The translations under genes were made by a program, and so were the position numbers. From Candidatus Micrarchaeota archaeon (GTDB taxonomy: Archaea; Micrarchaeota; Micrarchaeia; Anstonellales; Bilamarchaeaceae), in contig JBGFRX010000005.1 in assembly GCA_041694885.1 (NCBI GenBank), positions 5,291-69,290 on the forward strand: DNA of 64,000 nucleotides, in the 5' to 3' direction. Below the pieces are notes generated by a model that saw nothing but the letters and a program-made list of their open reading frames with translations, did not search any database and was not told the origin of the DNA. This document shows, one piece after another, positions 1-64,000 of this stretch. Numbering within the stretch: position 1 is the stretch's first letter; the number at the start of each line of letters is the position of its first letter.

Positions 1-159
1 GGAACCCACTCTAAAAATGAAATTACCGAAATGATTGAGTGGAAGGGGAGTTTCGGGATTGCGACCCAGGCGCATCCTGAACTGAAGAGTCGGCTGGAGA
101 AACCAGCTCCGCTTTTTGTCGCGCTTCTGAAAGCTGCGCTTAAGAACAAGAAACTATAA
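1..159 (+). CDS. 3' end of an unidentified gene (C-terminal 52 codons, ...[10 protein letters not shown]), truncated by the window edge
   Basis: Open frame 1 from the window start to TAA at 157-159; product not recognisable. Confidence 0.3.
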
Positions 160-611
160 AATAGCGAATTTTTTCTTCACAAAATTGATCGCCTGCTGTG
201 CGAGCCGGAGCGCCCTCTCAGCATCCGCATCGTCAAATGCCTCGGACGGTATTCCTCCGGGCAGGTCAGCGGGATGGCGCGTCGGAATGTAATTTCGAGA
301 ACACCATGCGACATCACCTCAACCTTGACTTTTGATTTTGCAGTTGGGCGAGGCGAGCATTTAAAAAGTGTTCGTAGCCAAATAAGTGTGGTGCAAAAAT
401 GAAAGGGTGTTTGCTTCATCGGAAATTGTGAATGCGCAGTATCCTTAGTTGCACTTCTGATTTTTGAAACAAGGCATAAGCATTAGCGGATGCGCTTTTT
501 CTGCTTTTTGGCAAGGCGCACGCGCGTTTCCGGCAAGTTGCGGCGAAACCGGAAACTCGAGACAAATTTTCTCTCTTTAGATTTGGTAATGGACGAAGAA
601 AAAAACAAAAA

Positions 612-1664
612 ATGGTGATGAAAATGACTAGGAAAATGGATAACATATCCTTGGTGAAAATAGGGAAATTCGACAAAAGGGAAGAAGTGGTGATAGCCAT
701 ACCGAAGCCGAACAAGATGGGCAACAAAATCGCCTGGAAACTGCTCGAGGAATCCACGCTTATGGGCAGGTCAAAGGAGCGCGGCGGCCTCATCCCGACT
801 TCGAACCCGAAATACAAGGTGCTGGAAATACCCTCCACCGACATACCGCTCTACGTGAAAGGCGGGGTCTGCGACCTCGGAATTTGCGGAACTGACATGG
901 TGGTGGAGACCGGCATGGTGGACATTCTTGCAGCAGAAAGGGCAAGGAAACGCGATTGGAACAAACGGGTTGCAGAAGCTGCTTCCTTCCTCTATAAGCT
1001 CGCGGATATAGGAAAGGAGATAAGGTTTTGCGTGGTTGCAGGAGCAGATAGAGCCGGCGAACCCGTGTTCTGGCTGAATGGCAGGCTCGTGGGCACCACA
1101 TTCCCGAATATAGCCAAGGGATTCCTCACCAACCAGGGAGTCCGGGCAAATTACGTAATGCTCGGCGGCTCGGTGGAGCAGGCATACTTAGAGGGGATAA
1201 TAGATGCGGGAACAGATCAAGTCGAGACAGGAAACTCGCTGAAAAAAGCAGGCATGGGCGTAATAGCGGAAATCCTCAAGACGCAATACTGCCTTTGGGC
1301 AAACAAGCAGGCGTATGGACTGAAAAGTGCGCTCATAGACCAGTTCGTCACCATAACAGCAGGGGTGCTTTCCGCAAAAAGGGACTACATACTGAGTGGA
1401 GGGGACAACGGCAAACTCAACAGCGGCAAAAAACTTCTTAAATTCAATGTGCCGCCTAAGAGCAAAGGAACAATAGATGGAGCTGTAGAAAAGGGCGAAA
1501 TACCATGCAGCAAAAGCCCCACAGAATCTCCGCTCAGAGCGCCCGGTTGGTTCGGCTACGAAGTGGTTGTGGAGACGTCGCAGCTCATGACCACCCTTTC
1601 AACACTGAAAAAGACCGGAGCCCAGGACATCGTCTGGAAAAACCTTGATGGGTATGTGAAATGA
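612..1664 (+). CDS. hisG: ATP phosphoribosyltransferase, long form with C-terminal regulatory domain (HisG). The true start is probably the internal Met at about nt 636.
   Basis: Catalytic motifs 'DIPLYVKGGVCDLGICGTDMVVE' and 'LGGSVEQAYLEGIIDAGTDQVETGNSL'. C-terminal 'SPTESPLRAPGWFGYEVVVE...GAQDIVW' matches the HisG-long regulatory domain. Confidence 0.75.
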   Translation: MVMKMTRKMDNISLVKIGKFDKREEVVIAIPKPNKMGNKIAWKLLEESTLMGRSKERGGLIPTSNPKYKVLEIPSTDIPLYVKGGVCDLGICGTDMVVETGMVDILAAERARKRDWNKRVAEAASFLYKLADIGKEIRFCVVAGADRAGEPVFWLNGRLVGTTFPNIAKGFLTNQGVRANYVMLGGSVEQAYLEGIIDAGTDQVETGNSLKKAGMGVIAEILKTQYCLWANKQAYGLKSALIDQFVTITAGVLSAKRDYILSGGDNGKLNSGKKLLKFNVPPKSKGTIDGAVEKGEIPCSKSPTESPLRAPGWFGYEVVVETSQLMTTLSTLKKTGAQDIVWKNLDGYVK

Positions 1665-1973
1665 AAACTTTCAGCCTATCCGCAGGAGAAAAAGAGCAAA
1701 TTCCTTTTTTTTATTTATGTTTAAATGGGTTGCGAGCGGGAAATCCAGCAGATGCGGCCAAATCCTTAGGATATGCCTCTGTCAAAGAGAACATATTGCT
1801 GCCCGGTTTGCGGCAGCCTGGATAAGGATATAAATGCTGCAATGAATATACTCAACAGAGCTACGGCCGGAATGGCCGGAACTAACGCTTGTGGAGATGG
1901 AAGCAAAATTCCATCAGCGAAGCAGGAAGCCAAGGGCTGAAGCCCTTGGTAATTCACAAACATTGTACGATAG

Positions 1974-3305
1974 ATGATTGCAGGACAAAAGAAAGCGAAA
2001 CCGAAGAGAGGAAACAGGCTGATGATTACTATGGTGGAAAAGCTGACCCCGAAAGGGATGAGGGACTTTCTTCCCGAAGAGATGATTGCGAGAGAGCAGG
2101 TGCTGGAACAGGTAGTTCGTGTTTTCCGGCTTTACGGATTCAGGCCGCTGGACACACCTGCGCTTGAATATATGAGCACGCTCAGGGCAATGAGCGGGGA
2201 GGAAATTGCTGGCCAGATTTTCAAAATAGAGGACGATGAAATAGGGTTGAGATTCGACCTTACTGTTCCACTTGCGCGCATTGCTTCGAACAGCGCGATT
2301 CCAAAGCCGTTCAAGCGATATTGCATTTCAACAGTGTGGAGGAAGGAAGAGCCGCAGAAAGGCAGGATGAGGGAGTTCTGGCAGGCGGACGCGGATATAA
2401 TCGGAAGCAAGAGTATGAGAAGCGAAGCCGAACTTTTGAAGATTGCGAACAGCGCGCTCCTTGCGCTTGGATTCGAAAAGCCCAGATTCCTGCTGAACAA
2501 CAGGAAGATTCTTGATGCGCTTGCAGCGAAAATTGGTTTTGAAAGCGAGAAGGAGATTGTTTTCCGCCTCCTGGACAAGATGGACAAGCTCGGGAAGGAA
2601 AAGGTGCGCGAGGATTTGGAAAAATTGGTTGGAAAGGAGAAAGGAGATATGTTGTTTGATGCGCTTACCGCAGAAGGAACGAACGCGGAAAAGATTGCTG
2701 CGGCGAAAAAGATAAGCGAGGGGGGCGCAGGGGAGCTGGAGGAAATAGTTGCGAATGCGAACGGTTTGGATGTTGAAGTTGATTTCTTCCTCGTGCGCGG
2801 CCTGGGATATTACACCGGCCCCGTATTCGAGATAAAATTAGGAAACGAGATCGGAAGCGTTGGAGGCGGGGGAAGGTACGACAACCTGCTTGCACTTTAT
2901 GGGCAGGGTGATTACGCAACCGGGATAAGTTTGGGAATAGAGCGGCTCATGTACCTGATTGAGAAGATGGATGCGAAAGAAAAGTGTGGAAAAAAGACCT
3001 ACACTAAGGTGTTTGTCGCATCAGTGAAGGGCTTTTACGTGCAGAGCGCTGCGATTGCCGAAGAGTTCAGGAAAAACGGGATTGCCGCTGAAGTTGATTT
3101 GAACGAAAGGAATTTGGGCAAGCAATTTGATTATGCGAACTCGCTCGGAATAAACTATGTTGCAATAGTGGGCGAAAAGGAAGCAAAGGAAGGCAAAATA
3201 ACGCTGCGCGATATGGAAACAGGAGAGGAAAAAATGGTGACTGCGAAGGAGGCAACAGTTATGATTTCCGGCAAATGGGCATATGAGAATGGTGAGGGCG
3301 GTTAG
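1974..3305 (+). CDS. hisS: Histidyl-tRNA synthetase, class II aaRS with anticodon-binding domain. The likely start is an internal Met (MVEKL) at about 2031.
   Basis: Motifs 'PKGMRDFLP' and 'FKRYCISTVWRKEEPQKGRMREFWQADADIIG'. The C-terminal 'YVAIVGEKEAKEGKITLRDMETGEE' anticodon-binding domain argues against the HisZ paralogue. Confidence 0.85.
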   Translation: MIAGQKKAKPKRGNRLMITMVEKLTPKGMRDFLPEEMIAREQVLEQVVRVFRLYGFRPLDTPALEYMSTLRAMSGEEIAGQIFKIEDDEIGLRFDLTVPLARIASNSAIPKPFKRYCISTVWRKEEPQKGRMREFWQADADIIGSKSMRSEAELLKIANSALLALGFEKPRFLLNNRKILDALAAKIGFESEKEIVFRLLDKMDKLGKEKVREDLEKLVGKEKGDMLFDALTAEGTNAEKIAAAKKISEGGAGELEEIVANANGLDVEVDFFLVRGLGYYTGPVFEIKLGNEIGSVGGGGRYDNLLALYGQGDYATGISLGIERLMYLIEKMDAKEKCGKKTYTKVFVASVKGFYVQSAAIAEEFRKNGIAAEVDLNERNLGKQFDYANSLGINYVAIVGEKEAKEGKITLRDMETGEEKMVTAKEATVMISGKWAYENGEGG

Positions 3306-3325
3306 ACAAATAATGCGGGGTTGAC

Positions 3326-4633
3326 TTGATGAAGCAGTTTGGAGAAAAAATATCCCTTATAGTGCCTGCAATAATAATAGGGCTTTTCGTCTTCCTTTTC
3401 ATCTCAATAGTTAGAACGAGCATATTTGGCCAGGTGGAAGGGGAAAAACATTTGTTTTTCGAAATAAGCTTCCTTCTCCTGCTTGCGATGGCCGCTGAGC
3501 TTGCAGTCGTTTACCTTAAACAGCCCTCCGTGGTTCTGCTTCTCTTAATAGGCGTTCTCCTCAGCTCGAGTTTTGTGGAGAGCGTGTGGCCCGCGCTTTC
3601 GCAGACAGTGCCTCTCTTCCCAAAAACCATTCCGAATTTCGTGACAGATGAAAAACTCATTCATGTGTTTGGGCAGCTTGGAGCTATTTTCATACTTCTC
3701 AAGGTAGGGCTGGATGTCAAATTCGGGAAAATATTCAATATAGAGAACGGCGTGGTTGGGCTGCTCGGGGTGGTAATCCCGTTTGTTGCCGGCTATCTCT
3801 ACGCAACGCTCACTGGCGGAAATATTATCTATGGAATGTTCTTGGGCGCAGCGCTCGTTGCCACGAGCATAGGAATCACGGCCGCGCTCCTGAGGGAATA
3901 CGGCCTTCTGAATACGCGGCTTGCGGAGGTGATTCTGGGCGCTGCTATCATAGATGACGTGCTGGGGCTTCTTGTGCTCTCCTTTGTGTCGGTATTTTCA
4001 GGTGGTTCTGCAGATGTTTTTTTGCTTGCTCCTGTGATTTTCAACACCGTGATATTCCTTACAGGAGGGGTGCTCGCAGGAAAATATTTCGTGAGGAAGT
4101 TCGTGGATGCGAACGCTATGGATTCAAAGAATCTGCTTGTGGTTCTTTCCTTTGCGTTCGTTTATTCATACATTTCAGAGTACATCGGACTTTCGAGCAT
4201 AGTGGGCGCATTTCTGGCAGGCATAATACTCAACTCGAGCAAGCACAGGGCTGAAATAGACAAGAAGACGAGCGGAATAGAATTGATTTTTGCGCCCATG
4301 TTCTTTATCTCGCTCGGAATGCTGGTGGATGTTGGCGCGCTAGGAGAATTTTTGGTTCCGATCATAGCAATCACTGTGATTGCGATTGCGAGCAAATTGA
4401 TCGGGTGCGGCCTGGGAGGACTTGCGATTGGACTGAAACAGACTGAAAGCGCTGCGGTTGGGATAGGCATGGCACCCCGGGGGGAAGTGGCACTCATCGT
4501 AGGGCTTATAGGGCTCACGAAGGGAGCACTTGATTCGGAACAATATACGATAATAGCTGCAATGGCTTTCCTTACTGCATTCCTGGTGCCTTTTCTTATG
4601 CAGCCGCTTTTGAGAAAAATTAAGCGTGATTGA
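3326..4633 (+). CDS. Cation:proton (Na+/H+) antiporter, CPA superfamily membrane protein
   Basis: About 12 predicted TM helices. Glycine-rich membrane segments typical of NhaP/KefB-type exchangers. Confidence 0.65.
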   Translation: MMKQFGEKISLIVPAIIIGLFVFLFISIVRTSIFGQVEGEKHLFFEISFLLLLAMAAELAVVYLKQPSVVLLLLIGVLLSSSFVESVWPALSQTVPLFPKTIPNFVTDEKLIHVFGQLGAIFILLKVGLDVKFGKIFNIENGVVGLLGVVIPFVAGYLYATLTGGNIIYGMFLGAALVATSIGITAALLREYGLLNTRLAEVILGAAIIDDVLGLLVLSFVSVFSGGSADVFLLAPVIFNTVIFLTGGVLAGKYFVRKFVDANAMDSKNLLVVLSFAFVYSYISEYIGLSSIVGAFLAGIILNSSKHRAEIDKKTSGIELIFAPMFFISLGMLVDVGALGEFLVPIIAITVIAIASKLIGCGLGGLAIGLKQTESAAVGIGMAPRGEVALIVGLIGLTKGALDSEQYTIIAAMAFLTAFLVPFLMQPLLRKIKRD

Positions 4634-4736
4634 GCTTACTTTTGTACCAGAGTTATTGTTTAGACAATAATAGTGATACCTTTGAGCGACCTGCAGTTTA
4701 TTATTGTTACCGGTGATTTATCTCTCTCAACTACTC

Positions 4737-4835
4737 GCTCCCATAGTCTAGGCCGGTCAAGGACATCGGACTCTCAATCCTGCCAAAAGCAGGAAGGGAA
4801 CTCCGAGAACTCGAGTTCAAATCTCGATGGGAGCG
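4737..4835 (+). tRNA. tRNA-Glu(CUC) carrying a 24-25 nt intron at the canonical 37/38 position of the anticodon loop
   Basis: Acceptor stem GCTCCCA/TGGGAGC + G73. D stem GTCT/GGAC. Anticodon stem TCGGA/TCCGA with loop CTCTCAA interrupted by 'tcctgccaaaagcaggaagggaa(c)', which contains the hairpin cctgc-caaaa-gcagg. T arm TCGAG-TTCAAAT-CTCGA. Upstream T-rich TATA-like 'tttattatt' at about -32; downstream T tract. Confidence 0.65.
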
Positions 4836-4898
4836 TAGATATTACATATCAGATCTCTATAGTAAAACGAACGGTTTTGTTTTCCATTTTCGTTGGGC

Positions 4899-5873
4899 TC
4901 AGTCCAGCCGCACCTTCTTCCCATCCTTCTCGAGCCACACGCCCGCCTCATTTGTAATCTCCCCAATCAGCGACGCGTCCACTCCGTGCCTTTTCGCCGT
5001 CTCGAGCACCTTCTCCTCCCATCTCCTGTCCACGATAATGCACATTCCGATTCCCATGTTGAAGGTGCGGTGCATCTCCCGTTCATCCTTGACTTCGGAA
5101 TAAAGCACCTCGAATATCGGCTTCGCCTTGGGCAGATTATTCAGAAGGAATCCGTATTTCCTGTTCAGCCGCAGCAATTTTGAAAAGGCGCCCCCTGTTA
5201 TGTGCGCAAGACCACATATCCTGCACGAGGATATCATCTCGAGGACCGGCTTCACATAAATTCGGGTAGGGGCAAGCATCTCCCTGCCCCATTTCCTGAT
5301 ATCTAAAATTTTCCTCGCAAGTGTGTATCCGTTGCTGTGCAGCCCAGAGCTTTCCAGGCCGACAATCGTGTCCCCTGGCTTTATCGCATCCCCTGTAATC
5401 ATTTCCTTTATTTCCCCTATTGCCGTGAAAGCAAGGTCAAAGGGCCTTTTCCCTCCGGATATTATCTCAGGAAGTATCGCCGTTTCCCCTCCGACTATGT
5501 CTATCCTGCTTTCCTTTGCGCCGAGCACCAAACCCTTCATTATTTCAGAAACCAAATGTTCATCTTCCTTCGCGAGCGCGAGGTAATCTACTCCAGCGAG
5601 CGGCGTCGCGCCCACGCATATTATGTCATTCACGTTCATCGCGATTGCGTCTATCCCCACACTATCGTATTTCTCGAGCTCCTGCGCAACCAGTACCTTG
5701 CTTCCCACACCATCGGTGTGCATCGCGATTTTCCTTCCTGCGAAATCCACTATGCCAGCATAATGGCCCACGAGCGCGCCTTTCTTCCCTGCGAAAATCG
5801 CCTCGTTTATGCTGTTCTGTATCCTCTTCACTTTGGAAATGTCTATACCTGCTTCCAGGTACGTCTTTGCCAT
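4899..5873 (-). CDS. purM: Phosphoribosylformylglycinamidine cyclo-ligase (AIR synthetase)
   Basis: PurM/AIRS fold motifs 'GVGSKVLVA', 'DAIAMNVNDIICVGATP', 'HITGGAF'. Confidence 0.85.
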   Translation of the reverse strand: MAKTYLEAGIDISKVKRIQNSINEAIFAGKKGALVGHYAGIVDFAGRKIAMHTDGVGSKVLVAQELEKYDSVGIDAIAMNVNDIICVGATPLAGVDYLALAKEDEHLVSEIMKGLVLGAKESRIDIVGGETAILPEIISGGKRPFDLAFTAIGEIKEMITGDAIKPGDTIVGLESSGLHSNGYTLARKILDIRKWGREMLAPTRIYVKPVLEMISSCRICGLAHITGGAFSKLLRLNRKYGFLLNNLPKAKPIFEVLYSEVKDEREMHRTFNMGIGMCIIVDRRWEEKVLETAKRHGVDASLIGEITNEAGVWLEKDGKKVRLD

Positions 5874-5974
5874 GCTGCTATTTGCCTGAAAACCATTAAA
5901 AAACAGCGGTGCAGGAGAGGAGGGTTAGATTCGCCAGTCCGTCAGCGAACCAAAAACTGAAAAATTTTCAGTGA

Positions 5975-6952
5975 TTAAAGAATAAACAACTCTGCAAGCA
6001 TGGATAGTATATATAAGCCAATCAGTATCAATCCATCGGTTTTGCTCATTTTTCCTTTAAGCAAAAATATGAATGAAACTATGGTGACTAGTATAAGAGC
6101 CGGAACAGTAACCAGCCCAAAATTTGCAGGCAGTGCTATCGGCCGTGCAATCGCAATTACCCCAAGCGTGAAAAAAAGAGTGAATATGTTGGAGCCTATG
6201 GATTGAGAGACGGCCAGCTCGTCAAATCCTTTTCTTGCGGCCTGGATCGCTACGACGAAATTTGGCAGGCTTGGGCCTAGTGCGCCAAGAGTAATGCCTA
6301 ATATTATATCAGATATGTTTAGTGCTGTTCCAAACTCTACTAATCCTTGTGTAAACACTTCAGAACCGGCAATAAGCAAGATTCCTCCGATAATAAAAAT
6401 ATGAAAACCGTTTTTGATTGTAGCGAAATCATGCATCTTTCCAAAAGCAATTAAGGTTTTTGAAATTGCTTCTATCTCTTTTTTCTTTTCCTTGTTTGCA
6501 AGTTGTTTCTCCTGAGAATACACGTTTATTATGTATGGAATGAAAAGCAGGATAAATATCATACCATCCATTGCAGTTATTTCCAGATCTTCCAGTGCAA
6601 TCAGTGAAACGACCAGTGTTGCTATCAGCATGAACACCCCGTCTCTGGTAATCACATGTTTTGGTATTCGTATGGGCTTGAGGAAAGCAGTTATGCCAAG
6701 AACAAGGCCGAGATTGACGATTACTGAACCAAGGCTTACGCCAACGCTTATTTGTTCATGGTTCTTGAATAGGGCCGATAATGCAACCAAAAGTTCTGGG
6801 AGGCTTAACATCACTGAAACGAATATAAGTCCGATTGCTATGTTCGTAGTTCCAAGTCTGTTTGCCACGGTGTTGGATGAGTCGGTTACCCATTCTGAGC
6901 CTTTAAGAAGTAGATACGCACCAATCAGCATCAATCCAATTGATAATATCAT
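5975..6952 (-). CDS. Na+/Ca2+ exchanger family (CaCA) membrane protein
   Basis: Two internal repeats with alpha-repeat-like 'GSEW...' and 'GSNIFTLFF' signatures; 10 TM segments. Confidence 0.7.
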   Translation of the reverse strand: MILSIGLMLIGAYLLLKGSEWVTDSSNTVANRLGTTNIAIGLIFVSVMLSLPELLVALSALFKNHEQISVGVSLGSVIVNLGLVLGITAFLKPIRIPKHVITRDGVFMLIATLVVSLIALEDLEITAMDGMIFILLFIPYIINVYSQEKQLANKEKKKEIEAISKTLIAFGKMHDFATIKNGFHIFIIGGILLIAGSEVFTQGLVEFGTALNISDIILGITLGALGPSLPNFVVAIQAARKGFDELAVSQSIGSNIFTLFFTLGVIAIARPIALPANFGLVTVPALILVTIVSFIFLLKGKMSKTDGLILIGLYILSMLAELFIL

Positions 6953-7120
6953 AGATTTGTTTATGTATATGAAATTAAAGATGTTATTGTTCCTTCCTCA
7001 TTTTACACGCTACGTCCCACCCTAAACTATAACAATTATGCAATAATACTGCGTGATTGCTATGAGCAGAAGAGATAAATTTAAATAAGTAATTTCTGAT
7101 TCTAAGAACCGAAAGGAAAG

Positions 7121-7657
7121 GTGATAATCGTGGTTGATGGATTCGGGATGCAGCTCGTCATCGCGCTCGCGCAGCTGCTCATAGGGCTCGTGTTTTCAAT
7201 GGGCTCGGTGTATATAGCGCTCAAGATGTTCGACAGGTTCACTTACAGTCTGGACGAATGGAAGGAGATAAAAAGAGGCAACGTGGCAATAGGCATACTG
7301 CTTGGAGGCATAGTGCTCTCCATCGCGATAATAATCGAGGGCGGCGTCTCGAGTATAACCAAAAGCGTGGTGCCTGGGATGGATCCCACAGTTGCGCTCA
7401 TCGCGTTCGTGATTGGGATACTGAACCTGCTCATAAGCGTGCTCGCCGCTGTGCTCTCAGTGTACGTGGCGATAAGAGTACTCGACTGGATAACTGTCGA
7501 CATAGATGAGATGGCGGAACTGAAGAAGGGCAACGTTGCAGTAGCTGCGATGATGGTAGCAGTATTGCTTGCGATTTCCTTCGTAATAAAAGGCGCAGTT
7601 GCAGGAATAACCAACGTTGTCAATGCAACCGAGATTTTCAAGCTGCTGGGCATCTGA
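7121..7657 (+). CDS. DUF350-like small membrane protein with an internal duplication
   Basis: Two repeats, each ending in an 'E(W/L)KxGNVA(I/V)' motif followed by a TM helix. Confidence 0.45.
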   Translation: MIIVVDGFGMQLVIALAQLLIGLVFSMGSVYIALKMFDRFTYSLDEWKEIKRGNVAIGILLGGIVLSIAIIIEGGVSSITKSVVPGMDPTVALIAFVIGILNLLISVLAAVLSVYVAIRVLDWITVDIDEMAELKKGNVAVAAMMVAVLLAISFVIKGAVAGITNVVNATEIFKLLGI

Positions 7658-7687
7658 GCATCCATTTTCGGGCAATTCGTCGTCCGA

Positions 7688-9202
7688 TTGTTTTTTATTT
7701 ATTTTTTTGCATTCTTATCCCTGGTTTTGCACATGGACGTTAACAAGCAGAAGAATTTTTCCGATTGGTACAACGAAATAATGAAGGCAGCGGAGCTATG
7801 CGACCTCCGCTACAACATAAAGGGCTTCATAGTGATAATGCCCTGGGCGATGAGGAGCATAGAGCAGATATACAGATTCTACGATGAAGAACTTGAAAAG
7901 ACGAATCACCAGCCCGCTTTCTTCCCCTCGCTTATACACGAGAAGTCGTTCGGCGCCGAGAAAGAGCACGTGGAGGGATTCATTCCACAAGTGCTCTGGG
8001 TGACTGAGGCGGGGAACAAGAAGCTGGAAGAAAGGTATGCGCTCAAGCCCACAGGTGAAGCGAGCATCTACCCAATGTACGCGCTCTGGGTGAACGGCCT
8101 TTCAGATTTGCCTGTGAAGATTTACCAGAAGAACTGGGTGTGGAGGCACGAGACAAAGGCAACCAAGCCATTCATACGCGGACGCGAATTCTTGTGGATA
8201 GAGGCGCACGACGTCTTTGCAGCGAGTGAAGATGCGAAGAAGCAGGTAATGGAAGATGCGGGCATGGCGAAAAAGGTCATTTGGAAAAAACTGGGCGTTC
8301 CGTTCATAATGTTCAAAAGGCCGCAGTGGGACAAGTTCGCAGGAGCCCAGGATACATTTGCTGCAGACACGCTCATGCCTGATGGAAGGGTTTTGCAGAT
8401 CGCGAGCACCCATCTCCTTGGCCAGAATTTCTCAAAGGCATACGGGATAAAGTACATGAATGAAAAAAACGAACCGTCGTATGCATGGCAGACCACTTAT
8501 GGGCCCGGAATAAACAGGATTTATGCAGCAATGTTCTCCGTCCATGGCGACAACAAAGGCCTGGTGCTTCCGTATGAAGTTGCGCCTGTGCAGGCCGTGA
8601 TAATCCCCATAATAAGGAAGGGCAGCGAAGAGAAGGTGCTTTTCTCTGCAAAGAAACTGGAGAAAAAGCTCTTGAATGTTGCGCGCGTACAGCTGGATGC
8701 GCGCAGCCAGACGCCTGGATTCAAGTTCAATTACTGGGAGCAGAAGGGTGTTCCGCTCAGGATAGAGATAGGAGAGCTGGACATAGCTTCTGAAAGCGCG
8801 GTATTGGTTACGCGCGACAACGGGAAAAAGAAGAGCGTGAAAATTTCCGATCTGGAGAAAGCGGTGCGGGAATCAGGAAGAGAAATCGATGCGCGGATTT
8901 CCGCAAAAGCGGCCCAGAACTTCTCTTCATCATTGGATTCCGCGGAAAGCGCAGAAGAGATGGCTGAAAAAATAGAGAAAGGAAAAATAGTGAAGGTTGC
9001 GTTCTGCACCGATTCCATGGAAGGGGAAAAGTGTGCGAAGGCGCTGAAAGAGAAGTATTCCTGCGATATCCGCGGCACTATATTCGCATCTTTTGATTCG
9101 GAAAAATGCGAATTCCAAAGTCCGGATGTTCCGAAAAACGAAAAATGCATCAGCTGCGGAAAGTCGGCGAAAGCGCACGTTTACGCTGCGAAGCAATACT
9201 GA
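7688..9202 (+). CDS. proS: Prolyl-tRNA synthetase, archaeal/eukaryotic type. The likely start is the internal Met at about 7733.
   Basis: Class II core motifs. The C-terminal zinc-binding tail 'CISCGKSAKAHVYAAKQY' ending in Tyr is characteristic of archaeal-type ProRS. Confidence 0.85.
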   Translation: MFFIYFFAFLSLVLHMDVNKQKNFSDWYNEIMKAAELCDLRYNIKGFIVIMPWAMRSIEQIYRFYDEELEKTNHQPAFFPSLIHEKSFGAEKEHVEGFIPQVLWVTEAGNKKLEERYALKPTGEASIYPMYALWVNGLSDLPVKIYQKNWVWRHETKATKPFIRGREFLWIEAHDVFAASEDAKKQVMEDAGMAKKVIWKKLGVPFIMFKRPQWDKFAGAQDTFAADTLMPDGRVLQIASTHLLGQNFSKAYGIKYMNEKNEPSYAWQTTYGPGINRIYAAMFSVHGDNKGLVLPYEVAPVQAVIIPIIRKGSEEKVLFSAKKLEKKLLNVARVQLDARSQTPGFKFNYWEQKGVPLRIEIGELDIASESAVLVTRDNGKKKSVKISDLEKAVRESGREIDARISAKAAQNFSSSLDSAESAEEMAEKIEKGKIVKVAFCTDSMEGEKCAKALKEKYSCDIRGTIFASFDSEKCEFQSPDVPKNEKCISCGKSAKAHVYAAKQY

Positions 9203-9349
9203 TTCTTTTGCTGAGGAACATCTTAAACCTCGAAATTACCGGGATGGGAAAATCCTGAACTTTTACCAACATAAATAATCTCTTTTTTAACCTTGTTGGG
9301 CAATATTTTTGCAAATCCCTAAACACAAGATACGAAACAGGGAATTCTT

Positions 9350-11083
9350 ATGTGCGGAATTATCGGCTATATCGGCTTTCGCAAAGCATCCGAGGTGCTG
9401 CTGCGCGGCCTCAAAACCCTTGAATACAGGGGTTACGACTCAGCAGGCATCGCTGTTTCGGAAGGCGGGAAAATTACGATAAAGAAAGGAGCAGGAAGAG
9501 TCGACGAAGTGGCGGACTCGCTTTCTTTCGTGTCTTTAAAGGGAAAAGCAGGTATTTCGCATACCCGATGGGCAACCCATGGCCGGGTATGCAAGGAAAA
9601 TGCGCACCCCCATTCCAACTGTTCCAGGGACATTGCACTTGTCCATAATGGGGTGATTGAAAATTACCTTTCATTAAAAGACGAGCTGATGGAGAAAGGG
9701 CATAAATTCGAGAGCGAGACGGACAGCGAAGTTATCGCGCATCTGATAGAGGAGGAAATGAAAACAAACGAAACAGAGGGTGCGTTCGCAAAGGCGATAA
9801 GGAAACTGGATGGCTCCTATGCAGTAGTTGCGCTCGCATCAGGAAGCGAAAAGCTTTTCGCAGCTAGGAAAAACAGCCCGCTCCTGATTGGAATCGGGAA
9901 AGGAGAGCATTTCCTCGCATCGGACATTCCTGCACTGCTTCCATACACGAACAAAGTGATTCCTGTTGATGACGAGCGGATAGTTTTTGCATCCGCAGAA
10001 GAATACTGCATAATGGATTTCTCAGGCAAAACGCAGAACCCGAAACCAATGGTTGTGGACTGGAGCGCGGAAGTTGCCGAGAAGGGCGGCTTCCAGCACT
10101 TCATGCTGAAAGAGATCTACGAGCAGAAACTCGTGCTGTCAGAATCCCTTGCGACAAACATGGAGGATGCGAAGAAAATGATCGAAAAGGCGAAAAATAT
10201 CCACATCGCCGCGTGTGGAACATCCAACCACGCAGGAGTGCTATTCTCGATTTTGCTGGATAAGCATGCAAACAAAAACACAAAGGCGTTCATCGCTTCA
10301 GAGTACCAGTTCGTTGCGAACCCATCCAAAAACACCCTCGTAATCGCGATTTCCCAGAGTGGAGAAACCGCGGACACGCTGCAGGCAACGAAGTTCGCAA
10401 AGCAGAAGGGCGCAAAGGTGCTTTCGCTCACGAATGTGGTCGGCTCCTCGCTCTCGCGCATTTCCGATTCGGTTGTTTACCTGAATGCAGGACCGGAAGT
10501 AAGCGTTGCGGCCACCAAAACGTTCTCATCCCAGCTCGCTGTAATATTCAGACTGGTTTTTGGAAATGCGGCTGCTGAAATTCCCAAAATAGTGGAGCGC
10601 GCGCTTTCCCAGGAGCAGAAAGTCAGGAAACTGGCGGAAAAACTGAAAGGCAAGGAGCATGTATTTTTCATCGGAAGAGGAGTTTCCTATCCGATAGCGA
10701 TGGAAGGGGCGCTCAAACTGAAGGAGCTCTCGTACATCCACGCTGAGGTATACCCTGGAGGGGAACTGAAGCACGGTCCTCTTAGCTTGATCCATGAAGA
10801 AGTTCCAGTCATAGCGCTCGCTCCTTCTGACGAAACACTTGCGAAAATGCACGGCAACATAAAGGAGGTCAAGGCAAGGGGCGCATTCGTTATCGCGCTC
10901 ACAGACAGCGAGGAAATAAAAAAGGAAGTCGATGCTGTGCTTTATATAGAAAAGACGAAACCGAAGCTTTATCCGTTTGCAGTCCTTCCACTTCTCCAAC
11001 TCCTCGCCTATTACGCGAGCGTTTCAAGAGGAATAGACCCAGATAGACCCCGGAATCTGGCGAAGTCGGTAACTGTCGAATAG
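9350..11083 (+). CDS. glmS: Glutamine--fructose-6-phosphate aminotransferase (isomerising)
   Basis: N-terminal 'MCGIIGYIG' Ntn amidotransferase start; two SIS domains; C-terminal '...KSVTVE'. Confidence 0.9.
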   Translation: MCGIIGYIGFRKASEVLLRGLKTLEYRGYDSAGIAVSEGGKITIKKGAGRVDEVADSLSFVSLKGKAGISHTRWATHGRVCKENAHPHSNCSRDIALVHNGVIENYLSLKDELMEKGHKFESETDSEVIAHLIEEEMKTNETEGAFAKAIRKLDGSYAVVALASGSEKLFAARKNSPLLIGIGKGEHFLASDIPALLPYTNKVIPVDDERIVFASAEEYCIMDFSGKTQNPKPMVVDWSAEVAEKGGFQHFMLKEIYEQKLVLSESLATNMEDAKKMIEKAKNIHIAACGTSNHAGVLFSILLDKHANKNTKAFIASEYQFVANPSKNTLVIAISQSGETADTLQATKFAKQKGAKVLSLTNVVGSSLSRISDSVVYLNAGPEVSVAATKTFSSQLAVIFRLVFGNAAAEIPKIVERALSQEQKVRKLAEKLKGKEHVFFIGRGVSYPIAMEGALKLKELSYIHAEVYPGGELKHGPLSLIHEEVPVIALAPSDETLAKMHGNIKEVKARGAFVIALTDSEEIKKEVDAVLYIEKTKPKLYPFAVLPLLQLLAYYASVSRGIDPDRPRNLAKSVTVE

Positions 11084-11152
11084 CATCCATCTATTTTTAC
11101 ACTCTGGCACACGTTTAAAAACTTTAAGTGTAAATGGAATACAGGTGGGAAT

Positions 11153-12364
11153 ATGGGACAAGAATTTTGCATAAAGGCCAATGACGGCATACATAAAAAA
11201 GGAATAGAGATATTCAACAATCACGGAATAAAGGTAAGCACCAATAAGCTGGACCAATCGGAACTTTTGAAAGAGCTCAAGGCATTCCATGGCATCATAG
11301 TACGCAGTGCAACCAAGGTTACATCAGAAGTAATCCAGGCAGGGTATGACAACGGAAAAGGCAAACTACGGGTGATCGGCCGCGCAGGTAAAGGGCTGAA
11401 CAACATAGATATTCCCACAGCGACCGAACTTGGAATTCCAGTGATCCCTGCCCCTGAAGGCAACAACAACGCCACTGCGGAGTTCACCATAGGCCTGCTT
11501 TTCGACGTGGCGCGTGGAATTTCAGCTGCCAACGTTGCACTCAATAAAGGTGAATGGCAAAAGAAGCGATTCAAGGGGGTGGAGCTCAAAGGCAAGACCC
11601 TGGGGATAATCGGTTGCGGACAAGTTGGCATGGAAGTAGCTGAGAAAGCCGCAGCTCTTGGCATGCGGGTAATAGGTTATGACTTAGCAGCGAAGAAGAT
11701 AAGCACAGTGATAAGCTACAAGGCCTCTTTGGGAGAGGTTCTGCACGAAGCTCATTTCATAACTATCCATACTGGAGGTAAAACACTCATATTAGGCGAA
11801 GAGCAGATCGCGGAAATGCGCAACGGTGCATGCATAATAAACACCTCCCGTGGAGAGAACGTAAATGCGGACGCGCTTCGTGCAGCCCTCGAAAGCGGCA
11901 AGCTCACCGCAGTTGCGGTAGATACGCACCTGAATGAGCCCCAAACAGATTGTACCGGGTTTTCAAGCCCTCTCCAAAACGTCAGGGGGGCAACGCTCAC
12001 TCCGCACATTGCCGGTTCCACCAGAGAAGCGGATGAGGCGGTTTCAGTGGAGATCGCAAAGCTCATTTGCGATTGCCTCGTTCGTGGTGACATCACCCGC
12101 GCAGTTAACATGGGTCCGGAAGCTGCGGAAGTAAAAAGGGAAACGTATACAGTTCAGATTACCCATCGCGACGATAAGGCGGTGTTCAAGGACTTCGACT
12201 CGCTTTTCGGAGAAGCAGGCATAAGCATAAAAGAGACCCGCTCCGGACCGATGGCATCAAAAAAAGGCATCGCCACCACAGTGTACATTCTCTATGCGGT
12301 GCCCTCTGAAGAGGTCCTGGACAGGATTCGGGCGCTCGAATCGGTGTCGCACGTAATCTATTAG
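11153..12364 (+). CDS. serA: D-3-phosphoglycerate dehydrogenase (2-hydroxyacid dehydrogenase core plus C-terminal ACT domain)
   Basis: NAD-binding 'GIIGCGQVGMEVA', catalytic 'TPHIAGSTREA'; C-terminal ACT-like domain of about 70 aa. Confidence 0.8.
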   Translation: MGQEFCIKANDGIHKKGIEIFNNHGIKVSTNKLDQSELLKELKAFHGIIVRSATKVTSEVIQAGYDNGKGKLRVIGRAGKGLNNIDIPTATELGIPVIPAPEGNNNATAEFTIGLLFDVARGISAANVALNKGEWQKKRFKGVELKGKTLGIIGCGQVGMEVAEKAAALGMRVIGYDLAAKKISTVISYKASLGEVLHEAHFITIHTGGKTLILGEEQIAEMRNGACIINTSRGENVNADALRAALESGKLTAVAVDTHLNEPQTDCTGFSSPLQNVRGATLTPHIAGSTREADEAVSVEIAKLICDCLVRGDITRAVNMGPEAAEVKRETYTVQITHRDDKAVFKDFDSLFGEAGISIKETRSGPMASKKGIATTVYILYAVPSEEVLDRIRALESVSHVIY

Positions 12365-12429
12365 CAGCATGCACTCCAGAATAGGAACTGTTTTTAATCT
12401 GAGGGGCGGAATGCAATCCAGGTGCTACA

Positions 12430-12690
12430 ATGACCAACATAACCAAGACGATAAGGTGCATGGGGTGCTCTACTGACTTCCCACTTTCGCTTACCACTGA
12501 TCTCGAGGCATCGGACATTTCCATAGTTGCGAAATGCCCGAAATGCTCAGCAGCGATGCAGCTCCATTTCGGCATAATAGCGCAGCAGCAGGTGGCGCAG
12601 CAGGCGCAGGAGGCCTCGCCTTTGGATACGAGCATGTTCGTTCCGCCCGAGATGCCGAGCGACGAGCTGAAAGAACTCATAGGCGAGTGA
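12430..12690 (+). CDS. Small zinc-ribbon protein (CxxC...CxxC) with an acidic C-terminal tail; its stop overlaps the start of the next gene (TGAATG)
   Basis: 'RCMGCSTDF...CPKCSAAMQ' four-Cys arrangement; stop at 12688-12690 immediately followed by ATG at 12691. Confidence 0.4.
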   Translation: MTNITKTIRCMGCSTDFPLSLTTDLEASDISIVAKCPKCSAAMQLHFGIIAQQQVAQQAQEASPLDTSMFVPPEMPSDELKELIGE

Positions 12691-14412
12691 ATGCGGCGGC
12701 TTTTCTTTGCATTATTCATCTTGGCCAATGCGGCCTTCGCGCTCTACCAGTTTAATATTTCGCTCTCGCGTACCGGCAACATATCCATAGCAGACAGTTA
12801 TCCGAACTCTGCGCCGAACCTCATGTTTTACAGGAACGGGGAACTCTATTTTGCGGACCCGGGCGCCCCAGGCGTATTCAGGTACAAAGACAACGAGACG
12901 CGCCTTCTTTCCGGTGGGTTTTCGCAGCCGCTCGGCGTCTATGTGGACGCGGATGGCACGGTGTATGTGGCAGACGAAGGCAACGGCGTGATAAGGCGTT
13001 CCCCGTATAAAATAATATATAAGTATGCTGCGCCGCACGGAATCTATTTCTTCAACAGCACATTTTACACTACGGACTATCGCAACGGAAAGCTGCTCAT
13101 GATAGCTGAAGATGGTATATTCACTTCGTACTTTGGTTCGAACGGCACACTGAACGGCAACTTCCAGAGGCCGGAAGACCTGCAGATATTCAACAATATG
13201 GTTTACGTGGCTGACGCAGGAAACGGAAGGATAGAGGCATACTCGCTGAATTTCACCTATCTGAAAACGTACGGAAGCGGAAGCGGCAACCTGACGCTCG
13301 TCTATCCCATGGGGATCTTCGTTGACGAAAATTACGTATATGTTGCGGATTCCCAAGGCAACAAGGTCGTGTTTTACACTCGGGATGGTTATCCCGTATT
13401 CGCATATTCCATAAACGATCCGCGCGATGTCGTGATGGCAGAAGGCCGTTTTTATATCTCCCAGGGCCAAAACTCCATCATAAGCATTTTCAACATTTCG
13501 ATCCGCGAACCGCCCTATTATGTCAAGCCGGTTTTCGAGTCGCTCGAGGCCGGATTTTCCAACTATGCTGGCTACGCAGGGCTCGCGCAGGCGTTGAATG
13601 TTTCCTACAACGCCACCATTGGAAGCGAATGGAGCAATGCGAAATTCGCATTCGATATCGGGAATTACGGCGAGGCGTTCTACAAAGCCATGGCGCTGAA
13701 TCAGAGCAACATCACATCGCTTAACGCGGACCTGAAGGCAGCACTATCGTCCCAGCTCAATTCACTATCCCAAAATTCATCTGCGAAGGATGCGATAGAG
13801 GAGCTCGTGCAGCAGGGGAATTATTCCGGCGCATATTCGCTGTTTCTTTCTTCCCCGCAGATAAGCCGAAGCGCAGTTAACGCGTCCAACGCGGCGTCGC
13901 CCAACATCACTCTGCTGGACGTTTCCGTGCTCGAGAGCCGCCTCGCAGAGGCGAAGCGCCTGATTTCCAATTACCGCATGAACGCGGGCGTTTCGGCAAT
14001 AGAGGGTGCAGTAAGGGACGCGGCAGGGAATTCAAGCGCATACGATTCCGCACTGCTCATGCTCGATGCGCTTGACGAGAAAATCAACCTCTGGGCATAC
14101 AAGATAAACACCGCACAGGAAAAAATATCGAAATTGCAAAAAGGAATCCAGGGCAAGGAGCTCTTTGCGGACTATTCCAGGGCAGCGCAATACCTGCAGA
14201 ACGCGACCCTGCTGCTTTATTCCGAGCCGGAAAAGGCGGCGCAGCTTGCAGAAGCGGGCATTCTCGAGGCGCAAAAGGCAAGAGACAGCGCTTCGCTCCT
14301 TTTCATTGCCGTCACAGCGCTTGCGCTTTTGGCGCTTGCCCTGCTCGCGCTTTTCCTCAAAGACCACCTCATTCCGCCTAAGCAGAAATACCATTTCTCG
14401 AGGAAGGAATAA
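12691..14412 (+). CDS. Secreted NHL-repeat beta-propeller surface protein. It has a signal peptide, a C-terminal TM anchor and many N-glycosylation sequons.
   Basis: N-terminal 'MRRLFFALFILANAAFA'. Repeated 'YVAD(E/A/S)GN(G/K)xI' NHL units. At least 17 N-x-S/T sequons. C-terminal 'LLFIAVTALALLALALLALFL' helix followed by basic residues. Confidence 0.6.
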   Translation: MRRLFFALFILANAAFALYQFNISLSRTGNISIADSYPNSAPNLMFYRNGELYFADPGAPGVFRYKDNETRLLSGGFSQPLGVYVDADGTVYVADEGNGVIRRSPYKIIYKYAAPHGIYFFNSTFYTTDYRNGKLLMIAEDGIFTSYFGSNGTLNGNFQRPEDLQIFNNMVYVADAGNGRIEAYSLNFTYLKTYGSGSGNLTLVYPMGIFVDENYVYVADSQGNKVVFYTRDGYPVFAYSINDPRDVVMAEGRFYISQGQNSIISIFNISIREPPYYVKPVFESLEAGFSNYAGYAGLAQALNVSYNATIGSEWSNAKFAFDIGNYGEAFYKAMALNQSNITSLNADLKAALSSQLNSLSQNSSAKDAIEELVQQGNYSGAYSLFLSSPQISRSAVNASNAASPNITLLDVSVLESRLAEAKRLISNYRMNAGVSAIEGAVRDAAGNSSAYDSALLMLDALDEKINLWAYKINTAQEKISKLQKGIQGKELFADYSRAAQYLQNATLLLYSEPEKAAQLAEAGILEAQKARDSASLLFIAVTALALLALALLALFLKDHLIPPKQKYHFSRKE

Positions 14413-14469
14413 GTCAACTACCTCTGATTTGCAAAAGTTCAAGGTTTTCCCATTTCAGCGATTTCGCGA

Positions 14470-14572
14470 TTTAATTTCCGTCCTTTTCGCGTGAAGTCGC
14501 GAATAGCGAGGCCTGCATGATGGGACAAACAACCATCTGCTGACGTGAGGTGGAGGAATTATAAACTCTTAC
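14470..14572 (+). repeat. Copy A of a roughly 103-bp promoter-containing module. Its inverted partner is at 40531-40633, with about 7 mismatches.
   Basis: 'atttaatttccgtccttttcgcgtgaagtcgcgaatagcgaggcctgcatgatgggacaaacaaccatctgctgacgtgaggtggaggaattataaactctta' aligns to the reverse complement of 40531-40633. It ends in the TATA-like 'attataaa' 30-70 nt upstream of the DsrE-like gene. Confidence 0.85.
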
Positions 14573-14593
14573 TCCGATTTCAATCAAAGGTAG

Positions 14594-14944
14594 TTGACAG
14601 CAAATTGGATTATGATTTGTTCAGGTGTTATGATGAAATTGACAGTAATAATAAGCTCGGGCGACTCGGAGAATGCATGGAACGCATTCCGTTTTGCGAA
14701 CCTGGCGCTTGGGAAAGGAGACGAGGTGAAGGTCTTCCTCCTAAACAGCGGGGTGGAGTGCCTCGAGAATAAAGGGAAATACGAAACAAAAACCCTATCG
14801 GAACAATTCGAGGAAAAGGGAGGTAAAATCCTCGCGTGCAGAACGTGCGCGAAAAGCAGGAATATGGGCAATGTCTGTGAAATCTCGAATATGGAAACGT
14901 TATATAATCTGATACGCGAAAGCGAGAGAACAGCTTATTTCTGA
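14594..14944 (+). CDS. DsrE/DsrF-like (YchN-fold) small sulfur-relay-type protein. The probable true start is MKLTVII at 14633.
   Basis: About 103-aa core 'MKLTVIISSGDSENAWNAFRFANLALGKGDEVKVFLLNSGV...ILACRTC' matches the DsrE/DsrF family architecture. Confidence 0.5.
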   Translation: MTANWIMICSGVMMKLTVIISSGDSENAWNAFRFANLALGKGDEVKVFLLNSGVECLENKGKYETKTLSEQFEEKGGKILACRTCAKSRNMGNVCEISNMETLYNLIRESERTAYF

Positions 14945-14973
14945 ATTTGCAAGCCGATTGCAAGTGAAAAAAT

Positions 14974-16134
14974 ATGAGAAAGGTTACGATTATAGGGGCA
15001 GGAATGACGAAGTTCGGCGAGCACTGGGAGCGGGGCTACCGCGAGCTCGTAATAGAGGCGGGAATTATGGCGATAGAGGATGCGGGCCTTCAGGGAAACG
15101 AAATATCAGCCGGATACGTGGGCTGCATGGCTTCAGGCAGCTTGATAGGCCAGGAGCACGCTGGTGCCTTGATTGCTGACCAGATAGGCATCAATCCCAT
15201 TCCGGTCACAAGAGTGGAGGCAGCGTGCGCTTCAGGAGGAGTCGCATTAAGACAGGGCTACTTGGCTGTCGCGAGCGGAATGCACGACTTCGTGGTCGTA
15301 GGAGGCGTGGAAAAAATGAATGATTTGGATACCAATGCGGTTTCAAATATTCTAGGAGGCGCAGGAGACCAGGAATGGGAACTCTTTTTGGGCGCGACCT
15401 TCCCAGGGCTCTACGCCCTGATGGCTAAAAGGCACATGCACGAATTCGGGACAACTGAAGAAATGCTTGCCTCTGTTGCCGTGAAGAACCACGAGCACGG
15501 CTCGCGCAACCCATATGCCCAGTTCCAGAACAGGATTACAATGGATACAGTGATGAAATCCAAAATGGTCTCGGCTCCACTCAAGATGTTCGACTGTTCT
15601 CCCATTACAGATGGAGCTGCTGCCGTTGTTTTGGCTCCCTTGGAAATCGCCAAAAAATACAGCGAACAGCCAATAGAGATTGCTGCGAGCGCACAGGCAT
15701 CAGATACTATTGCTTTGCACTCGCGCGAAAAACTCACTGAAGTGAAGGCAACGAAAATAGCGGCTCAGAAGGCGTACGAAATGGCGAAGATAAAGTCGAA
15801 AGACGTTGATGTTTGCGAGGTGCACGACTGCTTCACCATCGCTGAAGTGATGGCGATAGAGGATTTGGGCTTCTTCAAAAAAGGTGAAGGGGGGAAAGCG
15901 TCCCTGGAAGGGAAAACCGCACTGGGCGGAGAAATTCCGACAAATACTTCCGGCGGCCTTAAAGCAGCTGGCCATCCAGTAGGCGCGACAGGGATAAAGC
16001 AAGCAGTGGAGCTCACTTGGCAATTGCGCGGAAAGGCGGAAGGAAGGCAGGTTGCTGATGCGGAAATCGGCCTTGCGCACAACGTGGGGGGAAGCGGTGC
16101 TACTGCAGTAGTCCATATCTTCAGGAATGCATAG
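14974..16134 (+). CDS. Archaeal thiolase (acetyl-CoA C-acetyltransferase / SCP-x-type)
   Basis: Thiolase fold with active-site Cys region '[13 protein letters not shown]' and C-terminal '[18 protein letters not shown]'. Confidence 0.85.
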
Positions 16135-16277
16135 AGCTATGGGACAATGACGCTTGCAGAGATAGCCTGAATTTACAGGCAGTTTGGACACAATGATGCC
16201 ATAAGAGTCATCAGGATGAAGAATGTCCTGCTCATGGCATCTGAACTGGAGGAGCCGAAAGCGCAGAAGGTAAAAAC

Positions 16278-16679
16278 ATGAAGGAAAGCATCCCGTTGAC
16301 CTGGCGAAGGATTCCGGAAAGGTACCGGCTGAAGGGGAACAGGTGCGCGAACTGCTCCATATATTATTTCCCTCCGCGCATAGTGTGCCCAAAATGCAGG
16401 AGAAAGGGCAAGCTCGAAACGCATTACTTCAAAGGCACAGGAAAGGTTTATTCATTTACCGAGATAAGCAGCCCTGCGACCGGCTTTGAGGAGCAGGTTC
16501 CATACGTATTTGCGATAATAGAAATGGACGAAGGGGCGCGCATAACCGGGCAAATCGTGGATGCGCGCAACGAAGACGTGAAAATAGGGAACAAAGTCGA
16601 AACAGTGTTCAGGAAAATCCAGAGCGAAGATCCGGAAGGGCTCATACATTACGGGTTCAAATTCCGACTGGTGAAATGA
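16278..16679 (+). CDS. DUF35 OB-fold/zinc-ribbon protein, the usual partner of archaeal thiolase/HMG-CoA synthase
   Basis: 'CANCSIYYFPPRIVCPKCRRKG' zinc ribbon followed by an OB fold; immediately downstream of the thiolase. Confidence 0.8.
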   Translation: MKESIPLTWRRIPERYRLKGNRCANCSIYYFPPRIVCPKCRRKGKLETHYFKGTGKVYSFTEISSPATGFEEQVPYVFAIIEMDEGARITGQIVDARNEDVKIGNKVETVFRKIQSEDPEGLIHYGFKFRLVK

Positions 16680-16756
16680 TGACGTGGTAAAATGAGTATG
16701 CAAAAATAAAAGTTCTCAACAAAAAGAAGCGATAGGCACCATATCTTTAAAAATGG

Positions 16757-17038
16757 GTGGTTTATTTGGCCAAAGTGTACATAAAGAACGAAGGAAAAAC
16801 AGTGGAACTTCCTGATGGGAGCAATTTGGTTGATTTGGAGGGGAAAAGCAACGTGATTTTCGCATGCAAGGTTGGCACGTGCGGCGCGTGCATCGCCGCC
16901 ATTGTGAACGGTGCGGAAAACCTCGCTTCACCCACCGAAGTAGAAAAAATCTACTTAGACAATTTCGCTCCAGGGCAGGGCAAGCGGCTTCTCTGCCAGA
17001 CAGTGATAAAGAAAGGGGAGATTACAATAGAATATTAA
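16757..17038 (+). CDS. Small [2Fe-2S] plant-type ferredoxin-like protein
   Basis: Cys pattern 'CKVGTCGAC...LLC' (C-x4-C-x2-C...C) within a roughly 90-aa beta-grasp-sized protein. Confidence 0.5.
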   Translation: MVYLAKVYIKNEGKTVELPDGSNLVDLEGKSNVIFACKVGTCGACIAAIVNGAENLASPTEVEKIYLDNFAPGQGKRLLCQTVIKKGEITIEY

Positions 17039-17994
17039 AACTCCTTCACCTTCCCGACCGCATCCTCAAGTGAAGAATAGTTGTGCTTCTTCAATTCCGT
17101 CTCCAATTCGTCTTCCATGCGGCCGAAGCATTTCACCCCTTCTTTATACAGGGTAGTTGCAGTTGCGAACGCGTCCGCGCCTGCAAGCGCGTATGCGAAA
17201 GCGTCTTTTCCAGTTGAAATTCCTCCACAGCCCACTATTGGAACTGAGCCCTTGAAGAATTCATAATAGCGTCGCACGTTGCCCCACCCAAGCATGCGGA
17301 GCGCCTCTCCCCCCAATCCGCCCCATTTGGGCCTTAGCATTATCCTTTCCCTCTCAGCGTCTATGTACATCGCATTTCCCACAGTGTTTATCGCCACTAT
17401 TATGTCCACGGCGTTCTTTTTCACGATCTCGCAGAATTCGAGCTGCGCATCTGAGTCCATGAACGGAGCTGCCTTTACCGCAATCTTCGCATTTGTGTTC
17501 TTCTTCACAGTCTTCAGCACCTCATTGGTCGCCTCCATATCATAGATTATCTGGGACTTTCCGTGAATGTTCGGGCAGGACAAATTCAATTCGAGCACAT
17601 CAGCAACTTTTCCGAGCACCCTGGCCATTTCCCCTGCCTCGTTCGCATCGAATCCGCTCATGCTCGCGAAAGCCGGCTTCTTCGTCTTTTTCTTCAGTTC
17701 GGAAATTATGTTCGCCATTTCCCTGTAGCCGGGATTTGGAAGCCCCATCGCGTTTATAGTGGTCTCCTCCAGGATGTAGAATCTGGGGCCTGGGTTTCCG
17801 GGACGCGGCAGAAAAGTCGCCGTTTTGGTCGTTATGAAGCCAGCCCTCGAATCAGCCATCTGCAATAATTTCTCAAGCGAATCGTCGTTCGCGCCAGAGC
17901 CATTCGTGAAAACGCCTTCAAGTTCAATATCGCCTAATTTTGCCTTGAGCATAAAATCATCAATGAAATTACCGTAAAACAAATTAAAAATCAA
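17035..17994 (-). CDS. pyrD: Dihydroorotate dehydrogenase family, class 1 catalytic subunit. The likely start is the internal Met at about 17952.
   Basis: 'NGSGANDD', 'FITTKTATFLPRPGNPGPRFYILE', 'INAMGLPNPG', 'GGISTGKDAFAYALAGA' FMN-binding TIM-barrel signatures. Confidence 0.75.
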   Translation of the reverse strand: MIFNLFYGNFIDDFMLKAKLGDIELEGVFTNGSGANDDSLEKLLQMADSRAGFITTKTATFLPRPGNPGPRFYILEETTINAMGLPNPGYREMANIISELKKKTKKPAFASMSGFDANEAGEMARVLGKVADVLELNLSCPNIHGKSQIIYDMEATNEVLKTVKKNTNAKIAVKAAPFMDSDAQLEFCEIVKKNAVDIIVAINTVGNAMYIDAERERIMLRPKWGGLGGEALRMLGWGNVRRYYEFFKGSVPIVGCGGISTGKDAFAYALAGADAFATATTLYKEGVKCFGRMEDELETELKKHNYSSLEDAVGKVKEF

Positions 17995-18464
17995 AGCCCC
18001 CTCACGAAGATCTCGTGAGTCGCGTGTATGTCAAGGGCAAAAGGAATATCCAGTTTCACATATAGTTTCCATACGTTTATCCTGTTGTCGTGCCCGAACT
18101 CGTGGCTCGTGGGGGCAGCATCGGGAGGAAGCGCAAACTTCACTTTGAACTCTGCTTTCAGGTAATCACTCTCTCCTGCGACTTTCTTTTCTTCCCTGTA
18201 AACAATGTGGTCTTCGACCGTTTCGGTCTGGGTGAACGGCACTTCGGTGTAAAGCCCCAATCGTTTTCTTTCCTCTATCTCCGACCGAGGTATGTGCACC
18301 GTGTGCTTCACCTTTTTCTTTTCCATGCACATCAGGGTTGCGAATATTCCCCTTGCCTTCACCACCTTGTCCAAATTCAAAGCTATCGTTGCCTCAATTT
18401 CCTCGTCTGCGTTGTATTCGCTTTTGTTCAGGAAAATTTCAATTGCCATATACAACCAACGCAT
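17991..18464 (-). CDS. Hypothetical protein of about 157 aa. The ORF-track N-terminal extension to 18698 is rejected because it overlaps the upstream gene.
   Basis: Met at 18462-18464 lies 6 nt after the stop of the DUF457 gene; the upstream 78 codons overlap that gene out of frame and are Cys/Arg-rich junk. No family recognised. Confidence 0.35.
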   Translation of the reverse strand: MRWLYMAIEIFLNKSEYNADEEIEATIALNLDKVVKARGIFATLMCMEKKKVKHTVHIPRSEIEERKRLGLYTEVPFTQTETVEDHIVYREEKKVAGESDYLKAEFKVKFALPPDAAPTSHEFGHDNRINVWKLYVKLDIPFALDIHATHEIFVRGL

Positions 18465-18469
18465 AATTC

Positions 18470-18925
18470 CTATAATAATTTTATCTGCCTGTCTGCAAGA
18501 AGATGAGAGATATATCCAATAGCACCAGCAAGCGCGAATTTGAATCCGAGCACGAAATAAACGAACAGAGAGAAAAACGCAGCCAGAGTAAAGGTGTGCG
18601 TTATTCCCCTGTGCTTGGGCCTGAAGTAGGCAAAGACAAGAAAATAGGCGCCTGCGAATGCAAAAGCCCTGAGCAGGAAATTTTCCGTGAATATGCACGA
18701 ATAGTCCGGGCAGTGGAAAAAGTAGGTGAAAATCACAGCTATGAATATTATCAATTTGTCCAGGATTTCCCTCACCTTGGAGTTCACGTGGTCCAGGTCA
18801 GGGAGAAGGGAGCTTCCCCCTGAAAAAAGGGAAAAAACGATTATTTCGTACGGATTTGCGCTCAGGAAATAGAATGCAGTTGCACTTAGCGCAAACCCGA
18901 TTGCAAAGTGTTTTGCCCAGTCCAC
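18470..18925 (-). CDS. Membrane-bound metal-dependent hydrolase family (DUF457/YdjM-like)
   Basis: Four TM helices with 'LLPDLDH' and C-terminal 'ISHLLADRQ' histidine motifs. Confidence 0.5.
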   Translation of the reverse strand: MDWAKHFAIGFALSATAFYFLSANPYEIIVFSLFSGGSSLLPDLDHVNSKVREILDKLIIFIAVIFTYFFHCPDYSCIFTENFLLRAFAFAGAYFLVFAYFRPKHRGITHTFTLAAFFSLFVYFVLGFKFALAGAIGYISHLLADRQIKLL

Positions 18926-18929
18926 ACTA

Positions 18930-19670
18930 TCACTTCAGCGTAAAATAAATCCTCCTGTTCGCAGCACCCTTGTTCTCCAGTTTCAGAATTTCTATTTTTC
19001 CTATCTCCGAGGTGTTCTTAACGTGCGTCCCTCCATCCGCCTGTATGTCCGCTCCGGGAATCTCAACTATCCGCAGAACGCTTATGTCAGGCGGAAGCGC
19101 ATTTACCAGTTTCACTATTCCAGGGATTTTCATTGCATCTTCCCTTGGAAGGGAATAAACTTTCAATTCAATATTTTTTGCGATAAATGCATTTGCTCTC
19201 TGCACCAATTCTTCGAATTTCGTGCGATCGAAGTTTTCTAAAGAGAAATCGAACCTGCTCTTGTCCATTTCGAGCTGATTTCCGGTAATAAGCGCACCTG
19301 TTTCCGAAGCGAACATTCCTGCAAGAATGTGCGCTGCACTATGCATCCTCATCAATGCATGTCGTCTTTTCCAGTCTAATTTGCAAATCACCCTGTTGCC
19401 AGCATCCAGTCCTTCGCGGTCTGATTCGTGTACGATTTTCCCATCCCGTTTCTCCACGCTCAGAACGCGAAACTCCAAACCGTTCGAAACCAGCTTACCG
19501 GTGTCGCCTGGCTGCCCGCCCCCTCTCGGATAGAAAATGTTTTTGTCCAAAATTATTTTTTTCGGCCCGGGCATTTCCAGGATGTTTGCTTCGCATTCCT
19601 GCATATAGGAATTTTGCAGATAAAGCGGCTGATCCATAATGGAAAATGGAAGTAGGGCTTTAAAAAACAA
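18930..19670 (-). CDS. alaX: AlaX-type Ala-tRNA(Pro/Ser/Thr) editing protein (alanyl-tRNA synthetase editing-domain homologue). The start is probably the internal Met at about 19637.
   Basis: 'MHSAAHILAGMF' (HxxxH) and 'GGTHVKNTSEIGKIEILKLENKG' (zinc-site CxxxH equivalent) motifs of the AlaRS editing domain; about 235 aa. Confidence 0.75.
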   Translation of the reverse strand: MFFKALLPFSIMDQPLYLQNSYMQECEANILEMPGPKKIILDKNIFYPRGGGQPGDTGKLVSNGLEFRVLSVEKRDGKIVHESDREGLDAGNRVICKLDWKRRHALMRMHSAAHILAGMFASETGALITGNQLEMDKSRFDFSLENFDRTKFEELVQRANAFIAKNIELKVYSLPREDAMKIPGIVKLVNALPPDISVLRIVEIPGADIQADGGTHVKNTSEIGKIEILKLENKGAANRRIYFTLK

Positions 19671-19750
19671 CTCGAAGAATAACTCTTACGAAGAATAAAG
19701 TAATACTAATCTGGTATCGGAACCCGAAACGCAAAACCGGAAACTCTTCT

Positions 19751-19825
19751 AGCGGGATAGGGTAGCTTGGAGTACCCGCCGGGCTCATAACCCGGAGACC
19801 GTTGGTTCAAATCCACCTCCCGCTA
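19751..19825 (+). tRNA. tRNA-Met(CAU), initiator type
   Basis: A1:U72 acceptor pair (AGCGGGA/TCCCGCT + A73). D stem GGGT/ACCC. Anticodon stem CCGGG/CCCGG with three consecutive G-C pairs and loop CTCATAA. T loop GGTTCAAATCC. There is one U-C mismatch in the T stem. Confidence 0.8.
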
Positions 19826-19967
19826 TTTTTCTTCGCTATTTCTGTTTTTGTTTGGTTAATTTATAAAATACTTTCCCATTCTCAAAAAGGCATTTCACTG
19901 CGATTAGAAATACATCTCATAACACTTTATATAAATGTTTCCTTACATAGAAATATATGTGGGAACA

Positions 19968-21482
19968 ATGGCAATTGCGAAACTTGGCGCATATCCTGAC
20001 TTGAGGCAGCTCAAGACAAAGGCAGTGCAACGGATTGAAACCAACATGAATAGATATTTGGGAAAACCATTCTTCAAATTCTTCGAGAATTTGCCGAAGC
20101 GGCGGCAGAGCGGCAAGAAGAAAAACGGGAAACTGACAGCAGACACGTTCCTGCTCAAAGTCGATGCGAAGCTGGGCGAGGGCGCCATGGACGCAGCAAA
20201 TGCGGCAAGGGGCGTGATAGGAAACCACCTCAAATTATGCCGGCTCGGGAACAAGGAAACGAATAAAATAGATTCCGACCTGGAAAAAATAATCGGCGTA
20301 ATGACAGACGTGCTGACAGCGCGCGAGCTCGGCCTGCTGCAGGTCGTAGGGAACAAGCTGAACCTCAAAGTGATGGACAAGGGCCCTGGCGTCCGCCAGC
20401 TCATCTATTCCGCAGAGCGCGAGGAGGAGGTGCGCGACCTCATTTCAAAATACCGCGTCCCGACTTTTTGGGAGATGGCAAGAGCTGCGCTCAGGCGTAT
20501 ATTGCAAAGTAAAAAAGGACGCGAGGCAACACGGTCAGCAATGGATGGTGCGGTGGGTCCCGAAGCTGCAGAGTCATTGCCCAAAGGAGCAGAAGAAACG
20601 ACAAGCATAATTCCAGGACGCTTCGCCCGGGCAGCGAAAAGAGCAGCTGTTTTTGCAGTTGCAAGTGCCGCTTTTGTAGTGCTTTCTGGGATCATTGCTT
20701 ATATTACATCCCGTTCGTTGGAAGATTATATGCACGAACCAAAGGTAGCTCAGGAGAGCAATGAAGGCGGCAGGCAGCCCTTGCACAAGGAAGAACAGAT
20801 AACTCCAGCAACTCAGCAGGGGAATGCTGGCATAGAAGAAGCCGCGAAGGTGGAAGAGCCCTCGCTGCCGCAGCCAGCCACGCAACCCGCCTCTAAAAGT
20901 CAATTACATCCCAAGGTTTCAGAAGAGCCGGCCAAGGCGAAGATCGAAAAGATGGAAAAGAGCGTTGCGCTCCAAGAGGCGCAAACAAAAAGGCTGGATG
21001 GAGGAAACGAAGTAAAAAAAGCAGTCGCAGATGAAACGCGAAATGCCATGCCTTCGCAGCCGGAGAAAGGAGCGCCTCCTGTGGAAGAATCCAAAGCAAA
21101 AGACGCGGTCAAACCGGAAACGCAAAAAACCGTCCGGACCGAAGAGCGGAAAAAAGCACCGCAGGAAATTCGCGACGAGGAGCGTGAGAAGGCGGAAATT
21201 TACGCGGCGGTGAAGAGTGGGAAGGACTTTATGCACGACCTCAATGAAATGGCGAAGGAGGACGAGGGGCTGCGCACTTTGTACAATTACATAAGGGCTT
21301 ATTTCACAGCGGAGAGTGAAAGCGAAACCGGATTCGTGGCTTCAGCGCACCAGCAGCACCTGGCCGGCTTCATAATCAAAGGAAAAGAGAACGGCGATGG
21401 CATCCAGTTCATGTTGAGGCGGCTCGAACTCACGTACAAAGGAGCTCCGGAAAAATACAAAAAACAACTAAAAAACGACTGA
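19968..21482 (+). CDS. Hypothetical membrane-anchored protein of about 504 aa with a long Lys/Glu/Ala/Pro-rich low-complexity region. The start is moved from 19935 to 19968 because of promoter position.
   Basis: The TATA-like 'ctttatataaa' at 19925-19935 overlaps the first ATG of the tracked ORF, so the Met at 19968 (MAIAKLGAYPDL) fits a leaderless transcript. One TM helix, 'AVFAVASAAFVVLSGIIAYI'. Charged low-complexity stretch at residues 260-430. Confidence 0.45.
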   Translation: MAIAKLGAYPDLRQLKTKAVQRIETNMNRYLGKPFFKFFENLPKRRQSGKKKNGKLTADTFLLKVDAKLGEGAMDAANAARGVIGNHLKLCRLGNKETNKIDSDLEKIIGVMTDVLTARELGLLQVVGNKLNLKVMDKGPGVRQLIYSAEREEEVRDLISKYRVPTFWEMARAALRRILQSKKGREATRSAMDGAVGPEAAESLPKGAEETTSIIPGRFARAAKRAAVFAVASAAFVVLSGIIAYITSRSLEDYMHEPKVAQESNEGGRQPLHKEEQITPATQQGNAGIEEAAKVEEPSLPQPATQPASKSQLHPKVSEEPAKAKIEKMEKSVALQEAQTKRLDGGNEVKKAVADETRNAMPSQPEKGAPPVEESKAKDAVKPETQKTVRTEERKKAPQEIRDEEREKAEIYAAVKSGKDFMHDLNEMAKEDEGLRTLYNYIRAYFTAESESETGFVASAHQQHLAGFIIKGKENGDGIQFMLRRLELTYKGAPEKYKKQLKND

Positions 21483-24400
21483 TATCAGAGCCTCGATTTC
21501 CGAAACTATCTCCTTTTCCTCATCGCTGAGCGCATCGCTCTTCTTCTTCCATTTCTCCAGTTCCGCTTTTGTGATGTAAACGAGGAGCGCATCGCCTTCC
21601 CTCACATCGCTGCCAAGAATTATCTCATCAACTGAAATGGCGACCTGCGTGCCCTTCTTTGCCTCCGCAAGCGATTCTTTCTCCTTCTGTATCGTTTTAA
21701 CTTCGCCCAAGACCCTTCCATCCAGGTTCATGAGGCGCACATGTGGCCTTAATTTTCCGGCAAGAACTTCCACCCCGAAAATAGCCGGCTTACTCACGCG
21801 GAAGAAACAATTGGGTAGCGCCCTTATGCGGCAGGGCCAGGACATCTTCTCAAACACCTGCTTTTTTTCCCTTTCCCTTTCCTCCGCCTTCCATTCCTCG
21901 TACCTGTCCAGAAGCTGATAGACAATATTGCTGTAGATTATCTGCGCTCCTCCTTCGTCCCCTGCTGTCTTTGCATCAGGAAGCACCTGCACATTGAACG
22001 CGAGCACAGCGCCTAAATATTTGTCCTGCGCAGCAACCGTCGCAGCGAGCAGCGCGTCTCCTTTGGTTACATTGCCAACATTCGCCGCCTTCACCGGTAC
22101 GTTCGCATCCCTGAGGAGCTTGACTATCGCCTCCACGCTGCCCAAGCTATCCGCCTTCACCACCACTCCCAAACCGGCGCTCTCGAAAATTATCCCTTTC
22201 ATGTGCGCCTCTATCTCCTTCCTGTCTTTTTCATAGTTCTTTGCGACAATGAGAGGGGAGCCGCTCACCGCATCCTCGAGTCCGGGAGCTGCGATTTTTA
22301 CTCCTGCAGCAGCCACGAGCCGCTCCGCCTTCCTGAACTTCTCCTTTGCGCCTCTTATGTTCGGCTCGAGCAGCGCGCGTATTTTGGTTTTCTTCACTCC
22401 TGCTCTGGAGAGGAACACAATTTCGTCGCCCTCCACGAGTACCCCGTCGTAAATTATGACGTCCACAGTTGGCCCGAGCCCTTTCTCCTCTTTGACCTCC
22501 ATCACGCTGCCTTTTGCAGGGCTTTCGGGATCAACGTGCAGCTCCTTTTCCAGAAATTTCTGGCTGAGCCCTGCTATAAGAAGAAGAAGCTCTGCAAGCC
22601 CCTCGCCCGTCTTCGCGCTCACAGGCACTATCCCGACTTGCTTCGTGAAATTCTTTACCCTGTCAAAACGTTCGGAATCGAAGCCGTATTCGGAAAGTTT
22701 CCCCATCAACCCGTATATCCTTTCATCAACATTGTTTTGCGTACTCTCTGACTGCTTTGCGAGCGATTCGAGGAACGACTCCGTTGCCTGCGATTTCCAT
22801 CTGTCAACCAGATCGACCTTGTTCGCGGCGATGATGAAGGGCGTTTTCGCGTTTTTCAGTATCCTTATGCTCTCTATGGTTTGGGGCTGGAATCCCTGTG
22901 CAATATCCACTACGACTATCGCCATGTCTGCTATGCTTCCCCCCCTCTCACGCAGATTCGTGAACGCCTCGTGGCCCGGCGTGTCTATGAAAAGTATGCC
23001 CGGAACCATGAGCTTTATTTTCATCCTTTCCGCTACTGGTTTGGAAACCGCCTCTATATTCTCGCGCGCCACATAGCTCGCGCCTATCATCTGGGTTATC
23101 CCACCTGCCTCCTTCCCCGCCACACCGGTGCCCCGAACTGCATCGAGAAGGCTGGTGTTGTGCGCGAAAATCCGGTCTGCTACGAAATTGTGGTGCTCCG
23201 GAACCGTGAAATCGTAGACGTAGTCTTTGGATTCGGCATGAACAATTTCCGAAATGCGCACTGCCTGCACGTCCGAGCCGGAGCAGAAACGCGAAATGTT
23301 TTGGAGGCGCGCACGAACGAGTGCCCGGCACTTTCCGGAGTTCGCGCAAAAGTCCGCACCCGTAGCCGTTAGCGAGAATTGCCCATTTTTCATTTTCACG
23401 AGCCCATCCGAATAGAACGACCGGAGTTGATTCACCGTCCAGACCCAGGGAAGCCCGCTCTCTGCCGCAGCTTCTTTTGAGGATAGCGGCCGGCATTTTA
23501 GGGATTTGAGCAGCCGGATTTTCTTTTTCAGAGCGTTGCGGTATTCGGCCGAGGACAAAAGGCGCGTGAGATTTTCCTTAAATGAAGACAGGTATGCCCT
23601 CGAAACAAACGGATATTCCTCGTACTTGCCCTGATAAGGTATTCCGACCTCCATTTTCGCAAGACCAGGCAGATTTCGGATTTCTCTGATGCTGGCGCCG
23701 CTTATGGGGCTAATGTCGCTGTTCCTGTTCGTGCGGGCCTTTTTTAGGAAACGCTCCAGTCTCGCCCCTTTCTTCAGGGACCTTATGGGAATCGCCCTGC
23801 GGAATTTTTCAATGTCCTCGATTCCGCTTATTCTTAGGCTGTAATATCCATTCTTGGAGTAATAAGCAGCCCTTATGCCGAACCTCAGGAGCGCCAGGGA
23901 AAGGTCCTCAACAAACAGTCTGCTCGCGCTCGTAATCTCGAGCGCGCCCTGGTTGCTCGCATAGCCGTCGGTGTCGAATACGCCGGCTATGAAATTCGCG
24001 AGCAGGGAGTCGTCACCTGTCTTCACAAGGTCCGGAATTCGGATGGTCCGGCTTTTTTGCCTTGCGGGAAAATCGAAAATCTCGTTGAGCATGCGGTTGA
24101 GCGTCCTGCCTCCCCTGTGGATGGCCGCTGTGACTGTCCGCTCGCGCCTGACCACGACCTGTACTCCGAACGCTTTCTTCATCGCGTCCGCATACGCAGA
24201 CAGTATCTCCGGGTCGTTCTTGCACAGCTTCGCGACGCCGCCCACGCCGTCGCCGAAAAGCAGCCCGAGCGCATACCCAAGTTCATCCCGCAATTGCGGC
24301 ACAGGGAGCCAGGGGCCCGTGTGCCCTGCCCTCCACTTGTGGGTGGAATTCTTCAATTCGGTCATTTTCCTCACTGAAGCACCACGGGTGCGCGGAAGCC

Positions 24401-25271
24401 AGTGTTGTTCACCAATAGGCATGGCTTCAGTTGTCCATGAGAACGGCGCTCCGTTCTGGGGGTACAAAGAACGATGCGTCGTTCTTTGGCATGGGGGAGC
24501 GCACCCTACGCTATCGGGATGTGGCTTCCGCCTAAAGCCATCAATATCGGAAGCCACGGGCTCCTTCAGCTTTGCTGAAGGGATTGCGGACGAAGTCCGC
24601 AGGATTAGCCCGTGGTGCTTCACAAACCCGCACCCGAGGACGCCTCCGGCTGTCCTTAGCTCGGCCATCTGGAATCTTCCGTTGCTCAAGCAGTCCCGGA
24701 ATCCTGCTGGAAAATCCGCTGGATTGGACAGATAGAGGCCGTGCATTCCGGAAGTGAAATCCTCATCATCAATCCTCGCGACGAACCCTTCCATCGCGGA
24801 CAGCCTTTCAAAGAACCGCTTTTCTGCACGGGCTCTCTGAGTTCGGTTTTTTGTGTACCTCGGAGTGAGCACGAACTCTCCTTCCTTCAGAAAACGGCCT
24901 TCCTTCTCGCTGATTCCGCCTGCTTCATTCACTACGAAGAATTTGTGCTCCGGGGTCGCCTTTATCGCGCTGCCGTCGGAGAGCATTACTGACAGGAGGC
25001 TCTGTGTCTGCCTTTTCCAGACGTGGGAAACTCCTGCCTCGACAATCTCGCATTCCTTTGAGAAAGAGTAGAGTTTTGCATTTTCATTTGAGATGTCTGT
25101 AACCCAGCCGTCACCGCACCACTCGCCTTTTTTGTCTGAAGTCAGCATCTCGTAGAGCTCGTCGGCCCTCATAATCCGGCCATCCGGCAACGGTATGAGA
25201 GTGTCTCCGCTGATGCACTTGCCGTGATCGACGTGCCCAAGCACTGCTATTATTGGAGATCTGATAAGCAT
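21468..25271 (-). CDS. infB: Translation initiation factor aIF5B (IF2 homologue), interrupted by a large intein at the P-loop
   Basis: Exteins read 'AVLGHVDHGK|...|TSLLDAVRGT' then G-domain motifs 'DTPGHEAF' and 'NKVD', domain II and the C-terminal domain. Total 1267 aa versus about 590 aa expected. Confidence 0.9.
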   Translation of the reverse strand: MLIRSPIIAVLGHVDHGKCISGDTLIPLPDGRIMRADELYEMLTSDKKGEWCGDGWVTDISNENAKLYSFSKECEIVEAGVSHVWKRQTQSLLSVMLSDGSAIKATPEHKFFVVNEAGGISEKEGRFLKEGEFVLTPRYTKNRTQRARAEKRFFERLSAMEGFVARIDDEDFTSGMHGLYLSNPADFPAGFRDCLSNGRFQMAELRTAGGVLGCGFVKHHGLILRTSSAIPSAKLKEPVASDIDGFRRKPHPDSVGCAPPCQRTTHRSLYPQNGAPFSWTTEAMPIGEQHWLPRTRGASVRKMTELKNSTHKWRAGHTGPWLPVPQLRDELGYALGLLFGDGVGGVAKLCKNDPEILSAYADAMKKAFGVQVVVRRERTVTAAIHRGGRTLNRMLNEIFDFPARQKSRTIRIPDLVKTGDDSLLANFIAGVFDTDGYASNQGALEITSASRLFVEDLSLALLRFGIRAAYYSKNGYYSLRISGIEDIEKFRRAIPIRSLKKGARLERFLKKARTNRNSDISPISGASIREIRNLPGLAKMEVGIPYQGKYEEYPFVSRAYLSSFKENLTRLLSSAEYRNALKKKIRLLKSLKCRPLSSKEAAAESGLPWVWTVNQLRSFYSDGLVKMKNGQFSLTATGADFCANSGKCRALVRARLQNISRFCSGSDVQAVRISEIVHAESKDYVYDFTVPEHHNFVADRIFAHNTSLLDAVRGTGVAGKEAGGITQMIGASYVARENIEAVSKPVAERMKIKLMVPGILFIDTPGHEAFTNLRERGGSIADMAIVVVDIAQGFQPQTIESIRILKNAKTPFIIAANKVDLVDRWKSQATESFLESLAKQSESTQNNVDERIYGLMGKLSEYGFDSERFDRVKNFTKQVGIVPVSAKTGEGLAELLLLIAGLSQKFLEKELHVDPESPAKGSVMEVKEEKGLGPTVDVIIYDGVLVEGDEIVFLSRAGVKKTKIRALLEPNIRGAKEKFRKAERLVAAAGVKIAAPGLEDAVSGSPLIVAKNYEKDRKEIEAHMKGIIFESAGLGVVVKADSLGSVEAIVKLLRDANVPVKAANVGNVTKGDALLAATVAAQDKYLGAVLAFNVQVLPDAKTAGDEGGAQIIYSNIVYQLLDRYEEWKAEEREREKKQVFEKMSWPCRIRALPNCFFRVSKPAIFGVEVLAGKLRPHVRLMNLDGRVLGEVKTIQKEKESLAEAKKGTQVAISVDEIILGSDVREGDALLVYITKAELEKWKKKSDALSDEEKEIVSEIEALISVVF
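23157..25217 (-). mobile_element. 687-aa intein with LAGLIDADG homing-endonuclease domain, inserted after GHVDHGK of aIF5B
   Basis: Starts 'CISGDTLI' and ends 'FAHN' before extein Thr. LAGLIDADG blocks 'LGLLFGDGVGG' and 'FIAGVFDTDGYAS'. Confidence 0.85.
24374..24621. other. Highly structured, compositionally aberrant in-frame insert inside the intein linker, bracketed by a perfect 14-bp long-range inverted repeat
   Basis: 'tgaagcaccacggg' (24374-24387) is the exact reverse complement of 'cccgtggtgcttca' (24608-24621). Internal hairpins: gaagcca...tggcttc, gaacgg-cgct-ccgttc, tggcttccg...cggaagcca, cttcagc-tttg-gctgaag, gcggac-gaa-gtccgc. The encoded peptide segment is P/H/R/W/T-rich low complexity. 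Confidence 0.5.
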
Positions 25272-25350
25272 TTAAGACACCTAATGACATCATGTAAGAT
25301 AGGGATGGATATATTTTAATTGAGTTGCGAGCGGGAAAAGGGATTCAGGC

Positions 25351-26364
25351 ATGGCGAAAGTCATAATTCCGAAAGATGCTCTGCCTCGCTGGGAAGCGGG
25401 CTACGGGATAATCGGAAACCATTCAGGAATACAGATATGCACCTGGACGAAAAAAGCCCTAAGGGGAAAGGGCGTATGCTACAAGCAGAAATTCTACGGC
25501 GTTGACTGCCACAGGTGCGCCCAGATTTCCCCTGCGCTCGCGTGGTGTTCGGAGAATTGCATATTCTGCTGGAGGCCGAACGAATGGATGCAGGAGACGC
25601 GGCTGAAGAATGACGGGGTTGACGAGCCATCGAAAATAATCGCAGGGGTTCTGGAAAAAAGGAAACGACTCATTTCAGGGCTCAAGGGCGCCCACGATGC
25701 GAGGAAGGACTTGTGGAAGGAAAGCTTCGACCTTTTTCCGTCGCACTGGGCAATCTCTCTTTCAGGCGAGCCCACCCTTTACCCAAAACTGCCCTGGATG
25801 ATAAAAGAATTGGGAAAGCACCCTGAAGTGAGGAGCATCTTTTTGGTCTCGAACGGCCAGGAGCCCAGGATGATTCTGAAATTGAAAAAGGAGAAGGCGC
25901 TGCCCACGCAACTCTACATAAGCGTGGATGCGAGCGATGAAAAAATGTTTGCGAAAGTAAACCGGCCGAAATACAAAGACGGGTGGAAGCGGCTTATGAA
26001 AACGCTTTCCCTTCTTCCGAAACTCGATTGCAGAACTGTGCTGCGCTACACGCTCATCAAAGGAGTGAACGATTCCGAAAATGAAATGGAAAAGTTCGCC
26101 AGGATATTTGAAAAGTCAAAGGCTGATTTCATTGAGATAAAGAGCTATATGTTCCTGGGCGACTCGAGGAAGCGGCTCGTTTTTGAAAATATGCCTAAGC
26201 ACCAATACGTGAAGGAATATTCTGAAAAAATAGCAGGATTTTTGCATAATTACAAAATAATGGATGAGGACGAGCTCTCCAGAATAGTGCTGCTGAAGAG
26301 AACCGGTTCGCCTTATGAAAACACGATAAAAAAATCGAAAGCGGAAAAGCGGCTTCAGATATGA
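25351..26364 (+). CDS. taw1: tRNA 4-demethylwyosine synthase (TYW1/Taw1), radical SAM
   Basis: Radical-SAM 'CSENCIFC' plus an additional N-terminal Cys cluster 'CYKQKFYGVDCHRC'; length and C-terminal region typical of archaeal Taw1. Confidence 0.75.
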   Translation: MAKVIIPKDALPRWEAGYGIIGNHSGIQICTWTKKALRGKGVCYKQKFYGVDCHRCAQISPALAWCSENCIFCWRPNEWMQETRLKNDGVDEPSKIIAGVLEKRKRLISGLKGAHDARKDLWKESFDLFPSHWAISLSGEPTLYPKLPWMIKELGKHPEVRSIFLVSNGQEPRMILKLKKEKALPTQLYISVDASDEKMFAKVNRPKYKDGWKRLMKTLSLLPKLDCRTVLRYTLIKGVNDSENEMEKFARIFEKSKADFIEIKSYMFLGDSRKRLVFENMPKHQYVKEYSEKIAGFLHNYKIMDEDELSRIVLLKRTGSPYENTIKKSKAEKRLQI

Positions 26365-26475
26365 ACGCGCGTCTATATCCTCTCTGTGCAGATAGTAGCG
26401 TAATAAAATTTGCTTAAATGCCCATTTCGCGGGCCACGAACAAATATATAAAAATATTTACTGCAAATCAGTTCC

Positions 26476-27306
26476 ATGAATTCTGGAAAATTTATCTTCG
26501 CGATACTATCTTTCATCTTTCTCTCGGCATTTGTATTGGTTGCCGGCTGCGCGCAACAGCAGCCCGCGGGCGCGAACGAAAGCGCGCCCCTCAGGTTCAA
26601 AGACAGCGCGCTCGTGGACTACATACTTATCGTGGAAATACCCGATAGCGCAGCAAACGGAAGCAGGAAAGCGGTATACGATACGTCCATCGGGGCAATT
26701 GCTAGAGAGAACGGCATCTACAATGAAAAAAGGGCATACGGGCCGCTTGCAGTAGAAATGCAGAACGACAACGGCCTTCTTCCAGGATTCACCCGTGCGC
26801 TTGTCGGGATGAAGGAAGGCGAAAACAAGACGTTCACACTGAACCCGGAAGAGGGCTATGGCATTTACGATTCCAGCAAAGTATTCTCAATAAGCCGGTT
26901 CTATAACATGAGCAGGTACGAGGACATTCCGCTCGCGTATTTCGAGATGAGAAACCTTTCCAGTGCGATCGGCACAAACCTTTCGGGCAAGTTGGGCGTT
27001 GCGCAGGTCGTAAACTCCACGAACGAAACAGTTACGCTGAAATATTTCCCTGCAGAGAACACCACGTTCGTGTTCAACGGGCTTCCACAAAGAGTCGTTT
27101 TCTTTGACAACGACAGCATACTGATCGAGATAACCGTGCAGCAGGGAACGAAATACATAACTGAATCACCTTCAGGGGATAAGTTCAGCGTTATTGCAAC
27201 AGCGATGAACGAAACCGGCATAATGTTCGACGCGAACAACCCCCTCGCAGGCAAGGAGCTCACATTCACGGTGTTCGTGAGGAAAATAGGGAAAGCGCAG
27301 GAGTGA
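26476..27306 (+). CDS. Secreted or lipid-anchored FKBP-type peptidyl-prolyl cis-trans isomerase with C-terminal extension
   Basis: Signal/lipobox 'LVAGCAQQ'; FKBP core 'GLLPGFTRALVGMKEGENKTFTLNPEEGYG'. Confidence 0.55.
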   Translation: MNSGKFIFAILSFIFLSAFVLVAGCAQQQPAGANESAPLRFKDSALVDYILIVEIPDSAANGSRKAVYDTSIGAIARENGIYNEKRAYGPLAVEMQNDNGLLPGFTRALVGMKEGENKTFTLNPEEGYGIYDSSKVFSISRFYNMSRYEDIPLAYFEMRNLSSAIGTNLSGKLGVAQVVNSTNETVTLKYFPAENTTFVFNGLPQRVVFFDNDSILIEITVQQGTKYITESPSGDKFSVIATAMNETGIMFDANNPLAGKELTFTVFVRKIGKAQE

Positions 27307-30300
27307 GTGGTGGAAGAATGACGGACAAGATAAGGAAAAGGGACGGAAGTGTAGTTGCGTTCGACGCTGGCAAGATAAAAGAGGCAATATGGAAGGCAGT
27401 GCAGGCGGTCGGCGGAAAGGACATGGAGGAATCGGACAGGACCGCTGAATTCGCGGTTAAGCTCCTGAACGAGAAATTCGCCAAAGAAATACCTTCAGTA
27501 GAGGATATACAGGACATCGTGGAAAAGGCGCTCATAGAGCGCGGGCATGCGACCACTGCGAAGGCGTACATACTCTACAGGCACAAAAAAAGCGTTGAAC
27601 GGGAAGTTAAGGGCATAATGGGCGTGAAGGATGACCTCAAGCTCTCGCTCAATTCCATACAGGTCCTGGAGCGCCGCTACCTACTCAAGGACGATTCAGG
27701 AAAGATAATGGAAACACCTGGCGGGATGTTCAGACGGGTCGCGAAGTTCATCGCCTCAGGGGAAAAGGCGTTTGGAGGGGACGAAGAGACGGTGAAGGAC
27801 TTCGAGGAGGCGTTTTACGAGGCGATGATAAAGCTGGAATTCATACCCAATTCCCCGACACTGATGAACGCAGGAACAGGGCTCGGCCAGCTCTCAGCAT
27901 GCTTCGTTCTCGGCGTCACGGACGACTTGGACGACATATTCGAGACAGTGAAGAACACTGCATTGATACACAAGAGCGGTGGAGGCACCGGCTTTTCCTT
28001 CTCTTATCTGCGCCCCAAGGGCGACTTCGTGAAAAGCACTGCCGGCGTGGCGAGCGGACCAATTTCGTTCATGACCATCTTCGACGTGGCGACTAACGTG
28101 GTAAAGCAGGGTGGCAAGCGCAGAGGCGCGAACATGGGCGTGATGGAAATATGGCATCCTGACATCGAAGAGTTCATCACAGTGAAGCAGACGCCGGGCG
28201 TGCTCGAGAACTTCAACATCAGCGTGGGTGTGGACAACAGGTTCATGAAGGCGCTCGAAGAGGATAGCGAATATGACCTCATAAACCCAAGGACCGGCCA
28301 GCAGGTGAGAAAGGTGAAGGCAAAGGGCCTGTTCAACCACATCGCCTATTCCGCGTGGAAGTCAGCAGAGCCAGGCATTCTTTTCATGGACACTATAAAC
28401 AATGCCAATCCAACTCCAAAAGAAAGGATCGTTGCGACTAATCCTTGCATTTCAGGAGACACGCTTGTGTGCACGAACGAAGGGCTCGTAGAGGCGTCCA
28501 AGGTACACAATCCTCACCACGTAATCGGCTCCGACGGCAAATACCACCCTGTGCGCTGGGCTGGCCAGACCGGGGAAAAGGAGCTTTTCCTCGTGAAGAC
28601 GAATGCGGGCTACGAAGCCAAGGCAACTGCGGAGCACAAATTCCTCACTGAAGGCGGATGGAAAGAGGTGCGCGAACTAACTTCCGAAGACCGGCTTGTG
28701 CTCCAGAAACAAGGAAAATTCGGAGCAATGCGCATTGACAGGGAGATGGCGCTCGCGCTCGGCTGGCTTGTTAGCTGCAACCATATGTCCAAAGACGCAC
28801 AGGACGTGATATTTCATTTCGGGGAAGAGGAGAAGGCGGAGCTCCTCCCTGTGTTCAGGGAATATTTCGACCGCATAAACGGAGTGAAAGTGAAGCCGCA
28901 GAAAAGCAGGACAGGAACGCGGCTTAAATATTCGTCCAAAATAGCTGCGAAATTCCGTGAATTCGGGTTCATGCACCTCAAAGCGCGCGAGAAGGAAGTG
29001 CCTTCAGCTGTCTTTTCAATGAACGAGGAATCAGTGGGGAATTTCCTTTCCGCATTGTTCGGCGCAAGCGGCTCTGTGCAAAGCAACAGCGAAAAGGAAG
29101 TAAGCATACGCCTCTCATCCAGCTCCATCAAGCTGCTCAAGCAGGTGCAGGTGCTTCTCCTTCAGTTCGGCATCGTTTCCAGGGTGTACGAAAGAAGGCG
29201 GGGCGGGCATGCGAAAATCCTTCCTGATTCGAAAAGACAAAGCAAGGAGTATTCATGCAAGGCCCAGCACGAACTGATGATAAACAGGGCGAGCATGTTC
29301 CTGTTCATGAACAAGGTTGGTTTTGCGGTTTCATCCAAAAACGAAAAATTCGCGGAGCTTAAGCCCAAAAAGGCATATTCGGATGATATGGATAGTTCGG
29401 TTGCCTCTGTCACGAGCGCAGGATTCGCGCCTGTATACGACCTCACCGAGCCGCAAACGCATTCATTTTCCGCGAATGGCCTCATAGTGCATAATTGCGG
29501 CGAAGTCCCGATGCCCAATTATGAGTCATGCAACCTCGCGAGCATAAACCTCGCGAAATTCGTGGAAATCGACTGGAGCAGGAGCGACTGGAAAAGGAAG
29601 ATCAACTGGAAGCGCCTGCGCTACATAGTCCGGCTCGGCGTGCAGTTCCTCGACAACGTCATCGAGCTGAACAAATACCCGATTCCGAAAATAAAGGAGA
29701 AGACGCTCTACAACAGGCGCATAGGGCTCGGCGTGATGGGCTTCGCGAAGATGCTCTTTAAGATGGGGATAAAGTACGATTCCGACGAGGCGTTTAGGAT
29801 AGGGGAAGAAGTGATGAAATTCATAACCGAGGAGGCGAGAAAGATGAGCCATGAGCTCGGAAGGGCGCGCGGCTCCTTCCCCGGCTTCGCGGACTCCGTG
29901 TGGGCGAAGAAATACGATGGGATGCGCAATGCGACCGTGACCTCGATAGCTCCAACAGGGACCATTTCGATGATTGCGGACACTTCAAGCGGTATAGAGC
30001 CGGTGTTCTCGCTCGCGTACGTGAAGATAGTGATGGATGGCACCCGGCTCTATTATTCAGACGACACGTTCGAGCACGTGCTCAAGGTAAGGGGGCTGTA
30101 CTCGCCAGAGCTGATGCAAAAGGTAATAGAAAGCGGGAGCATCGCAGGGATGGAGGAAATCCCGAAGGAAGTGACGGAAATATTCCGGGTCGCGTACGAC
30201 GTGCGGCCAGAGGCGCACGTGCGCATGCAGGCCGCGTTCCAGAAATACACGGACCTGGCGGTGAGCAAGACCATAAACCTGCCTCCGGACGCCACAGTCG

Positions 30301-30470
30301 AGGACGTGCAGAGCGCGTACATGCTTGCATGGAGAACCGGGTGCAAGGGAATTACCGTTTACAGGGAAGGAAGCAGGGGCGAGGGCGTGCTCGCGAAGGT
30401 CAAGCCAGTTCCAAAGGCAGCGCCTGCTCCTGAAAATCCGAACCCTGTGCAGGAGAGGAACGGACAATAG
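27303..30470 (+). CDS. nrdJ: Adenosylcobalamin-dependent (class II) ribonucleotide reductase with N-terminal ATP cone, interrupted by an intein at the catalytic NPCGE motif
   Basis: ATP cone 'KIRKRDGSVVAFDAGKIKEAIWKA'. Exteins give 'ATNP|CGEVPMP' (NPCGE active site). C-terminal 'TINLPPDATVEDVQSAYMLAWRTGCKGITVYREGSR'. Confidence 0.85.
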   Translation: MSGGRMTDKIRKRDGSVVAFDAGKIKEAIWKAVQAVGGKDMEESDRTAEFAVKLLNEKFAKEIPSVEDIQDIVEKALIERGHATTAKAYILYRHKKSVEREVKGIMGVKDDLKLSLNSIQVLERRYLLKDDSGKIMETPGGMFRRVAKFIASGEKAFGGDEETVKDFEEAFYEAMIKLEFIPNSPTLMNAGTGLGQLSACFVLGVTDDLDDIFETVKNTALIHKSGGGTGFSFSYLRPKGDFVKSTAGVASGPISFMTIFDVATNVVKQGGKRRGANMGVMEIWHPDIEEFITVKQTPGVLENFNISVGVDNRFMKALEEDSEYDLINPRTGQQVRKVKAKGLFNHIAYSAWKSAEPGILFMDTINNANPTPKERIVATNPCISGDTLVCTNEGLVEASKVHNPHHVIGSDGKYHPVRWAGQTGEKELFLVKTNAGYEAKATAEHKFLTEGGWKEVRELTSEDRLVLQKQGKFGAMRIDREMALALGWLVSCNHMSKDAQDVIFHFGEEEKAELLPVFREYFDRINGVKVKPQKSRTGTRLKYSSKIAAKFREFGFMHLKAREKEVPSAVFSMNEESVGNFLSALFGASGSVQSNSEKEVSIRLSSSSIKLLKQVQVLLLQFGIVSRVYERRRGGHAKILPDSKRQSKEYSCKAQHELMINRASMFLFMNKVGFAVSSKNEKFAELKPKKAYSDDMDSSVASVTSAGFAPVYDLTEPQTHSFSANGLIVHNCGEVPMPNYESCNLASINLAKFVEIDWSRSDWKRKINWKRLRYIVRLGVQFLDNVIELNKYPIPKIKEKTLYNRRIGLGVMGFAKMLFKMGIKYDSDEAFRIGEEVMKFITEEARKMSHELGRARGSFPGFADSVWAKKYDGMRNATVTSIAPTGTISMIADTSSGIEPVFSLAYVKIVMDGTRLYYSDDTFEHVLKVRGLYSPELMQKVIESGSIAGMEEIPKEVTEIFRVAYDVRPEAHVRMQAAFQKYTDLAVSKTINLPPDATVEDVQSAYMLAWRTGCKGITVYREGSRGEGVLAKVKPVPKAAPAPENPNPVQERNGQ
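28446..29495 (+). mobile_element. 350-aa intein with degenerate LAGLIDADG blocks, inserted at the RNR catalytic Cys
   Basis: Starts 'CISGDTLV' and ends 'IVHN' followed by the +1 Cys of NPCGE. Blocks 'LALGWLVSCNH' and 'GNFLSALFGASGSV'. Confidence 0.8.
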
Positions 30471-30504
30471 GCATTTCCAGTTCCGTATTTTGGGTTCCAT
30501 CCAT

Positions 30505-31929
30505 TCAGTCCGCACACTCAATTATTTCCCTTATTATTTTCTCCACTTCCTTCGCGTCCACAGTTCCCTGCGCTTTCCCCAACACCTTTCCAACCAAAAA
30601 GAAGATGGATTTGGCATTTCCGGCTTTATAGTCCGCAACAGCTTTCCGGTTCTCCTTCACTGCATCTTCGCATGCCTTCCTGAGCGCGCTGGCATCGGAG
30701 CTCTTCAGCAGCCCCAAATCACCAGCTATGTCGTGCGGCATCTCCTTGAGTTCAATATAGCTGCTGCTTTCCCGCACCTTGACCAAAACATCACTATCGA
30801 GCATCCTTATCAGTATCATGTCCGCTGCCCTGTCGGTAATTTTTCCGGATGAAAGCATCCCGTAAAGCTCTCCAAGGTGCTTTCCGTTCAGCCCGCTGCT
30901 CCTGAATAGAAGGTTCCGATAATTGAGCTGCTTTCTCAAAGGTCCCCGCATCCAGTTTGCCAGCTTCTGCGGCTCGAATTTTCCTGATTTCGCAAGCAAT
31001 TCGTAAACGTCGGCGAATTCCCTTTCAATTACCAATACTACTGCATCAACAGGAGTTATCCCGTAATCTTTCGCAATGCGTTTCGCCCTGTCATCAGGCA
31101 ATTCCGCAACCTCTTCCCCGGCGGTTTTCCATTCAACAGCAGAAACGACGAGTGGAGGAATGTCCGGGTCAGGCACGTACCTGTAATCATCAGCCGTCTC
31201 CTTTTTCCTGAGCCGCACAGTTATTCCACTGTTCTCGTCGAAGTGCCTTGTTTCCTGCGTTATCCTTGCACCCTGCTCAATCTGGGTTTTTTGCCTCTTC
31301 AGCTCGAAAGAGAGCGCATCATATACGTTTGAAAAGGAGTTGATGTTCTTTATTTCCACCCTTGCACCCTCCCCGATACTCACGTTCGCATCTATTCTCA
31401 TCGTTCCCACTTCGTCCTTTATCGCGTTGAAATAGCGCAGATACCATTCGAGCTTACCCAAAAACTCCTTCGCGTCCTCAGGACTCCGCATGTCCGGCGC
31501 AGTGACTATTTCCACGAGCGGGACCCCGCTTCTGTTGTAATCGACAAAGCCCTTCCTGAGCTCGTACCTTCCCGGATCTTCCTCGAAATGCACCTCCCAG
31601 ATCCCGATCCCATTGAGCGTTCCGCGTTTTGCCACCGGCTTTGAGGTGCGCTGGTAGCCCGAAGGCAGATCAGGGTAAAAATAGTGCTTCCTCTGAACGA
31701 AAATTTCCTTTTCGAGCTCGGGCTCAGCGCCGAGCATTTTCGCAATCCTCAGGACATGCGAAAGCGCCTGCTTGTTCACTGCCATGGGCTTTGCTCCGGG
31801 CTGACCGGTGCATATTGGGCAAATATTCGCGTTCGGCTCAGCATGCCCGTAGTTCGTTGGGCACTCGCAGAACATTTTCCCTTCACTGTTGAGCTGGACG
31901 TGGATTTCGAGCCCTATTACTGCGTTCAT
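30505..31929 (-). CDS. gatB: Asp-tRNA(Asn)/Glu-tRNA(Gln) amidotransferase subunit B
   Basis: 'MNAVIGLEIHVQLN...KMFC' start; GatB/YqeY C-terminal domain. Confidence 0.9.
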   Translation of the reverse strand: MNAVIGLEIHVQLNSEGKMFCECPTNYGHAEPNANICPICTGQPGAKPMAVNKQALSHVLRIAKMLGAEPELEKEIFVQRKHYFYPDLPSGYQRTSKPVAKRGTLNGIGIWEVHFEEDPGRYELRKGFVDYNRSGVPLVEIVTAPDMRSPEDAKEFLGKLEWYLRYFNAIKDEVGTMRIDANVSIGEGARVEIKNINSFSNVYDALSFELKRQKTQIEQGARITQETRHFDENSGITVRLRKKETADDYRYVPDPDIPPLVVSAVEWKTAGEEVAELPDDRAKRIAKDYGITPVDAVVLVIEREFADVYELLAKSGKFEPQKLANWMRGPLRKQLNYRNLLFRSSGLNGKHLGELYGMLSSGKITDRAADMILIRMLDSDVLVKVRESSSYIELKEMPHDIAGDLGLLKSSDASALRKACEDAVKENRKAVADYKAGNAKSIFFLVGKVLGKAQGTVDAKEVEKIIREIIECAD

Positions 31930-33284
31930 TTCTTATCCAACCTCTCTATCTCTTCCATCACTCCGAATACCTTTCCTTCCTCAAACCGGCTTCCCAAAAC
32001 CTGCATCCCGGGCCTGAATTTACCTATTTTCCCAAAAGGCACGGAACCAGCAGGGATTCCTGCAAGGTTTGCAGGAACAGTCAATATATCAGCGAGGTAC
32101 ATTTCCAACGGATTCCCCATCTTCTCCCCGATCTTCCAGGGCAGCGTGCTCATAGTGGGCCCGAGCAAAACATCGTGCTTCCCGAGCACGGCCTCGATTT
32201 CCCTCTTCAGCACTGCTCTTGCCCTGAGCGTTTTCCCATACCATTCCTCCTGGTACTCCTTCGTGGTTATGAACGTACCGAGAAGAATCCTCCGCTTCAC
32301 TTCCAGTCCGAATTTGTCGCCGCGCAGTTCAGCAACCGCTTCTGCAAAATTCTCGAATTCGCGCCCTGTTTTCCCATACCTCAAGCCATCGTATTTCTGC
32401 ATTGCGCTCGAGAATTCCGCGAAAACGGTCAGGTAATAGATCGGAATCGCATGCCTTATTGCCGGGATCGAAACCTCGGAAATTCTGTAGCTCTCAGCAC
32501 CCAGTTTATCCGTGAGCGAATGGAAAATTTTTGAAATACGTTCATCACAGCCATCCAAAAATTCCTTTGCAACTGCGATGCCCGGCTTTCCGGAATAATC
32601 CAATTCGACTTTCCCAACTGCATGTGTGCTCTGATCCCGCTCATCCATTCCCCCAATTGCCGAAAGCATGAGTTTGGCATCCTTCACGCTTGAAGCGAGC
32701 GACCCAATCTGGTCCAATGACATTGCCATGTCCGTAAGCCCATAGCGCGAAACCAGCCCATAAGTGGGTTTCATGCCCACTGTTCCGCAGAACGAAGCCG
32801 GGCACCTTATCGAGCCGCCCGTATCCGAGCCAAGAGCCATATCAGCAAAGCCAGCAGCAACCGCAGCAGCGCTTCCTCCACTACTCCCCCCAGTCACATA
32901 TTCGCTGTCAAGAGGGTTCCTGCTCGGGAAAAACGCGCTTTTGGTGCAGTCGCTTCCGCACGCGAACTCGTCCATGTTCGCGCTTCCCATGAGTATGCCG
33001 TCTTCCGCCTCTATGCGTTCTATTACCGTAGCGTTGTAGGGTGCGATATATTTCTCGAGCATTTTCGAGCCGCACGTGAGCCGCTTTCCTTTTACTGCGA
33101 TATTGTTCTTCACTATGATTGCTTTTCCTGCAAGCACCCCTGGTTTCTTCCCTTCCTTCGCCTTTTCGTCCAGTTCCCTTGCCTTTGCGAGCGCCTCTGC
33201 TTCGTAAATTTCGAGGAAAGTGTGCAGCCGGGCGTCTTCCTTCTGTATTTTGTCCAGCAATTTGGAGATGCGCTCGTAGTGCAT
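31926..33284 (-). CDS. gatA: Asp-tRNA(Asn)/Glu-tRNA(Gln) amidotransferase subunit A (amidase signature)
   Basis: Amidase signature 'GGSSGGSAAAVAAGFADMALGSDTGGSIRCPASFCG'; overlaps gatB by 4 nt. Confidence 0.9.
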   Translation of the reverse strand: MHYERISKLLDKIQKEDARLHTFLEIYEAEALAKARELDEKAKEGKKPGVLAGKAIIVKNNIAVKGKRLTCGSKMLEKYIAPYNATVIERIEAEDGILMGSANMDEFACGSDCTKSAFFPSRNPLDSEYVTGGSSGGSAAAVAAGFADMALGSDTGGSIRCPASFCGTVGMKPTYGLVSRYGLTDMAMSLDQIGSLASSVKDAKLMLSAIGGMDERDQSTHAVGKVELDYSGKPGIAVAKEFLDGCDERISKIFHSLTDKLGAESYRISEVSIPAIRHAIPIYYLTVFAEFSSAMQKYDGLRYGKTGREFENFAEAVAELRGDKFGLEVKRRILLGTFITTKEYQEEWYGKTLRARAVLKREIEAVLGKHDVLLGPTMSTLPWKIGEKMGNPLEMYLADILTVPANLAGIPAGSVPFGKIGKFRPGMQVLGSRFEEGKVFGVMEEIERLDKK

Positions 33285-33288
33285 GAAA

Positions 33289-33591
33289 TCAATCCAGCGT
33301 TTTGGGCGCTACAAGAAGGCGGCTGCTCTTTTGCGTGAAATTCTCCACTATTGCGTCAACTTCGCCCTTTGCCCTGACTTTCGCTGAGTCGCTCCGAAGC
33401 CCGCCCTTTGCTCCGGTTACGTAGAAAAGCTGCCCGCCTTTCCCGCAGATTTCGCTTATACGCGAGAAATAGCCGAAAATGTCTGCGAACTCCTTTTCCA
33501 ACTGCACGATTTCCAGCTCGCTGAGTTTCACGCGCGAAAGCTCAGCCATTTTTCCCACAAGTTCCTTATCAACTTTCATGGCAAATCCCAA
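33289..33591 (-). CDS. gatC: Amidotransferase subunit C
   Basis: About 95-aa protein directly upstream of gatA and co-oriented; GatC-like 'LSRVKLSELEI...EFADIFGYF'. Confidence 0.7.
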   Translation of the reverse strand: MGFAMKVDKELVGKMAELSRVKLSELEIVQLEKEFADIFGYFSRISEICGKGGQLFYVTGAKGGLRSDSAKVRAKGEVDAIVENFTQKSSRLLVAPKTLD

Positions 33592-33597
33592 GAATAT

Positions 33598-34188
33598 GTG
33601 TTTATGTGTTGGGCGGCAAATAAATTAATAATTGTTCTATGCGAATGCCGGATGAGCAATATGGAAGTGCATGCATTCAAGGAGCAGCCAATCTGGCCGC
33701 CTTTTCCTGCGCGCCGCACCCATATCCCCATGAAGAAAGTACTTGATGTGAGGAACGCAAAAAATGCAAGGAATGCGAGGCCGCGTATAGTGGACCGCAC
33801 CGAGACGCTGGAACTCGTGCACTGCTTCGCATGCAACGGGCACATCAGAAAAAGGCATGGCGCAAAGCCCAAGACACGGGTGCTGTTCAGGATCTGGAAC
33901 AACGCCATTGAAAAGGTGAAGTACGTGCGCCCGAGATATTACTGCCCGAACTGCAAAGCAGACGTTTTGCCGGAAATCCGCGATGCCCTTCCAAACATGA
34001 AATTCGACTTCGAGATAATAGGGCTCATCCTTGCTTTGAATGCGGACCGTGGCATGGGGTGCAGGTGCATAAGCAAGGCATTTTCGTCCCTATTCGGCAT
34101 CGGCATCTCACCTGCAAGCGTGAGCAACATCCTCAAGAAGATGAAGGCATTTTCCAGCTGCCGCGGCTTAGAAAGGAAAAGAAAATAA
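33598..34188 (+). pseudogene. ISL3-family transposase remnant: N-terminal zinc-finger plus HTH only, with the DDE domain missing. The real coding part is probably about 33730-34188.
   Basis: 'HCFACNGH...(25 aa)...VRPRYYCPNCKADVLPE' matches the zf-ISL3 pattern C-x2-C...RRY-x-C-x2-C-x4-L/F-x-E, followed by the HTH 'GISPASVSNILKKM'. The ORF stops after about 150 aa, where a roughly 300-aa DDE domain would follow. Confidence 0.5.
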
Positions 34189-34290
34189 GAAGCTCTTATC
34201 TTTGCAAACCACGCCTGAGAGTTCAACAACCCGGAAAATTTTAAACACTCTGAAAGAAACCCTTATAAACTCACTTGATAAAATAGAGGC

Positions 34291-35127
34291 ATGGTTTTCT
34301 ATCCAGCCATTAGAGAGCTTTTCAACCCGGGCTTGCAGGAAGTGACAGGGCTTCTCATCCATCTTGTGGTCCTTTTCGCGAGCATAATGCTCTCCTTTTA
34401 CGGACTGCGCAACTTCGCGCGCTACACAGTTACACTATCCAAAAATACTCATCTTCTCGGAATCGCTTTTGCGCTCATAACTTTCATACCCATAGGGGAC
34501 ATGTTCGAGCACCTCGAGCTGTTTCCAGGCACAAGTTTCTGGCACCACATGCACATCTTCACCAATGTCGCGGCATTCTATTTCATCTACCGCTTCGTGC
34601 AGCTCATAGATGCGAAAGAGCGCGAAGATATGGGAAAAAGCGCAGCACTGCTCGTCGCCATTACAGTGTTCGGAATAGTTTTTTCGGAAAGCGAGGAAAT
34701 GTTCAAGGCAGGACTCTTTGGTACTCTCCCGTACCATTACGTCATAGGTACAACCTACATCGCCCTGTTTATCGCCATATTCTGGCTTTCATGGAAGTTC
34801 CTGGATCAGATAAGCAATCTCGGAAAAATGGAGAGCGCGTTTTCGCTGAAGAGCTTCGCGATTTCCATGATACCGATAATTTCAGCATGCCTGCTCGCAA
34901 CCGGCGCCACCTCGCTTACCGCGGAGTTCATAAGGGACATCATCCCCAGCATTAAGAGCCATCCGTTTGTTCTGCTCATGGTCGCGTCGGTGAACGTGTT
35001 CTACCTGTCGCTCGCCATGACCCTCGTCGGCTTCGGCTACATGGCGGAAAAAATACACGGCTTCTACGCGCCCATAGAAAAATTCGTGGCAAGGAAAAAG
35101 ACAGAGACCCGCTACTTCAAAAAATAA
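34291..35127 (+). CDS. 7-TM membrane protein, paralogue A of an unassigned family with a conserved F-E-H...F-W-H-x-M-H motif
   Basis: 'DMFEHLELFPGTSFWHHMHIF', 'FSLKSF', 'FYAPIEKF' align with 'ELFEHTNMPPAGHFWHYMHLA', 'FSLKTF', 'FYTPIARF' of the ORF at 39598-40506. Confidence 0.5.
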   Translation: MVFYPAIRELFNPGLQEVTGLLIHLVVLFASIMLSFYGLRNFARYTVTLSKNTHLLGIAFALITFIPIGDMFEHLELFPGTSFWHHMHIFTNVAAFYFIYRFVQLIDAKEREDMGKSAALLVAITVFGIVFSESEEMFKAGLFGTLPYHYVIGTTYIALFIAIFWLSWKFLDQISNLGKMESAFSLKSFAISMIPIISACLLATGATSLTAEFIRDIIPSIKSHPFVLLMVASVNVFYLSLAMTLVGFGYMAEKIHGFYAPIEKFVARKKTETRYFKK

Positions 35128-35136
35128 CAAAAGGGG

Positions 35137-36384
35137 CTATAATATGTTCCCTATCATTTCAAATGCCCGCTTTATTATCTCAGGTGGCGGAAGGAACGTG
35201 GTGCGGAAATACGTTCCATCAGTTTGCTTTCCAAACCCGGAGCCAGGAACAAGAACAACTCCTCCTTTGTCCGTTGCCTTCAGGGCAGCCCTTATGAAGT
35301 CCCAGTCGCGCTTTCCTTCCCATTTTCCGCTCTTTATCTTCATGAACGCGTAGAAAGCGCCGTTTGGCTCAGGATAGGAAAGAGGAAGCCCAGAGGTCGC
35401 TTTTTCCAGCGCCTTCTTCCTTTCGATGAGCGTTTTTTTCACGTCCACAAGATAAGGGTCAACATCCTTCACGAGCGTTGCCGCAACGCCTTCCTGGAAC
35501 TCCCAGTTCAGCGCAAGGCGCCTGTTGCATTCCTTCTGCACCGCCTCCTTTATCATCCCCCATTCGTCCTTTCCGCCTTTTCCCATGGAATGGAAAGCGA
35601 GCCAGCCCACCCTTGCACCAGGGTAGAAGTAAATCTTCGAGACCGAACTTCCATAGATGTATGGAATTTTCCCATCTGCGATTTTCCTGAAATCTACTGG
35701 CTCGCCGAACGTGAGCCGGTCATAAGCGCCGTCGTAGAAGACCGGCACTTCGTGCCTTGCGCACACTTCGACCGCAGCCCTGAGGTTGCCTTCCGAATAG
35801 ACCGAGCCAAGAGGGTTGTTAGGGTTTATTATGACCGCGAATTTCGCGCCCTGGATTTTCTTTTCCAAATCACCTATATCTATCTGCCCGTTCTCATCAT
35901 GCCTGTAAAAAGCGGAATTCGCGCCGTTTAGGTTCGCCTCGGTTATGTAAATCGAGTATGTGGGATTAGGAAGCACAGCCTTGTCCCCTGGGTTGACCAT
36001 CGTGGAAAAGAGGAACTTTATCCCTTCCGTGAGCCCGTGCATCACGAAAACGTCGTCAGGAGTACAATTTCCGCCCTCAATTTCCGCTGCCTTTTTCCTT
36101 AGCGATTCAGTGCCCTGCGAGGGCGGATAGCCCTTGAGTTTTTTCCCGAGCGCTGCTTTCACGTTTTCCGCGATCGCGTCAGTCAGCCCCATTTTCAGGT
36201 CGTAGTTGGATTTCGCAGGGTCGCCTATGTTTAGCCAGATCATCTGCCTTCCCTGCTTCTGGAGCTGCACCGCTTCGATCACTACATCGCGTATCGCGTA
36301 TTCCACAAATTCCATTCGTTTGGATGGCCCGAATGCCACATTATCGCTTTTTCGTCCAGTGTCCATAATACCCCCTCTGTTCAT
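35137..36384 (-). CDS. Class I/II PLP-dependent aminotransferase (aspartate/alanine aminotransferase-like)
   Basis: Aminotran_1_2 fold; 'NPNNPLGSVY' and 'SVSKIY' (PLP Lys) motifs. Confidence 0.8.
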   Translation of the reverse strand: MNRGGIMDTGRKSDNVAFGPSKRMEFVEYAIRDVVIEAVQLQKQGRQMIWLNIGDPAKSNYDLKMGLTDAIAENVKAALGKKLKGYPPSQGTESLRKKAAEIEGGNCTPDDVFVMHGLTEGIKFLFSTMVNPGDKAVLPNPTYSIYITEANLNGANSAFYRHDENGQIDIGDLEKKIQGAKFAVIINPNNPLGSVYSEGNLRAAVEVCARHEVPVFYDGAYDRLTFGEPVDFRKIADGKIPYIYGSSVSKIYFYPGARVGWLAFHSMGKGGKDEWGMIKEAVQKECNRRLALNWEFQEGVAATLVKDVDPYLVDVKKTLIERKKALEKATSGLPLSYPEPNGAFYAFMKIKSGKWEGKRDWDFIRAALKATDKGGVVLVPGSGFGKQTDGTYFRTTFLPPPEIIKRAFEMIGNIL

Positions 36385-36672
36385 ATGAAGAAATTATCCG
36401 GAGTATGTTTAAATAATGTGTGATGGCGCAGACCTTGCGCATGCTTTACTGACATTGTGTGGCGATGCAGTCAAACGCCGTGGATTGGCCGCAAAAAGGT
36501 TGCGCATGCAACGATGTTTGACGGCATCGGGCGAATGCCACCTGCTTCAGCTGGTTGATGAAACTACTAACCATTGCATTTTTTCTGGTGACGCCTTTGA
36601 GCGAGTGCTGTTGTTTGGCGACGGCACGCAGTCCCTCGACTTCATGAGTCGTGGGTTCGCCACACGGTGTCA

Positions 36673-38079
36673 CTAACGATGCTCCCTTGCATGGCTGTCA
36701 ATTATTTTTGCAACGTTGACAGGATGCATTGGGGGCCTGACCATAGCAACCCTTGCTCTTGTTTTCTCGCCAAAAGGTTCACTTGGAGTTATACATACTC
36801 CTTTTTCATCCACCAACGCTGCGGTCAGCGCATTGCTGTTTACGCCCTTTACATATTCGAGGTAGTGGTAAAATGGGATTTCAGGCTTGCCGAATGGATA
36901 TTCAAGAACTTTGCCATAGCGTTTTTGAAGCCTCTCGATTTCGGTTCCGAACTGCATGCTCCAGTTCGCGAACGTTTTGAAATTCGGCGCAAGTTCCTTC
37001 ATAATAGTTTCGTACTCCTCGTAGTACGGCAATGAAGCATACTGCGTGAGCGTGTTTTCTCCAAGGTACATTGCAAAGGCGGTTCCCAGTGCATCGTGCA
37101 ACGCGTCGTTCACCAGTTTTGCGGTTTTCAATGCGTCCGGTATGTATGGTGTGAAGAAGCCGCCGTGGAAACCAGTTCCCAGCGTTTTGTCTATTCCACT
37201 CATGAAAAGCAGGGGCACGCCGGTTTCCTCGGAGATTTTGAAAAAGTCGATCCTCTGTGCAGAAGGTATGTAATCCCTGTAAATGTCATCAATAATAAGG
37301 AGCACTGCATTTCCAGTTTCCAGCATGTGAAGCTGCAAGCCATCGGCAATCTGTCTGGCCGTTTTCGCCTTTAGTATAGTGCCGGTTGGATTATCTCCAG
37401 ATATAACAACAACAGCGCGCGTATGCTCATCCAGTTTGGAAAGCACTGATTTTACGTCAGGTGAGCCGTTGTCCTCCCCACCTCTTATTCTTTCAGCACG
37501 CTTCACCTCCACACCATACAGAATCAAAATGCCTGCCCATGGTGCATAGACGGGGTTCACACACACAACGTTGCTCTTCAGATTTGATACAAGAAGCCCG
37601 GTGAACTGCAATCCTTCGGTCACGCCATTGACGCCATAAATATTTTTTGGATCGAGACCATATTGTGCCGCAATCGCCCTGCGTAATCGCAGCATTCCCT
37701 GCGAGTTCGTATAAACTATACGAGCAACTTCGCCATTTATCTCCTTTCCATTCAAGACATCGTGAAGAACACTTGTTACTGAGGGTGCACCCTCTATCGA
37801 CTGGTCAATGTGCGTGTTTCCAATGTCGTGGCGCAGTACACCATGCTTTACGCCATCATTGATCCATTCAGTGCCACTGTCCGCGTGTGCCTGCCCTTTC
37901 TTCACTGAGTCGCTTCCGCGCAGCGTGCACTTCGCCGCTTTCTCGAACCTAGAGATATCCAGATTCAACGTGAGCACGCCCGCTTCGCCAAGCTTCTTCA
38001 CTTCTGCGAGCCGTTCCTTGGAACTAAGCTTCAAAAATTGTTCTTTGTTCATAGTTCGTTGCGCCAAATTCATAAACAA
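36673..38079 (-). CDS. Class I/II PLP-dependent aminotransferase paralogue with an N-terminal extension of about 70 aa
   Basis: 'ISGDNPTGTIL' and 'SGIDKTLGTGF' fold signatures; extra N-terminal helical region of unknown function. Confidence 0.6.
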   Translation of the reverse strand: MFMNLAQRTMNKEQFLKLSSKERLAEVKKLGEAGVLTLNLDISRFEKAAKCTLRGSDSVKKGQAHADSGTEWINDGVKHGVLRHDIGNTHIDQSIEGAPSVTSVLHDVLNGKEINGEVARIVYTNSQGMLRLRRAIAAQYGLDPKNIYGVNGVTEGLQFTGLLVSNLKSNVVCVNPVYAPWAGILILYGVEVKRAERIRGGEDNGSPDVKSVLSKLDEHTRAVVVISGDNPTGTILKAKTARQIADGLQLHMLETGNAVLLIIDDIYRDYIPSAQRIDFFKISEETGVPLLFMSGIDKTLGTGFHGGFFTPYIPDALKTAKLVNDALHDALGTAFAMYLGENTLTQYASLPYYEEYETIMKELAPNFKTFANWSMQFGTEIERLQKRYGKVLEYPFGKPEIPFYHYLEYVKGVNSNALTAALVDEKGVCITPSEPFGEKTRARVAMVRPPMHPVNVAKIIDSHAREHR

Positions 38080-38129
38080 TCCCCAATTTTATTCTTTGTG
38101 GTAGTATATTTAAATATATTGGTTTAGTT

Positions 38130-39410
38130 CTATGGCTTCACCCTCTGCCTGTCCCTTGGGAACATCACCGCATCGCGTATGTTCCCGAGTTCACAGAGTG
38201 CCATGGTCATCCTGTCCAAGCCCATGCTCCAGCCAGCGTGCGGAGGAGCACCGTACTTGAATGCGTCTATGTACGACTTGAAGCCCGCGGGCTCCATTCC
38301 CTTTGCCGAAATTTGTTTTTCGAGCAAATCCGGAATGTGAATCCGCTGCGCTCCTGAAGCGACCTCCATCCCGCGATAAATCAAATCATAAGCCCTGCAC
38401 ATCTTAGGATTGTCTTCGTAAGGCATAGAGTAGAAAGCCCGAACAGCAGTAGGGTAATCCTTCACAATAACGACATCGCTCTTCGCGGTTTCGCAGATTT
38501 TCACCTCCTGCTCCCTGGAAAAATCCTCTCCCCACCTTATCCTTTCTCCGTCTGCATTAAGCGCTTTCACCAGATCGGAATAAGCGTATACAGCTGCCTT
38601 TTCCGGCACTTCGAGTTTCGCGTTCAGGGTTTCGAGTTCAGCCCTGTTCCTTTCATTCACGCTGTTCAGCATTTGCAGGAACACTTCTCCCAGGACAGCA
38701 ATCGCGTCTTCATCATCAGCAAAAGCCATCTCTATGTCCATCTGGTGTATTTCGTTTATGTGGTAGGGACCTTCGTGTTTCTCTGCCCTGAAAACAGGAG
38801 TGGTCATGAACACACGCTCCATTCCTCCAATTACTGCCAATTGCTTGTAGAACTGCGGGCTCTGCGCTAAAAACGCCGGTTTATCAAAATAATCGATTTT
38901 GAAGAGCTGCGCCCCCCCTTCGGTGGAAGAGCCGACTATGCACGCAGGATTTATCTCCTCGAAATCCAGCGAAAGGAGCGCCTCGCGGAACGCACTTTCC
39001 AGAGTTGCCCTTATGTCGAATATCGCCCTTGTTTTCTCCCTTCGCAGATCCAGTGAACGGTTGTCCAGCCGCACGTTCAGGTTTGGCTCTTTCTTTTGCA
39101 CAGGGTAAAAAGGGAGTGGGCTGTAAATTTTTCCAACGACCTTAATGCTCTCCGCTTCCAATTCCACTCCGTTTGGAGCCCTCGGCTCCTTCCTGACAGT
39201 TCCTTTCACCTGGATTGCGCTTTCCTTTTCTATTTTTTCTTCAGGTTTCGAGGAAAGTTTCACCTGTATCTTTCCGCTTCCGTCTCGCAGGGTGAGAAAT
39301 GTAAGCGTGCCCAATTCCCTTATATTGTGCACCCAACCCGCGAGAACTGCAGGTTTTCCGTCAAAGATTCCGGATTCGGAGAGCACAGATGCTATGCTCC
39401 GTTCCTTCAT
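38130..39410 (-). CDS. aspS: Aspartyl-tRNA synthetase, archaeal type. It is probably non-discriminating given the gatCAB genes 5 kb away.
   Basis: N-terminal OB fold 'VLAGWVHNIRELGTLTFLTLRDGSG'. Class II motifs 'FRAE', 'GAPPHAGWSMGLDR'. Confidence 0.9.
   Translation of the reverse strand: MKERSIASVLSESGIFDGKPAVLAGWVHNIRELGTLTFLTLRDGSGKIQVKLSSKPEEKIEKESAIQVKGTVRKEPRAPNGVELEAESIKVVGKIYSPLPFYPVQKKEPNLNVRLDNRSLDLRREKTRAIFDIRATLESAFREALLSLDFEEINPACIVGSSTEGGAQLFKIDYFDKPAFLAQSPQFYKQLAVIGGMERVFMTTPVFRAEKHEGPYHINEIHQMDIEMAFADDEDAIAVLGEVFLQMLNSVNERNRAELETLNAKLEVPEKAAVYAYSDLVKALNADGERIRWGEDFSREQEVKICETAKSDVVIVKDYPTAVRAFYSMPYEDNPKMCRAYDLIYRGMEVASGAQRIHIPDLLEKQISAKGMEPAGFKSYIDAFKYGAPPHAGWSMGLDRMTMALCELGNIRDAVMFPRDRQRVKP
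39333..39380. repeat. Copy 1 of a perfect 48-bp direct repeat. It lies inside aspS codons 14-29; its partner is at 39559-39606.
   Basis: 'atattgtgcacccaacccgcgagaactgcaggttttccgtcaaagatt' is identical at both positions. Confidence 0.9.
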
Positions 39411-39558
39411 GGAAGTGGAAGAAGCGAGCAGCTCGCGGCTGCGCGTCCGTTTTTGTGCAGAATCAGATCCTTTGAAAATGGTTTCACCTGTGCTGCTGTT
39501 ACAGTTCGGCGTATAGTTGGACGTAACCGCTTAAAAATCTACCGCGAAACTTTTTAAG

Positions 39559-39606
39559 ATATTGTGCACCCAACCCGCGAGAACTGCAGGTTTTCCGTCA
39601 AAGATT
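39559..39606. repeat. Copy 2 of the 48-bp direct repeat. It overlaps the last three codons and the stop of the 7-TM paralogue B gene.
   Basis: Identical 48-mer. In this copy the 'tca' within 'gtcaaagatt' is read on the minus strand as the TGA stop of the membrane-protein gene, which uses a different frame from aspS. Confidence 0.9.
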
Positions 39607-40506
39607 TTTCAAATTCATCCAACCTGAAAAGGAGCGTTCTGTGACTTTCCCTGAATGAGCTGATGAGGCCTTTTTCTGCCTTACGACCCTCGTACTCCTG
39701 TTGGTGCTGAGGAAGCGTGCTATAGGCGTGTAGAACGCCTCGGCACGCATGGTCGCGAACACGAAGAACATTATTGTAGTGGTAAGCACGACGTACAGCA
39801 TGTTCTGGAAGATGCGCGCCAGCGTGGTTATCTCGTTGTGCCCGAACAACACGAGCGCTGTTCCCATTATATCTATGTTTATGGTGAGCAGGAACAGTAT
39901 ACCGATGAGCGAGTAGAGCGCAGAAGTGAGTATGAACGTCTTCAGCGAGAACGTGTTCCTGGTGACTTCATTCATATTCGAGATGTTCTTCCATGTTTTG
40001 AGCAATATAACCAGTGTCAGGAGCGAAAGTACGAGGAACAGCAGCGCGTCAAAATTTACCTCTATTATCAATTCGATATGATACAGCGCATAGAGCGGAA
40101 CAAACATCGCAAGGAGCACGAGAACGGTTTCGCGCACCACATGCTCTGCGCGCTCGGGCGTTTTGCTCTCCCATGTGGAGGTGAAAAGATATACAAAATA
40201 AATCGCCGCGATTCCGGACGCGAGGTGCATGTAATGCCAGAAATGCCCTGCCGGAGGCATGTTGGTGTGCTCGAACAGCTCGAATATGCCTATGCTGCTT
40301 ATGAAAGCGAACACCATTGCGAGCCGCATCCAGCGCACGAATAGTTTGCTGTAATGCATTATCACGCTCCTCAGGCCCAAAATACCTGCAATTATCAGGA
40401 ATATTATGAACACGATGTGCATGTCGAACGCGCTTATTACGAATGAATCAGTATCCTCCAGATCCGGAAACAAGGGGATTATGCCCTGAGTCTTCCCGGT
40501 CGCCAT
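39598..40506 (-). CDS. 7-TM membrane protein, paralogue B of the F-E-H...F-W-H-x-M-H family
   Basis: See paralogue A. Its own promoter lies inside the 103-bp module (40531-40633), with TATA about 32-39 nt upstream of the ATG. Confidence 0.5.
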   Translation of the reverse strand: MATGKTQGIIPLFPDLEDTDSFVISAFDMHIVFIIFLIIAGILGLRSVIMHYSKLFVRWMRLAMVFAFISSIGIFELFEHTNMPPAGHFWHYMHLASGIAAIYFVYLFTSTWESKTPERAEHVVRETVLVLLAMFVPLYALYHIELIIEVNFDALLFLVLSLLTLVILLKTWKNISNMNEVTRNTFSLKTFILTSALYSLIGILFLLTINIDIMGTALVLFGHNEITTLARIFQNMLYVVLTTTIMFFVFATMRAEAFYTPIARFLSTNRSTRVVRQKKASSAHSGKVTERSFSGWMNLKNL

Positions 40507-40530
40507 TACAACACCGCAATATCGTCAATA

Positions 40531-40633
40531 TAAGAGTTTATAATTCTTCCACCTCACGTCAGCAGATGGTTGTTTGTCCCACCATGCAGGCCTCGCTATT
40601 CGCCACTTCACATGAAAAAGACGAAAATTAAAT
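40531..40633 (-). repeat. Copy B (inverted) of the roughly 103-bp promoter-containing module
   Basis: The reverse complement aligns to 14470-14572 with about 7 mismatches; the 56-nt core 'gcgaatagcgaggcctgcatg(a/g)tgggacaaacaaccatctgctgacgtgaggtgga' has a single mismatch. Confidence 0.85.
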
Positions 40634-40726
40634 GGATTTTTTACGTGCCGCGTCATTTATTAAAATTTTGCACGCATCTTATCATACATCGCTGAAACCA
40701 TGCGACTTAGTTAACAGGGTGGGAAA

Positions 40727-41842
40727 ATGAAAACAACTCTTACAGTAATAAAGGCGGACGTGGGCGGCTTCACTGCGCATTCGGACGTCCATCCGCGGCT
40801 TATCGAGAGCGCGCAGAAGTCCTTGGAGGTGGGAAAGAAGAAGGGTATAATACTGGACTATTACGTGACGAAGGTGGGCGACGATCTCCAGCTCATAATG
40901 ACGCACGACAAGGGCGTTGACTCGAAGGAAGTGCATGCGCTCGCGTGGGACGCGTTCATTGCAGCTACTGCGATTGCGAAGGAACTCAAGCTCTACGGTG
41001 CTGGCCAGGACCTTCTCGCAGATGCGTTCAGCGGGAACATAAAGGGCATGGGGCCCGGATGCGCTGAGCTCGAGTTCGAGGAAAGGAAGAGCGAACCTGT
41101 GATAGTATTCATGATGGATAAGACCGATCCAGGCGCGTTCAACCTGCCGGTTTTCAAAATGTTCGGGGACCCGTTCAACACAGCAGGGCTCACGATAGAC
41201 CCGAACATGGTTTCCGGCTTCGCGTTCGAGGTATGGGACATCTACGGGAACAAAAAAATTGTGCTTAACAGCCCGGAGGAACTCTACGCGCTCCTTGCAC
41301 TGATAGGCACGAAGAGCAAATACGTAATAAAAAGGGTGTTCCCGCGCACAGGAAACAAAGTTCCCCAGACCGAAGCAGTTGCGGCCATAAGCACGGACAA
41401 GCTCCACCTCATTGCCGGAGAATACGTAGGCAAGGACGACCCGGTGGCCATAGTGAGGTGCCAGTCAGGGCTCCCGTCGCAGGGAGAGGCGCTCGAGCCA
41501 TTCGCGTTCCCGCATTTGGTTGCCGGATGGATGAGGGGCTCGCACAACGGTCCCCTTATGCCAGTTGGGCAGAAGGATTCCATGACAACCAGGTTCGACG
41601 GGCCGACGAGAGTGGTGGGGCTGGGCTTTCAAATCGCCAACGGAAAATTGGTGGGGCCAGCAGACCTTTTGGGAGACATCGCGTTCGACAACGCGAGGAA
41701 AAAGGCGCTCCAGATTGCGGATTACATGAGAAGGCACGGTCCGTTCGAGCCGCACCGGCTCTCAGCAGAGGAGATGGAGTACACGAGCATGCCCAAAATA
41801 ATGAAGAATCTGGAGGGCAGGTTCGAGAAGATAGAGAAGTGA
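40727..41842 (+). CDS. fbp: Fructose-1,6-bisphosphate aldolase/phosphatase (class V FBPase)
   Basis: Hallmark N-terminus 'MKTTLTVIKADVGG'; about 370 aa, conserved throughout. Confidence 0.9.
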   Translation: MKTTLTVIKADVGGFTAHSDVHPRLIESAQKSLEVGKKKGIILDYYVTKVGDDLQLIMTHDKGVDSKEVHALAWDAFIAATAIAKELKLYGAGQDLLADAFSGNIKGMGPGCAELEFEERKSEPVIVFMMDKTDPGAFNLPVFKMFGDPFNTAGLTIDPNMVSGFAFEVWDIYGNKKIVLNSPEELYALLALIGTKSKYVIKRVFPRTGNKVPQTEAVAAISTDKLHLIAGEYVGKDDPVAIVRCQSGLPSQGEALEPFAFPHLVAGWMRGSHNGPLMPVGQKDSMTTRFDGPTRVVGLGFQIANGKLVGPADLLGDIAFDNARKKALQIADYMRRHGPFEPHRLSAEEMEYTSMPKIMKNLEGRFEKIEK

Positions 41843-41859
41843 TTTTCGGCTAGTGCGGA

Positions 41860-42462
41860 TTAGTAAAACATGTTGCCGTGCATGATTATCCAGTTCTTTA
41901 TTTTTTTCTCCTCAGCATTTATCGCAAGAAGAACTTCCCCATAATCAGCGAACTGCGTCATCAGCCGGTTTCCGAGCCATTCGTCGCGTTTAAGCCTGCG
42001 CACTGTTTCCAGATCCGCGCCTGCAAGACCTGCTGCGATGGATTTGCGTTGTGCCTGCCCTCCATTGGAATATTCCAAGGCAATGCCTGCTTTTATGGCA
42101 TTTCTTACGTTCTCCTCCATTTTTTCCCTGGCAAGCGCCATGCCGAGGAAATAAGCGCTCAAGTATACGGAATAGCCCTTCCCGTGCTTCAGGATTTTGA
42201 GCACTACATCTGCATTTTCCCTGGAGAGCGCCGCTCCTTTTCTGAGTTTTTTTTCAAGCCCTTTGAGGGATGAAACAATGTCCATGTTTTCTTCCGCAGA
42301 CCGTGCAAACTTTCCGAAGTCCTTTATATTAGCCGGCGTTGTTCTGGTACTGTGCCAATATTTCGTTCCTTGCGCACTGGCTTCTGACCCCTTTAGCGCA
42401 ACAATAACCGGTTTTGCATTGTCGGTCTTCAAATGCCGTTTTATCCGTGCCATGGAATTCAC
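41860..42462 (-). CDS. Hypothetical alpha-helical protein of 200 aa
   Basis: Protein-like composition, no recognisable motif; convergent with fbp. Confidence 0.3.
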   Translation of the reverse strand: MNSMARIKRHLKTDNAKPVIVALKGSEASAQGTKYWHSTRTTPANIKDFGKFARSAEENMDIVSSLKGLEKKLRKGAALSRENADVVLKILKHGKGYSVYLSAYFLGMALAREKMEENVRNAIKAGIALEYSNGGQAQRKSIAAGLAGADLETVRRLKRDEWLGNRLMTQFADYGEVLLAINAEEKKIKNWIIMHGNMFY

Positions 42463-42548
42463 TTGTGCGTGTTCTGCTTATTTCGCGCAGGAGTCCTTTA
42501 TTAATCTTTTATTTCAACCTTTTTCCACTATTAGCCGAGAAAACGAAT

Positions 42549-43952
42549 TTATGCGAGTTTCCACAGGGTCGTTTCGATGCGCCCTCTCTCGCTGCTTATT
42601 CTCTTATCCCATTCGGGGTTAATTTTGACTTTTCTGGAAAGCCGCGCTTTTTTTATTTCAATTGCCTTATCCACTTCCGTTGCCGCGATGTCTGTTCCAA
42701 GCATCTTGTTGATTTCAGATGATTTCAGGTCCTCTATGTATTTTCCTTCCTTCGAAAGCAGTGCAACCATTTTCCCCACTCTTTCGTGCGCATCCCGGAA
42801 AGGGACTCCGTTCATTGCAAGCAAGTCCGCAAGCGCAGTAGCGTTCGCATAGTTCTTCTTTATCTCCAACACCATCTTCTTTTCATCGAATTCAAGTGTG
42901 GGCACGAGCTCAGCCACCATCGCAAGCGCCTCCTTCGCACTATCCAGGCCGTTCATTAGCGCAAATTTCGTCTCCTGCGAATCCGCATTGTAGCCGTTCA
43001 TGAGCCCCTTCTGCACAACGAGCGTGTGAATGAGATTGCCGTAAAGCCGTCCTGTTCTCCCCCGCACCAGTTCCAGCACATCGGGATTCTTCTTGTTCGG
43101 CATTATCGAGCTGCCGGTCGTATATTCATCCCCCATGAGTATAAGCTCCTTCTGCGACAGCCAGATTATCTCCTCTGCAAACCGCGAGAGTTTTGCCATA
43201 AGCTCGCTCAGCGCAAAAAGAACTTCCGCCTCAATCTCTCCGCGCTGGCTTATGGCATCCATCTCGTTTTCAATTATGGAATCAAAGCCGAGCAGTGCCG
43301 CTGTTCTTTTTCGGTCTGTTTTCCAGTCGGTTCCGCTTATCGCGCACGCGCCCAAAGGACTTCTGTTCACCTTTTTGTACGCATCGAATATCCGCTCCAA
43401 ATCCCGCTCAAAGGACTGCACATATGACTCGCACCAGAAGGAAACCATTACGGGCTGCGCAACCTGCGTATGAGTGTAAGACGGCATAGCAAAATCGTTT
43501 TCAGAGAGCGCTGCGAATGATTTCTGCAACTGCACAACCAAATCAGCGACAGCGAGCAGTTCGTCCCTAAGGTAAAGCCGCGTGTCCACAGCTACCTGAT
43601 CGTTTCTGGAGCGCGCTGCGCGCATCTTCTTCCCAAAAGAAGTGATTTTCGTAACCTCGTTCTCCACATTCATGTGCACGTCTTCCAGTTCCTTTTTCAG
43701 ATTGAATTTCCCCTCTTTGCGGGACTTCAGGACTGCTTTCAGCGCGGAAACAATAACATCTGCCTCCTCTTTCTTCACTATGCCCCGCTCGCCCAGCATT
43801 TTCACATGAGCAATCGAGCCCAGAATATCGTATTTGACGAGCCGGGAGTCCAACTGCACGTTCTCGCTGCTCATGTAATCGAGCACTTTTTCTTTCGGGC
43901 TTTTGGAGAATCTTCCTCCCCAGAGCATTTTTTTGCCTTTCATTTCTTCCAT
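42549..43952 (-). CDS. argH: Argininosuccinate lyase
   Basis: Fumarase/aspartase family 'GSSIMPNKKNPD' signature; about 467 aa. Confidence 0.9.
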   Translation of the reverse strand: MEEMKGKKMLWGGRFSKSPKEKVLDYMSSENVQLDSRLVKYDILGSIAHVKMLGERGIVKKEEADVIVSALKAVLKSRKEGKFNLKKELEDVHMNVENEVTKITSFGKKMRAARSRNDQVAVDTRLYLRDELLAVADLVVQLQKSFAALSENDFAMPSYTHTQVAQPVMVSFWCESYVQSFERDLERIFDAYKKVNRSPLGACAISGTDWKTDRKRTAALLGFDSIIENEMDAISQRGEIEAEVLFALSELMAKLSRFAEEIIWLSQKELILMGDEYTTGSSIMPNKKNPDVLELVRGRTGRLYGNLIHTLVVQKGLMNGYNADSQETKFALMNGLDSAKEALAMVAELVPTLEFDEKKMVLEIKKNYANATALADLLAMNGVPFRDAHERVGKMVALLSKEGKYIEDLKSSEINKMLGTDIAATEVDKAIEIKKARLSRKVKINPEWDKRISSERGRIETTLWKLA

Positions 43953-44017
43953 CCCGTTTTCAGGTGGTTTTCAGTTCCCTCTTTTCTCTTTCCCGCATTT
44001 TATTTCGGGTTCGTTTT

Positions 44018-45277
44018 CTATTTTTTTCCGTACTTCATCTTATACGCAGTTGAATATTGCATGAGCCAGAGCTTTGTGAACGCCCCTCCTTCCTTCTGGT
44101 CGAAGCTGCTGCCCTTTCCATACGTTGCGACATTGTGACTATAGAGTGCGTTCGGGCTCTTCCGCGAGGCGACAGTGGCAGCTCCTTTGTACAATTTCAT
44201 CTTCACAGAGCCACTAACCTGGCTCTCCACCTCGTCGTTGAATTTGTCCAGCGCAACTTTCAGGGGGGAGAACCATTTCCCCGTGTAAATAATATCAGAG
44301 TACAAGTTGTCGGTGTAATTCTTGTGAAATAGTTCATCCTTTGTGAGCACGTATTTTTCCAAGTCCCTGTGTGCGGGAAGAACAACGAGCGCAGCAGGTG
44401 CCTCGTACGCCTCCCTGCTCTTGAATCCGATTGTTCTGTCTTCCATGTGCTCTATCCTTCCGACCCCATGTTCACCCGCTGTTTTGGTGAGCTGCCTTAT
44501 CATCTCCACTTCATCCCTGTAAACTGTGCCATCAATCCCGATCTCCACAGGCACGCCTTTCTCAAAGACGATGTCAATGTACGCGGGTTTGTCAGGTGCC
44601 TTTTCAGCCGGCTTTGTCCATTCGTACGCATCTTCAGGAACTGCCTGCTCTGGAAATTCTATAGGCCCTGCCTCTATGCTTCTTCCCCACAGATTCTCAT
44701 CAATGGAATAGGGGTTATCCCTCGTAATCTTCACTTCCAATCCCCTTTGCTTCGCATATTCTATCTCTTCGTCCCGCACCAGTCCCCAGTCCCTTACAGG
44801 CGCAATCACTTTCATGGAACTTAATGCAGCAACCCCTGCATCTATGCGCACCTGATCATTTCCTTTCCCAGTTGAGCCGTGGCAGACCGCCTGCGCACCT
44901 TCCTTCTTTCCCACCTCCACAAGCTTCTTGGCAATGAGCGGTCTTCCGAGCGCGGTGAAAAGGGGATAATTGCCCTCGTACATAGCGTTCGCCTTTAGCC
45001 CAGGCCAGATGTATTCCCTGACGAATTCCTTTTTCGTCTCCAAACAGTAATGCTTCTTCGCACCTATCTTTTTCGACTTTGCTTCTACGCCCTTGAGTTC
45101 CCTCTCCTGGCCCAGGTCCAGCGTGCAGGTAATAACTTCCTTGCCCATTTCCTGCAAAAGCGAGGCGATAACCGTGGTATCCACCCCACCTGAGAATGCG
45201 AGCACGACCTTCTCTATGTCCTTGTATTCATTCTTTGTTTTCGTCTTGATTTTTTCAAATAAATCCATAAGCCCCAC
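44018..45277 (-). CDS. argG: Argininosuccinate synthase
   Basis: PP-loop 'AFSGGVDTTV'; about 419 aa. Confidence 0.9.
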   Translation of the reverse strand: MGLMDLFEKIKTKTKNEYKDIEKVVLAFSGGVDTTVIASLLQEMGKEVITCTLDLGQERELKGVEAKSKKIGAKKHYCLETKKEFVREYIWPGLKANAMYEGNYPLFTALGRPLIAKKLVEVGKKEGAQAVCHGSTGKGNDQVRIDAGVAALSSMKVIAPVRDWGLVRDEEIEYAKQRGLEVKITRDNPYSIDENLWGRSIEAGPIEFPEQAVPEDAYEWTKPAEKAPDKPAYIDIVFEKGVPVEIGIDGTVYRDEVEMIRQLTKTAGEHGVGRIEHMEDRTIGFKSREAYEAPAALVVLPAHRDLEKYVLTKDELFHKNYTDNLYSDIIYTGKWFSPLKVALDKFNDEVESQVSGSVKMKLYKGAATVASRKSPNALYSHNVATYGKGSSFDQKEGGAFTKLWLMQYSTAYKMKYGKK

Positions 45278-45287
45278 CCTCTTCGTT

Positions 45288-46211
45288 CTATTTCTCCAAT
45301 ATTTTTAACAATATTGCCTTTTGCATGTGCAGTCGGTTCTCCGCCTGGTCAAAGACGACGCTATGTTTGCCATCTATTATCTCCGCAGTCTGCTCATAGC
45401 CGCGCATCGCAGGAAGACAGTTCATGAATATGAATTCCTTTTTCGCGTATTTCGCTATTTCCGGATTGACCTGATAGGGCATGAGCTGCTTTATGCGCGC
45501 TTCCTTTTCAGAAGCAGGTACATGGTAGCTCATCCACGAATCAGTATACGCAATATCCGCATCCTTTATCGCCGACTTCGCATCACTTGTAATGGTTACT
45601 TTTCCGCCCGTTCGTTTTGCAATCTCCACATACTCCTTTTTGGGCATCATTTCAACAGGGCATCCAATGGAAATTTCCATCCCCACTATCGCGCAGCCCA
45701 GGATAAGAGAGTGCGTGACGTTGTTGTTTCCGTCTCCCAAATAGCAGAGCTTGAGCCCTTCCAATCTGCCCCTCTTCTCTTTAATGGTAAGGAGGTCTGA
45801 AAGAACTTGCACAGGATGCTCATCGTTACTCAGCCCGTTTATCACGGGTATTCCGGAATTCTCATCCAATTTTGAAAGTTTCTCGTGCTCAAAAACCCTT
45901 GCCATTATGCAATCCACATATCTTCCATACACCTTCGCAGTGTCTTCTATGCTTTCTTTTGCGCCAAGAGGCGTTTGCGACGTTTCAATCACAACCGCAT
46001 CTCCACCGAGCTCCTTTATCCCAACCTCGAAGCTCACCCGTGTCCGCAAGGAGGGCTTTTCGAAAAGCATGAGCAGCGTCTTTCCATCCAATTTCTTCCT
46101 GTACTTCTTGGGATCTTTCTTCACTTCAGCAGCCAAATCGAGCAGCGCTTCCACTTCTTTCCTGTTCAAATCAGCAATCGAAAGCAGGGACTTTCCCTTC
46201 ATATTGTTCAT
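45288..46211 (-). CDS. argF: Ornithine carbamoyltransferase
   Basis: 'STRTR' carbamoyl-phosphate motif, 'HCLP'; sits inside the arg cluster. Confidence 0.85.
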   Translation of the reverse strand: MNNMKGKSLLSIADLNRKEVEALLDLAAEVKKDPKKYRKKLDGKTLLMLFEKPSLRTRVSFEVGIKELGGDAVVIETSQTPLGAKESIEDTAKVYGRYVDCIMARVFEHEKLSKLDENSGIPVINGLSNDEHPVQVLSDLLTIKEKRGRLEGLKLCYLGDGNNNVTHSLILGCAIVGMEISIGCPVEMMPKKEYVEIAKRTGGKVTITSDAKSAIKDADIAYTDSWMSYHVPASEKEARIKQLMPYQVNPEIAKYAKKEFIFMNCLPAMRGYEQTAEIIDGKHSVVFDQAENRLHMQKAILLKILEK

Positions 46212-47215
46212 GACAATCCCTCTTTTTCCTCAAACCCGAACATGATATTCATGTTCTGCACTGCCTGGCCTGACGCGCCCTTGAGCAGGTTGTCAAGGAC
46301 AGCGACTATCACGAGCCGGTTGTTCTCGTCAATCTCAAAGCCGCCGAGCAGCAGCTTGTTCGTGTTCTGCACCGCATGTATATCAGCTATCCCTTCAACC
46401 ACCTGCACAAAAGGACTGCCTTTGTAGAACTCTGCGTACATCTTCTTTATTTCGGCGGCGTTGTGCTTTTTTTTCAGGATTACATGGCTTACAATCATCA
46501 TCCCCCTGAATGTGTCCATTACCTGAGGAGTGAAGCCCACTTTGGTTTTTATGAACTGCTCAATCTCGTATTTGTGCCGGTGCCTGGTTAGGTTGTAGGC
46601 GATTATATTGTCCTTCGTGAGCGTCTTGTCCTTCGCATACGCGGATTCCTTTCCTGCTCCGCTCCAGCCGGACTTGCAGTCAAAGATTACGTATTTGGCA
46701 AATTTTTGCACGGGGTAGGAACTCGCTATCATTCCAGTTGCATAGCAGCCCGGATTTGCAACGATCTTTGCCTTCTTTATTTTTTCCCTGAACAGTTCAG
46801 GAAGCCCGTAAATCGCCTTTCTTTCTTTATCTTTATGCCCGAAACCGTAGACCTTCTCATAATCCTCCGGCTTTTTGAAGCGATAGTCCGCGCTCAGGTC
46901 TATAATCCTGCATTTCAGCTTCGGCACGAATTCCATTGCCTTGGTGTGCGGAAGAGCAAGGAACACAACATCCAAATTCATTTCGTTTATTTCATCAATA
47001 CTGAAGCCAGTGTAAGCAAGCTCCCCTTCAAAGTCCGGATAAAGTTCCTTTACTTTTTTCCCCGCATTGTGCCCGCTGTTCAGAGCCAGAAGCTCAACTT
47101 TCCCATGTTTGGAAAGCACTTTCACGAGTTCGTGGCCCGTATAGCCACTCGCACCTATTATTCCTGCCTTGATTTTCATTGCATTGCCCCCAACACTTTC
47201 TTTCATCCCGTTCAT
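46208..47215 (-). CDS. argC: N-acetyl-gamma-glutamyl-phosphate reductase
   Basis: 'KAGIIGASGYTG' NAD(P)-binding start; catalytic Cys region 'NPGCYATG'. Confidence 0.9.
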   Translation of the reverse strand: MNGMKESVGGNAMKIKAGIIGASGYTGHELVKVLSKHGKVELLALNSGHNAGKKVKELYPDFEGELAYTGFSIDEINEMNLDVVFLALPHTKAMEFVPKLKCRIIDLSADYRFKKPEDYEKVYGFGHKDKERKAIYGLPELFREKIKKAKIVANPGCYATGMIASSYPVQKFAKYVIFDCKSGWSGAGKESAYAKDKTLTKDNIIAYNLTRHRHKYEIEQFIKTKVGFTPQVMDTFRGMMIVSHVILKKKHNAAEIKKMYAEFYKGSPFVQVVEGIADIHAVQNTNKLLLGGFEIDENNRLVIVAVLDNLLKGASGQAVQNMNIMFGFEEKEGLS

Positions 47216-48370
47216 CTACAGCCTCTTCAATACCTTTTCGAGTATTTTGATCGCTTCGTCTATTTCCTTTTTCCTGACAGTGAGCGGAGGAAGAAAGCGC
47301 AGCGTGAATTCGTTCGGCGCGTTTGCAATGAGCCCGTTTTTCAAACATTTTTCCACCACTTTCTTCGCATCAGCTTCAATTTCAGCGCCTATCATGAGCC
47401 CCTTTCCCCTGACTTTTTTCACTTTTTCGAGTGCGGAGAGTTTTTTCAGGAAATAGGCGCCTGCTTCAGACGCGTTTTCCATAAACCCCTTCCGCATAAT
47501 GCAATCAATAGTGGCGTTTGCAGCAGCGCACGCGAGCGGATTCCCTCCGAAAGTGGATGCGTGGTTTCCCTTCCCGAATCCGTATTTCGAAATGCAGGCG
47601 CCTATCGGAACTCCATTCGCGAGCCCCTTCGCAGTAGTTATTATATCAGGGGTTATTCCTTCATGCTGGTATGCGAAAAATTTCCCTGTTCTTCCGTTCC
47701 CTGTCTGCACCTCGTCCAAAATGAGCAGGACATTCTTTCTTTTGCATATCCCGCTCACTTCAGCGAGAAAGCCCTCTTTTGGGACTATTACCCCCCCTTC
47801 GCCTTGTATGGGCTCGAGCATCACTGCTGCCGTATTACTGTTTATCGCATTCTCTATTGCCTTGGCATCCCCATAGTCCACGAAAACGAAGCCCTCGACA
47901 AGAGGGAAAAACGGCTTCCTGAACGCCTTCTTCCAGGTTGCGGAAAGCGCGCCGTGCGTCCTTCCGTGGAACGAGCCCTTGCACACCACGAACTCCTTCT
48001 TCCCGGTTATTTTTTTCGCGAGCTTTATCGCCGTCTCGTTCGCCTCCGCACCCGAGTTGCAGAAAAAGCACTTCTTCAGCCCGGATATTTTCACGAGTTT
48101 TTCCGCAAGCACGACCTGCTGCTCAGTATAGTAATAGTTGCTTATCTGAAGAAGCGTTTTCGCCTGCTTTGCAATCGCCTTTCCGACTTCCTTGTTGCAG
48201 TGCCCTATGGCAATGCATCCGAGCCCGCCCAGCATGTCAAGGTATTTTTTCCCGTCCTTGTCGTAAACAACGCATCCGCTGCCCTTCTCAGCCACCAAAT
48301 CGAACCGGCTGTAGGCATGCATTATGTATTCCGAGTCCTTTTCCTTCACTTCATCAGCGTTCATTTCCAA
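47216..48370 (-). CDS. argD: Acetylornithine aminotransferase (class III PLP)
   Basis: 'LILDEVQTGNGRTGKFFA' and 'TTAKGL' (PLP Lys) motifs. Confidence 0.85.
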   Translation of the reverse strand: MEMNADEVKEKDSEYIMHAYSRFDLVAEKGSGCVVYDKDGKKYLDMLGGLGCIAIGHCNKEVGKAIAKQAKTLLQISNYYYTEQQVVLAEKLVKISGLKKCFFCNSGAEANETAIKLAKKITGKKEFVVCKGSFHGRTHGALSATWKKAFRKPFFPLVEGFVFVDYGDAKAIENAINSNTAAVMLEPIQGEGGVIVPKEGFLAEVSGICKRKNVLLILDEVQTGNGRTGKFFAYQHEGITPDIITTAKGLANGVPIGACISKYGFGKGNHASTFGGNPLACAAANATIDCIMRKGFMENASEAGAYFLKKLSALEKVKKVRGKGLMIGAEIEADAKKVVEKCLKNGLIANAPNEFTLRFLPPLTVRKKEIDEAIKILEKVLKRL

Positions 48371-49199
48371 CTACCTCAGTCCCTATTCCTTCCTCGGTGA
48401 ATATTTCGAAAAGCAGGGAATGCGGCACAGTGCCGTTTATCAGATGCGCCTTCCTGCAGCCCGCTTCCACTGCTTCCATGCATGCCTCCACCTTTGGTAT
48501 CATACCCTTGGTTATCACTCCATTCTTTATCAGCCTGCGCGCCTGCGCAATAGAGAGGTGGGGGATAAGGGCTCCGTTCTCCATTACTCCGTCAACATCC
48601 GTCAGAATGGTGAGCTTCACCGCTTTGAGCGCAACGGCGACCTTCACTGCAGCACTATCAGCGTTTATGTTGTACGTCTGCCCGTCCTTTGTCCCGAGCG
48701 GAGATATGACCGAAGTTATTCCCCCATCAAGCATCTTCTTGATTTTTTCCACATCCACCTTCTTCACTTCGCCCACGAACCCCAGTTTTTCGTCCTTCTG
48801 CTCCACGTGCATGCAATCGTAAAGCGCCTCGCTCCTGCAGTGCATTTTCTTCAGGGCTGCCCTTATCTCATCGTTGATTTTCGCGAACACCTTTCGTATT
48901 ATCTCCACTGTTTCCGCATCAGTCACGCGCAGGCCGTTTACGAAAACCGGCTTTGCGCCCAATTTCTCCATCTCCCTGGTGACTTCAGGCCCGCCGCCGT
49001 GTACTATAACCGGCTTTATCCCAACCGCCTTCAGGAACGCAACGTCCTTCATCACCGATTCCTTCACTAAGTCGTTCACCATCGCTTTCCCGCCGTACTT
49101 TATCACCATCACTTTGCCCCTGAACTTGTGGAGATAAGGCAGCGCCTCGTCTATCAGGATTTTTGCTTTTTCAATATGGTTCATTTTCATCACATCCAT
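48354..49199 (-). CDS. argB: Acetylglutamate kinase
   Basis: Amino-acid kinase fold 'VIKYGGKAM', 'VHGGGPE'. Confidence 0.85.
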   Translation of the reverse strand: MDVMKMNHIEKAKILIDEALPYLHKFRGKVMVIKYGGKAMVNDLVKESVMKDVAFLKAVGIKPVIVHGGGPEVTREMEKLGAKPVFVNGLRVTDAETVEIIRKVFAKINDEIRAALKKMHCRSEALYDCMHVEQKDEKLGFVGEVKKVDVEKIKKMLDGGITSVISPLGTKDGQTYNINADSAAVKVAVALKAVKLTILTDVDGVMENGALIPHLSIAQARRLIKNGVITKGMIPKVEACMEAVEAGCRKAHLINGTVPHSLLFEIFTEEGIGTEVVGNER

Positions 49200-49232
49200 T
49201 TTGTTCGCTTAAGCGGTGAATCTGCGACATCT

Positions 49233-50402
49233 TCACGTAGGATAGTGCGCATTTATTTTCACGTACTCCTCGCTCATGTCGCATCCGTACGCAGTCGCTT
49301 CCTCCTTTCCTGAATTCATATCTATCGTTATCTTCAGCTCCTTTTGATTCATTATTCCCTTCACCTTTCCATAATCGAAATCCACAGTAACCCCGTTCTT
49401 CACTATCTGCATGTTCCCGAAATGCACATCCACCTTCAGTTCGTCGAACTTTGCTCCGGAATTGCCCAGGGCGCAGACTATCCTTCCCCAGTTCGGGTCG
49501 TTTCCGTAAACGGCGCATTTCACCAGATTCGAACTCACGACCGATTTTGCAAGCGCTTTTGCGGAATTTTCATTCTTTGCGCCTTTCACATGCACTTCGA
49601 GCAGTTTAGTCGCCCCTTCTCCATCCGCAGCTATTTTCTTCGCAAGCTGCGTGCAGATCTCATCCATCGCCTGCTGGAATCTCTTCCCATCAACCTTTCC
49701 GGCATTTCCGTTCGCCATGGCTATGCACATGTCGCTCGTGGAGGTATCCATGTCCACAGTCAGCATGTTGAACGACTTGCCCGCTGATTTTTTCAGGGCT
49801 TTCTGCAGCGCATCCGGTTGCACGTCCGCGTCAGTGCAGATGAATGCGAGCATTGTAGCCATGTTCGGGTGCACCATTCCTGCGCCTTTTGCTATTGCAC
49901 CTATGGAGAAATTATCCATTTTCACAAAGACCTCTTTCTTCACCCTGTCGGTTGTGAGTATTGCCTCCGCTACCTTTCCGTCCTTTGAAAGTTCCCCCTT
50001 TATTCCCCTGATGCCATTTTCTATTTTCTCCATGGGCAGGTAATGGCCTATTATGCCAGTCGAAGCCACGAGCACGTGCTTTTCATCTATCCCAAGCTCC
50101 TGTGCAGCAAGTTTGGCGGTCTTCTCAGCAGCTGCAATTCCCGGTTTCCCCGTGCACACGTTCGCGACTCCGGAGTTTATCACTATTGCCTGCGCTTTTC
50201 CTCCTTTAAGGTGCTCCATCGTAACATAGAGCGGAGCGCCTTTCACCCTGTTCTGCGTATAGATTGCAGCCGCGCTGCACAGGTGCTCCGAGAATATCAC
50301 CCCGAAGTCCAAATTGCTTTTTTTTATACCGATATGCTTACCCAGCGCCGTGAATCCATCAACTTTGCCTATCGCGTTTTCGTCCATGCTTTCATCGCGC
50401 AT
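49233..50402 (-). CDS. argJ: Bifunctional ornithine acetyltransferase / N-acetylglutamate synthase
   Basis: ArgJ autoproteolytic 'ATML' threonine site ('HPNMATMLAFICTDA'); about 389 aa. Confidence 0.9.
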   Translation of the reverse strand: MRDESMDENAIGKVDGFTALGKHIGIKKSNLDFGVIFSEHLCSAAAIYTQNRVKGAPLYVTMEHLKGGKAQAIVINSGVANVCTGKPGIAAAEKTAKLAAQELGIDEKHVLVASTGIIGHYLPMEKIENGIRGIKGELSKDGKVAEAILTTDRVKKEVFVKMDNFSIGAIAKGAGMVHPNMATMLAFICTDADVQPDALQKALKKSAGKSFNMLTVDMDTSTSDMCIAMANGNAGKVDGKRFQQAMDEICTQLAKKIAADGEGATKLLEVHVKGAKNENSAKALAKSVVSSNLVKCAVYGNDPNWGRIVCALGNSGAKFDELKVDVHFGNMQIVKNGVTVDFDYGKVKGIMNQKELKITIDMNSGKEEATAYGCDMSEEYVKINAHYPT

Positions 50403-50447
50403 TTTCGCCTATTTAATCGTTGCGCTCCATTCCTGCAAAAATATTTC

Positions 50448-50463
50448 AAAAATGTTCCATTTG
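50448..50463. promoter_or_regulatory. Perfect 7-2-7 palindrome TGTTCCA-TT-TGGAACA between the divergent argJ and regulator promoters; candidate operator
   Basis: Direct read. It sits between the TATA-like 'aaatattttt' for argJ (minus strand) and 'ttaaattttaaaa' for the gene at 50567. Confidence 0.4.
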
Positions 50464-50566
50464 GAACAAATTAGTTAAATTTTAAAACCTTGGCGCATAT
50501 TCATGGCAAGCGGACCGGAAAATCAGGGCGAAATGAAGCGGAGCAGCATGGAAAGGGCGGAACGAA

Positions 50567-51178
50567 ATGAAAAGAAAGAATGGGAATAAGACGAGCGAAC
50601 TCGTGTGGCTATACGTGAAGAGAAGACCTTTCATAAAGGAGATGCTGAAATATGATTTGGTGAACTACAGCCGCCTCGCGCGTCGGCTCTGCAGGGATAT
50701 TTTTCGTTCGCAGGACTATTTCCACGCAGTGAAAGTAGCACTCATACGCCTCAGCTCCAGGATAAGGAAAAAGGAAGGGGAGATGGAAGGAAAGGTGCTC
50801 GAAGTACTGAAGAAGAGCACGATTACGATAAGAAACAAAGTGGTCGTATTGATTTCCTCTGCTCCGCTCCAGCTCAATGCGATATCATCGGTGAAAAGCG
50901 GCAACTTCTACACTTACATAGCCGAGTGCGGCGAAACGCAGAAGGCGATGCGCTCTAAAAGTGTAATTTCCGCAGAGGAGAACCTCAACCTTTTCGTACT
51001 TTCGAGTTCTCCAGATATTGAAAATACACCTGGAGTGATTTCCACCGTGCTGCACATGCTCGCTGCGGAAGGCATAAACGTTAACGATTTCATCTCTTCC
51101 TATACTGACACTTTGCTCGTAATAAGGGAATCGGACACTTCGCGCGTGTACGAGCTTTTGTCTTCGCTTACGAAATAG
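50567..51178 (+). CDS. Predicted amino-acid-metabolism regulator: N-terminal winged-helix-like segment plus C-terminal ACT domain(s), COG2150-like
   Basis: 'ELVWLYVKRRPFIKEMLKYDLVNYSRLARRL' helix-turn-helix-like. C-terminal 'NLFVLSSSPDIENTPGVISTVLHMLAAEGINVNDF' ACT-like ligand-binding fold. Divergent from argJ. Confidence 0.45.
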   Translation: MKRKNGNKTSELVWLYVKRRPFIKEMLKYDLVNYSRLARRLCRDIFRSQDYFHAVKVALIRLSSRIRKKEGEMEGKVLEVLKKSTITIRNKVVVLISSAPLQLNAISSVKSGNFYTYIAECGETQKAMRSKSVISAEENLNLFVLSSSPDIENTPGVISTVLHMLAAEGINVNDFISSYTDTLLVIRESDTSRVYELLSSLTK

Positions 51179-51193
51179 CCGACAAATATACGA

Positions 51194-52000
51194 ATGATGA
51201 ATATGGAAGTTATTGCATTGTCTTTCTTCGCAGTGCTCCTGCTCTCAGGCATATTCGCGCTGCTCGGGCTTGGGGGCGCCTCGATATACGTGCCGGTATT
51301 CTTTTGGCTCGGAATCCCGCTCGAAAGCGCGATAGCAGCAGGGCTTTTCATGAACGTCGTCTCAACAGGAATATCATCGCTCAACTACCATGCAGGAGAC
51401 CTTCTGGACTTCAGGGCCGCATTCTGGATCCTTGCAGGCGCGCTGATTGGCTCGCCAATAGGCGTATGGCTCTCCCATTCCCTTCCCCACAAAGCAATAA
51501 TCGGGCTGTTTTCCCTTGTCTTGCTGCTCGCAGCCCTGCGCATGGCATTTGCTAAAATAAAAACGAAAAGAAAAGATGGTGCGCTTGAAGAAGGCGGAGC
51601 AGGTCTTTTCGAGGAGTTGGGCGCTTCGGTTCTCGGTGTTTCCATTGCAAGGAGTGCAGCAGGAGGCACCACTGGAATAGTGAGCGGTACTCTGGGAATA
51701 GGCGGAGGCGTCTTTCTGGTTCCATTCCTCATGGAAACCGGTTTCAGCCCCAAAAAAGCAGCTGTTCTTTCCACATTTGTGGTGTTCTTCGCCTCGCTCG
51801 TGGGCCTTCTCGGCCATGTGGTAGTGCAGCAGCCGGATTACCCATTCATGCTCGCAACTGGTTCAGCTGCGCTGATAGGCGCCTATTTCGGCTCTAAGAG
51901 AATGGCAGAGGGGAAAATACCTGACGAACTGGTGAAAAGGGCGTTCGCGCTCCTCCTTTTCATATTCGGGCTGAAACTCGCGTACGACTTTTTTATATAG
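51194..52000 (+). CDS. TSUP/TauE-SafE family anion exporter-like membrane protein
   Basis: Two 4-TM repeats with 'GLGGASIYVP' and 'LGIGGGVFLVPFL' glycine motifs. Confidence 0.7.
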   Translation: MMNMEVIALSFFAVLLLSGIFALLGLGGASIYVPVFFWLGIPLESAIAAGLFMNVVSTGISSLNYHAGDLLDFRAAFWILAGALIGSPIGVWLSHSLPHKAIIGLFSLVLLLAALRMAFAKIKTKRKDGALEEGGAGLFEELGASVLGVSIARSAAGGTTGIVSGTLGIGGGVFLVPFLMETGFSPKKAAVLSTFVVFFASLVGLLGHVVVQQPDYPFMLATGSAALIGAYFGSKRMAEGKIPDELVKRAFALLLFIFGLKLAYDFFI

Positions 52001-52024
52001 TATATAAGTCACGAAACTTCGTTT

Positions 52025-53497
52025 TCAGAATTTGAGCCAGGGAATGAAATTTATTATGAACGCGAGCACAGTGAGCCAGGAAACCGCCTTCATTATCTCC
52101 TTGCTTCTGAAATTGATTTCGAGCAACCGGTAACCGTCGAAGAATGGAAGGGGGAGAAGGTTCACAACCCCTATTACGAAATTGAGCGAGAATGCGAGCC
52201 CGAGGAGATTGTACAGGAACTGGAGCGCAGGGTTCGGGTACTTGGCTATGAAGAAGAGCGAGGAGAGGTCGTAGAGCGTCCCCTTCGTTATCGTTCCCTC
52301 ATAAGTTCCAGCACTCGTTTCGAAAACGTGCGTCTTGCTGTACTTCGTTTCGTTGTCCGCGCTCTGGAGGAAAGCCATCGCATCCTGGCCGTTTATCCTG
52401 TAAATCACCGCACCGCTCTCGTTCCCCCCAAGCACGAGCAGCCCTGTTTCCTTGTATTGCTCTGTGGAGACGAGGAACGCGAGGAAAACCGCGAACATCG
52501 CAAGCGAAGTGAGGAGATTTGCAGCGCTTCCCGCAGCCAGCACCCGTGTCTGCTTTTCATTATCCAGTTTTTTCAGCTGCCTATCGTCAGGTTCCACGAA
52601 TGCTCCAATCGGAATGATTCCGAACAGCACCACTCCTGAAGATAGTATCTTCACTTTCCCTACGCGCGCGAGCACCGCGTGCGCCCCTTCATGCACGACC
52701 AAAATGAGCGCAAGAGCAATGATGCCTTCTGCGAATGGTATGTTCACTCCTGGAAGTATGAGCGTGGCTCCAGGGGCCGTTTTCGCAAGCTGTCCTGTAC
52801 CGAAAAACAATGTCCCTATTATCGCTGAGACGATTACCGCGCTGTATGCAAGCAAGCTCGCGAACACTGCAAACGCCAGCCCGCCTAAATAAAGCAGCGC
52901 AGCGCCTAAAACCGCGTAGCTTCCATCGCCGCCTTTTGCAGCAAGTCCCTCCTCCCCCAATGTGCCGAGCAGAAAAGGGAAAACAACGGGTGCAACGAAG
53001 AAGGAAATGATGCTGAGTAGCACGAGCCCGAAGAACACCATGATCGCACGCTCAGCAGCTTTCCTTTTTATTATGAAGAACGAGGCGGCCCCGTATGCAA
53101 GCACCGTTCCTATGTCGGCGAAAAGATTCCACAACCCGGCATCCTTCGCGAGCCGCTCCACTGTGGCGAGCCCTGCATTGCTCTTCACCATGAGCATGCC
53201 CCATTCGTCCTTTATGTTCAGCTTTCTTGCGAGGACTTTGCTTATGCAGTACATCCCGGCCATCGCGAGGCCAAACTTGAGAGCAACGTGCATCTGCAGG
53301 TTTATCACGAGCAGCAGGAACGCTATTCCAATAAGGACAATGAGCGGGACGTAAAACATAAAGAATAAAAGGATGAGGAAATTTATATAATTGCCTGTAT
53401 CAAAGTGAAGAAAAAATGGACTGTGAAATTTGCGGCAAAAGGGAAGCGTTCTGCCTCGTGTATCTGGAAGGCGCGGAAATCGGCGCATGCGCCCCAT
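52025..53497 (-). CDS. Site-2 protease family (M50) intramembrane zinc metalloprotease. The true start is probably the internal Met at about 53359, which removes an 82-nt overlap with the MBF1 gene.
   Basis: 'LVVHEGAHAVLAR' HExxH in a TM helix; multiple TM segments. Confidence 0.7.
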   Translation of the reverse strand: MGRMRRFPRLPDTRGRTLPFCRKFHSPFFLHFDTGNYINFLILLFFMFYVPLIVLIGIAFLLLVINLQMHVALKFGLAMAGMYCISKVLARKLNIKDEWGMLMVKSNAGLATVERLAKDAGLWNLFADIGTVLAYGAASFFIIKRKAAERAIMVFFGLVLLSIISFFVAPVVFPFLLGTLGEEGLAAKGGDGSYAVLGAALLYLGGLAFAVFASLLAYSAVIVSAIIGTLFFGTGQLAKTAPGATLILPGVNIPFAEGIIALALILVVHEGAHAVLARVGKVKILSSGVVLFGIIPIGAFVEPDDRQLKKLDNEKQTRVLAAGSAANLLTSLAMFAVFLAFLVSTEQYKETGLLVLGGNESGAVIYRINGQDAMAFLQSADNETKYSKTHVFETSAGTYEGTITKGTLYDLSSLFFIAKYPNPALQFLYNLLGLAFSLNFVIGVVNLLPLPFFDGYRLLEINFRSKEIMKAVSWLTVLAFIINFIPWLKF

Positions 53498-53901
53498 GCG
53501 CGCGGGGCGGCAAAGTAATTCATTATTTCGAAAATCACAAAATCGGAGCAGGAGAGGCAGGAAGCGGCACGCCTCATTTTTCCCCTAAGCCGAAAAGCGA
53601 AGAAGAGATAGTCGAGGGCTACGGTAAGAAAATAAGGGATGCGAGGGTAAAGTCGGGAATCGGACTCGAGGAGCTGGGAATGAAGATAGCTGAAAAAGCA
53701 AATTATTTGGACCATATAGAGCGGGAGGACATGCTCCCGTCGCTTGCAATTGCCCGGAAGCTCGAGAAATTTTTCGGGATACGGCTTGTGGAGACGGAGA
53801 CGAATGCGCAGCACGAAATGAAGTTCGCGGGTGGGAAAAGGGAGCTCACCCTCATAGACGTTGTGGAAATAGAGAGGAAAGGGGGCAGAAAGAAGAAATA
53901 A
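53416..53901 (+). CDS. mbf1: Archaeal multiprotein-bridging factor 1 (zinc ribbon plus XRE-type HTH)
   Basis: 'CEICGKREAFCLVYLEGAEIGACAPCAR' zinc ribbon; 'ARVKSGIGLEELGMKIAEKANYLDHIERE' HTH. Confidence 0.8.
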   Translation: MDCEICGKREAFCLVYLEGAEIGACAPCARGGKVIHYFENHKIGAGEAGSGTPHFSPKPKSEEEIVEGYGKKIRDARVKSGIGLEELGMKIAEKANYLDHIEREDMLPSLAIARKLEKFFGIRLVETETNAQHEMKFAGGKRELTLIDVVEIERKGGRKKK

Positions 53902-53954
53902 AAACCGGCGCAGAAGAGATAAAAACAAAAAAAAACAATCTGCAAGGTGGTCCC

Positions 53955-54596
53955 ATGGGCGAAGGCGCTAAAAAAATGAAGAGTTTCGTACCTGACATCA
54001 GCGTTCCAAAAGAAGTGAAATTCGGCATCGCGGGCAAAAAGGGCGAAGAATATATTGCCAAGCGGTTTTCGTCCATGCTTTCAGATGCAAGAAAGCAGCT
54101 TCGCAGGATATTCTCCTTCAAATGCATGGATGAGGAAAAGCCGCTTGCAGCGCTCCGCTCAATCGCCGAGTCGTCTCCTGAAGGCGCCGAAGCAGTTGCA
54201 CTGGCGATAAAATACTTCTATGACAGCTGCGAATACGCGAAGAGAATTACCAAGATGAGTACCTCGGTCATAAACGCCCGCAACAAAAAAGTGAATCTCA
54301 TCAAACAGCAGGTAGAGAACATGCCAAATGAGGAGAGGTGCGTTCGTAAGGACGTACGCAAATTAGTGGAAGGCATGCTCTGCACAAACGAAGTACTCGG
54401 CACCATGTACAAAAAACATCTTCTCGAATTCCTCAACTCAAACTACAATAAGGTGGAAACCGTGGCAGATGTTCTCAAGGGCTATCCGAAAACGTTTGCG
54501 GAAAAATTCGGCGAAGCGGCGAAGGTGAACTTAGAGCATGTGGAAGCTGCCATCCGGAAAATCAGGCGAAGTAGGGGCAGGGAAGAGATTGTATGA
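53955..54596 (+). CDS. Hypothetical alpha-helical protein of 213 aa, immediately upstream of the FEN1 gene
   Basis: Protein-like composition; no family recognised. Confidence 0.35.
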   Translation: MGEGAKKMKSFVPDISVPKEVKFGIAGKKGEEYIAKRFSSMLSDARKQLRRIFSFKCMDEEKPLAALRSIAESSPEGAEAVALAIKYFYDSCEYAKRITKMSTSVINARNKKVNLIKQQVENMPNEERCVRKDVRKLVEGMLCTNEVLGTMYKKHLLEFLNSNYNKVETVADVLKGYPKTFAEKFGEAAKVNLEHVEAAIRKIRRSRGREEIV

Positions 54597-54674
54597 TTGG
54601 CCAGGTCGAGGAAGAGAACGCGAAACAAAAAACCTGGTAAAACCGAAACCAGAAATTGAAAACAGGTAACTTCC

Positions 54675-55703
54675 ATGAGCGTGGACATAGGTGACCTTGT
54701 TCCGAGGCATCCCACGACGCTGGAGAAGCTCGGCGGAAAGATAATCGCGTTCGACGCATTCAATGTAATCTACCAGTTCCTCGCATCGATAAGACAGGAG
54801 GACGGCACGCCCTTAATGGATTTCAAGGGGCGGCCCACAGGCCATCTTTCCGGCCTTTTCTACCGCAACGCACGCCTCATGGAGAATGGAGTAAAGCCGG
54901 TTTATGTCTTCGACGGCGAGCCGCCTGAATTCAAGAAAAAAGAAATAGAGAGAAGGAAGGAAGCGAAGAAGGAGGCAGAGGCGAAATGGAAGGAGGCGCT
55001 CGATTACGAACGTTTTGAGGATGCAAAGAAGTTCGCGCAGGCAACCTCGAAGCTCACCCCCGAAATGGTAGAGGAATCGAAGGAACTGCTTTCAGCACTC
55101 GGCATCCCCTGCGTGCAGGCGCCGAGTGAGGGCGAGGCGCAGGCAGCCTACATGGTGAAGAAGGACATCGCGTACGCATCCGCCTCGCAGGACTACGACT
55201 CCATACTCTTCGCTTCCCCGCGCCTTATCCGCAACCTTTCCATAACCGGAAAAAGGAAGGTGCCGAGGCAGAACCGCTACGTGCTCGTGGAGCCGGAAGA
55301 AATAATTTACGAAGAAGTACTTTCCTCTCTTGGAATAAGCCGCGAGCAGCTAATCCTTATAGGACTCCTCTGCGGCACCGACTTCAACAAAGGGGTGAAG
55401 GGCGTTGGCCCGAAGACAGCGCTCAAGATAGTGAAAGAGAACAAAACCCCTTCCGAAATCAAAAAATACATCAAGGCGAAATACGATTACGGGTTGGAAG
55501 AGGAAATTTTCGAATTCTTCCTCAATCCACCTGCAATGGATTTGGGAAAAATCAGATCCGGAAGCCCGAATGTGGAAATGGTGCGCAAAATTCTGGTGGA
55601 GGGGCACGATTTCTCGGACGAAAGGGTTGACAGGGTGCTTTCCGGGCTGGAAAAGATCATGAAAGAAAAAAGTGCGCAGAAGAAGATCGAAAATTGGTTC
55701 TAA
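54675..55703 (+). CDS. fen: Flap endonuclease 1
   Basis: XPG N and I domains, 'GIPCVQAPSEGEAQAAYM', and a C-terminal PCNA-interacting tail '...QKKIENWF'. Confidence 0.9.
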   Translation: MSVDIGDLVPRHPTTLEKLGGKIIAFDAFNVIYQFLASIRQEDGTPLMDFKGRPTGHLSGLFYRNARLMENGVKPVYVFDGEPPEFKKKEIERRKEAKKEAEAKWKEALDYERFEDAKKFAQATSKLTPEMVEESKELLSALGIPCVQAPSEGEAQAAYMVKKDIAYASASQDYDSILFASPRLIRNLSITGKRKVPRQNRYVLVEPEEIIYEEVLSSLGISREQLILIGLLCGTDFNKGVKGVGPKTALKIVKENKTPSEIKKYIKAKYDYGLEEEIFEFFLNPPAMDLGKIRSGSPNVEMVRKILVEGHDFSDERVDRVLSGLEKIMKEKSAQKKIENWF

Positions 55704-56461
55704 ATCCTGAAGAATTTCCTGGCTACTTTCACTGCGCCGTGCACTCCCAACATCGTCGGCCTTGCTTCGCCGCATATTTTCCCGTTCCTTAGGGCATTTA
55801 GCAATTCCTTCGGATTTTCGACATCAAATTCCTTCATTTCTATCCAGCATCTTCCGAATTCAAACAAAAGATGAGCGTCGCTTCCAGCGCCTTTCAGCTT
55901 CCTGTTTCTTTCGGCGAATTCGAGTGCATTTGCATTGCATTCCTTTGTGCAGTGGCCGTTCAGCACCTCCACCACATCGACCTTCTTCGCCAATTTTTCA
56001 TCGGAAACACCATGCCTTCTCGCATCATACATGTGCGGAAGGTAGGAAATAGCACCCTGATCCTTTAGCTGGTCCAGTGTTTCAAGGAAGTCCAGCTTGT
56101 CCGGGATCAGTTCGTTCAGGTAAAGCCCTATAAGATCGCCCTGCAGCGTCTTCATTTCCTCCCCAGCTATAAACCTAAAGCCCATTTTCCGCAGCTCTGC
56201 ATGTGATTTGATGTTCCCGTGATCAGTTATCGCAGGAATTATGCCAAACTCCTTCGCCTTCGCAAAAATCTCCCTAAAGCCACAGAGCGAATCAGGAGAA
56301 TAATTTGTGTGCACATGCAGGTCTATCTTCATGCAAATTCCTTTTCTTTTTGAGGTGAATAACTTGGATGTTGTGCTGAGGCGGTTAGTTCGTCTTAGGT
56401 ATTGCGTGACATTTGACTCAGCGGGGTAAACCCTTGCATCCTTGGCGATTGGCAGCGGCAT
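55700..56461 (-). CDS. PHP-domain phosphoesterase. The likely true start is the Met at about 56332 ('MKIDLHVHTNYS').
   Basis: PHP motif 'DLHVHTNYSPDS' and later 'HP..D'. The 43 upstream codons of the tracked ORF run through a structured non-coding-looking region. Confidence 0.65.
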   Translation of the reverse strand: MPLPIAKDARVYPAESNVTQYLRRTNRLSTTSKLFTSKRKGICMKIDLHVHTNYSPDSLCGFREIFAKAKEFGIIPAITDHGNIKSHAELRKMGFRFIAGEEMKTLQGDLIGLYLNELIPDKLDFLETLDQLKDQGAISYLPHMYDARRHGVSDEKLAKKVDVVEVLNGHCTKECNANALEFAERNRKLKGAGSDAHLLFEFGRCWIEMKEFDVENPKELLNALRNGKICGEARPTMLGVHGAVKVARKFFRI

Positions 56462-56661
56462 TTCATCTTCTTTTCAACAGCTCCCTTCTTCATCGCGAAA
56501 GTTGAAAGAAGTTTTTTTTCTGTATCGCTGCCAGGCCCCTTAAAGGCCCTTTATCTAGGATGGACGGAACTTCCTCACCCAAACCGGTTTCCCCCTTCCA
56601 GTTCCGAAACGGAAAACCCGAAAGAGGAAACTTCTGTGGGCGTAGCCACTCCGCCTCAGCA
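56369..56661. ncRNA. Candidate structured RNA of about 290 nt, closed by a 10-11 bp terminal helix; class and strand unassigned
   Basis: 'tgctgaggcgg' (56366-56376) pairs with 'ccgcctcagca' (56651-56661). Internal helices: ggcagcg...cgctgcc enclosing cttcttttcaac/gttgaaagaag, and ttccg-aaa-cggaa. It sits in a 435-nt gene-free gap. Confidence 0.35.
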
Positions 56662-56767
56662 AAAATAATTGCTCTTTTCGCCTTTATATAATGCGCAGTC
56701 GTTCTGGTACGAATTCAGGATTTCCTCATCCCAGCGAGTTCGCAGATTAAGACATTTTTCAGCGAAT

Positions 56768-57256
56768 CTATCTGATTTTATAATGAGCGATTATTCCCCG
56801 CGCCCGTGCAACTGTCCTGAACATGTTTTTCCAGTGGCCCCCTTTCCAGTATATTTTCCCGCATTTTCTGCATATCCAGAATTTCCTTTTTCTTCTATAT
56901 ACGTCAGGCGGGGCTTCGGTTCTGGAGACTTTCCCCGCGATTTGAAAGGTGCCGTTGCATTTCGGGCAGCGGGTGTTTTTTGGGAAAGTTATTTTGTAAC
57001 TATAGTTACAAAAGACCTGTGCAATCTGCTCCCCTATGTCAACGGAGTTGATGAGCAAAAATTCCGCCTTCCTTTTCCTAAGAGAGGGAAGCATTTTCGC
57101 ATCGCGGGTAAGAAGGACGAGGTTGTGCCTTTTGACGTACGAGATTATGCGCGAATCCGGCTTTCCCCTCGAATAATCGTATTCGCAGTAAACGCCGAGT
57201 ATGCGCAGCCATTCCGCCAATTTTTTCAGCATCGCATCAGCAAGGAACTTTTGCAT
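56768..57256 (-). CDS. Mut7-C RNAse domain protein (PIN-like plus C-terminal zinc ribbon; DUF82)
   Basis: 'MLKKLAEWLRILGVYCEYD' N-terminus; 'CPKCNG...CRKCGKIYWKGGHW' zinc ribbon. Confidence 0.65.
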   Translation of the reverse strand: MQKFLADAMLKKLAEWLRILGVYCEYDYSRGKPDSRIISYVKRHNLVLLTRDAKMLPSLRKRKAEFLLINSVDIGEQIAQVFCNYSYKITFPKNTRCPKCNGTFQIAGKVSRTEAPPDVYRRKRKFWICRKCGKIYWKGGHWKNMFRTVARARGIIAHYKIR

Positions 57257-57375
57257 GAATGGATTTGCGACGGCTTTATATATAAAGTGTGGAATGAGCA
57301 GCTTAGGGTGCCGCTCTGGGCAGCAGGCCTTCAGGAGGTGATAAAGGAAGAAAATAAATTAAAAAACAAAAATGA

Positions 57376-57684
57376 CTAACTGAGCAGGATCTTCACGAAG
57401 ACGTCGTCAGGGACCTTTATCCTCATGATGTTCCTTATGCTCTTCTCGTCCGCTTCCACATAAAGCAGGCGCTTGGAGATTCTCTTCTGCCAGTGCTCGT
57501 AGGTATCGCTCCCATCCCCGCACGGAGTCCTTCTTGTGGTTATGGAAAGGATCCTTCTCGGCATAGGAATCGGTCCGCGGATTTTCATTCCGAAGCGCTT
57601 CGCGAGCTCCTTTATCTGCGCTATCACGCTGAGTATGTTCTTCGGCTTCTCTCCGCTGAGCGTTATTTTTACTTTGCTTGCCAT
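57376..57684 (-). CDS. rps10: 30S ribosomal protein S10 (uS10)
   Basis: About 102 aa, 'KVKITLSGEKPKNILSVIAQIKELAKRFGMKIRGPIPMPRR'; immediately downstream of the EF-1alpha gene. Confidence 0.9.
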   Translation of the reverse strand: MASKVKITLSGEKPKNILSVIAQIKELAKRFGMKIRGPIPMPRRILSITTRRTPCGDGSDTYEHWQKRISKRLLYVEADEKSIRNIMRIKVPDDVFVKILLS

Positions 57685-57723
57685 CAGCTCACTGCATTCT
57701 TACCGCATGCCATTCTGTTGTCG

Positions 57724-59028
57724 CTATTTCTTCTCCACCACGTCCAAGACCACTCCTGCTGCAACGGTCTGGCCCATGTCCCTGATCGCGAACCTGCCGA
57801 GAGGAGGGAATTCGGAGAATTTCTCGACCACTGTTGGCTTAAGCGGCAGTATCTTCACCACTGCCACATCTCCTGTCTTGAGGAAGTCCGGCTTGCCTGG
57901 AACCGGCTGGCCTGTCTTCGGATCCTTCTTCTCCACCAATTCCGTGAACTTGCCCGCAAAGTGCGTAGTGTGTATGTGTATTACCGGTGTATAGCCAACA
58001 GAAACAGCTGTCGGGTGGTTGAGCACCACGATCTGCGCGGTGAATTCCGACGCGACCTTGGGCGGGCTGTTGCTTGGGCCAATCACTTCGCCCCTCTTTA
58101 TATCCGCCTTCTCCACCCCTTTCACGTTGAAACCTACGTTGTCGCCTGGAAGCGCCTCAGCGAGTTCCTGATGGTGCATCTCTATCTTCTTCACTTCGCC
58201 CTTCTTGCCAGAAGGCATGAATATCACAGGCATGTTGATCTGCAGTTTTCCGGTCTCCACCCTTCCCACAGGCACGACGCCGTGGCCGGTGATCAGGAAC
58301 ACGTCCTGAACCGGAAGGCGCAGTGCTTTGTCAACTGGCTTGGGTGGTAGAACCATGTTGTCGAGCGCTTCGAGAAGGGTGTTGCCGTTGTACCACGCCA
58401 TCTTGTCCGACTTTTTGGTTATGTTGTCCCCGTTGTAGGACGATGCGGCAATCCACTGCACGCTTTCCATCTTGTAGCCCATTCCCCTAAGCAGTTTTTC
58501 CGCCTCCGCCTTCACTTCGTTGAACTTGTTCTGGTCGTAGCCCACTGCGTCCATTTTGCTCAAATTTACTATGAGCTGGTTTATTCCCAGCACTTTTGCG
58601 AGGAACGCGTGCTCCTTGGTCTGCAGCTGTATTCCGTCCTTGACGGAAATGACGAGCACCGCCGCGTCCGCTTGGCTCGCACCTGTGATCATGTTCTTGA
58701 CGAAATCCTTGTGTCCCGGCGCGTCAATAATCGTGTAGTGATATTTCTGGGACTCGAATTCCCTGTGCGAAATGTCTATCGTAACCCCCTTTTCCCTTTC
58801 CTCCTTCAGTTCGTCCATAATGAACGCGAACTCGAATGTCGCCTTGCCGACTTTTGCTGCTTCGTCCTTGAGCTTGTTCAACATCTGCTCGGAAACGGCA
58901 CCGGTCTCGTAGAGCAAACGCCCCACTGTGGTGGACTTTCCTGCGTCCACGTGCCCAATAAACACGATATTCATGTGCGGTTTTTTCGTTGCCATGTTTT
59001 TCACCTTTGTTTTTTTGCTTCTACGCAT
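57724..59028 (-). CDS. tuf: Translation elongation factor 1-alpha
   Basis: 'GHVDAGKST', 'DAPGHKDF', 'NKMD' GTPase motifs; 434 aa. Confidence 0.95.
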   Translation of the reverse strand: MRRSKKTKVKNMATKKPHMNIVFIGHVDAGKSTTVGRLLYETGAVSEQMLNKLKDEAAKVGKATFEFAFIMDELKEEREKGVTIDISHREFESQKYHYTIIDAPGHKDFVKNMITGASQADAAVLVISVKDGIQLQTKEHAFLAKVLGINQLIVNLSKMDAVGYDQNKFNEVKAEAEKLLRGMGYKMESVQWIAASSYNGDNITKKSDKMAWYNGNTLLEALDNMVLPPKPVDKALRLPVQDVFLITGHGVVPVGRVETGKLQINMPVIFMPSGKKGEVKKIEMHHQELAEALPGDNVGFNVKGVEKADIKRGEVIGPSNSPPKVASEFTAQIVVLNHPTAVSVGYTPVIHIHTTHFAGKFTELVEKKDPKTGQPVPGKPDFLKTGDVAVVKILPLKPTVVEKFSEFPPLGRFAIRDMGQTVAAGVVLDVVEKK

Positions 59029-59157
59029 TGCAGATTAGCGATTCTAACCTAAGATTTTTTCTCTTAGAAAAGAGTATTACCTTTTATGTCGAGGGGTTTT
59101 TAAACATTTCGCCTGCAAAAAGAAAGAATACGAATTGTCAGTGCAATTCACCGGAAT

Positions 59158-59829
59158 GTGGCTAATCAGTTCCCGGTTTCGCGTCTCCAGTCTTGTGCTG
59201 GAAACCGGAGACCGAATACTGATATGCTGAACGGAAAAATGGCGTTAAGTCGAAACTGGAGACCGGAAACGGCCAACGGCCCAGCGAGACGCTCATGGGT
59301 GAATAAAATGGGTGCATACAAATACATACAGCAAAACCTCGAAAAGGAATACAGCGAAAGGAACGAACTCTATAGGCAGAAAGTAATCGGCTGGAAGAGG
59401 GGAAACGCGATAGAAAGGACTGAATACCCATCGAATCTTCCACGTGCGCGGGCCTTGGGATACAAAGCGAAAAATGGCTTTGTTGTCGTGAGGGTGCGCA
59501 TAGAGAAGGGAAGGAGGAAGAGGCAGAAGACGTGGGGCGGAAGGAAGCCAAGGCACAATTACCGATTTGTGCAGCCGCAGCTCTCGCACCAGGCAATGGC
59601 TGAGCAGAGAGCGAACAGGGTTTACAAAAACCTCGAGGTCCTCAACTCCTACTGGGTGGGCGAGGACGGGAACTATAAGTTCTTCGAGATAATAATGGCT
59701 GATCCGGTATTGGTTAAGGACCTTGCCGCAATAAGGGCTAAAGGAAGGGCTTTCCGCGGTCTTACTTCGCAGGGAAGAAAAGCAAGGGGCTTGCGGGCAA
59801 CGGGCAACCGGATGCAGAGGGGCTCCTAG
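59158..59829 (+). CDS. rpl15e: 50S ribosomal protein L15e. The likely start is the internal Met at about 59308 ('MGAYKYIQQ').
   Basis: 'KYIQQNLEKEY...GYKAKNGFVVVRVRIEKGRRKRQ...RFVQPQ' L15e signatures. Confidence 0.85.
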   Translation: MANQFPVSRLQSCAGNRRPNTDMLNGKMALSRNWRPETANGPARRSWVNKMGAYKYIQQNLEKEYSERNELYRQKVIGWKRGNAIERTEYPSNLPRARALGYKAKNGFVVVRVRIEKGRRKRQKTWGGRKPRHNYRFVQPQLSHQAMAEQRANRVYKNLEVLNSYWVGEDGNYKFFEIIMADPVLVKDLAAIRAKGRAFRGLTSQGRKARGLRATGNRMQRGS

Positions 59830-59913
59830 GAGAGGGCTAAGCACCAAAGAAAGCAGGCACAGGAAAATAAGATCCTTAGAACCCAGAGGCATAAGCTGCC
59901 AAGCAGGTAAAAT

Positions 59914-60375
59914 ATGTACGACATAATACGGGCGCGCAATATCGCGCCCGAACCCTTTCATTTTGCCAAACTCTATTTTCTGGACGAAGTTAAAGGCAGG
60001 ATAAGCAAACTACCGAATCTGGACGAAGCGATGAAAATGAAGAACAAAAAGGGGCTCATCCTTCTGGACAAATACAGTGAGGACATAGGGCTCATGAAGA
60101 AATTTGCTGAAAAAAGCTCCGCTGCATTCCTCATTGATTTGGGACGGCTTATTGAAACGAACGGGTTCGGCCGCGCTGTGGAAATGGCGAAGATGCGCCG
60201 CTTTCTCCGCACGTGCGTAAAATACGATATCCCCTTTGCGCTCGCTTCATTTGCAAAGGACGAATTTTCCATAAGGAATGCGAAGGAGCTCTGCCACATC
60301 GCCACTTTGGCAGGGTTGAACGTGGGGCAGGCGAAGTTCGGGTTGGAGAGATTGAGGGGCTATCTGGAGCATTAA
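59914..60375 (+). CDS. rnp3: Probable RNase P protein subunit Rpp30 (Rnp3), unusually short (153 aa versus about 210-240 aa typical)
   Basis: C-terminal 'KYDIPFALASFAKDEFSIRNAKELCHIATLAGLNVGQAKFGL' resembles the Rpp30 TIM-barrel C-terminus. The position directly after rpl15e matches the archaeal exosome/RNase P superoperon order. Confidence 0.4.
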   Translation: MYDIIRARNIAPEPFHFAKLYFLDEVKGRISKLPNLDEAMKMKNKKGLILLDKYSEDIGLMKKFAEKSSAAFLIDLGRLIETNGFGRAVEMAKMRRFLRTCVKYDIPFALASFAKDEFSIRNAKELCHIATLAGLNVGQAKFGLERLRGYLEH

Positions 60376-60461
60376 CGAGATATTATTCTTATCCTGGGAC
60401 TTCTGTGTTTCGCGATAAGCTCAAAACTATTTGGAAACCAGACGGTTTCACATTGCAGAGA

Positions 60462-61322
60462 TTAGCGCAGGGTTGCTCCAGTAATCATCCTGTAAGCCAT
60501 GAGGTACCTTTCCGAGGTCTTATCCACGATTTCCTCTGACAAAGATGGTGCAGGCGGCTCCTTGTTCCATCCGCTTTTTTCCAGATAGTCGCGCAGGAAC
60601 TGCTTGTCCATGCTTTCCAGAATTCCCTTATCGTACTGCTCCTTGAGCCAGTAGCGCGAGGAATCAGGGGTAAGCGCTTCGTCCACCAGAATTATCTCGT
60701 CGCCTACTTTTCCGAATTCGAATTTCGTGTCTGCAAGCACTAGCCCTCTTGGAAGGAGATATTCGTGCGCGAATTTGTAAAGCGCTATCGCCTTCTGCTT
60801 TATGTAATCAACATCTTCTTTTCCGAACATCCGCTCTGCCTCTTCCACGCTGATGTTAATGTCGTGTCCTGTTTCCGCCTTTGTGGAAGGGGTAAACACC
60901 GGCTCCGGCAGGCGGGAGCCGTTCTTGAGCCCCCCAGGCAGCTTTATTCCGGCGAGAGTTCCCTTTTCCCTGTACTCCTTCCAACCGCTCCCTGTCAGGT
61001 AGCCGCGCACCACTGCTTCCATCCGGATCACGTTCGCGCTTTTTGCGATCATCGCGCGGCCATCCATCGCCTTCAGTTCCCCGGGCATCGCATCCGTTAT
61101 GAAATGATTTTCAATTATGTGCTCCGTTTTCCTGAACCAGAATGCGGAGAGTTTGTTGAGTACTTCCCCTTTTTTCGGGATCCCCTCTTTGAAAACTGAA
61201 TCAAAAGCGCTTACCCTGTCCGTTGAGATTATCAAACGGTTTCCTTTGTATTCGTAGGTGTCGCGCACCTTGCCCCTGTGCAGGAATTTGTGCTTTAATT
61301 CGGTATGAGTTATCGTATCCAT
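60462..61322 (-). CDS. purC: Phosphoribosylaminoimidazole-succinocarboxamide synthase (SAICAR synthetase, long form)
   Basis: 'GKVRDTY', 'ISTDRVSAFD', 'LVDEALTPDSSRYW' motifs. Confidence 0.85.
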   Translation of the reverse strand: MDTITHTELKHKFLHRGKVRDTYEYKGNRLIISTDRVSAFDSVFKEGIPKKGEVLNKLSAFWFRKTEHIIENHFITDAMPGELKAMDGRAMIAKSANVIRMEAVVRGYLTGSGWKEYREKGTLAGIKLPGGLKNGSRLPEPVFTPSTKAETGHDINISVEEAERMFGKEDVDYIKQKAIALYKFAHEYLLPRGLVLADTKFEFGKVGDEIILVDEALTPDSSRYWLKEQYDKGILESMDKQFLRDYLEKSGWNKEPPAPSLSEEIVDKTSERYLMAYRMITGATLR

Positions 61323-61353
61323 CGTCCCACCACAAAAAATTTGTCGGTTTGGT

Positions 61354-62268
61354 TTATAAACCTACTTTTCCATTTTCCCCAAACATCTTCAACATCTGCT
61401 CGAGCATATCCGGATTGAGAATGGGCTTTCCGAACAACTCCAGGTCATCAACTATGCGCGGGCACGCTGCGTTCACGTACGCCTCGAACAGTGCGAAGTT
61501 CGCTATCGAATGCGGATTGAATTCGCTTCCCACTATTATTTCCGCCCTTTTTCCCTTTTTCTCTAACTCTCTCTTCGCCCATTTCGCTATTTCCGGATGG
61601 AACTGGCCCGGCTTGGTGGAAAGCAAAATTCCGAAAACGTTCGCTGAAAGCGCTGCTGCGAGTGCGCCCTTTCTTTTTCTCCCTAATTTTTCAATTTCCT
61701 CATTTATCTGTCTGAAGTCCTTCGTGTACGGATTGAAGATGTAGACAGCTTTGCTTTCCTCCATCACGAGCGGATGGAACATTCCATCCCCTATGTAAAG
61801 AACCGCTTCCGCTTCCGGGATTTTTATCGCGCTCGCATCGCATCCCAGCACCTGTCCTTCGTGGGCTGCAAGCACCCCTTTTTTCGTGAGCGCCTCTATT
61901 CCGTTCGATCTGAAAAAATCCCTGATTTTCTGGAGTTCGTGCGTGTGCTGCACCGTGGTCGCGAGCGCTATTCTTTTGTATTTTTTTAATTCGCTCAAAA
62001 TTGCGGCCAAATCTTCTGTTTTTATATCCACCTTCCACTCAACATATTCAACAGGAATTTCAACTACACCTGCGATTGGGAACTTCGCATGGCCAAAATG
62101 CACTATTTCATCTGCATGAATCGCTTTTGCCTCGTCTAACGCGAGGTCACAGGCGCCATAAGAGGGGCTGGAGGAAAGGAAAACCTCGTGTCCGTCTGCT
62201 TCCAATTTCTGCGCGTGCTGGAGGGCATATTTCTTCAGTCCTTCCGGAAACTGGAGCAGTATCTTCAT
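61354..62268 (-). CDS. dph2: Diphthamide biosynthesis enzyme Dph2 (2-(3-amino-3-carboxypropyl)histidine synthase)
   Basis: Three-domain Dph2 fold with conserved Cys at 'YGACDL', 'GCYAT'-like and 'AACPRI'. Confidence 0.7.
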   Translation of the reverse strand: MKILLQFPEGLKKYALQHAQKLEADGHEVFLSSSPSYGACDLALDEAKAIHADEIVHFGHAKFPIAGVVEIPVEYVEWKVDIKTEDLAAILSELKKYKRIALATTVQHTHELQKIRDFFRSNGIEALTKKGVLAAHEGQVLGCDASAIKIPEAEAVLYIGDGMFHPLVMEESKAVYIFNPYTKDFRQINEEIEKLGRKRKGALAAALSANVFGILLSTKPGQFHPEIAKWAKRELEKKGKRAEIIVGSEFNPHSIANFALFEAYVNAACPRIVDDLELFGKPILNPDMLEQMLKMFGENGKVGL

Positions 62269-62384
62269 TCAGCAACACCTTTGGGCAAAGCAATTTCCGG
62301 AATTTTGCCCGATTCATCGAACGAATATTCCGGAAGCGGTAATGGGATTCGCATGATTAGATTGCTTAAAAGAAAAATAAAAGA

Positions 62385-64000
<1,616 letters not shown>

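What the first reader, a model, noticed from the sequence alone, without database searches (positions are those of the whole stretch)
14470..14572. About 103-bp promoter module present twice in inverted orientation 26 kb apart, linking a DsrE-like gene and a 7-TM paralogue
Positions 14470-14572 match 40531-40633 in inverted orientation with about 7 mismatches over 103 nt. The internal 56-nt core, 'gcgaatagcgaggcctgcatgRtgggacaaacaaccatctgctgacgtgaggtgga', has a single mismatch.

Each copy ends in the TATA-like 'gaattataaactctta'. Copy A places it 30-70 nt upstream of the DsrE-like gene start (14594/14633). Copy B places it 32-39 nt upstream of the ATG of the 7-TM membrane protein paralogue B (40506, minus strand), which is the spacing for a leaderless archaeal promoter.

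The conserved core upstream of the TATA contains an imperfect dyad, TGATGG-N9-CCATCT, which looks like a transcription-factor site. So two otherwise unrelated genes, a small sulfur-relay-type protein and a His/Met-motif membrane protein, carry the same unusually long conserved upstream sequence. This suggests either a shared regulon or a mobile promoter cassette.

Paralogue A (34291) shares only the 'ttataaactc' TATA core.
Basis: seen in the sequence. Interest (0 to 1): 0.65.

Follow-up and report, generated by a model that had tools for sequence, protein, structure and literature searches.

The report
Duplicated 103-bp archaeal promoter segment
A 103-base stretch that carries an archaeal-type promoter occurs twice in this small (Micrarchaeota) archaeal genome, in front of two unrelated genes; it is most likely a recently copied promoter, one copy sitting at the edge of a gene that has been flipped in this lineage, which is a known and fairly ordinary way for genes to acquire promoters.

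Summary
Positions 14469-14571 (+) and 40531-40633 (-) match at 96/103 bases, with sharp ends and no third copy in the window.

Each copy ends in a TATA-like box (TTATAAA):
- In copy B it starts 37 nt upstream of the 7-TM-B start codon, the same geometry as about ten other promoters in the window.
- In copy A it starts 74 nt upstream of a DsrE-like gene that heads a conserved DsrE-thiolase-DUF35-ferredoxin cluster.

The module is absent upstream of the orthologues in every relative I could fetch. Sub-patterns gave no hit in any public DNA collection, and there is no Rfam match.

In relatives the 7-TM gene lies aspS(-)|7TM(+)|FBPase(+). In the window it is inverted in place. Module B sits at one junction, and an exact 48-nt duplicate of aspS coding sequence sits at the other.

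Best reading: a two-member "putative mobile promoter" family, meaning a promoter-bearing segment copied within one lineage, probably during or after this rearrangement.

A shared regulator site cannot be tested. A structured RNA on the gene-sense strand has only weak support (p about 0.03-0.18 under realistic nulls). A 17-bp inverted repeat that brackets copy A alone gives it an inverton- or MITE-like shape, also untested.

Interest is low to moderate.

The parts
14469..14571 (+). Module copy A (103 nt), oriented towards the DsrE-like gene
   Evidence: The copy is identical in the independent assembly L002.
40531..40633 (-). Module copy B (103 nt), oriented towards 7-TM-B. It lies between the 7-TM-B start and the FBPase promoter.
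14559..14565 (+). TATA-like box TTATAAA of copy A, preceded by the purine-rich GGAGGAA. It starts 74 nt before ATG 14633.
   Evidence: Comparable long spacings occur at genes 19935, 57724 and 40727.
40537..40543 (-). TATA-like box TTATAAA of copy B, preceded by GGAAGAA. It starts 37 nt before ATG 40506, with a GGTG Shine-Dalgarno-like motif at 40515-40512.
   Evidence: The geometry matches other window promoters, whose boxes start 29-42 nt before the ATG.
14633..14944 (+). DsrE-like gene (103 aa, PF02635). It is the first gene of a DsrE-thiolase-DUF35(ChsH2 OB)-ferredoxin cluster running to 17038.
   Evidence: The cluster is conserved in L004/L005.
39598..40506 (-). 7-TM-B gene (302 aa, no Pfam hit). 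It is inverted in place relative to L001/L007, and the last ~31 codons have no counterpart in the orthologue.
39559..39606 (+). Exact 48-nt direct duplicate of aspS codons ~14-30 (the original is at 39322-39369). It lies at the junction on the 3' side of the inverted 7-TM-B gene.
   Evidence: (family D4).
14413..14429 (+). Left arm of a 17-bp inverted repeat (GTCAACTACCTCTGATT) that brackets copy A. It starts right after the stop codon of the NHL-repeat gene.
14582..14598 (+). Right arm of the 17-bp inverted repeat (AATCAAAGGTAGTTGAC), 16/17 complementary to the left arm, with 152 nt between the arms.
40655..40664 (+). FBPase TATA box (TTTATTAAAA). It resembles the box upstream of FBPase in L006 and lies ~20 nt beyond the distal end of module B.

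Best explanation
The module is a promoter-bearing piece of intergenic DNA that was copied once within this species' lineage. It now supplies the BRE/TATA promoter for two unrelated transcription units: the DsrE-thiolase-DUF35-ferredoxin cluster (copy A) and the 7-TM-B gene (copy B).

Shown:
- The repeat exists, has sharp ends, and occurs only twice in 64 kb.
- Its TATA box sits at promoter distance from both genes.
- It is absent from the orthologous positions in relatives.
- 7-TM-B is inverted in place relative to relatives, with the module at the junction next to its start codon and a 48-nt duplicated aspS fragment at the other junction.

Inferred:
- The inversion separated 7-TM-B from its former promoter. 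A remnant, CGAAAC-TTTTTAAG, may survive at 39545-39558.
- A copy of the DsrE-cluster promoter region was placed in front of the gene, either by the same replication or recombination accident that made the other junction, or earlier.
- Copy A looks closer to the ancestral state. At 5 of 7 differing sites A has G/C where B has A/T, the usual direction of mutational decay.
- The near-identity of the 73-nt proximal part may reflect recency, gene conversion, or selection on an upstream regulator site. If the last, the two units would be co-regulated.
For: - Repeat and statistics.
- Sharp boundaries, with no significant flank homology.
- Promoter geometry: TATA-like boxes start 29-42 nt before the ATG in about ten other window genes, several with GGTG at -12 to -6. 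7-TM-B has its box at -37 and GGTG at -9 to -6.
- There is no room for another promoter in the 24 nt between module B and ATG 40506.
- Lineage restriction: the module is absent in L001, L003, L004/L005. The nhmmer profile is negative on 12 loci. There were 0 hits for three sub-patterns across genome, metagenome and viral collections and none in plasmids or phages.
- Rearrangement: L001 is aspS(-)|7TM(+)|FBPase(+). L007 has a 7TM C-terminus directly upstream of FBPase on the same strand. L006 and L009 have aspS|FBPase with no 7TM. The window has 7TM-B on the minus strand.
- 48-nt exact duplicate at the other junction.
- The pair fits the published class. PMP families are defined as >=50 nt at >=80% identity upstream of non-homologous CDSs; 68% of families have two members, with mean identity 92% (PMC3488235).
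- No Rfam family matches.
Against: - No transcription data exist, so promoter use is inferred from consensus and spacing only.
- The differences are not spread evenly: 5 of 7 fall in the distal 30 nt (p = 0.025). Six of 7 fall in base pairs of a common sense-strand fold without breaking any. Plain recent copying does not predict either pattern.
- The 48-nt junction duplicate is 100% identical while the module pair is 93%, so the two duplications may differ in age. The probability that none of the 7 differences would fall in the 48 nt is 0.07 by my own arithmetic, which is not decisive.
- The direction of copying is not established, and a third source copy elsewhere in the genome is possible. 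Only 64 kb of the genome could be examined.
- Relatives are about 75% identical in coding DNA, so neutral intergenic sequence would be unalignable anyway. Absence in relatives argues against a conserved functional element, not against an old origin.
- Copy B and the inversion rest on a single metagenome-assembled contig.
Confidence: 0.55

Rival explanations
1. Structured RNA on the gene-sense strand. The module is transcribed as part of a long 5' leader or as a small RNA and folds into a long imperfect helix (positions 4-26 with 73-93) that closes a hairpin (47-55 with 65-72). It would act as a cis-regulatory element shared by a biosynthetic cluster and a membrane protein, in a riboswitch-like or protein-binding-leader logic.
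For: - The consensus fold of the two copies has 29 pairs. Six of 7 differences lie in pairs, none is broken, and one pair changes on both sides (C-G to U-A at 10/87).
- The opposite strand accommodates none of the differences.
- Copy A folds better than its shuffles (z = -2.6).
- Simple random-mutation nulls give p of about 0.003-0.007.
- A BRE/TATA-like GCAAAA-TTTTAATAAA sits about 27 nt upstream of the first base of module B on the right strand.
Against: - With a null that matches the observed mutation spectrum and clustering, p rises to 0.03 (consensus fold) and 0.08-0.18 (fixed fold of copy A).
- Copy B alone does not fold better than its shuffles (z = -0.8).
- There is no Rfam match even at E <= 10.
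- There is no convincing promoter upstream of copy A.
- The element is not conserved upstream of the orthologues in relatives, unlike known riboswitches.
- Only two sequences exist, so covariation cannot be established.
Confidence: 0.13
2. Non-autonomous mobile element or invertible promoter. Copy A is part of a 186-bp unit (14413-14598) bounded by 17-bp inverted repeats. This unit would be either a MITE that carries an outward promoter, or an inverton whose 152-nt core is flipped by a recombinase to switch the DsrE cluster on and off. Copy B would be a fragment of the same element.
For: - A 17-bp, 16/17 inverted repeat brackets copy A and occurs nowhere else in the window. It forms the outer stem of the fold (z = -2.9).
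- By my estimate, the chance of such a repeat within a 220-nt spacer is about 1e-4 or less.
- The module's own ends are weakly complementary (TAATTTCC... with ...GGAATTA).
- The neighbouring locus shows a real gene inversion.
- Archaeal invertons exist but are barely studied: 12 putative invertons in 42 genomes (PMC10028968).
Against: - Copy B lacks the 17-bp repeats, the part a transposase or invertase would need.
- No target-site duplication is visible.
- There are only two copies in 64 kb and none in any collection.
- No transposase, integrase or invertase was found in the window, apart from an IS66-like fragment 6 kb away from copy B.
- The second assembly of the species has the same orientation.
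Confidence: 0.12
3. Shared regulon through a transcription-factor site. The conserved core upstream of the TATA box is kept by selection because one regulator binds it at both promoters, for example at GATGG-N9-CCATC.
For: - The proximal 73 nt carries 2 differences against 5 in the distal 30 nt.
- A dyad is present.
- Archaeal activators are known to bind upstream of BRE (general knowledge).
Against: - The dyad loses a position in copy B.
- The conserved stretch is several times longer than a binding site.
- No regulator gene is nearby.
- The element is absent at the orthologous promoters.
- This reading is compatible with the best explanation, and is a possible consequence of it, rather than a true alternative.
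Confidence: 0.12
4. Divergent mini-gene. On the opposite strand the same TATA box is followed after 22 nt by an ATG that opens a 21-codon frame, MVVCP(I/T)MQASLFATS(R/H)EKD(G/E)N. Its stop codon lies 2 nt from the distal end of the module, so the repeat unit would be promoter plus micro-ORF.
For: - The geometry fits a leaderless gene, and the unit's ends coincide with BRE and the stop codon.
- A T6 run follows the stop codon in copy B.
- There are 3 synonymous against 3 non-synonymous differences.
Against: - The frame is only 21 codons, too short for any homology search.
- An open frame of this length is expected by chance in one of six frames.
- Analogous ATGs opposite the DsrE TATA in L003 and L004 open unrelated 7- and 24-codon frames.
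- Copy A has no terminator-like run next to the stop codon.
Confidence: 0.05

Closest known systems
Putative mobile promoters (PMPs), Matus-Garcia, Nijveen & van Passel 2012 (PMC3488235)
   Same: Highly similar upstream sequence (here 103 nt, 93%) in front of non-homologous genes in one genome. It is a two-member family, like 68% of PMP families, and its identity is close to their mean of 92%. Conservation does not extend into the upstream gene. 'Random duplication mediated by recombination' is one of the four routes the authors propose.
   Different: This case is in a DPANN (Micrarchaeota) archaeon with a BRE/TATA promoter rather than a bacterial one. It is longer than the typical pair (mean 66 nt). 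One copy can be tied to a specific rearrangement: an in-place gene inversion with a second short duplication at the other junction.
Invertible promoters (invertons), e.g. Salmonella hin/fljB and the Bacteroides capsule promoters (PMC10028968)
   Same: Copy A is a promoter-containing segment of about 150 nt bracketed by 17-bp inverted repeats, directly upstream of the genes it would drive.
   Different: No invertase was found nearby, no second orientation has been observed, and copy B has no such repeats. Nothing shows that the segment flips.
Miniature inverted-repeat transposable elements that carry outward promoters (e.g. Correia elements; ERIC/REP-type repeats)
   Same: Short non-coding repeat in intergenic DNA, with imperfect terminal complementarity and a potential promoter at one end.
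   Different: Only two copies, no target-site duplication, no shared terminal repeats between the copies, and no cognate transposase.
Riboswitch or leader regulons that pair a biosynthetic operon with a membrane protein
   Same: The same long conserved sequence lies upstream of an enzyme cluster and of a membrane protein, with a predicted common fold on the sense strand.
   Different: No Rfam family matches, the element is not conserved in orthologous leaders, no promoter is evident upstream of copy A, and the structural support is weak.

Membership tests
Putative mobile promoter family (PMC3488235) | Alignment of at least 50 nt with at least 80% identity between upstream regions of two or more CDSs in one genome | tested here: met
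   103 nt, 93% identity. The module ends 24 nt before ATG 40506 and 61 nt before ATG 14633.
Putative mobile promoter family (PMC3488235) | The downstream CDSs are not homologous | tested here: met
   One is PF02635 (DsrE); the other is a 7-TM protein with no Pfam hit. BLASTP E = 1.0.
Putative mobile promoter family (PMC3488235) | The similarity is not part of a larger duplication that includes the upstream CDS, or of an IS terminal repeat | tested here: met
   Flanks show no significant homology. The upstream neighbours are an NHL-repeat gene and FBPase. No IS adjoins either copy.
Putative mobile promoter family (PMC3488235) | The sequence actually acts as a promoter | not testable with these tools
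   There is only a consensus match: a TTATAAA box with a purine-rich BRE position, and spacing like other genes in the window.
MITE | Terminal inverted repeats shared by all copies | tested here: not met
   The 17-bp repeats bracket copy A only. The module's own ends pair only imperfectly.
MITE | Target-site duplication and multiple dispersed copies | tested here: not met
   No direct repeat is visible at the edges. There are two copies in 64 kb and none in public collections. The rest of this genome could not be searched.
Inverton (invertible promoter) | A pair of inverted repeats flanking a promoter next to the regulated gene | tested here: met
   Met for copy A only: 14413-14429 and 14582-14598, 16/17 complementary, 152 nt between the arms.
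Inverton (invertible promoter) | Both orientations present in a population | not testable with these tools
   Only assemblies are available. L002 has the same orientation as the window.
Inverton (invertible promoter) | A site-specific recombinase encoded in the genome, often nearby | tested here: not met
   Pfam scans of 36 window proteins, most but not all of the roughly 54 predicted genes, found no recombinase. The rest of the genome was not seen.
Known RNA family (Rfam 15) | Covariance-model match | tested here: not met
   At gathering score only the two tRNAs match in the window. Around copy A nothing relevant appears at E <= 10.
Cis-regulatory RNA / riboswitch (generic) | Secondary structure maintained by compensatory change | tested here: inconclusive
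   Six of 7 differences are compatible with a common fold. Under a spectrum- and cluster-matched null, p = 0.03-0.18. Only two sequences exist.
Cis-regulatory RNA / riboswitch (generic) | Conservation upstream of orthologous genes in related species | tested here: not met
   Absent in L001, L003, L004/L005, with profile searches negative.
Archaeal box C/D sRNA | C box RUGAUGA and D box CUGA brought together by a terminal stem | tested here: not met
   Copy A has AUGAUGG and a CUGA 16 nt downstream. Copy B reads AUGGUGG, there is no terminal stem, and the cmscan hits to C/D families lie outside the module at E > 1.

The most novel reading that the evidence does not exclude
The module could be a lineage-specific regulatory device in a DPANN archaeon rather than a passive promoter copy. 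One form would be a structured sense-strand leader RNA that co-controls a thiolase/DUF35 (isoprenoid-entry) cluster and an orphan 7-TM protein. The other would be, at copy A, an invertible promoter bracketed by 17-bp repeats. That would be a chromosomal inverton in Micrarchaeota, linked to a locus where a whole gene has flipped.
Probability: 0.15. Interest if true: 0.6.

Novelty: new member of a known kind. Interest (0 to 1): 0.3.

Why it matters
If the reading is right, this is a clean example in an uncultivated DPANN archaeon of how a gene keeps being expressed after a rearrangement. A 1-kb gene is flipped in place and ends up behind a copy of another operon's promoter. The result ties two unrelated functions to near-identical control sequence.

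That is useful as a case study of promoter reuse in archaea, where such events have hardly been documented. It also gives a handle for predicting co-expression in an organism that cannot be grown. It does not reveal a new mechanism.

The unresolved extras (a possible RNA fold, and an inverted-repeat-bracketed promoter) would matter more, but they are not established.

Tried and rejected
- **Other copies in public DNA.** I searched for exact sub-patterns of 21-27 nt. All scans gave 0 hits: GACAAACAACCATCTGCTGACG in genome, metagenome and viral contigs; GCGAATAGCGAGGCCTGCATG in metagenome and viral contigs; CTGACGTGAGGTGGARGAATTATAAAC in genome contigs. blastn against plasmids and phages found no match. 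The source genome itself is evidently not in the searchable DNA collections, so the copy number in the whole genome is unknown.
- **Exact-protein look-ups.** Look-ups for DsrE, 7-TM-B and FBPase of the window mostly failed. Only the DsrE cluster was recovered, from a second assembly.
- **Known RNA families.** Rfam at gathering and permissive thresholds gave nothing. The box C/D idea was rejected because copy B breaks the C box.
- **tRNA or att-site origin.** There is no similarity to the two tRNAs or to anything else in the window.
- **Homology beyond the 103 nt.** An apparent upstream block (TGCAAAA-TT-AA) and a shared TTTCAGCGAT are not significant.
- **26-kb inversion between the two copies.** Flipping that segment would not recreate the gene order seen in relatives, so I rejected it as the explanation for the 7-TM-B orientation.
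- **7-TM genes next to DsrE in L004.** The two ~280-aa genes there are unrelated to the 7-TM family.
- **Regulator or recombinase in the window.** None was found.
- **Exact breakpoints of the 7-TM-B inversion.** Intergenic DNA is unalignable at this distance. A short inverted repeat, GATATTG/CAATATC, sits at the two junctions (pair I11) but is no better than 14 other chance pairs in the same 1.4 kb.

Full report
**Observation**

The repeat exists as described. The repeat finder gives arms 14469-14571 and 40531-40633, 103 nt, 93% complementary, 25,959 nt apart. blastn-short gives E = 1.7e-38. Sub-parts searched with up to three mismatches occur only at these two places, with none expected by chance.

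Read in the direction of the genes that follow, the seven differences are at positions 10, 15, 21, 22, 30, 52 and 87. The proximal 73 nt has two differences and the distal 30 nt has five.

The alignment stops abruptly on both sides. Anchored and local alignments of the flanks are no better than shuffles. A second assembly of the same species (L002, GCA_041695005.1, 99.97% identical over 9.8 kb) contains an identical copy A. Copy B is seen only in the window.

**Context**

Names attached to homologues place the organism in Micrarchaeota (DPANN).

- *Copy A.* It lies between an NHL-repeat gene (12691-14412) and a DsrE-family gene (PF02635, E = 3e-13). That gene's real start is ATG 14633, giving 103 aa like all 44 homologues. 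It is followed at short distance by a thiolase, a DUF35-type OB/zinc-ribbon protein and a ferredoxin. This order is conserved in L004/L005, where the DsrE stop and the thiolase start are 5 nt apart. Copy A therefore precedes an operon-like cluster, not a lone 'sulfur relay' gene.
- *Copy B.* It lies between the start of 7-TM-B (39598-40506, minus strand) and the divergent class V FBPase gene (40727, plus strand).
- *The 7-TM genes.* 7-TM-A (34291) and 7-TM-B are true but distant paralogues (24% identity, E = 2e-17). They have no Pfam or NCBIfam hit. A profile of the family finds only 22 representatives among 1.84 billion proteins.

**Is it a promoter?**

The module ends in GGAGGAA/GGAAGAA-TTATAAA-CTCTTA. 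I listed the upstream regions of the window's genes. About ten of them have a similar A/T box that starts 29-42 nt before the start codon, often with a GGTG ribosome-binding motif at -12 to -6 (for example genes 11153, 60462, 36673, 34291, 44018).

7-TM-B has its box at -37 and GGTG at -9 to -6, which is the local norm. The 24 nt between the module and its ATG leave no room for another promoter. DsrE has its box at -74 with AGGTG before the ATG. Spacings of 67-76 nt also occur at genes 19935, 57724 and 40727.

The promoter reading is therefore plausible for both genes, but it rests on consensus and spacing only.

**Relatives**

- *DsrE orthologues.* The orthologues at 74-79% protein identity (L003, L004/L005) have unrelated upstream DNA with their own TTATAAA box.
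- *7-TM-B orthologue.* The only one with an upstream region (L001, 59% protein identity) also lacks the module.
- *Profile search.* An nhmmer profile of the two copies finds nothing in 12 fetched loci (about 100 kb) or in the rest of the window.
- *Public collections.* Three sub-patterns gave no hit in the six scans run across the genome, metagenome and viral contig collections. blastn against plasmids and phages was also negative.

One caveat applies: at about 75% coding identity, neutral intergenic DNA would no longer align. The result argues against a conserved functional element rather than fixing the age of the sequence.

**The rearrangement**

Gene order around copy B is informative.

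| Locus | Gene order | Source |
|---|---|---|
| L001 | aspS(-), 7TM(+), FBPase(+) | |
| L007/L008 | last 15 codons of a 7TM-family gene (ISAFLSKASKGEKKE*) end about 50 nt before FBPase, same strand | |
| L006, L009 | aspS and FBPase adjacent and divergent, no 7TM between | |
| L011 | different neighbour | |
| Window | aspS(-), 7TM-B(-), module B, FBPase(+) | |

The whole 7-TM-B gene (orthologous from residue 3 to 271) is therefore inverted in place in the window's lineage.

At the junction beyond its 3' end lies an exact 48-nt direct copy (39559-39606) of aspS codons ~14-30 (39322-39369). The 7-TM-B reading frame runs about 31 codons past the end of homology into this new sequence. At the junction beyond its 5' end lies module B.

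The aspS promoter (reverse complement of 39531-39541) and the FBPase TATA (40655-40664) resemble those of L006/L001 by inspection. If so, the ancestral spacer survives on both outer sides. Just outside the left junction the sequence CGAAAC-TTTTTAAG (39545-39558) resembles L001's 7TM promoter CGAAAC-ATATAAAAA. This is a possible orphaned remnant, and the evidence for it is weak.

The simplest story is as follows. The flip cut 7-TM-B off from its promoter, and a copy of the DsrE-cluster promoter region now serves it. Short templated duplications at both junctions are what replication template-switching or illegitimate recombination produce. That is an inference, not a demonstration.

At five of the seven differing sites copy A has G/C and copy B has A/T. 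This is the usual direction of mutational decay and a hint that A is nearer the original. The junction duplicate is 48/48 identical while the module is 96/103. My own arithmetic gives a probability of 0.07 that none of the seven differences would fall in the 48 nt. The two duplications may or may not be the same age.

**Known class**

The pair satisfies the operational definition of a 'putative mobile promoter' family: at least 50 nt at 80% identity or more, upstream of non-homologous CDSs in one genome. Sixty-eight per cent of the 4,074 published families have two members, with mean identity 92%. Recombination-mediated duplication is one of the proposed routes (PMC3488235). DsrE and 7-TM-B are not homologous.

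**Things the simple story does not explain**

1. *RNA fold.* RNAalifold on the sense strand gives 29 pairs in which six of the seven differences sit. None breaks a pair, and one pair changes on both sides (10/87, C-G to U-A). On the opposite strand no difference lies in a pair. Against random mutants this looks unusual (p = 0.003-0.007). I then matched the null to the observed mutation spectrum and to the clustering in the first 30 nt. The p-value rose to 0.03 for the consensus-fold statistic and to 0.08-0.18 when the fold of copy A alone is used. Copy B alone does not fold better than its shuffles (z = -0.8). Rfam gives nothing. I treat a sense-strand RNA as possible but weakly supported.
2. 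*Inverted repeat around copy A.* Copy A, but not copy B, is bracketed by a 17-bp inverted repeat (14413-14429 and 14582-14598, 16/17) that occurs nowhere else in the window. It forms the outer stem of the local fold (z = -2.9). A promoter between inverted repeats is the shape of an inverton or of a MITE. However, there is no recombinase or transposase in the window apart from an IS66-like fragment at 33598-34188. There is no target duplication, no second orientation (L002 has the same one), and no such repeats at copy B. Archaeal invertons are known but rare in the data so far (PMC10028968).
3. *Opposite-strand mini-frame.* On the opposite strand the same TATA box is followed after 22 nt by an ATG and a 21-codon frame whose stop lies at the distal end of the module. 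The geometry is neat, but the frame is too short to test. Analogous ATGs in L003 and L004 open unrelated tiny frames.

**Verdict**

The finding is a real, non-random repeat. Its most likely nature is a duplicated promoter segment tied to a lineage-specific gene inversion, which makes it a new example of a known kind. The 'shared regulon' idea remains an untested possible consequence. The evidence does not show a transcription-factor site, a mobile cassette with its own machinery, or a functional link between DsrE and the 7-TM protein.

Noticed in passing
window 39598-40506 compared with L001:801-1631 and L007:1-48: The whole 7-TM-B gene is inverted in place between aspS and FBPase relative to two related lineages. 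Two other relatives have no 7-TM gene at this spot, so this gene is a variable, rearrangement-prone insert.
   Followed up: yes
window 39322-39369 and 39559-39606: Exact 48-nt direct repeat. The second copy is a fragment of aspS coding sequence (codons ~14-30) placed upstream of the aspS promoter. It abuts the 3' end of 7-TM-B, whose frame reads 9 nt into it. This is a rearrangement scar or, less likely, an assembly artefact.
   Followed up: partly
window 14413-14429 and 14582-14598: A 17-bp inverted repeat (16/17) brackets module copy A and 49 nt of extra sequence. The left arm starts at the base after the NHL gene's stop codon. The shape is inverton- or MITE-like, and the repeat is unique in the window.
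   Followed up: partly
window 34291-35127 and 39598-40506; P0002, P0167-P0187: The 7-TM family is very rare: 2 hits in the 5.8-billion-sequence word-indexed search and 22 representatives in 1.84 billion by profile. It has no Pfam or NCBIfam model. Conserved motifs are F-E-H...P...F-W-H-x-x-H, FSLK, and Y-A-P-I near the C-terminus. Its function is unknown.
   Followed up: partly
window 33598-34188: An IS66-family transposase fragment (196 aa, matching NCBIfam model positions 9-133 of 387) lies between gatC and 7-TM-A. The equivalent spacer in L006 has no such gene.
   Followed up: no
window 21468-25271 and 27303-30470: Both the aIF5B/IF-2 GTPase and the ribonucleotide reductase large subunit carry inteins with LAGLIDADG homing-endonuclease domains.
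   Followed up: no
window 14633-17038; L004:5137-7299: The DsrE-family gene is the conserved first gene of a thiolase / DUF35 (ChsH2-type OB and zinc ribbon) / 2Fe-2S ferredoxin cluster in several Micrarchaeota. This points to an acetoacetyl-CoA/isoprenoid-entry context rather than classical sulfur relay.
   Followed up: partly
window 14535-14469 (minus strand) and 40567-40633 (plus strand): A 21-codon open frame, MVVCP(I/T)MQASLFATS(R/H)EKD(G/E)N, lies on the strand opposite to the downstream genes. Its ATG is 22 nt after the shared TATA box and its stop lies at the distal end of the module.
   Followed up: partly
window 4737-4835: This tRNA match spans 99 nt against a 71-position model, which suggests an intron-containing tRNA gene.
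   Followed up: no
window 39553-39564 and 40517-40528: A short inverted repeat (core GATATTG / CAATATC) lies exactly at the two junctions of the inverted 7-TM-B segment. This is possible microhomology used in the rearrangement, but it is statistically no better than other chance pairs in the region.
   Followed up: no
L003:3811-3820 and L004:3310-3408: Runs of N interrupt the intergenic DNA of the relatives' contigs, 205 nt upstream of the L003 DsrE gene and next to the unrelated 278-aa gene in L004. Small parts of those spacers could therefore not be inspected.
   Followed up: no

Follow-up and report, generated by a model that had tools for sequence, protein, structure and literature searches.

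The aIF5B gene and its intein

The gene for the translation initiation factor IF-2/5B (aIF5B) lies on the minus strand of the DNA analysed here, a 64-kb stretch hereafter called the window, whose host is a DPANN-type archaeon of a DPANN/Micrarchaeota-like lineage. Pfam domains GTP_EFTU, IF-2, GTP_EFTU_D4, Intein_splicing and LAGLIDADG_3 were detected in the gene product, and its P-loop is interrupted by an intein (GHVDHGK/C...HN/T), recognized as a LAGLIDADG intein of the same length in the preliminary description of the locus. The splicing blocks (C19, T106xxH109 and HN705/T706) and both LAGLIDADG motifs (LLFGDG and VFDTDG) are intact, and the intein matches PF14890 (splicing) and PF14528 (LAGLIDADG). 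It resembles the solved V-ATPase, PI-PfuI and PI-PkoII inteins. The main features of the gene are the following:

21468..25271, minus strand: aIF5B gene, 1267 aa
23157..25217, minus strand: intein, 687 aa, residues C19-N705 of aIF5B
24282..24374, minus strand: residues 300-330 (RKMTELKNSTHKWRAGHTGPWLPVPQLRDE), conserved intein sequence; K307, N308, S309, A315, G316, H317 and P325 are invariant across four inteins
24375..24623, plus strand: inserted palindromic repeat element, 249 nt or 83 codons (aIF5B residues 217-299)

The limits of the insert were set from three inteins that lack it, from the extent of similarity between copies and from codon usage. In the inteins of the aIF5B homologues P0001, P0002 and P0003 (34-44% identical, the nearest 44%), about 83 residues are missing exactly at this position and the flanking motifs align, which identifies the segment as a lineage-specific insertion. 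It is located in the linker that joins the Hint splicing domain to the LAGLIDADG endonuclease domain. The foreign sequence had initially been placed at 24282-24635, about 93 nt too far at the low-coordinate side: residues 300-330 (24282-24374, ...KNSTHKWRAGHTGPWLPVPQ...) are ordinary intein sequence conserved in the three homologous inteins, and the alien part is confined to 24375-24623. It is in frame and free of stops, as first described, over 83 codons rather than about 118. The probability of such an open frame arising by chance is about 0.05-0.06 in composition-matched shuffles.

The composition of the insert resembles that of non-coding DNA, also as first described. Its codon usage scores -0.27 bits/codon (log-odds) versus +0.44 +/- 0.16 in the other genes, where none of 1024 windows was equally low, and the encoded peptide is rich in P, H, R, W, S and T. 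No Pfam domain was found in either open frame of the insert. In an AlphaFold2 model that is weak overall, residues 220-297 have a pLDDT of 23-31 and no secondary structure.

Other copies of the insert

Pfam and protein searches with the insert peptide returned no homologues except P0127 (E 2.9e-10), a spurious ORF over another copy of the element. P0127 is encoded at L014:82-255 (GCA_041695005.1, contig JBGFRQ010000144.1), which lies between genes, some 120 nt upstream of gyrA. This second copy (L014:103-255) is 96% identical to window positions 24623-24523 and 24428-24371 and lacks the central 94 nt. One contig of this assembly matches window 24530-27235 at 100% identity, and the assembly is another one of the same organism; P0127 and GyrA occur together on a 71.7-kb contig of a second assembly as well. 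The organism thus has two copies at unrelated loci. A third copy of 151 nt (L007:738-888) is found in an intergenic spacer of the Micrarchaeota MAG TCF170221_bin_394, with ends 100% identical to those of the window copy over 30 nt and 21 nt. The orthologous RNase HI loci of relatives of this MAG (71-79% identical) do not contain the element. By sequence similarity, the family has at least two members in this organism, plus one in a Micrarchaeota MAG. Among 185,579 species representatives, exact 26-mers from the two ends matched only a single archaeal genome, each of them once.

The similarity of the window copy to the two others ends precisely at 24371 and 24623, and the boundaries are the same in all three copies (n = 3). 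Each has (T/C)TCAC as its left flank and TTCAC at its right end, while the right flanks differ beyond 24623 (CAAA, CAAG and CCCT). No conventional target-site duplication was found in the three copies; the only direct repeat is TCAC, which overlaps the right terminal inverted repeat (TIR). The copies measure 249 nt (intein), 149 nt and 151 nt, and only the genic one is a multiple of three with an open sense frame.

Structure of the element

No other 280-nt segment of the 64 kb is as strongly over-structured as positions 24360-24640 on either strand, and after correction for GC content this segment ranks first among 911 on both. The minimum free energy (MFE) is -133 kcal/mol on the plus strand (z -6.9) and -126.8 on the minus strand (z -6.1), and none of 200 shuffles folded as well. 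The strands fold about equally, and the preferred one varies between copies, with no consistent bias. We define the plus orientation of the element by the conserved TCAC flank at the left, which makes it antisense relative to the aIF5B gene. Its parts are listed here in this orientation (strand given only where assigned):

24371..24374, plus strand: conserved left flank TCAC (CTCAC here; TTCAC in L014 and L007), candidate target or transposon-adjacent motif
24375..24388: left TIR TGAAGCACCACGGG with 5'-TG terminus, 14/14 complementary, same in all three copies
24386..24506: helix GGGTGCGC (24386-24393) / GCGCACCC (24499-24506) around the left-hand domain, in the window and L007 copies; 3' strand deleted in L014
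24395..24428: hairpin GAAGCCA / TGGCTTC; in L007 GAAGCCG / CGGTTTC, i.e. one compensatory change and one G.U
24429..24522: central 94 nt missing from L014 (copy upstream of gyrA)
24435..24491: module with two related perfect hairpins (24440-24457 and 24465-24488), bracketed by CCATG/CATGG
24521..24557: 10-bp hairpin GTGGCTTCCG / CGGAAGCCAC whose 17-nt loop begins CCTAAA; kept in L007 but degraded in L014
24563..24601: two perfect hairpins, CCTTCAGC/GCTGAAGG and TGCGGAC/GTCCGCA, common to L014 and absent from L007
24609..24622: right TIR CCCGTGGTGCTTCA with CA-3' terminus, same in all three copies

The perfect 14-bp inverted repeat closing a 248-nt domain had been noticed before; the repeat stands, its coordinates having been given one base too low. 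At least six perfect local hairpins of 7-10 bp are present, where at least five of 6-9 bp had been counted (24395-24401/24422-24428, 24440-24446/24451-24457, 24465-24474/24479-24488, 24521-24530/24548-24557, 24563-24570/24574-24581 and 24585-24591/24595-24601). The 5' arm of the hairpin at 24521-24557 has an alternative pairing partner at 24392-24401, and TCAC is found again at the right end of the element (24620-24623). Of the three copies, only that of the window has the module at 24435-24491, which L007 lacks and which lies inside the 94 nt missing from L014. The deletion junction in L014 falls within a GAAGCC / GGCTTC motif that is repeated, suggesting that the core was lost by a repeat-mediated event. 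Judged from these sequences, the element is made up of a conserved helix scaffold, variable hairpin modules and perfect 14-bp TIRs (5'-TG...CA-3'). Between the window and L007 copies we counted one compensatory and three G.U-compatible changes on the plus strand, which could hint at constraint at the level of RNA or single-stranded DNA.

A probable mobile element within the intein

Taken together, these observations make it likely that a poorly conserved linker of the aIF5B intein received a mobile DNA element which is short, non-autonomous and rich in palindromes, and which can broadly be called MITE-like. The preliminary description had proposed a foreign structured insert tolerated through its frame and absence of stops, with a MITE-like element as first choice, and both the intein alignment and the additional copies support that core. 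Counting against this reading are the number of copies found (only three), the single archaeal genome matched by the exact 26-mers, the lack of a conventional target duplication and the distance of the nearest intein without the insert (44% identity). Because aIF5B is essential and the intein needs to be translated in order to splice, only an insertion of 3n length without stops in the sense frame would have been able to persist. The 83 extra residues would then be translated, as a probably disordered loop, and probably discarded with the intein by protein splicing; since they leave with the intein, mature aIF5B would be unaffected.

Mobilization would have occurred in trans, by a transposase encoded elsewhere; no transposase or autonomous partner was seen in the 64-kb window, L007 or L014. 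We give roughly equal weight to two routes. An IS200/IS605-type 'peel-and-paste' mechanism (TAM/TEM), or an SMR-like one, would fit the (T/C)TCAC flank, the TTCAC end and the lack of target duplication, while a DDE transposase would fit the perfect TIRs with TG/CA termini.

We class the insert as a non-autonomous MITE/SMR/PATE-like element that inserted in frame. The transposase-free repeats of Haloquadratum walsbyi have been classed as MITEs, PATEs (derived from IS200/IS605) and SMRs, or 'small mobile repeats' (PMC3119063); likeness to them is judged here from their described features, sequence similarity to these haloarchaeal families is presumably lacking, and the host lineage differs, being DPANN/Micrarchaeota-like. 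With MITEs sensu stricto the element shares its short length (below about 600 bp), its lack of transposase coding capacity and its TIRs, 14/14 bp in all copies; classical MITEs, however, usually have target duplications and the ends of a known IS, neither of which is seen in the three copies and the 64-kb window, L007 and L014 sequences around them. With PATEs and IS605-type elements it shares the absence of duplication, a left-flank motif of 4-5 nt, a similar motif at the right end and internal palindromes. Repeat-mediated core deletions are a further feature shared with PATEs, as deletion between short repeats has been described in archaeal PATEs as in L014 (PMC3119063). PATEs, though, by definition lack TIRs, whereas perfect 14-bp TIRs accompany the internal palindromes here. 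The haloarchaeal SMRs have in common with the element prominent ITRs, no target duplication, an apparently strong target preference and a size of ~110-250 bp.

Insertion right 3' of (T/C)TCAC, the same motif at the end (TTCAC) and the lack of duplication are shared with IS200/IS605 elements, and TTCAC is the TEM, a transposon-encoded motif of these elements, reported for ISGst2 (PMC10055086). By analogy, dependence on folded single-stranded structures may be shared as well. Unlike in IS200/IS605, the ends of the element pair with each other and not each with its own subterminal hairpin, and neither tnpA nor tnpB was found in the 64-kb window, L007 or L014.

In-frame genic MITE insertions are already known, for example the Rickettsia palindromic elements (RPEs; PMC10969869). 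These are likewise short (~100-250 bp), palindromic, non-autonomous repeats, found between genes and, in frame and stop-free, in functional ORFs at sites that the protein tolerates; the likeness is functional only. RPEs differ in their alphaproteobacterial host and in their dozens of genic copies, compared with one of three known copies in this archaeal family. Moreover, because the host ORF segment here is an intein, itself selfish, the extra peptide would never form part of the mature protein, unlike that of RPEs.

Alternative explanations

A bolder version of the mobile-element reading seems unlikely to us, namely that the repeats form an undescribed DPANN class whose scaffold works as a folded single strand, either as an IS200/IS605-like ssDNA substrate or as an omega-RNA-like guide, and that inteins serve it as 'safe harbours'. 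By scaffold we mean the invariant features, namely the helix joining both ends, the alternative pairings of GGAAGCC/GGCUUCC and the TTCAC motifs at the boundaries.

We consider it rather improbable that the copies are structured non-coding RNA genes or mobile RNA, such as an IS200/IS605 remnant bearing omega-RNA, one of which lies antisense in the intein ORF by chance. The very strong predicted structure would suit an RNA, as would the compensatory and G.U-compatible changes, the asymmetric conserved flanks (TCAC at the 5' side, C at the 3' side) and the ends and several internal blocks that are 100% conserved across two genomes, other parts differing by indels resembling those at hairpin tips; omega RNAs are, moreover, often encoded by PATEs (PMC10055086). 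However, cmscan of 24100-24800 and L007:600-1050 returned no match to RNase P, SRP or any other Rfam family even at E<=10, and covariation from two sequences was indistinguishable from that in shuffles (221/500). The L014 copy lacks helix P2, has a degraded hairpin C and folds better on the opposite strand, so that internal helices are lost in one copy and strand bias is inconsistent. The additional hairpins are palindromes with Watson-Crick pairs throughout, as is typical of events at the DNA level. The orientation to neighbouring genes is inconsistent across the three copies, an AT-rich, promoter-like box is missing upstream of the intein copy, and the element is not syntenic in relatives. 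The structured RNA suggested earlier is thus disfavoured.

A disordered linker, the other earlier suggestion, or a small domain that evolved in place as a lineage-specific intein segment, with incidental nucleotide structure, is very unlikely. Such a segment would be in frame, stop-free and situated in a variable intein linker, as observed. Its existence is effectively refuted by the intergenic copies, since the same nucleotides occur in two non-coding spacers, out of frame or with stops; the non-coding-like codon usage, the lack of Pfam or protein homologues other than the spurious ORF, and a folding z of -6 to -7, found nowhere else in the genes of the window, also argue against it.

An RNA-level intervening sequence (a BHB intron or similar) cut out of the mRNA of aIF5B, or an RNase P-like RNA in reduced or permuted form, is extremely improbable: the long helix joining the ends would suit an intron, but on manual inspection and in MFE folds of both strands of the window and L007 copies it is an uninterrupted 14-bp stem, the flanks UCAC.../...CAA and UUUG.../...GUGAGG cannot form a 3-nt bulge, 4-bp helix and 3-nt bulge, and an intron has no frame requirement, yet the genic copy alone is in frame; and GGAAGCC and GAGCGCACC superficially resemble CR-I and P12 of RNase P, but their order is incompatible with RNase P RNA, half of the putative core is absent from L014, and the cmscan search does not bear out the resemblance noted earlier.

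Implications

The repeat family was previously unannotated and occurs in DPANN/Micrarchaeota genomes, which have received little study. Repeats of this kind interrupt the assembly of MAGs, where one public contig stops within the element, and give rise to spurious ORFs, as with P0127 and a 254-aa antisense ORF. The locus is a natural example of three nested selfish layers, with a repeat element in a homing-endonuclease intein in an essential gene, and illustrates the filtering of transposon insertions by selection on the reading frame. Within essential genes, inteins may offer sites for neutral insertion, because whatever splicing tolerates is removed post-translationally. If the 'safe harbour' idea is true, transposable elements would be able to colonise essential genes without cost to the mature protein. 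Beyond these points, the insertion is a variation on a known theme, of the RPE/MITE type and in frame, and essentially an ordinary nesting of selfish elements.

An inserted palindromic repeat in the aIF5B intein

The element lies within the intein of the aIF5B gene, in which Pfam recognized the domains GTP_EFTU, IF-2, EFTU_D4, LAGLIDADG_3 and a split Intein_splicing (residues 26-705). The features are as follows:

21468-25271, minus strand: aIF5B gene, ORF of 1267 aa
24375-24388: left terminal inverted repeat (TIR) TGAAGCACCACGGG, 14 of 14 bases complementary to the right TIR
24609-24622: right TIR CCCGTGGTGCTTCA, 14 of 14 bases complementary to the left TIR
Sequences adjoining the element in the intein, one on each side: ...TTTCCTCAC and AAACCCGC...

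The intein extends from C19 to N705, followed by T706, at the P-loop site GHVDHGK/C...AHN/T. It retains the TxxH block, the two LAGLIDADG motifs and the C-terminal HN in intact form, and it resembles solved archaeal inteins (V-ATPase, 7qsu and 7qss; PI-PfuI, 1dq3; PI-PkoII, 2cw7). A search with the intein as the query returned only five relatives, three of them aIF5B inteins (P0001, P0002 and P0003, with 44%, 34% and 39% identity to the window intein over the locally aligned stretch). About 83 residues are absent from all three at the element site while both sides align, which supports the lineage-specific insertion proposed in the preliminary description. The extent proposed there, 24282-24635, was however too wide, as residues 300-330 include positions at which all four inteins agree (K307 N308 S309, A315 G316 H317 and P325). 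Because these residues are ordinary intein sequence and the homologs lack about 83 residues, the alignment places the foreign part at residues 217-299, corresponding to window 24375-24623 (249 nt, 83 codons). This matches the extent of the domain that the inverted repeat encloses; the repeat itself proved real, its earlier coordinates being one base off.

The window intein and its three homologs also carry about 100 extra, mostly helical and poorly conserved residues at aIF5B residues 140-216 (about 24624-24854), separating the N-terminal splicing blocks from the KNSxxKWRAGHT motif; solved V-ATPase inteins are devoid of them. It is in this variable region that the element landed. An AlphaFold model of the intein, based on a 4-sequence alignment and weak overall (mean pLDDT 56.6), gave pLDDT values of 70-88 for the endonuclease domain and of 23-31, without secondary structure, for residues 220-297. 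The model is compatible with the insert residues forming a disordered loop, without being strong evidence for it.

Two genes downstream, the ribonucleotide reductase gene (27303-30470, plus strand) contains a LAGLIDADG intein at roughly residues 380-731 (Intein_splicing and LAGLIDADG_3), so that the window has two intein-bearing essential genes in a span of 6 kb. On the other side, a 515-aa K/E/A-rich ORF with no Pfam match (19935-21482, plus strand) converges on aIF5B, with a 3' overlap of 15 nt.

Structure and coding character of the insert

Folding of 24360-24640 as RNA gave -133 kcal/mol on the plus strand (z -6.9) and -126.8 kcal/mol on the minus strand (z -6.1), and none of 200 dinucleotide shuffles folded as well. 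When overlapping 280-nt windows were tiled across the 64 kb (911 in all), this segment was the top GC-corrected folding outlier on both strands. The structure is beyond chance, and the local perfect hairpins reported earlier inside the inverted repeat number at least six, of 7-10 bp. The next most over-structured 280-nt windows (36401-36680 and 31641-31920 on the plus strand, 56421-56700 on the minus strand) had GC-corrected z values of about -3 and no Rfam match at the gathering threshold; the first falls mostly in the spacer 36385-36672 between two aminotransferase genes.

The insert peptide is non-coding-like. It is enriched in P, H, R, W, S and T, and its codon log-odds is -0.27 bits/codon, compared with +0.44 +/- 0.16 in other genes, where none of 1024 equally long windows was as low. 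Both the aberrant composition and the in-frame, stop-free nature of the insert were therefore correctly described at the outset, the latter over 83 codons in the sense frame; composition-matched stretches of 83 codons are stop-free in only 5-6% of cases. Besides the sense frame, one antisense frame runs through the element without a stop, making two open frames out of six, and this second one accounts for a spurious 254-aa antisense ORF (23971-24735, plus strand). A stop-free frame also gives rise to the spurious 57-aa ORF P0127 in public gene calls (L014:82-255, plus strand).

Two intergenic copies outside the window

Additional genomic copies had been suggested as a test for a MITE, and two were found, both intergenic, on contigs L014 and L007, while BLASTN, nhmmer and fuzzy TIR searches revealed no further copy in the 64-kb window. 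The first came from an exhaustive search of protein representatives with the insert peptide as the query, which matched P0127 (E 2.9e-10); the other match, P0128, is a low-complexity repeat protein and was dismissed as spurious. A word-indexed protein search with both open-frame peptides gave no match. P0127 is encoded on L014 (GCA_041695005.1, contig JBGFRQ010000144.1), about 120 nt upstream of gyrA. Positions 103-255 of this contig are 96% identical to window 24623-24523 joined to 24428-24371, and the similarity ends exactly at window 24371 and 24623. The L014 copy thus equals the intein copy minus its central 94 nt, with the junction in a repeated GAAGCC motif.

L002, another contig of the same assembly, is 100% identical to window 24530-27235. 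P0127 and GyrA are also found on a 71.7-kb contig of a second assembly, and the window proteins on a 71.1-kb one. Assuming correct MAG binning, the L014 copy belongs to the same organism as the window, as supported by two independent assemblies carrying both loci. L002 (JBGFRQ010000118.1) ends inside the element at window 24530, adjoining the point (24523-24529) at which the intein and gyrA-upstream copies diverge. This end looks like a repeat-induced assembly break, and it leaves a truncated aIF5B gene call of 247 aa.

A 26-mer pattern of either end, searched in genome contigs of GTDB species representatives, matched a single archaeal genome, the Micrarchaeota MAG TCF170221_bin_394 (contig L007); seven bacterial matches were dismissed as chance. 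The L007 copy (738-888) is a shorter version of 151 nt. It matches the window copy at 100% identity over 30 nt on the left (tcacTGAAGCACCACGGGTGCGCGGAAGCC) and 21 nt on the right, and also shares the internal blocks GGAGCGCACCC, GTGGCTTCCGCCTAAA and GGAAGCCRCGGGG with it. Its initial TGAAGC begins at 738, 11 nt past the stop codon of the RNase HI gene (ending at 726). Three relatives have orthologous RNase HI loci at 71-79% protein identity, and none of these loci shows a trace of the element, indicating that the L007 copy is also an insertion.

The TIR-pair pattern had no match in genome contigs. Its sole match in metagenome contigs, L001 (JAANCK010737411.1), was rejected as chance; the first ~330 nt of this contig (1-330) are a near-perfect long palindrome of a gene start, an assembly fold-back artefact at the contig end. 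Three element patterns had no match in a viral contig collection, and phage and plasmid collections contained nothing relevant. The family is known from three copies only.

Conserved ends, variable hairpins and the nature of the element

All three copies share 14-bp TIRs with TG...CA termini, a left flank (T/C)TCAC and a right end ...GCTTCAC, with unrelated sequence outside. Conventional target duplications are absent from all three, and neither duplication models of n = 1-10 nor shifted boundaries (TNA, TCAC) were convincing. Internally, the copies are modular. The helix GGGTGCGC/GCGCACCC and the hairpin GTGGCTTCC/GGAAGCCRC are present in the window and L007 copies and either absent or degraded in L014; the window and L014 copies, unlike L007, have two hairpins at 24563-24601; and a 57-nt double-hairpin module (24435-24491) is found in the window copy, is missing from L007 and lies inside the 94 nt lacking in L014. 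The motif GGAAGCC/GGCTTCC occurs four times and permits alternative pairings.

Could the family instead be a structured RNA gene or a mobile RNA scaffold? The scaffold is conserved between copies, the flanks are asymmetric, and the helices shared by the window and L007 copies show, on the plus strand, a few supporting changes (one compensatory pair and three G.U-compatible changes), although in these two sequences the covariation is not separable from shuffles (221/500). Against this reading, helices are lost in one copy, synteny is lacking, the intein copy has no promoter-like box and Rfam gives no match. Folding energies slightly favour the plus strand in the window and L007 copies and the other strand in L014 (-79.8 vs -72.3 kcal/mol). 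With no strand bias consistent across copies, by MFE or by G.U versus A.C counts, and with added hairpins that are perfect Watson-Crick palindromes, the data speak for palindromes at the level of DNA and against a strand-specific RNA, and we consider the RNA reading improbable.

Other identities were rejected. At the gathering threshold, Rfam returned two tRNAs only for the whole window, and scans of the element region and the L007 copy at E<=10 yielded only noise (sn3071, mir-1258, Pab19), so that RNase P, SRP, 5S and H/ACA RNAs are rejected; the resemblance to RNase P proposed in the preliminary description is not borne out, an RNase P-like RNA being excluded by these covariance-model searches and by the order of the motifs. 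A BHB intron is excluded, on inspection, by the continuous 14-bp terminal helix and non-pairing flanks, and an evolved protein linker by the intergenic copies.

The sn3071 match, C/D-box snoRNA-like (24722-24774, minus strand; 17.9 bits against a gathering score of 40, E 0.81), includes an AUGAUGA box within the intein ORF, on its sense strand, and is probably noise. A tRNA at 4737-4835 (plus strand; Rfam 49.7 bits, 99 nt), not reported by ARAGORN, is probably an intron-containing archaeal tRNA.

Possible routes of mobilization

No transposase was found among the 46 ORFs of the window or the six ORFs from L014 and L007. Two routes each match parts of the data. A DDE transposase could act on the TIRs; the TG/CA termini fit this route, but no target duplication accompanies them. 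An IS200/IS605-like single-strand mechanism would fit the position of the element 3' of a short motif, the same motif at its end, the lack of duplication and a dependence on folded DNA, and TTCAC is a documented transposon-encoded motif in IS200/IS605-type elements (PMC10055086); such elements, however, are normally without TIRs. The closest category in the haloarchaeal classification of PMC3119063 is that of "small mobile repeats", which have ITRs, no duplication, a strong target preference and an unknown mobilizing route. The core deletion in L014 resembles the repeat-mediated core deletions described there.

A proposed reading-frame filter on the intein copy

In-frame insertion of a palindromic repeat in an ORF is known as the RPE phenomenon (PMC10969869; see also PMC5896051). 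The present case is functionally alike, but its host is archaeal and the host segment is itself an intein. A full-text literature search of one library returned no paper describing a MITE within an intein, which is not proof of novelty.

Measured from TGAAGC to TTCAC, the three copies are 249, 149 and 151 nt long, and the genic copy alone is divisible by 3. It is also the only one without a stop in its actual frame and orientation; the L007 copy has no open frame. A random insert would combine both properties in ~2% of cases (one third x about 0.055). The in-frame genic copy is what a selection filter predicts, since the aIF5B gene is essential and its intein can excise itself only once translated in full. 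On translation, the extra 83 residues would then form a loop separating the splicing domain from the endonuclease domain, to be removed with the intein.

Follow-up and report, generated by a model that had tools for sequence, protein, structure and literature searches.

Target-site duplications of transposons are usually 2-15 bp long and enclose an element that has terminal repeats or a transposase. Previous studies described the dusA islands as multi-kb, integrase-encoding elements with 21-bp semi-conserved att sites, beside which a remnant of the original 5' end persists (PMC4482086). In the staggered-break model of inversion (Ranz et al. 2007, PMC1885836), the duplicates are inverted with respect to each other and lie at opposite ends of the inverted segment. 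Passages of the literature on template switching and break repair in yeast and human describe copied tracts at the junctions of structural variants (PMC8421209, PMC11724301, PMC7702065).

Here we characterized a perfect 48-nt direct repeat at the 5' end of an archaeal aspartyl-tRNA synthetase gene (aspS), one copy of which lies inside the gene and the other immediately upstream of its promoter, next to a gene for a membrane protein (memB). The window, that is, the whole stretch of DNA that was analyzed, is 64 kb long and belongs to a metagenome-assembled genome of a Micrarchaeota (DPANN) archaeon. We conclude that the upstream copy is probably a copied patch marking a breakpoint at which the memB segment, about 1.1 kb long, was recently inverted in this lineage. 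The features on which the argument turns are as follows.

38130-39410, minus strand: aspS, archaeal-type aspartyl-tRNA synthetase of 426 aa (class II core, Pfam tRNA-synt_2, and OB-fold anticodon-binding domain)
39322-39369, minus strand: original 48-nt copy, from the third base of aspS codon 14 to the second base of codon 30, exact match
39370-39558, minus strand: 189-nt spacer, the native 5' region of aspS (aligned with L062, L063, L001, L002, L065 and L067; protein N-termini; in-frame translation)
39559-39606, minus strand: derived 48-nt copy, where the memB 3' end meets the aspS promoter
39598-40506, minus strand: memB, multi-pass membrane protein of 302 aa, with about 6-7 transmembrane segments by hydropathy
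40727-41842, plus strand: class V fructose bisphosphatase (FBPase; Pfam FBPase_3, E = 8e-178), conserved, divergent neighbour at the limit of the rearrangement

The 48-mer, ATATTGTGCACCCAACCCGCGAGAACTGCAGGTTTTCCGTCAAAGATT on the plus strand, occurs exactly twice in the 64-kb window with 0 mismatches, and no third copy was found there at up to 3 mismatches (chance expectation 0), so that the perfect direct repeat announced by an earlier sequence-only reading is real, while the further copies that it suggested looking for are not present in the window. The two copies are in direct orientation. That reading had the outer copy in the right place (39559-39606) and the inner one at 39333-39380; the inner copy in fact sits 11 nt to the left, at 39322-39369, and therefore the spacer is 189 nt long, not 178, and the start-to-start distance is 237 nt. 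Within aspS the inner copy encodes (G)IFDGKPAVLAGWVHN(I), beginning and ending inside codons 14 and 30 instead of covering codons 14-29 as first described. The outer copy supplies memB with its codons N301 and L302 and its TGA stop (39598-39606), and its remainder is non-coding; the stop and the reading frame different from that of aspS had been recognized correctly, but the sense codons number two, not three. Beyond the repeat edges identity falls to random at once (24/100 positions on the left, 21/100 on the right); the flanks are unrelated right up to the edges, and any microhomology at the switch points would be hidden within the repeat. No displaced fragment of the aspS 5' end precedes the outer copy, the flank there being the memB 3' end, with stop codons in the aspS frame directly upstream. 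No structure signal was seen in the 48-mer alone (folding z = -0.65) or with its flanks (z = +0.36), and the interval 39200-40800 had no Rfam match.

The closest relatives of the aspS product are all from Micrarchaeota metagenome-assembled genomes, with 74-81 % identity; a metagenome scan with the protein gave no match above 44 % identity, and no genome closer than about 80 % was found in the collections searched. The enzyme is probably of the non-discriminating type. The genes gatA and gatB lie downstream of aspS and are supported by Pfam. When the region between the two copies was compared with the relatives, it showed the following landmarks of the gene's own 5' region.

39546-39558 and 39530-39539: TATA-like boxes in the spacer
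39480-39490: conserved leader motif CAGGTGAAACC in the spacer
39444-39446: start codon, now ACG, of a former aspS N-terminal extension
39408-39410: present aspS ATG, with codons 1-14 also lying within the spacer

In the relatives the MKER start is preceded, at about 100-115 nt, by an upstream box, (G/T)ATTAAAAAG(G)TTTC, after which comes a conserved AGGTGGAAC motif. The homologous box of the window, CTTAAAAAGTTTC (39546-39558), starts one base past the upstream 48-mer, and its conserved TTAAAAAGTTTC directly abuts that copy. Since the box begins right after the outer copy, the patch fills the gap between the memB 3' end and an aspS core promoter that is still intact. The palindrome GCGAGC-A-GCTCGC, which had been assigned to the promoter at -16 to -28, does exist, but it occupies 39424-39436, that is, -14 to -26 from the ATG, outside the promoter and in a stretch that the relatives translate as a 12-residue N-terminal extension.

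The peptide of the aspS copy is kept in relatives, for example as TLDGKPVVLAGWVHN in L001, and therefore the copy in aspS is the ancestral one. At the DNA level the equivalent of the 48-mer in L001, the best-matching of 6 aligned relatives, is identical at only 35/46 positions, whereas the outer copy is identical to the window's own aspS; it was therefore made from the gene of this lineage, and recently. With 0 differences in 48 nt, the divergence between the copies would be a few per cent at most. None of the 7 related loci has a comparable duplication of the aspS 5' region, and on the sequences compared the outer copy is evidently both unique to the window and young.

Three layouts were found when the gene order around aspS was compared among relatives. 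FBPase and aspS are directly divergent, with memB absent from the site, in L062 (218 nt between the two genes), L063 (141 nt) and L067. A memB homologue lies beside aspS and is directed away from it in L064, L065 and L001: the order in L064 is aspS, a memB homologue 59 % identical to that of the window, and FBPase, the latter two being co-directional; the memB-like gene of L065 is 47 % identical and divergent from aspS; and in L001 only the N-terminal 48 memB codons precede the contig end (pairwise E = 1e-5), again divergent from aspS. The window alone among the compared relatives has memB co-directional with aspS. Indeed, blastn of L064 against the window gave collinear matches for aspS (10-511 to 38842-39343) and FBPase (1676-2108 to 40718-41149) and a reversed match for memB (825-1604 to 40488-39709). 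In a neighbour-joining tree of AspRS the window falls inside a clade with L065, L062, L066 and L001, and in a tree of the N-terminal part L064 joins the clade of the window, L065, L062, L066 and L001; the divergent orientation of memB is the commonest state within the window's AspRS clade. Since memB is co-directional with aspS only in the window, the most economical explanation is an inversion of memB in the lineage leading to the window, a polarity that is based on three relatives and a single-gene tree. The comparison of related loci that had been proposed along with the sequence-only reading thus did reveal polymorphism in the presence, absence and orientation of memB, but not a single relative with the repeat among the 7 loci.

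The other end of the inverted gene also joins its neighbour through a sequence that has a second copy elsewhere in the window.

40531-40633, minus strand: 103-nt patch separating the FBPase promoter from the memB 5' end, 93 % identical to 14469-14571 (7 mismatches)
14469-14571, plus strand: partner copy of the 103-nt patch, intergenic, 26 kb away, upstream of a DsrE-family gene (14630-14944)

Only 24 nt separate the patch from the memB ATG, and the two copies have the same orientation relative to their downstream genes (memB and DsrE, respectively). The 3' end of the patch at 40531-40633 carries the TATA-like ATTATAAAC about 30-40 nt upstream of the memB ATG, and in L064 and L065 the native promoter of memB has ATATAAAAA at the matching position. 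On the far side of the patch, about 90 nt beside FBPase resemble the FBPase promoter of L062 (TTATTAA, CTTATC, ATACAT), a likeness judged by eye and without a statistic. The patch has no Rfam match and no folding signal, and it is not found upstream of the DsrE gene of L068 (protein 79 % identical), where the region is non-homologous and contains a run of Ns. A larger inversion between the two 103-nt arms (14.5-40.6 kb) was considered and rejected: aspS, AT2, memA, gatA, gatB and FBPase keep the order and orientation of the relatives, and memB alone is reversed. If both patches had arisen simultaneously, the probability of 0 differences in the 48-mer would be about 0.04-0.2, depending on constraint, so that a single origin appears only marginally compatible with identities of 93 % and 100 %, and the two patches may be of different ages.

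Within memB, residues 3-271 (about 39694-40500) are homologous to P0122 (59 % identical), which was the sole full-length homologue among 5.8 billion proteins searched; Pfam, NCBIfam and PDB sequence searches gave no match. Residues 272-302 form a 31-residue tail without counterpart in P0122, and the DNA between the conserved part and the 48-nt patch accounts for most of it.

39607-39693, minus strand: 87-nt stretch between conserved memB and the 48-nt patch, encoding most of the non-homologous C-terminal tail

No other copy of this stretch was found in the window or in the related loci that were fetched. A resemblance between the junction of tail and patch and the ribosome-binding and start region of FBPase was dropped as not significant (best p = 0.02 among 10 comparisons). 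The neighbourhood on the other side of aspS holds a distant paralogue of memB and two aminotransferase-like genes.

34291-35127: memA, distant memB paralogue, 25 % identical
35137-36384: AT2, aminotransferase-like, Pfam-checked
36673-38079: AT1, aminotransferase-like, Pfam-checked

There was no sign of a foreign origin of memB in base composition, its GC content being the same as that of the flanks, with no anomaly across 34-44 kb. When about 50 ORFs from across the 64-kb window were scanned with Pfam, only housekeeping genes and two inteins came up, with no integrase, recombinase or complete transposase; the one transposase-like ORF (196 aa, 33598-34188), which has a weak similarity to the N-terminal part of IS66 transposases, is truncated and 5 kb away. 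Terminal inverted repeats are absent, with no inverted-repeat pair flanking 39600-40530. In addition, a collection of viral contigs gave no match to the core of the 103-nt patch or to either half of the 48-mer, and memB had no match in collections of plasmids and phages.

From these observations we presume the following course of events. In the ancestral layout memB would have stood between aspS and FBPase, directed away from aspS, as it still is in L064, L065 and L001. On the aspS side, 48 nt copied from the genome's own aspS would then have linked the 3' end of the flipped memB with the upstream edge of the aspS core promoter; on the FBPase side, the memB 5' end would have been joined via the 103-nt stretch that is also found 26 kb away and that now presumably provides memB with its TATA-like box. 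The route may have been template switching during replication or break repair; alternatively, a 3' end at the break might have primed on nearby DNA, a short tract would have been copied, and ligation would have followed. We infer that the 48-nt patch came from the same event as the inversion, and a direct 48-nt tract at one inversion junction together with a second tract at the other is what a template switch, or a primed broken 3' end, would be expected to leave. Whether one replicative event with several successive template switches (MMBIR-like) flipped memB, laid down both the 48-nt and the 103-nt patch and cost memB its own promoter is a more doubtful matter, and we put it forward tentatively. 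The sequence-only reading had offered, as its second option, a junction formed when the memB gene was placed here, and this option was essentially right: the outer copy lies exactly between memB and the native aspS promoter, and the orientation of memB is specific to the lineage. We refine it to an inversion junction with a copied patch.

The patch gave no sign of a function (no structure signal, no Rfam match, no conservation), and its effects appear incidental: memB takes its stop codon from it, and it stands in place of the sequence that used to precede the aspS TATA box directly. If the two 48-mer copies recombined, the aspS promoter and start codon would be lost, presumably with lethal effect, which may be why the duplication persists only as a fixed scar.

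The same repeat could also have been produced in two steps, by a tandem duplication of 237 bp (unit 39322-39558) and a later inversion or insertion of memB that broke the upstream unit and left its first 48 nt. Repeat, spacer and repeat are indeed the start of a 1.2-copy tandem duplication with a period of 237, and such a course would account for the direct orientation and for the sharp boundary at 39558/39559 without any short copied tract. However, it requires two independent recent events at one spot, the rest of the second unit has left no trace (right flank 21/100 identical), and a tandem duplication of the region occurs in 0/7 relatives; we therefore regard the two-step course as unlikely. 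A mis-join in a mixed-strain metagenome contig, which would make the second copy or the orientation of memB an artefact, is quite improbable. The source is metagenome-assembled and its proteins are known from a single 71-kb contig, and a graph artefact would yield just such perfect identity of a short repeat; but two novel junctions (spacer to outer copy, outer copy to memB tail) would be needed around a repeat shorter than a read, no inverted repeats beside memB could blur its orientation, and the window has no Ns. Moreover, the region is biologically coherent, with an intact memB ORF that has its stop and a TATA-like box and with an intact aspS promoter. To our knowledge, 48 nt matches neither k nor k-1 of the usual settings of metagenome assemblers.

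It is very improbable that the upstream copy was kept by selection, for instance through gene conversion, as a cis element serving as memB terminator or 3' end or in the tuning of aspS. Its identity is perfect though it is mostly non-coding, it lies immediately upstream of the aspS TATA box, where a TFB-recognition element would be, and it gives memB its stop codon. On the other hand, there is neither a structure signal (z = -0.65 and +0.36) nor an Rfam match, the copies are direct and so cannot pair with each other, and the feature is absent in 7/7 related loci and thus is not conserved. The explanation preferred in the sequence-only reading, an att-like site-specific integration that rebuilt the aspS 5' end, would make the 48-mer the attL and attR of an integrative element that replaced the 5' end and has mostly been lost since. 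This is so improbable that we count it as largely refuted already, although several features of the locus recall such an event: 48 bp is a typical length of an att core, the repeat lies within the 5' end of an essential housekeeping gene, memB is polymorphic among relatives in presence, absence and orientation, and dusA islands do replace the 5' end of their target (PMC4482086). Against it, no more than 189 nt separate the copies, and these make up the native promoter and 5' end, which have homologous counterparts in relatives; the outer copy is preceded by no aspS 5' remnant; the 64 kb encode no integrase or recombinase among about 50 ORFs; the viral contigs gave no match to either half of the 48-mer, and the plasmid and phage collections none to memB; the GC content equals that of the flanks; and the relatives that carry memB lack the repeat.

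Read as an inversion with a copied patch, the locus adds one more case to a known kind of rearrangement scar and as such is of modest interest, a piece of ordinary genome micro-evolution read from one assembled contig. It offers a clean, datable case of small-scale change of gene order in a reduced archaeal genome: a single gene flanked by two essential ones was turned round, its two new junctions apparently received copied DNA, and aspS, memB and FBPase all retained a usable promoter, start and stop. Should the single multi-switch event be true, the locus would preserve the natural trace that replication repair with several switches left in a DPANN archaeon, a repair that incidentally gave memB a new TATA box and stop codon; DNA repair in DPANN archaea is, as far as we know, essentially unstudied. 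A wider functional implication would follow only if reads or sister strains showed the region to be still polymorphic. Annotators should not take every perfect repeat within the 5' end of a housekeeping gene for an att site.

Compared with the described systems, the locus resembles the dusA islands in that part of the 5' coding region of a housekeeping gene recurs upstream of that gene as a direct repeat, but it has no multi-kb element, no integrase and no remnant 5' end, and its inner 5' end is native. Since the defining features of the dusA type were searched for and are absent, the locus is most probably not a 5'-end-replacing island. It shares with target-site duplications a direct repeat made by an event of DNA insertion, but the repeat is 48 bp long, flanks a native promoter and comes without terminal inverted repeats, so that it falls outside that class. 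As in staggered-break inversions, the breakpoints carry duplicated sequence instead of clean joins; unlike in those, both 48-mer copies are found on a single side of memB and in direct orientation, which sets the locus apart from that model too. The closest likeness in kind is to breakpoint-associated templated insertions, for here a copied tract stands exactly at the junction of a structural rearrangement and is nearby sequence of the same genome (aspS, 189 nt away, 100 %). As in MMBIR/FoSTeS or synthesis-dependent end joining, a short nearby tract sits precisely at the junction, and a second tract, perhaps copied as well, stands at the other junction; unlike the yeast and human cases, this one is from a DPANN archaeon and is read from one assembled contig, and its two patches differ in identity (100 % versus 93 %).

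When characterizing the 5' end of aspS, the aspartyl-tRNA synthetase (AspRS) gene, we found that AspRS of the relatives starts 12 codons farther upstream, with an extension of the form M-x-x-G-E-K-L-A-S-S-S-S that is followed by MKER. The window codon aligned with this start, at 39444-39446 on the minus strand, is ACG instead of ATG, and therefore the annotated start of the window gene (ATG, 39408-39410) corresponds to an internal Met. The codons after the ACG (RSRELLASSTS) are still recognisable as the AspRS N-terminal extension, which in the window appears from the alignment to have been lost, or to be initiated at a non-canonical codon.

Farther upstream, the motif AGGTG(G/A)AAC(C/T)AT was conserved at window positions 39480-39490 and at the equivalent sites in the related Micrarchaeota loci L001, L062, L064, L065 and L067. 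In several Micrarchaeota the motif has the TATA box of aspS 30-70 nt on its 5' side and the ancestral start codon about 40 nt on its 3' side. The distance to the start codon is too great for the motif to be the ribosome-binding site of that start; it may instead represent a leader element conserved in the aspS mRNA.

Downstream of aspS, an extra gene, AT1, was located before the conserved aminotransferase gene AT2:
36673-38079, minus strand, AT1, class I/II aminotransferase-like, 468 aa, between aspS and AT2
In all six relatives with sequence at that place, aspS directly adjoins AT2 and AT1 is not present. Judged from gene order, AT1 is a second lineage-specific change beside aspS.

Two multi-pass membrane proteins, distant paralogues with 25 % identity, share the motif H-F-W-H-(Y/H)-M-H:
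39598-40506, memB
34291-35127, memA
Neither had a match in Pfam, NCBIfam or PDB. Among 5.8 billion proteins, only one full-length memB homologue was found apart from the window's own protein, and all the memB-like genes found adjoin aspS. A short way upstream of memB, and likewise of a DsrE-family gene, we observed one copy of an inverted repeat:
14469-14571 and 40531-40633, 103-nt inverted repeat, copies 26 kb apart, 93 % identity between copies
Both copies have the same orientation relative to their genes and carry a TATA-like ATTATAAAC at the end, and the pair looks like a duplicated promoter region. The repeat had neither an Rfam match nor a folding signal, and it was not found upstream of the DsrE gene of L068, the one relative compared.

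Inteins with a LAGLIDADG homing-endonuclease domain were also observed in the window, one in each of two genes:
21468-25271, IF-2/aIF5B-like GTPase (translation initiation factor)
27303-30470, ribonucleotide reductase large subunit

A further ORF was located between gatC and memA:
33598-34188, plus strand, 196-aa ORF
It is missing from the related loci. Its product contains CxxC...CxxC motifs and matches NF033517, the NCBIfam model for IS66-family transposases, over the N-terminal third of that model (E = 2e-9), a hit that falls far short of the cut-off set for the family. The ORF may be the remnant of a truncated insertion sequence.

Follow-up and report, generated by a model that had tools for sequence, protein, structure and literature searches.

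Gene Organization at the arg Locus

The 64-kb stretch analysed here (the window), which to judge by its closest relatives comes from a Micrarchaeota archaeon, carries argJ-B-D-C-F-G-H as a single minus-strand block (42549-50402) with small gaps or overlaps between successive genes, and a divergent 203-aa open reading frame, here called REG, that lies head-to-head with argJ across a shared spacer of 164 nt (Table 1). Both the co-directional block of seven arg genes and the divergent frame beside it had been described by an earlier reading of the DNA made without database searches (the sequence-only reading), and the Pfam assignment of every gene bears this description out. The same reading placed a perfect palindrome in the spacer at 50448-50463, between two TATA boxes. 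The repeat is indeed perfect and AT-rich, TATA-like runs do flank it, but its true position is 5 nt off. The palindrome precedes the argJ ATG by 51 nt and the REG ATG by 99 nt, with a gap of 6 nt to the TATA-like element on either side. The argJ element belongs to I1, an extended 22-nt imperfect inverted repeat; in a close relative (L002) the equivalent of the REG element lies about 25 nt before the start codon.

An Rfam search of the whole window recovered two tRNAs only, with no RNA element in the argJ-REG spacer, and a sigma-70 promoter scan, the model of which is irrelevant for an archaeon, returned nothing. A 1050-aa open reading frame (27318-30470) suspected of being carB proved to be an intein-containing ribonucleotide reductase and was rejected.

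Table 1. Coordinates of genes, protein domains and control elements in the window
Feature	Position	Strand	Basis or remark
argH	42549..43952	-	Pfam Lyase_1 + ASL_C2
argG	44018..45277	-	Pfam Arginosuc_synth + Arginosuc_syn_C
argF	45288..46211	-	Pfam OTCace_N + OTCace
argC	46208..47215	-	Pfam Semialdhyde_dh + Semialdhyde_dhC_1
argD	47216..48370	-	Pfam Aminotran_3, E 8e-115
argB	48354..49199	-	Pfam AA_kinase, E 2e-40
argJ, first operon gene	49233..50402	-	Pfam ArgJ, E 3e-145
AT-rich TATA-like element, putative argJ promoter, AAATATTTTT	50437..50446	-	Read from sequence
Perfect palindrome TGTTCCA-TT-TGGAACA, candidate operator	50453..50468		7-nt arms, 2-nt spacer
AT-rich TATA-like element, putative REG promoter, TTAAATTTTAAAA	50475..50487	+	Read from sequence
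REG, 203-aa DUF7523 + ACT_7 protein, candidate arginine-pathway regulator	50567..51178	+	ORF; Pfam; homologues
Basic N-terminal domain of four helices (aa 1-84), putative head for DNA binding and dimerisation	50567..50818	+	
Degenerate first ACT-like unit (aa 85-146)	50819..51004	+	AF2 strands; Foldseek
Canonical ACT domain (aa 147-203), putative ligand sensor	51005..51175	+	Pfam ACT_7, ACT, ACT_9

Domain Structure and Family Membership of REG

The C-terminal part of REG is of the ACT type, as the sequence-only reading had anticipated: Pfam ACT_7 matches residues 150-199 with 32 bits against a gathering score of 27. The AF2 model places strands of the first ACT-like unit at residues 85-97, 107-111, 114-120 and 133-146, and builds the canonical domain from strand 133-146, helix 157-167, strands 172-178 and 181-187 and helix 188-202. 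Foldseek aligned about 140-150 columns with VC0802 (1zvp) and with aspartokinase regulatory domains of the tandem-ACT kind, and a PDB sequence search with the family profile brought up nothing but ACT domains, from aspartokinases and proteins like them. The C-terminus thus belongs to the ACT domain superfamily, with its beta-alpha-beta-beta-alpha-beta fold and conserved, Gly-containing beta1-alpha1 ligand loop, and the sensor is a tandem ACT-like pair. Residues P155, G156, N171, S177, Y179 and T182 are invariant across 40 family members, T180 and D181 are at least 90% conserved among them, and the ACT motifs ETPGV, GIN and SCYTDT are retained in other phyla.

The N-terminal 84 residues are highly conserved and carry a net charge of +14. 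They were called winged-helix-like by the sequence-only reading, a description that does not hold: the AF2 model (pLDDT 89-92) has four helices with no beta hairpin that could form a wing, and Pfam models of HTH or winged-helix domains match none of the 40 members. Profile searches thus recovered one of the two expected domains, the ACT domain, and no HTH. The absence of any recognised DNA-binding profile match in the N-terminal domain was counted against reading REG as a repressor.

This domain matches Pfam DUF7523 (PF24367) with 18.0 bits and an E value of 0.004, below the gathering score of 27. However, all 40 aligned members match the DUF7523 model at E of at most 1 (best 1e-9), distant members (L053, L054, L066) reach 32-33 bits, and hhalign aligns the REG family with a clade from Thermococcales, Sulfolobales and Odin over its full length (probability 100%, E 4e-51). 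Because of the sub-cutoff score, the match of every member and the hhalign result, REG appears on sequence comparison to be a homologous but divergent member of the DUF7523 + ACT_7 family. Its ACT_7 match above the gathering score and its length both fit the family architecture (about 190-240 aa). The 74 close homologues are about 200 aa long and are all DUF7523/ACT_7 proteins; relatives with DUF7523 are also present in Odinarchaeia, Thermococcus, Pyrococcus and Bathyarchaeia. At 50% identity, about 1,000 clusters belong to the DUF7523 family with E values of 1e-10 or better; archaeal members bear the names 'ACT domain-containing protein' or 'DUF7523 family protein'.

Membership in three known families was rejected. 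REG scores 14 bits against the TrpY model (NCBIfam NF053754; cutoff 180), in the ACT region only, and P0074 scores 12.7 bits against TrpY_fam. No Arg_repressor or Arg_repressor_C match at E of at most 1 was found in the 40 members, which speaks against ArgR/AhrC, and neither REG nor these members match HTH_AsnC-type, HTH_24 or AsnC_trans_reg models, which speaks against Lrp/AsnC. The earlier view that the protein has neither an ArgR nor an Lrp architecture was consequently correct. Full-text literature searches found no paper mentioning DUF7523 or PF24367, and those for COG2150 and PF1712 gave nothing relevant.

Linkage of REG Orthologues to Arginine Genes

The commonest neighbours of the REG gene among 67 genome loci are argG (46 loci) and argH (44), the next family being present at no more than 20. 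When only the 55 Micrarchaeota loci whose upstream sequence extends for 3 kb or more were counted, an arginine-pathway gene (argG/H, argB/NAGS, carAB, M20 deacylase or ADI-like amidinotransferase) lay within 3.5 kb in 45 and argG/argH was divergent from the REG gene in 36; about 10 had no arginine gene nearby. The REG gene heads its cluster whatever the content of the cluster, be it argG-H only (L002), argJBDCFGH as in the window, or other sets (L032, L064).

The linkage extends to other phyla, where the context of distant members was taken from exact-protein look-ups. The orthologue adjoins argG-argH-carAB in Thermococcus and Sulfolobales, argG-argH in Odinarchaeia, a YNP archaeon and Woesearchaeota, and carAB in Caldarchaeales and Pyrococcus furiosus; in P. 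furiosus COM1 (CP003685.1:1814428-1815108) the trp operon lies on one side and carAB on the other. Arginine-gene linkage was also found in Bathyarchaeia; in Nanohaloarchaea the context is an arginase, in Desulfurococcales an amino-acid ABC transporter. The orthologues are therefore linked to arg genes rather than to unrelated functions, in keeping with the sequence-only reading.

A Conserved Candidate Operator Motif

A 16-bp consensus, TGTT[AC]CA-AA-TG[GT]AACA, occurs upstream of the REG gene in about 55-60 of the 67 loci. Sites of at least 15 bits number 66 in 1.2 Mb of loci, 55 of them within 333 nt upstream of the REG gene. The 11 remaining sites include at least five that are immediately upstream of argG or in gaps between other genes of the arginine pathway, plus one beside an ADI-like gene. 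Because the matrix was built from the same upstream regions in which the motif was then counted, independent support comes from its rarity elsewhere and from its transfer to other phyla. In seven of nine loci from other phyla, the best match of the locus to a matrix derived from Micrarchaeota only falls in the spacer flanking the REG gene. Six other-phyla sites score 12.5-19.6 bits, comprising five top matches and the second-ranked match in the Odinarchaeia locus. The spacer between the REG gene and carA of P. furiosus holds the candidate site TGTTCTATTTGCAACT. Five REG genes with no adjacent arg gene (L015, L024, L031, L042, L044) also carry the motif, as expected under autoregulation. Half-site variants (TGTATCA, TGTACCA) accompany a clade with divergent N-terminal sequences.

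In relatives, a half-site, the TATA-like element and the palindrome span the promoter of the REG gene itself, and in Thermococcales palindrome, TATA-like element and half-site span the carA/argG promoter. The geometry in the window is atypical for the family, since its site has no counterpart of the extra half-site that most relatives carry 21 bp away and since the palindrome lies upstream of the REG TATA-like element and not over the start site.

Taken by itself, the palindrome is not beyond chance, given that 12% of dinucleotide shuffles of the 164-nt spacer yield a perfect inverted repeat whose arms reach 7 nt or more and that about 35 such repeats exist across the window. A terminator scan also flagged it as a hairpin followed by a T-run on the minus strand. 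The repeat could accordingly be fortuitous or have a role outside regulation, for instance as a bidirectional terminator hairpin, next to a gene placed there by coincidence. However, we rejected the terminator because no gene ends at the palindrome and both flanking genes start there. The fit of the palindrome to a motif conserved upstream of orthologous genes is, furthermore, far beyond chance: it scores 25.3 bits and is the highest-scoring instance of the family motif; it is the sole site of at least 15 bits in the 64 kb, where the only other match is weak and intragenic (9.3 bits), and 50 shuffles of the window gave no score above 19.9. A motif that recurs beside the REG gene in about 55 loci, as well as in other phyla, and is almost absent elsewhere contradicts both chance and terminator readings, which we regard as scarcely credible. 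With the palindrome conserved upstream of orthologues, the sequence-only reading also passes a check of its own, under which absence of the repeat upstream of orthologous arg operons would have counted against it.

A Candidate Arginine Repressor and Its Alternatives

We propose that REG is probably a one-component, ligand-sensing repressor dedicated to arginine metabolism that controls both the arg operon and its own gene. The basic four-helix DUF7523 domain would bind the 16-bp palindrome TGTTCCATTTGGAACA as a dimer, squarely between the argJ and REG promoters and 6 bp from each TATA-like element, that is, at the putative BRE position, while the tandem ACT-like module would sense an amino acid, most probably L-arginine. 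Ligand-bound REG would occupy the operator and block TFB/TBP or RNA polymerase at both promoters, and occupancy would in turn repress argJBDCFGH and the REG gene, a scheme that would resemble the control of trpY and trpEGCFBAD by TrpY in Methanothermobacter. These components differ in strength. The domain make-up, the gene linkage and the motif with its conservation are direct results of the analysis. DNA binding by REG is likely and repression, as opposed to activation, of the arg operon is the probable outcome; the case for arginine as ligand, which draws on gene context, is evenly poised. The arginine-sensing unit suggested by the sequence-only reading, an ACT regulator with a palindromic operator beside the arg operon, is supported by comparative linkage and motif conservation.

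The same protein and operator might instead activate the arg operon, with REG binding upstream of BRE/TATA when arginine is scarce and recruiting TBP/TFB, yet still repressing its own gene. Sites do lie upstream of the TATA-like element in the window and in the arg-side promoter of most Micrarchaeota loci, the usual position for the archaeal activators Tar, Ptr2 and TFB-RF1 (PMC6737238). However, the palindrome of Thermococcales abuts the carA/argG TATA-like element with a half-site near the expected start, a repressor-like sandwich, and in the window the palindrome overlaps both BRE positions because it is only 6 bp from each TATA-like element. Given also that biosynthetic operons are usually under end-product repression, we consider activation unlikely. 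It is a doubtful though somewhat stronger proposition that REG is a regulator whose ACT module responds to citrulline, ornithine, aspartate, argininosuccinate or a carbamoyl-phosphate-related signal. Citrulline or aspartate is plausible because most Micrarchaeota relatives carry only argG-argH, so that the process under control may be the salvage of citrulline; the carAB neighbours seen in Pyrococcus and Caldarchaeales and the frequent ADI-like amidinotransferases also favour a ligand other than arginine, and the ACT fold leaves specificity unsettled because the closest ACT structures bind Thr or Lys. Against such ligands, arginine is the sole metabolite common to every gene context compared (the full pathway in the window, argGH, carAB, NAGS/argB, arginase and the amino-acid ABC transporter), and the ACT pocket motifs are conserved across all of them, which argues for a single ligand.

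REG might also not bind DNA at all, acting as a stand-alone ACT subunit or sensor on ArgG, CPSase or NAGK, by analogy with aspartokinase beta or AHAS small subunits, while another factor binds the palindrome. The only significant sequence and structure matches of REG are to regulatory ACT domains of enzymes, no HTH profile matches it, and in several phyla its gene is co-directional with argG/carA like a member of the operon. We nevertheless find this distinctly improbable, since the motif follows the REG gene even where arg neighbours are absent and covaries with the N-terminal sequence, since the basic and conserved N-terminal domain is unlike known ACT regulatory subunits, and since a divergent gene arrangement around one control region is characteristic of transcription factors that regulate themselves. 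The repressor hypothesis is directly testable because orthologues exist in genetically tractable hyperthermophiles (P. furiosus COM1, Thermococcus) with established in vitro transcription systems.

Significance for Archaeal Arginine Metabolism

To our knowledge, Archaea have no ArgR homologue, and full-text literature searches brought up no account of a regulator dedicated to arginine biosynthesis in archaea. REG, together with its conserved palindrome, looks like such a regulator; the arginine link and the operator of the DUF7523 family are new proposals made here. More broadly, there is an even case that DUF7523-ACT proteins serve Archaea in general as the arginine regulator, with a range running from DPANN (Micrarchaeota, Woesearchaeota, Nanohaloarchaea) and Thermoproteota to Asgard (Odinarchaeia) and Thermococcales. 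Such a regulator would be a functional counterpart of ArgR assembled from unrelated components, namely a DNA-binding fold for which no relative has been solved and a tandem-ACT sensor, and its operator of about 16 bp (TGTTnCA-ww-TGnAACA) would have remained recognisable from DPANN to Thermococcales. If REG works as proposed, a widespread domain gains a role, a class of ligands, the sequence of its operator and the core of a regulon (argG/argH, carAB and argJBDCF), TrpY-style ACT-sensor logic gains a second, independent case in archaeal amino-acid control, and the operator would be conserved over very deep phylogenetic distances.

Comparison with Known Systems

The best matches to REG residues from about 60 to 203 are the tandem-ACT domains of aspartokinases and the ACT_7 protein VC0802 (PDB 1zvp), all of which bind amino acids at ACT interfaces, with Foldseek E values of 2e-7 to 6e-6 and an hmmsearch E value of 2e-6 for the REG family against 3l76. 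These are, however, enzyme domains or stand-alone ACT proteins that have neither the basic N-terminal domain nor an associated operator. Like the proposed REG, archaeal Lrp/AsnC (FFRP) regulators such as LysM and BarR are one-component proteins that sense amino acids and combine a DNA-binding head with a ligand domain of beta-alpha-beta-beta-alpha-beta fold (RAM, ACT-like); regulators of this type often adjoin the biosynthetic genes they control, much as REG adjoins the arg operon. The head of REG, in contrast, is not a winged HTH, and its sensor matches ACT_7 and aspartokinase-type tandem ACT domains rather than RAM.

Bacterial ArgR/AhrC has the physiological role that is predicted for REG, namely control of arg and car genes in response to arginine by way of palindromic operators at promoters; ArgR is also often autoregulated and often encoded in or beside arg clusters. 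The two are nonetheless unrelated in sequence and fold. ArgR combines a winged helix with a hexamerising domain that binds arginine, and recognises 18-bp ARG boxes, whereas the head of REG is helical and has no wing, its sensors are of the ACT type and its proposed site is TGTTCCA-NN-TGGAACA.

TrpY binds DNA through its N-terminal part and its ligand through an ACT-like C-terminal part. Like REG, it is a small archaeal protein divergent from an amino-acid biosynthesis operon. In Methanothermobacter thermautotrophicus, TrpY is encoded divergently from the biosynthesis operon that it controls, autoregulates, and binds short boxes that recur within the two overlapping promoters, repression of the operon requiring the end-product (PMC6737238). 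Its Thermococcus homologue TK1227, a separate protein, does not regulate trp (PMC6737238). REG differs from TrpY in being longer, in having two ACT-like units rather than one, in its DUF7523 head, and in its operator and pathway. The layout is similar, with REG divergent from argJ, a palindrome in the 164-nt spacer and, in relatives, a further half-site 21 bp away; by analogy, this similarity supports the view that REG works like TrpY and not that it belongs to the same family.

The arginine operon and its proposed divergent regulator

The seven arg genes of the window (argJBDCFGH) are co-directional, with only short gaps or overlaps between neighbours, and Pfam and the gene coordinates confirm the single minus-strand block described from sequence alone. 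The divergent 203-aa reading frame of REG, the candidate arginine-pathway regulator, was likewise recovered, parted from argJ by a 164-nt spacer; its closest relatives are encoded in metagenome-assembled genomes of Micrarchaeota (DPANN), which assigns the window to such an archaeon.

Coordinates of features in the window
Feature	Position	Strand	Remarks
tRNA	4737-4835	+	99 nt; Rfam 49.7 bits
Ribonucleotide reductase large subunit	27318-30470	+	1050 aa; ATP-cone, RNR barrel
argH	42549-43952	-	Pfam, very low E-value
argG	44018-45277	-	Pfam, very low E-value
argF	45288-46211	-	Pfam, very low E-value
argC	46208-47215	-	Pfam, very low E-value
argD	47216-48370	-	Pfam, very low E-value
argB	48354-49199	-	Pfam, very low E-value
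argJ	49233-50402	-	Pfam, very low E-value
TATA-like AT-rich run, argJ side	50437-50446		6 nt from palindrome
Palindrome TGTTCCA-TT-TGGAACA	50453-50468		perfect
TATA-like AT-rich run, REG side	50475-50487		6 nt from palindrome
Region with tandem copies in REG leader	50503-50589		two, ~30 nt each
Out-of-frame ATG	50503		
REG	50567-51178	+	203-aa ORF
Predicted ORF	56669-57379	+	
Predicted ORF	56768-57256	-	
Palindrome TTGTAAC-TATA-GTTACAA	56994-57011		perfect

The REG leader holds two tandem copies (AAGCGGA...CGAAATGA), and the out-of-frame ATG occupies the exact start-codon position of two closely related loci, L002 and L067, in which REG starts about 25 nt past the TATA-like element. This ATG opens an upstream ORF of 28 codons, which overlaps the start of REG, so that a leader of about 55-60 nt is probable for the window's REG; the REG mRNAs of these relatives, by contrast, look leaderless. 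Elsewhere in the window, an intein that carries a LAGLIDADG endonuclease domain interrupts the ribonucleotide reductase, and an intron is probable in the tRNA, which ARAGORN missed; tRNA introns are common in archaea.

Domain organization and predicted fold

REG belongs to Pfam DUF7523 + ACT_7, a family without assigned function, and a full-text literature search found no paper on DUF7523. ACT_7 matches residues 150-199 above the gathering score (32 bits) and DUF7523 matches residues 17-123 below threshold (18 bits vs 27), while NCBIfam gave weak matches only, to the aspartokinase ACT region and the TrpY family. A confident AlphaFold2 model (40 input homologues, pLDDT 92.5) comprises four helices (6-19, 21-28, 34-46 and a long 52-82), a degenerate ACT-like unit (85-146) and a canonical ACT unit (147-203). 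Foldseek aligned about 140-150 columns with aspartokinase tandem-ACT regulatory domains and with VC0802/1zvp (E 2e-7 to 6e-6), in agreement with a PDB sequence search of the family. Pfam, model and Foldseek thus establish the ACT sensor proposed by the sequence-only reading; the winged helix that it placed at the N-terminus was recovered by neither profiles nor the model. The N-terminal domain is strongly basic (23 K/R vs 9 D/E), in contrast to the neutral to acidic ACT units, and the best-conserved family motifs, SELVWLYVKRRP and VNYSALAR, both fall within the basic domain. A nucleic-acid-binding head is plausible, though homology does not establish it, and REG would be a one-component amino-acid-sensing regulator with a putative DNA-binding head that is without structural relative in the PDB.

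Genomic context in Micrarchaeota and other archaea

In a neighbourhood scan of one genome per species (73 loci, nearly all from Micrarchaeota), all neighbouring proteins were clustered: of 67 loci, 46 have argG among the neighbours of REG and 44 have argH, and no other neighbour family comes close, the third in rank being present in at most 20. Where at least 3 kb of upstream sequence was available (55 loci), argG/argH were divergent from REG in 36, and an arginine-pathway gene of some kind lay within 3.5 kb in 45. Further neighbours were a NAGS-type acetyltransferase/argB, carA-carB, an M20 deacylase and an ADI/DDAH-like amidinotransferase. REG stands at the cluster head regardless of cluster content: argG-argH only in the closest relatives (L002 and L067; REG identity to the window's 81-100% over the aligned part), the full argJBDCFGH in the window, and different gene sets in L032 and L064. 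Compared with these relatives, the window has a 5.1-kb argF-C-D-B-J block (45288-50402) between argG and REG, under the same divergent control region; it was either gained by the window or lost by them. Gene order in L002 (3104-5099) and L067 is FBP aldolase/phosphatase, argH, argG and divergent REG, with argJ, B, D, C and F absent. In six other loci (L009, L023, L049, L061, L062, L072) an amidinotransferase/arginine-deiminase-like gene of about 320 aa, with weak Pfam matches to DDAH_eukar and ADI, lies between argG and REG, which hints at a citrulline/arginine interconversion module with argG-argH in genomes without the rest of the pathway.

The family extends far beyond Micrarchaeota: among 1.84 billion representatives, a profile search returned 994 clusters at E <=1e-10, mostly full-length (190-240 aa), with named members in Pyrococcus furiosus, Thermococcus, Sulfolobales, Desulfurococcales, Odinarchaeia, Woesearchaeota and Nanohaloarchaea. 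Full-length homology of the window's clade is firm by hhalign, both to the Thermococcales/Sulfolobales/Odin clade (E 4e-51) and to the P. furiosus protein (E 1e-29). Contexts in several phyla bear out the linkage of orthologues to arg genes. REG is followed by argG-argH-carA-carB in Thermococcus and Sulfolobales, by argG-argH in Odinarchaeia and a YNP archaeon, and by co-directional carA-carB in P. furiosus COM1 (CP003685.1:1814428-1815108; L074:5001-5775 including the spacer to carA), where the trp operon is divergent. Divergent partners are argG-argH (Woesearchaeota-like), carA-carB (Caldarchaeales) and argG (Bathyarchaeia), and an arginase-family gene adjoins REG in Nanohaloarchaea. In Desulfurococcales the divergent partner is a polar-amino-acid ABC transporter (SBP_bac_3, BPD_transp_1 and ABC_tran in one MAG, L079:3889-4000), and the spacer between the two carries a pair of motif copies at a distance of 29 bp, which suggests that uptake, not synthesis, is the target there. 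Three high-GC archaeal proteins of about 480-510 aa (P0119, P0146, P0209) carry two complete DUF7523+ACT modules in tandem, each protein being a covalent duplication of the family architecture.

A conserved candidate operator motif

The palindrome noticed by the sequence-only reading exists and is perfect, and it lies between AT-rich runs as described, but 5 nt to the right of where it had been placed. Inverted-repeat symmetry around it reaches 22-nt arms with 73% complementarity. Taken alone the palindrome is insignificant, as 12% of shuffled spacers hold one; a chance origin is nevertheless ruled out by conservation of the motif. When the upstream DNA of all loci was lined up, a 16-bp palindrome, TGTT[A/C]CA-AA-TG[G/T]AACA, emerged upstream of REG across Micrarchaeota, and it recurs in other phyla. 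A symmetrised weight matrix detected it ahead of REG in about 60 of the 67 loci, a count that is partly circular because the matrix was trained on the same regions. Independent support comes from its rarity elsewhere, its presence at REG genes without an adjacent arg gene (L015, L024, L031, L042, L044) and its transfer to other phyla. Sites of at least 15 bits number 66 in 1.207 Mb of loci. The 333-nt stretches that precede REG make up <2% of this sequence and contain 55 of them; among the remaining 11, at least five immediately precede argG or are located between other genes of the arginine pathway, and a sixth adjoins an ADI-like gene. The window's site scores highest (25.3 bits) and is unique within 64 kb, where 50 shuffles never exceeded 19.9 bits; the site is degenerate in L002/L067 (CGCTCCATTTGGGACA, 13.1 bits). 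The second perfect palindrome of the window, inside two predicted ORFs, carries the operator's GTTACA half-site in everted order and may be a coincidence.

Among nine loci from other phyla, outside the training set, the best matrix match of the whole locus fell in the REG-flanking spacer in seven. Six sites are strong, five top matches and the second-ranked match of the Odinarchaeia locus; examples are TGTTCTATTTGCAACT in P. furiosus (16.9 bits), TGTTATATTTGCAACA in Thermococcus (19.6), TGTTGTATATGGAACG in Odinarchaeia (16.7) and TGTTGCAAATAAAACA in Nanohaloarchaea (18.3). Desulfurococcales have two sites (13.2 and 11.6 bits) and Sulfolobales one (12.5). TGTTCTATTTGCAACT is the best match of a 10.7-kb locus, 5 nt past the REG stop codon and just upstream of the carA TATA-like element, and a second half-site, TGTTACA, follows 39 bp further on.

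Promoter geometry and proposed mechanism

Most Micrarchaeota have an additional TGTTACA-like half-site 21 bp before the palindrome (second-best matrix match in 46 of 54 loci, with a weak score in several). Directly after this half-site comes a TTTATATA-type TATA-like element, and the palindrome adjoins the start codon of REG, whose own promoter is apparently leaderless. This order covers the promoter from BRE, the TFB-recognition element, to +1, a classical archaeal layout of auto-repression. The carA/argG promoter of Thermococcales is covered by the mirror arrangement of palindrome, TATA-like element and half-site. In the window's subclade (L002, L003, L004, L067) the palindrome precedes the TATA-like element of REG; the window's own, without extra half-site, is 6 bp from both TATA-like elements, so that its arms abut the expected BRE positions of both divergent promoters.

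We propose that REG would bind as a dimer, its basic helical head contacting the palindrome, that the tandem ACT module would bind an amino acid, most plausibly L-arginine, and that liganded REG would then occlude BRE/TATA of both promoters, repressing argJBDCFGH and its own gene. On balance we favour this statement as a whole, of a ligand-sensing dimeric repressor of the arg operon and of itself, and its parts differ in strength. Less probably, REG could be a non-DNA-binding ACT regulatory subunit, with the palindrome bound by another factor. REG probably binds the motif. A divergent Micrarchaeota/Bathyarchaeia subclade pairs altered half-sites (TGTATCA, TGTACCA) with changes at residues of helices 1 and 3, as factor-site co-evolution would produce.

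REG could also activate the arg operon from a site upstream of BRE/TATA, as Tar or Ptr2 do; we consider repression of the operon somewhat the likelier action. As for the ligand, arginine is the sole metabolite common to all contexts, which makes it the most plausible candidate, with about an even chance of being correct; citrulline, ornithine or aspartate could be sensed instead. All the functional steps are predictions, for which Pyrococcus or Thermococcus are feasible experimental hosts.

Comparison with known systems

In substance the sequence-only reading is supported, and its scope can be widened: beyond the single locus of the window, it applies to a pan-archaeal family that has a defined operator. 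The papers returned by our literature searches contained no description of the predicted arginine-control role in Archaea. REG fails the membership tests of the TrpY family (14 bits vs 180), ArgR and Lrp/AsnC, which bears out the view that it is neither ArgR nor Lrp. TrpY acts at boxes in overlapping divergent promoters, with autorepression and end-product-dependent repression of the operon (PMC6737238). The logic proposed for REG is the same as that of TrpY, and its predicted role is that of ArgR in bacteria.
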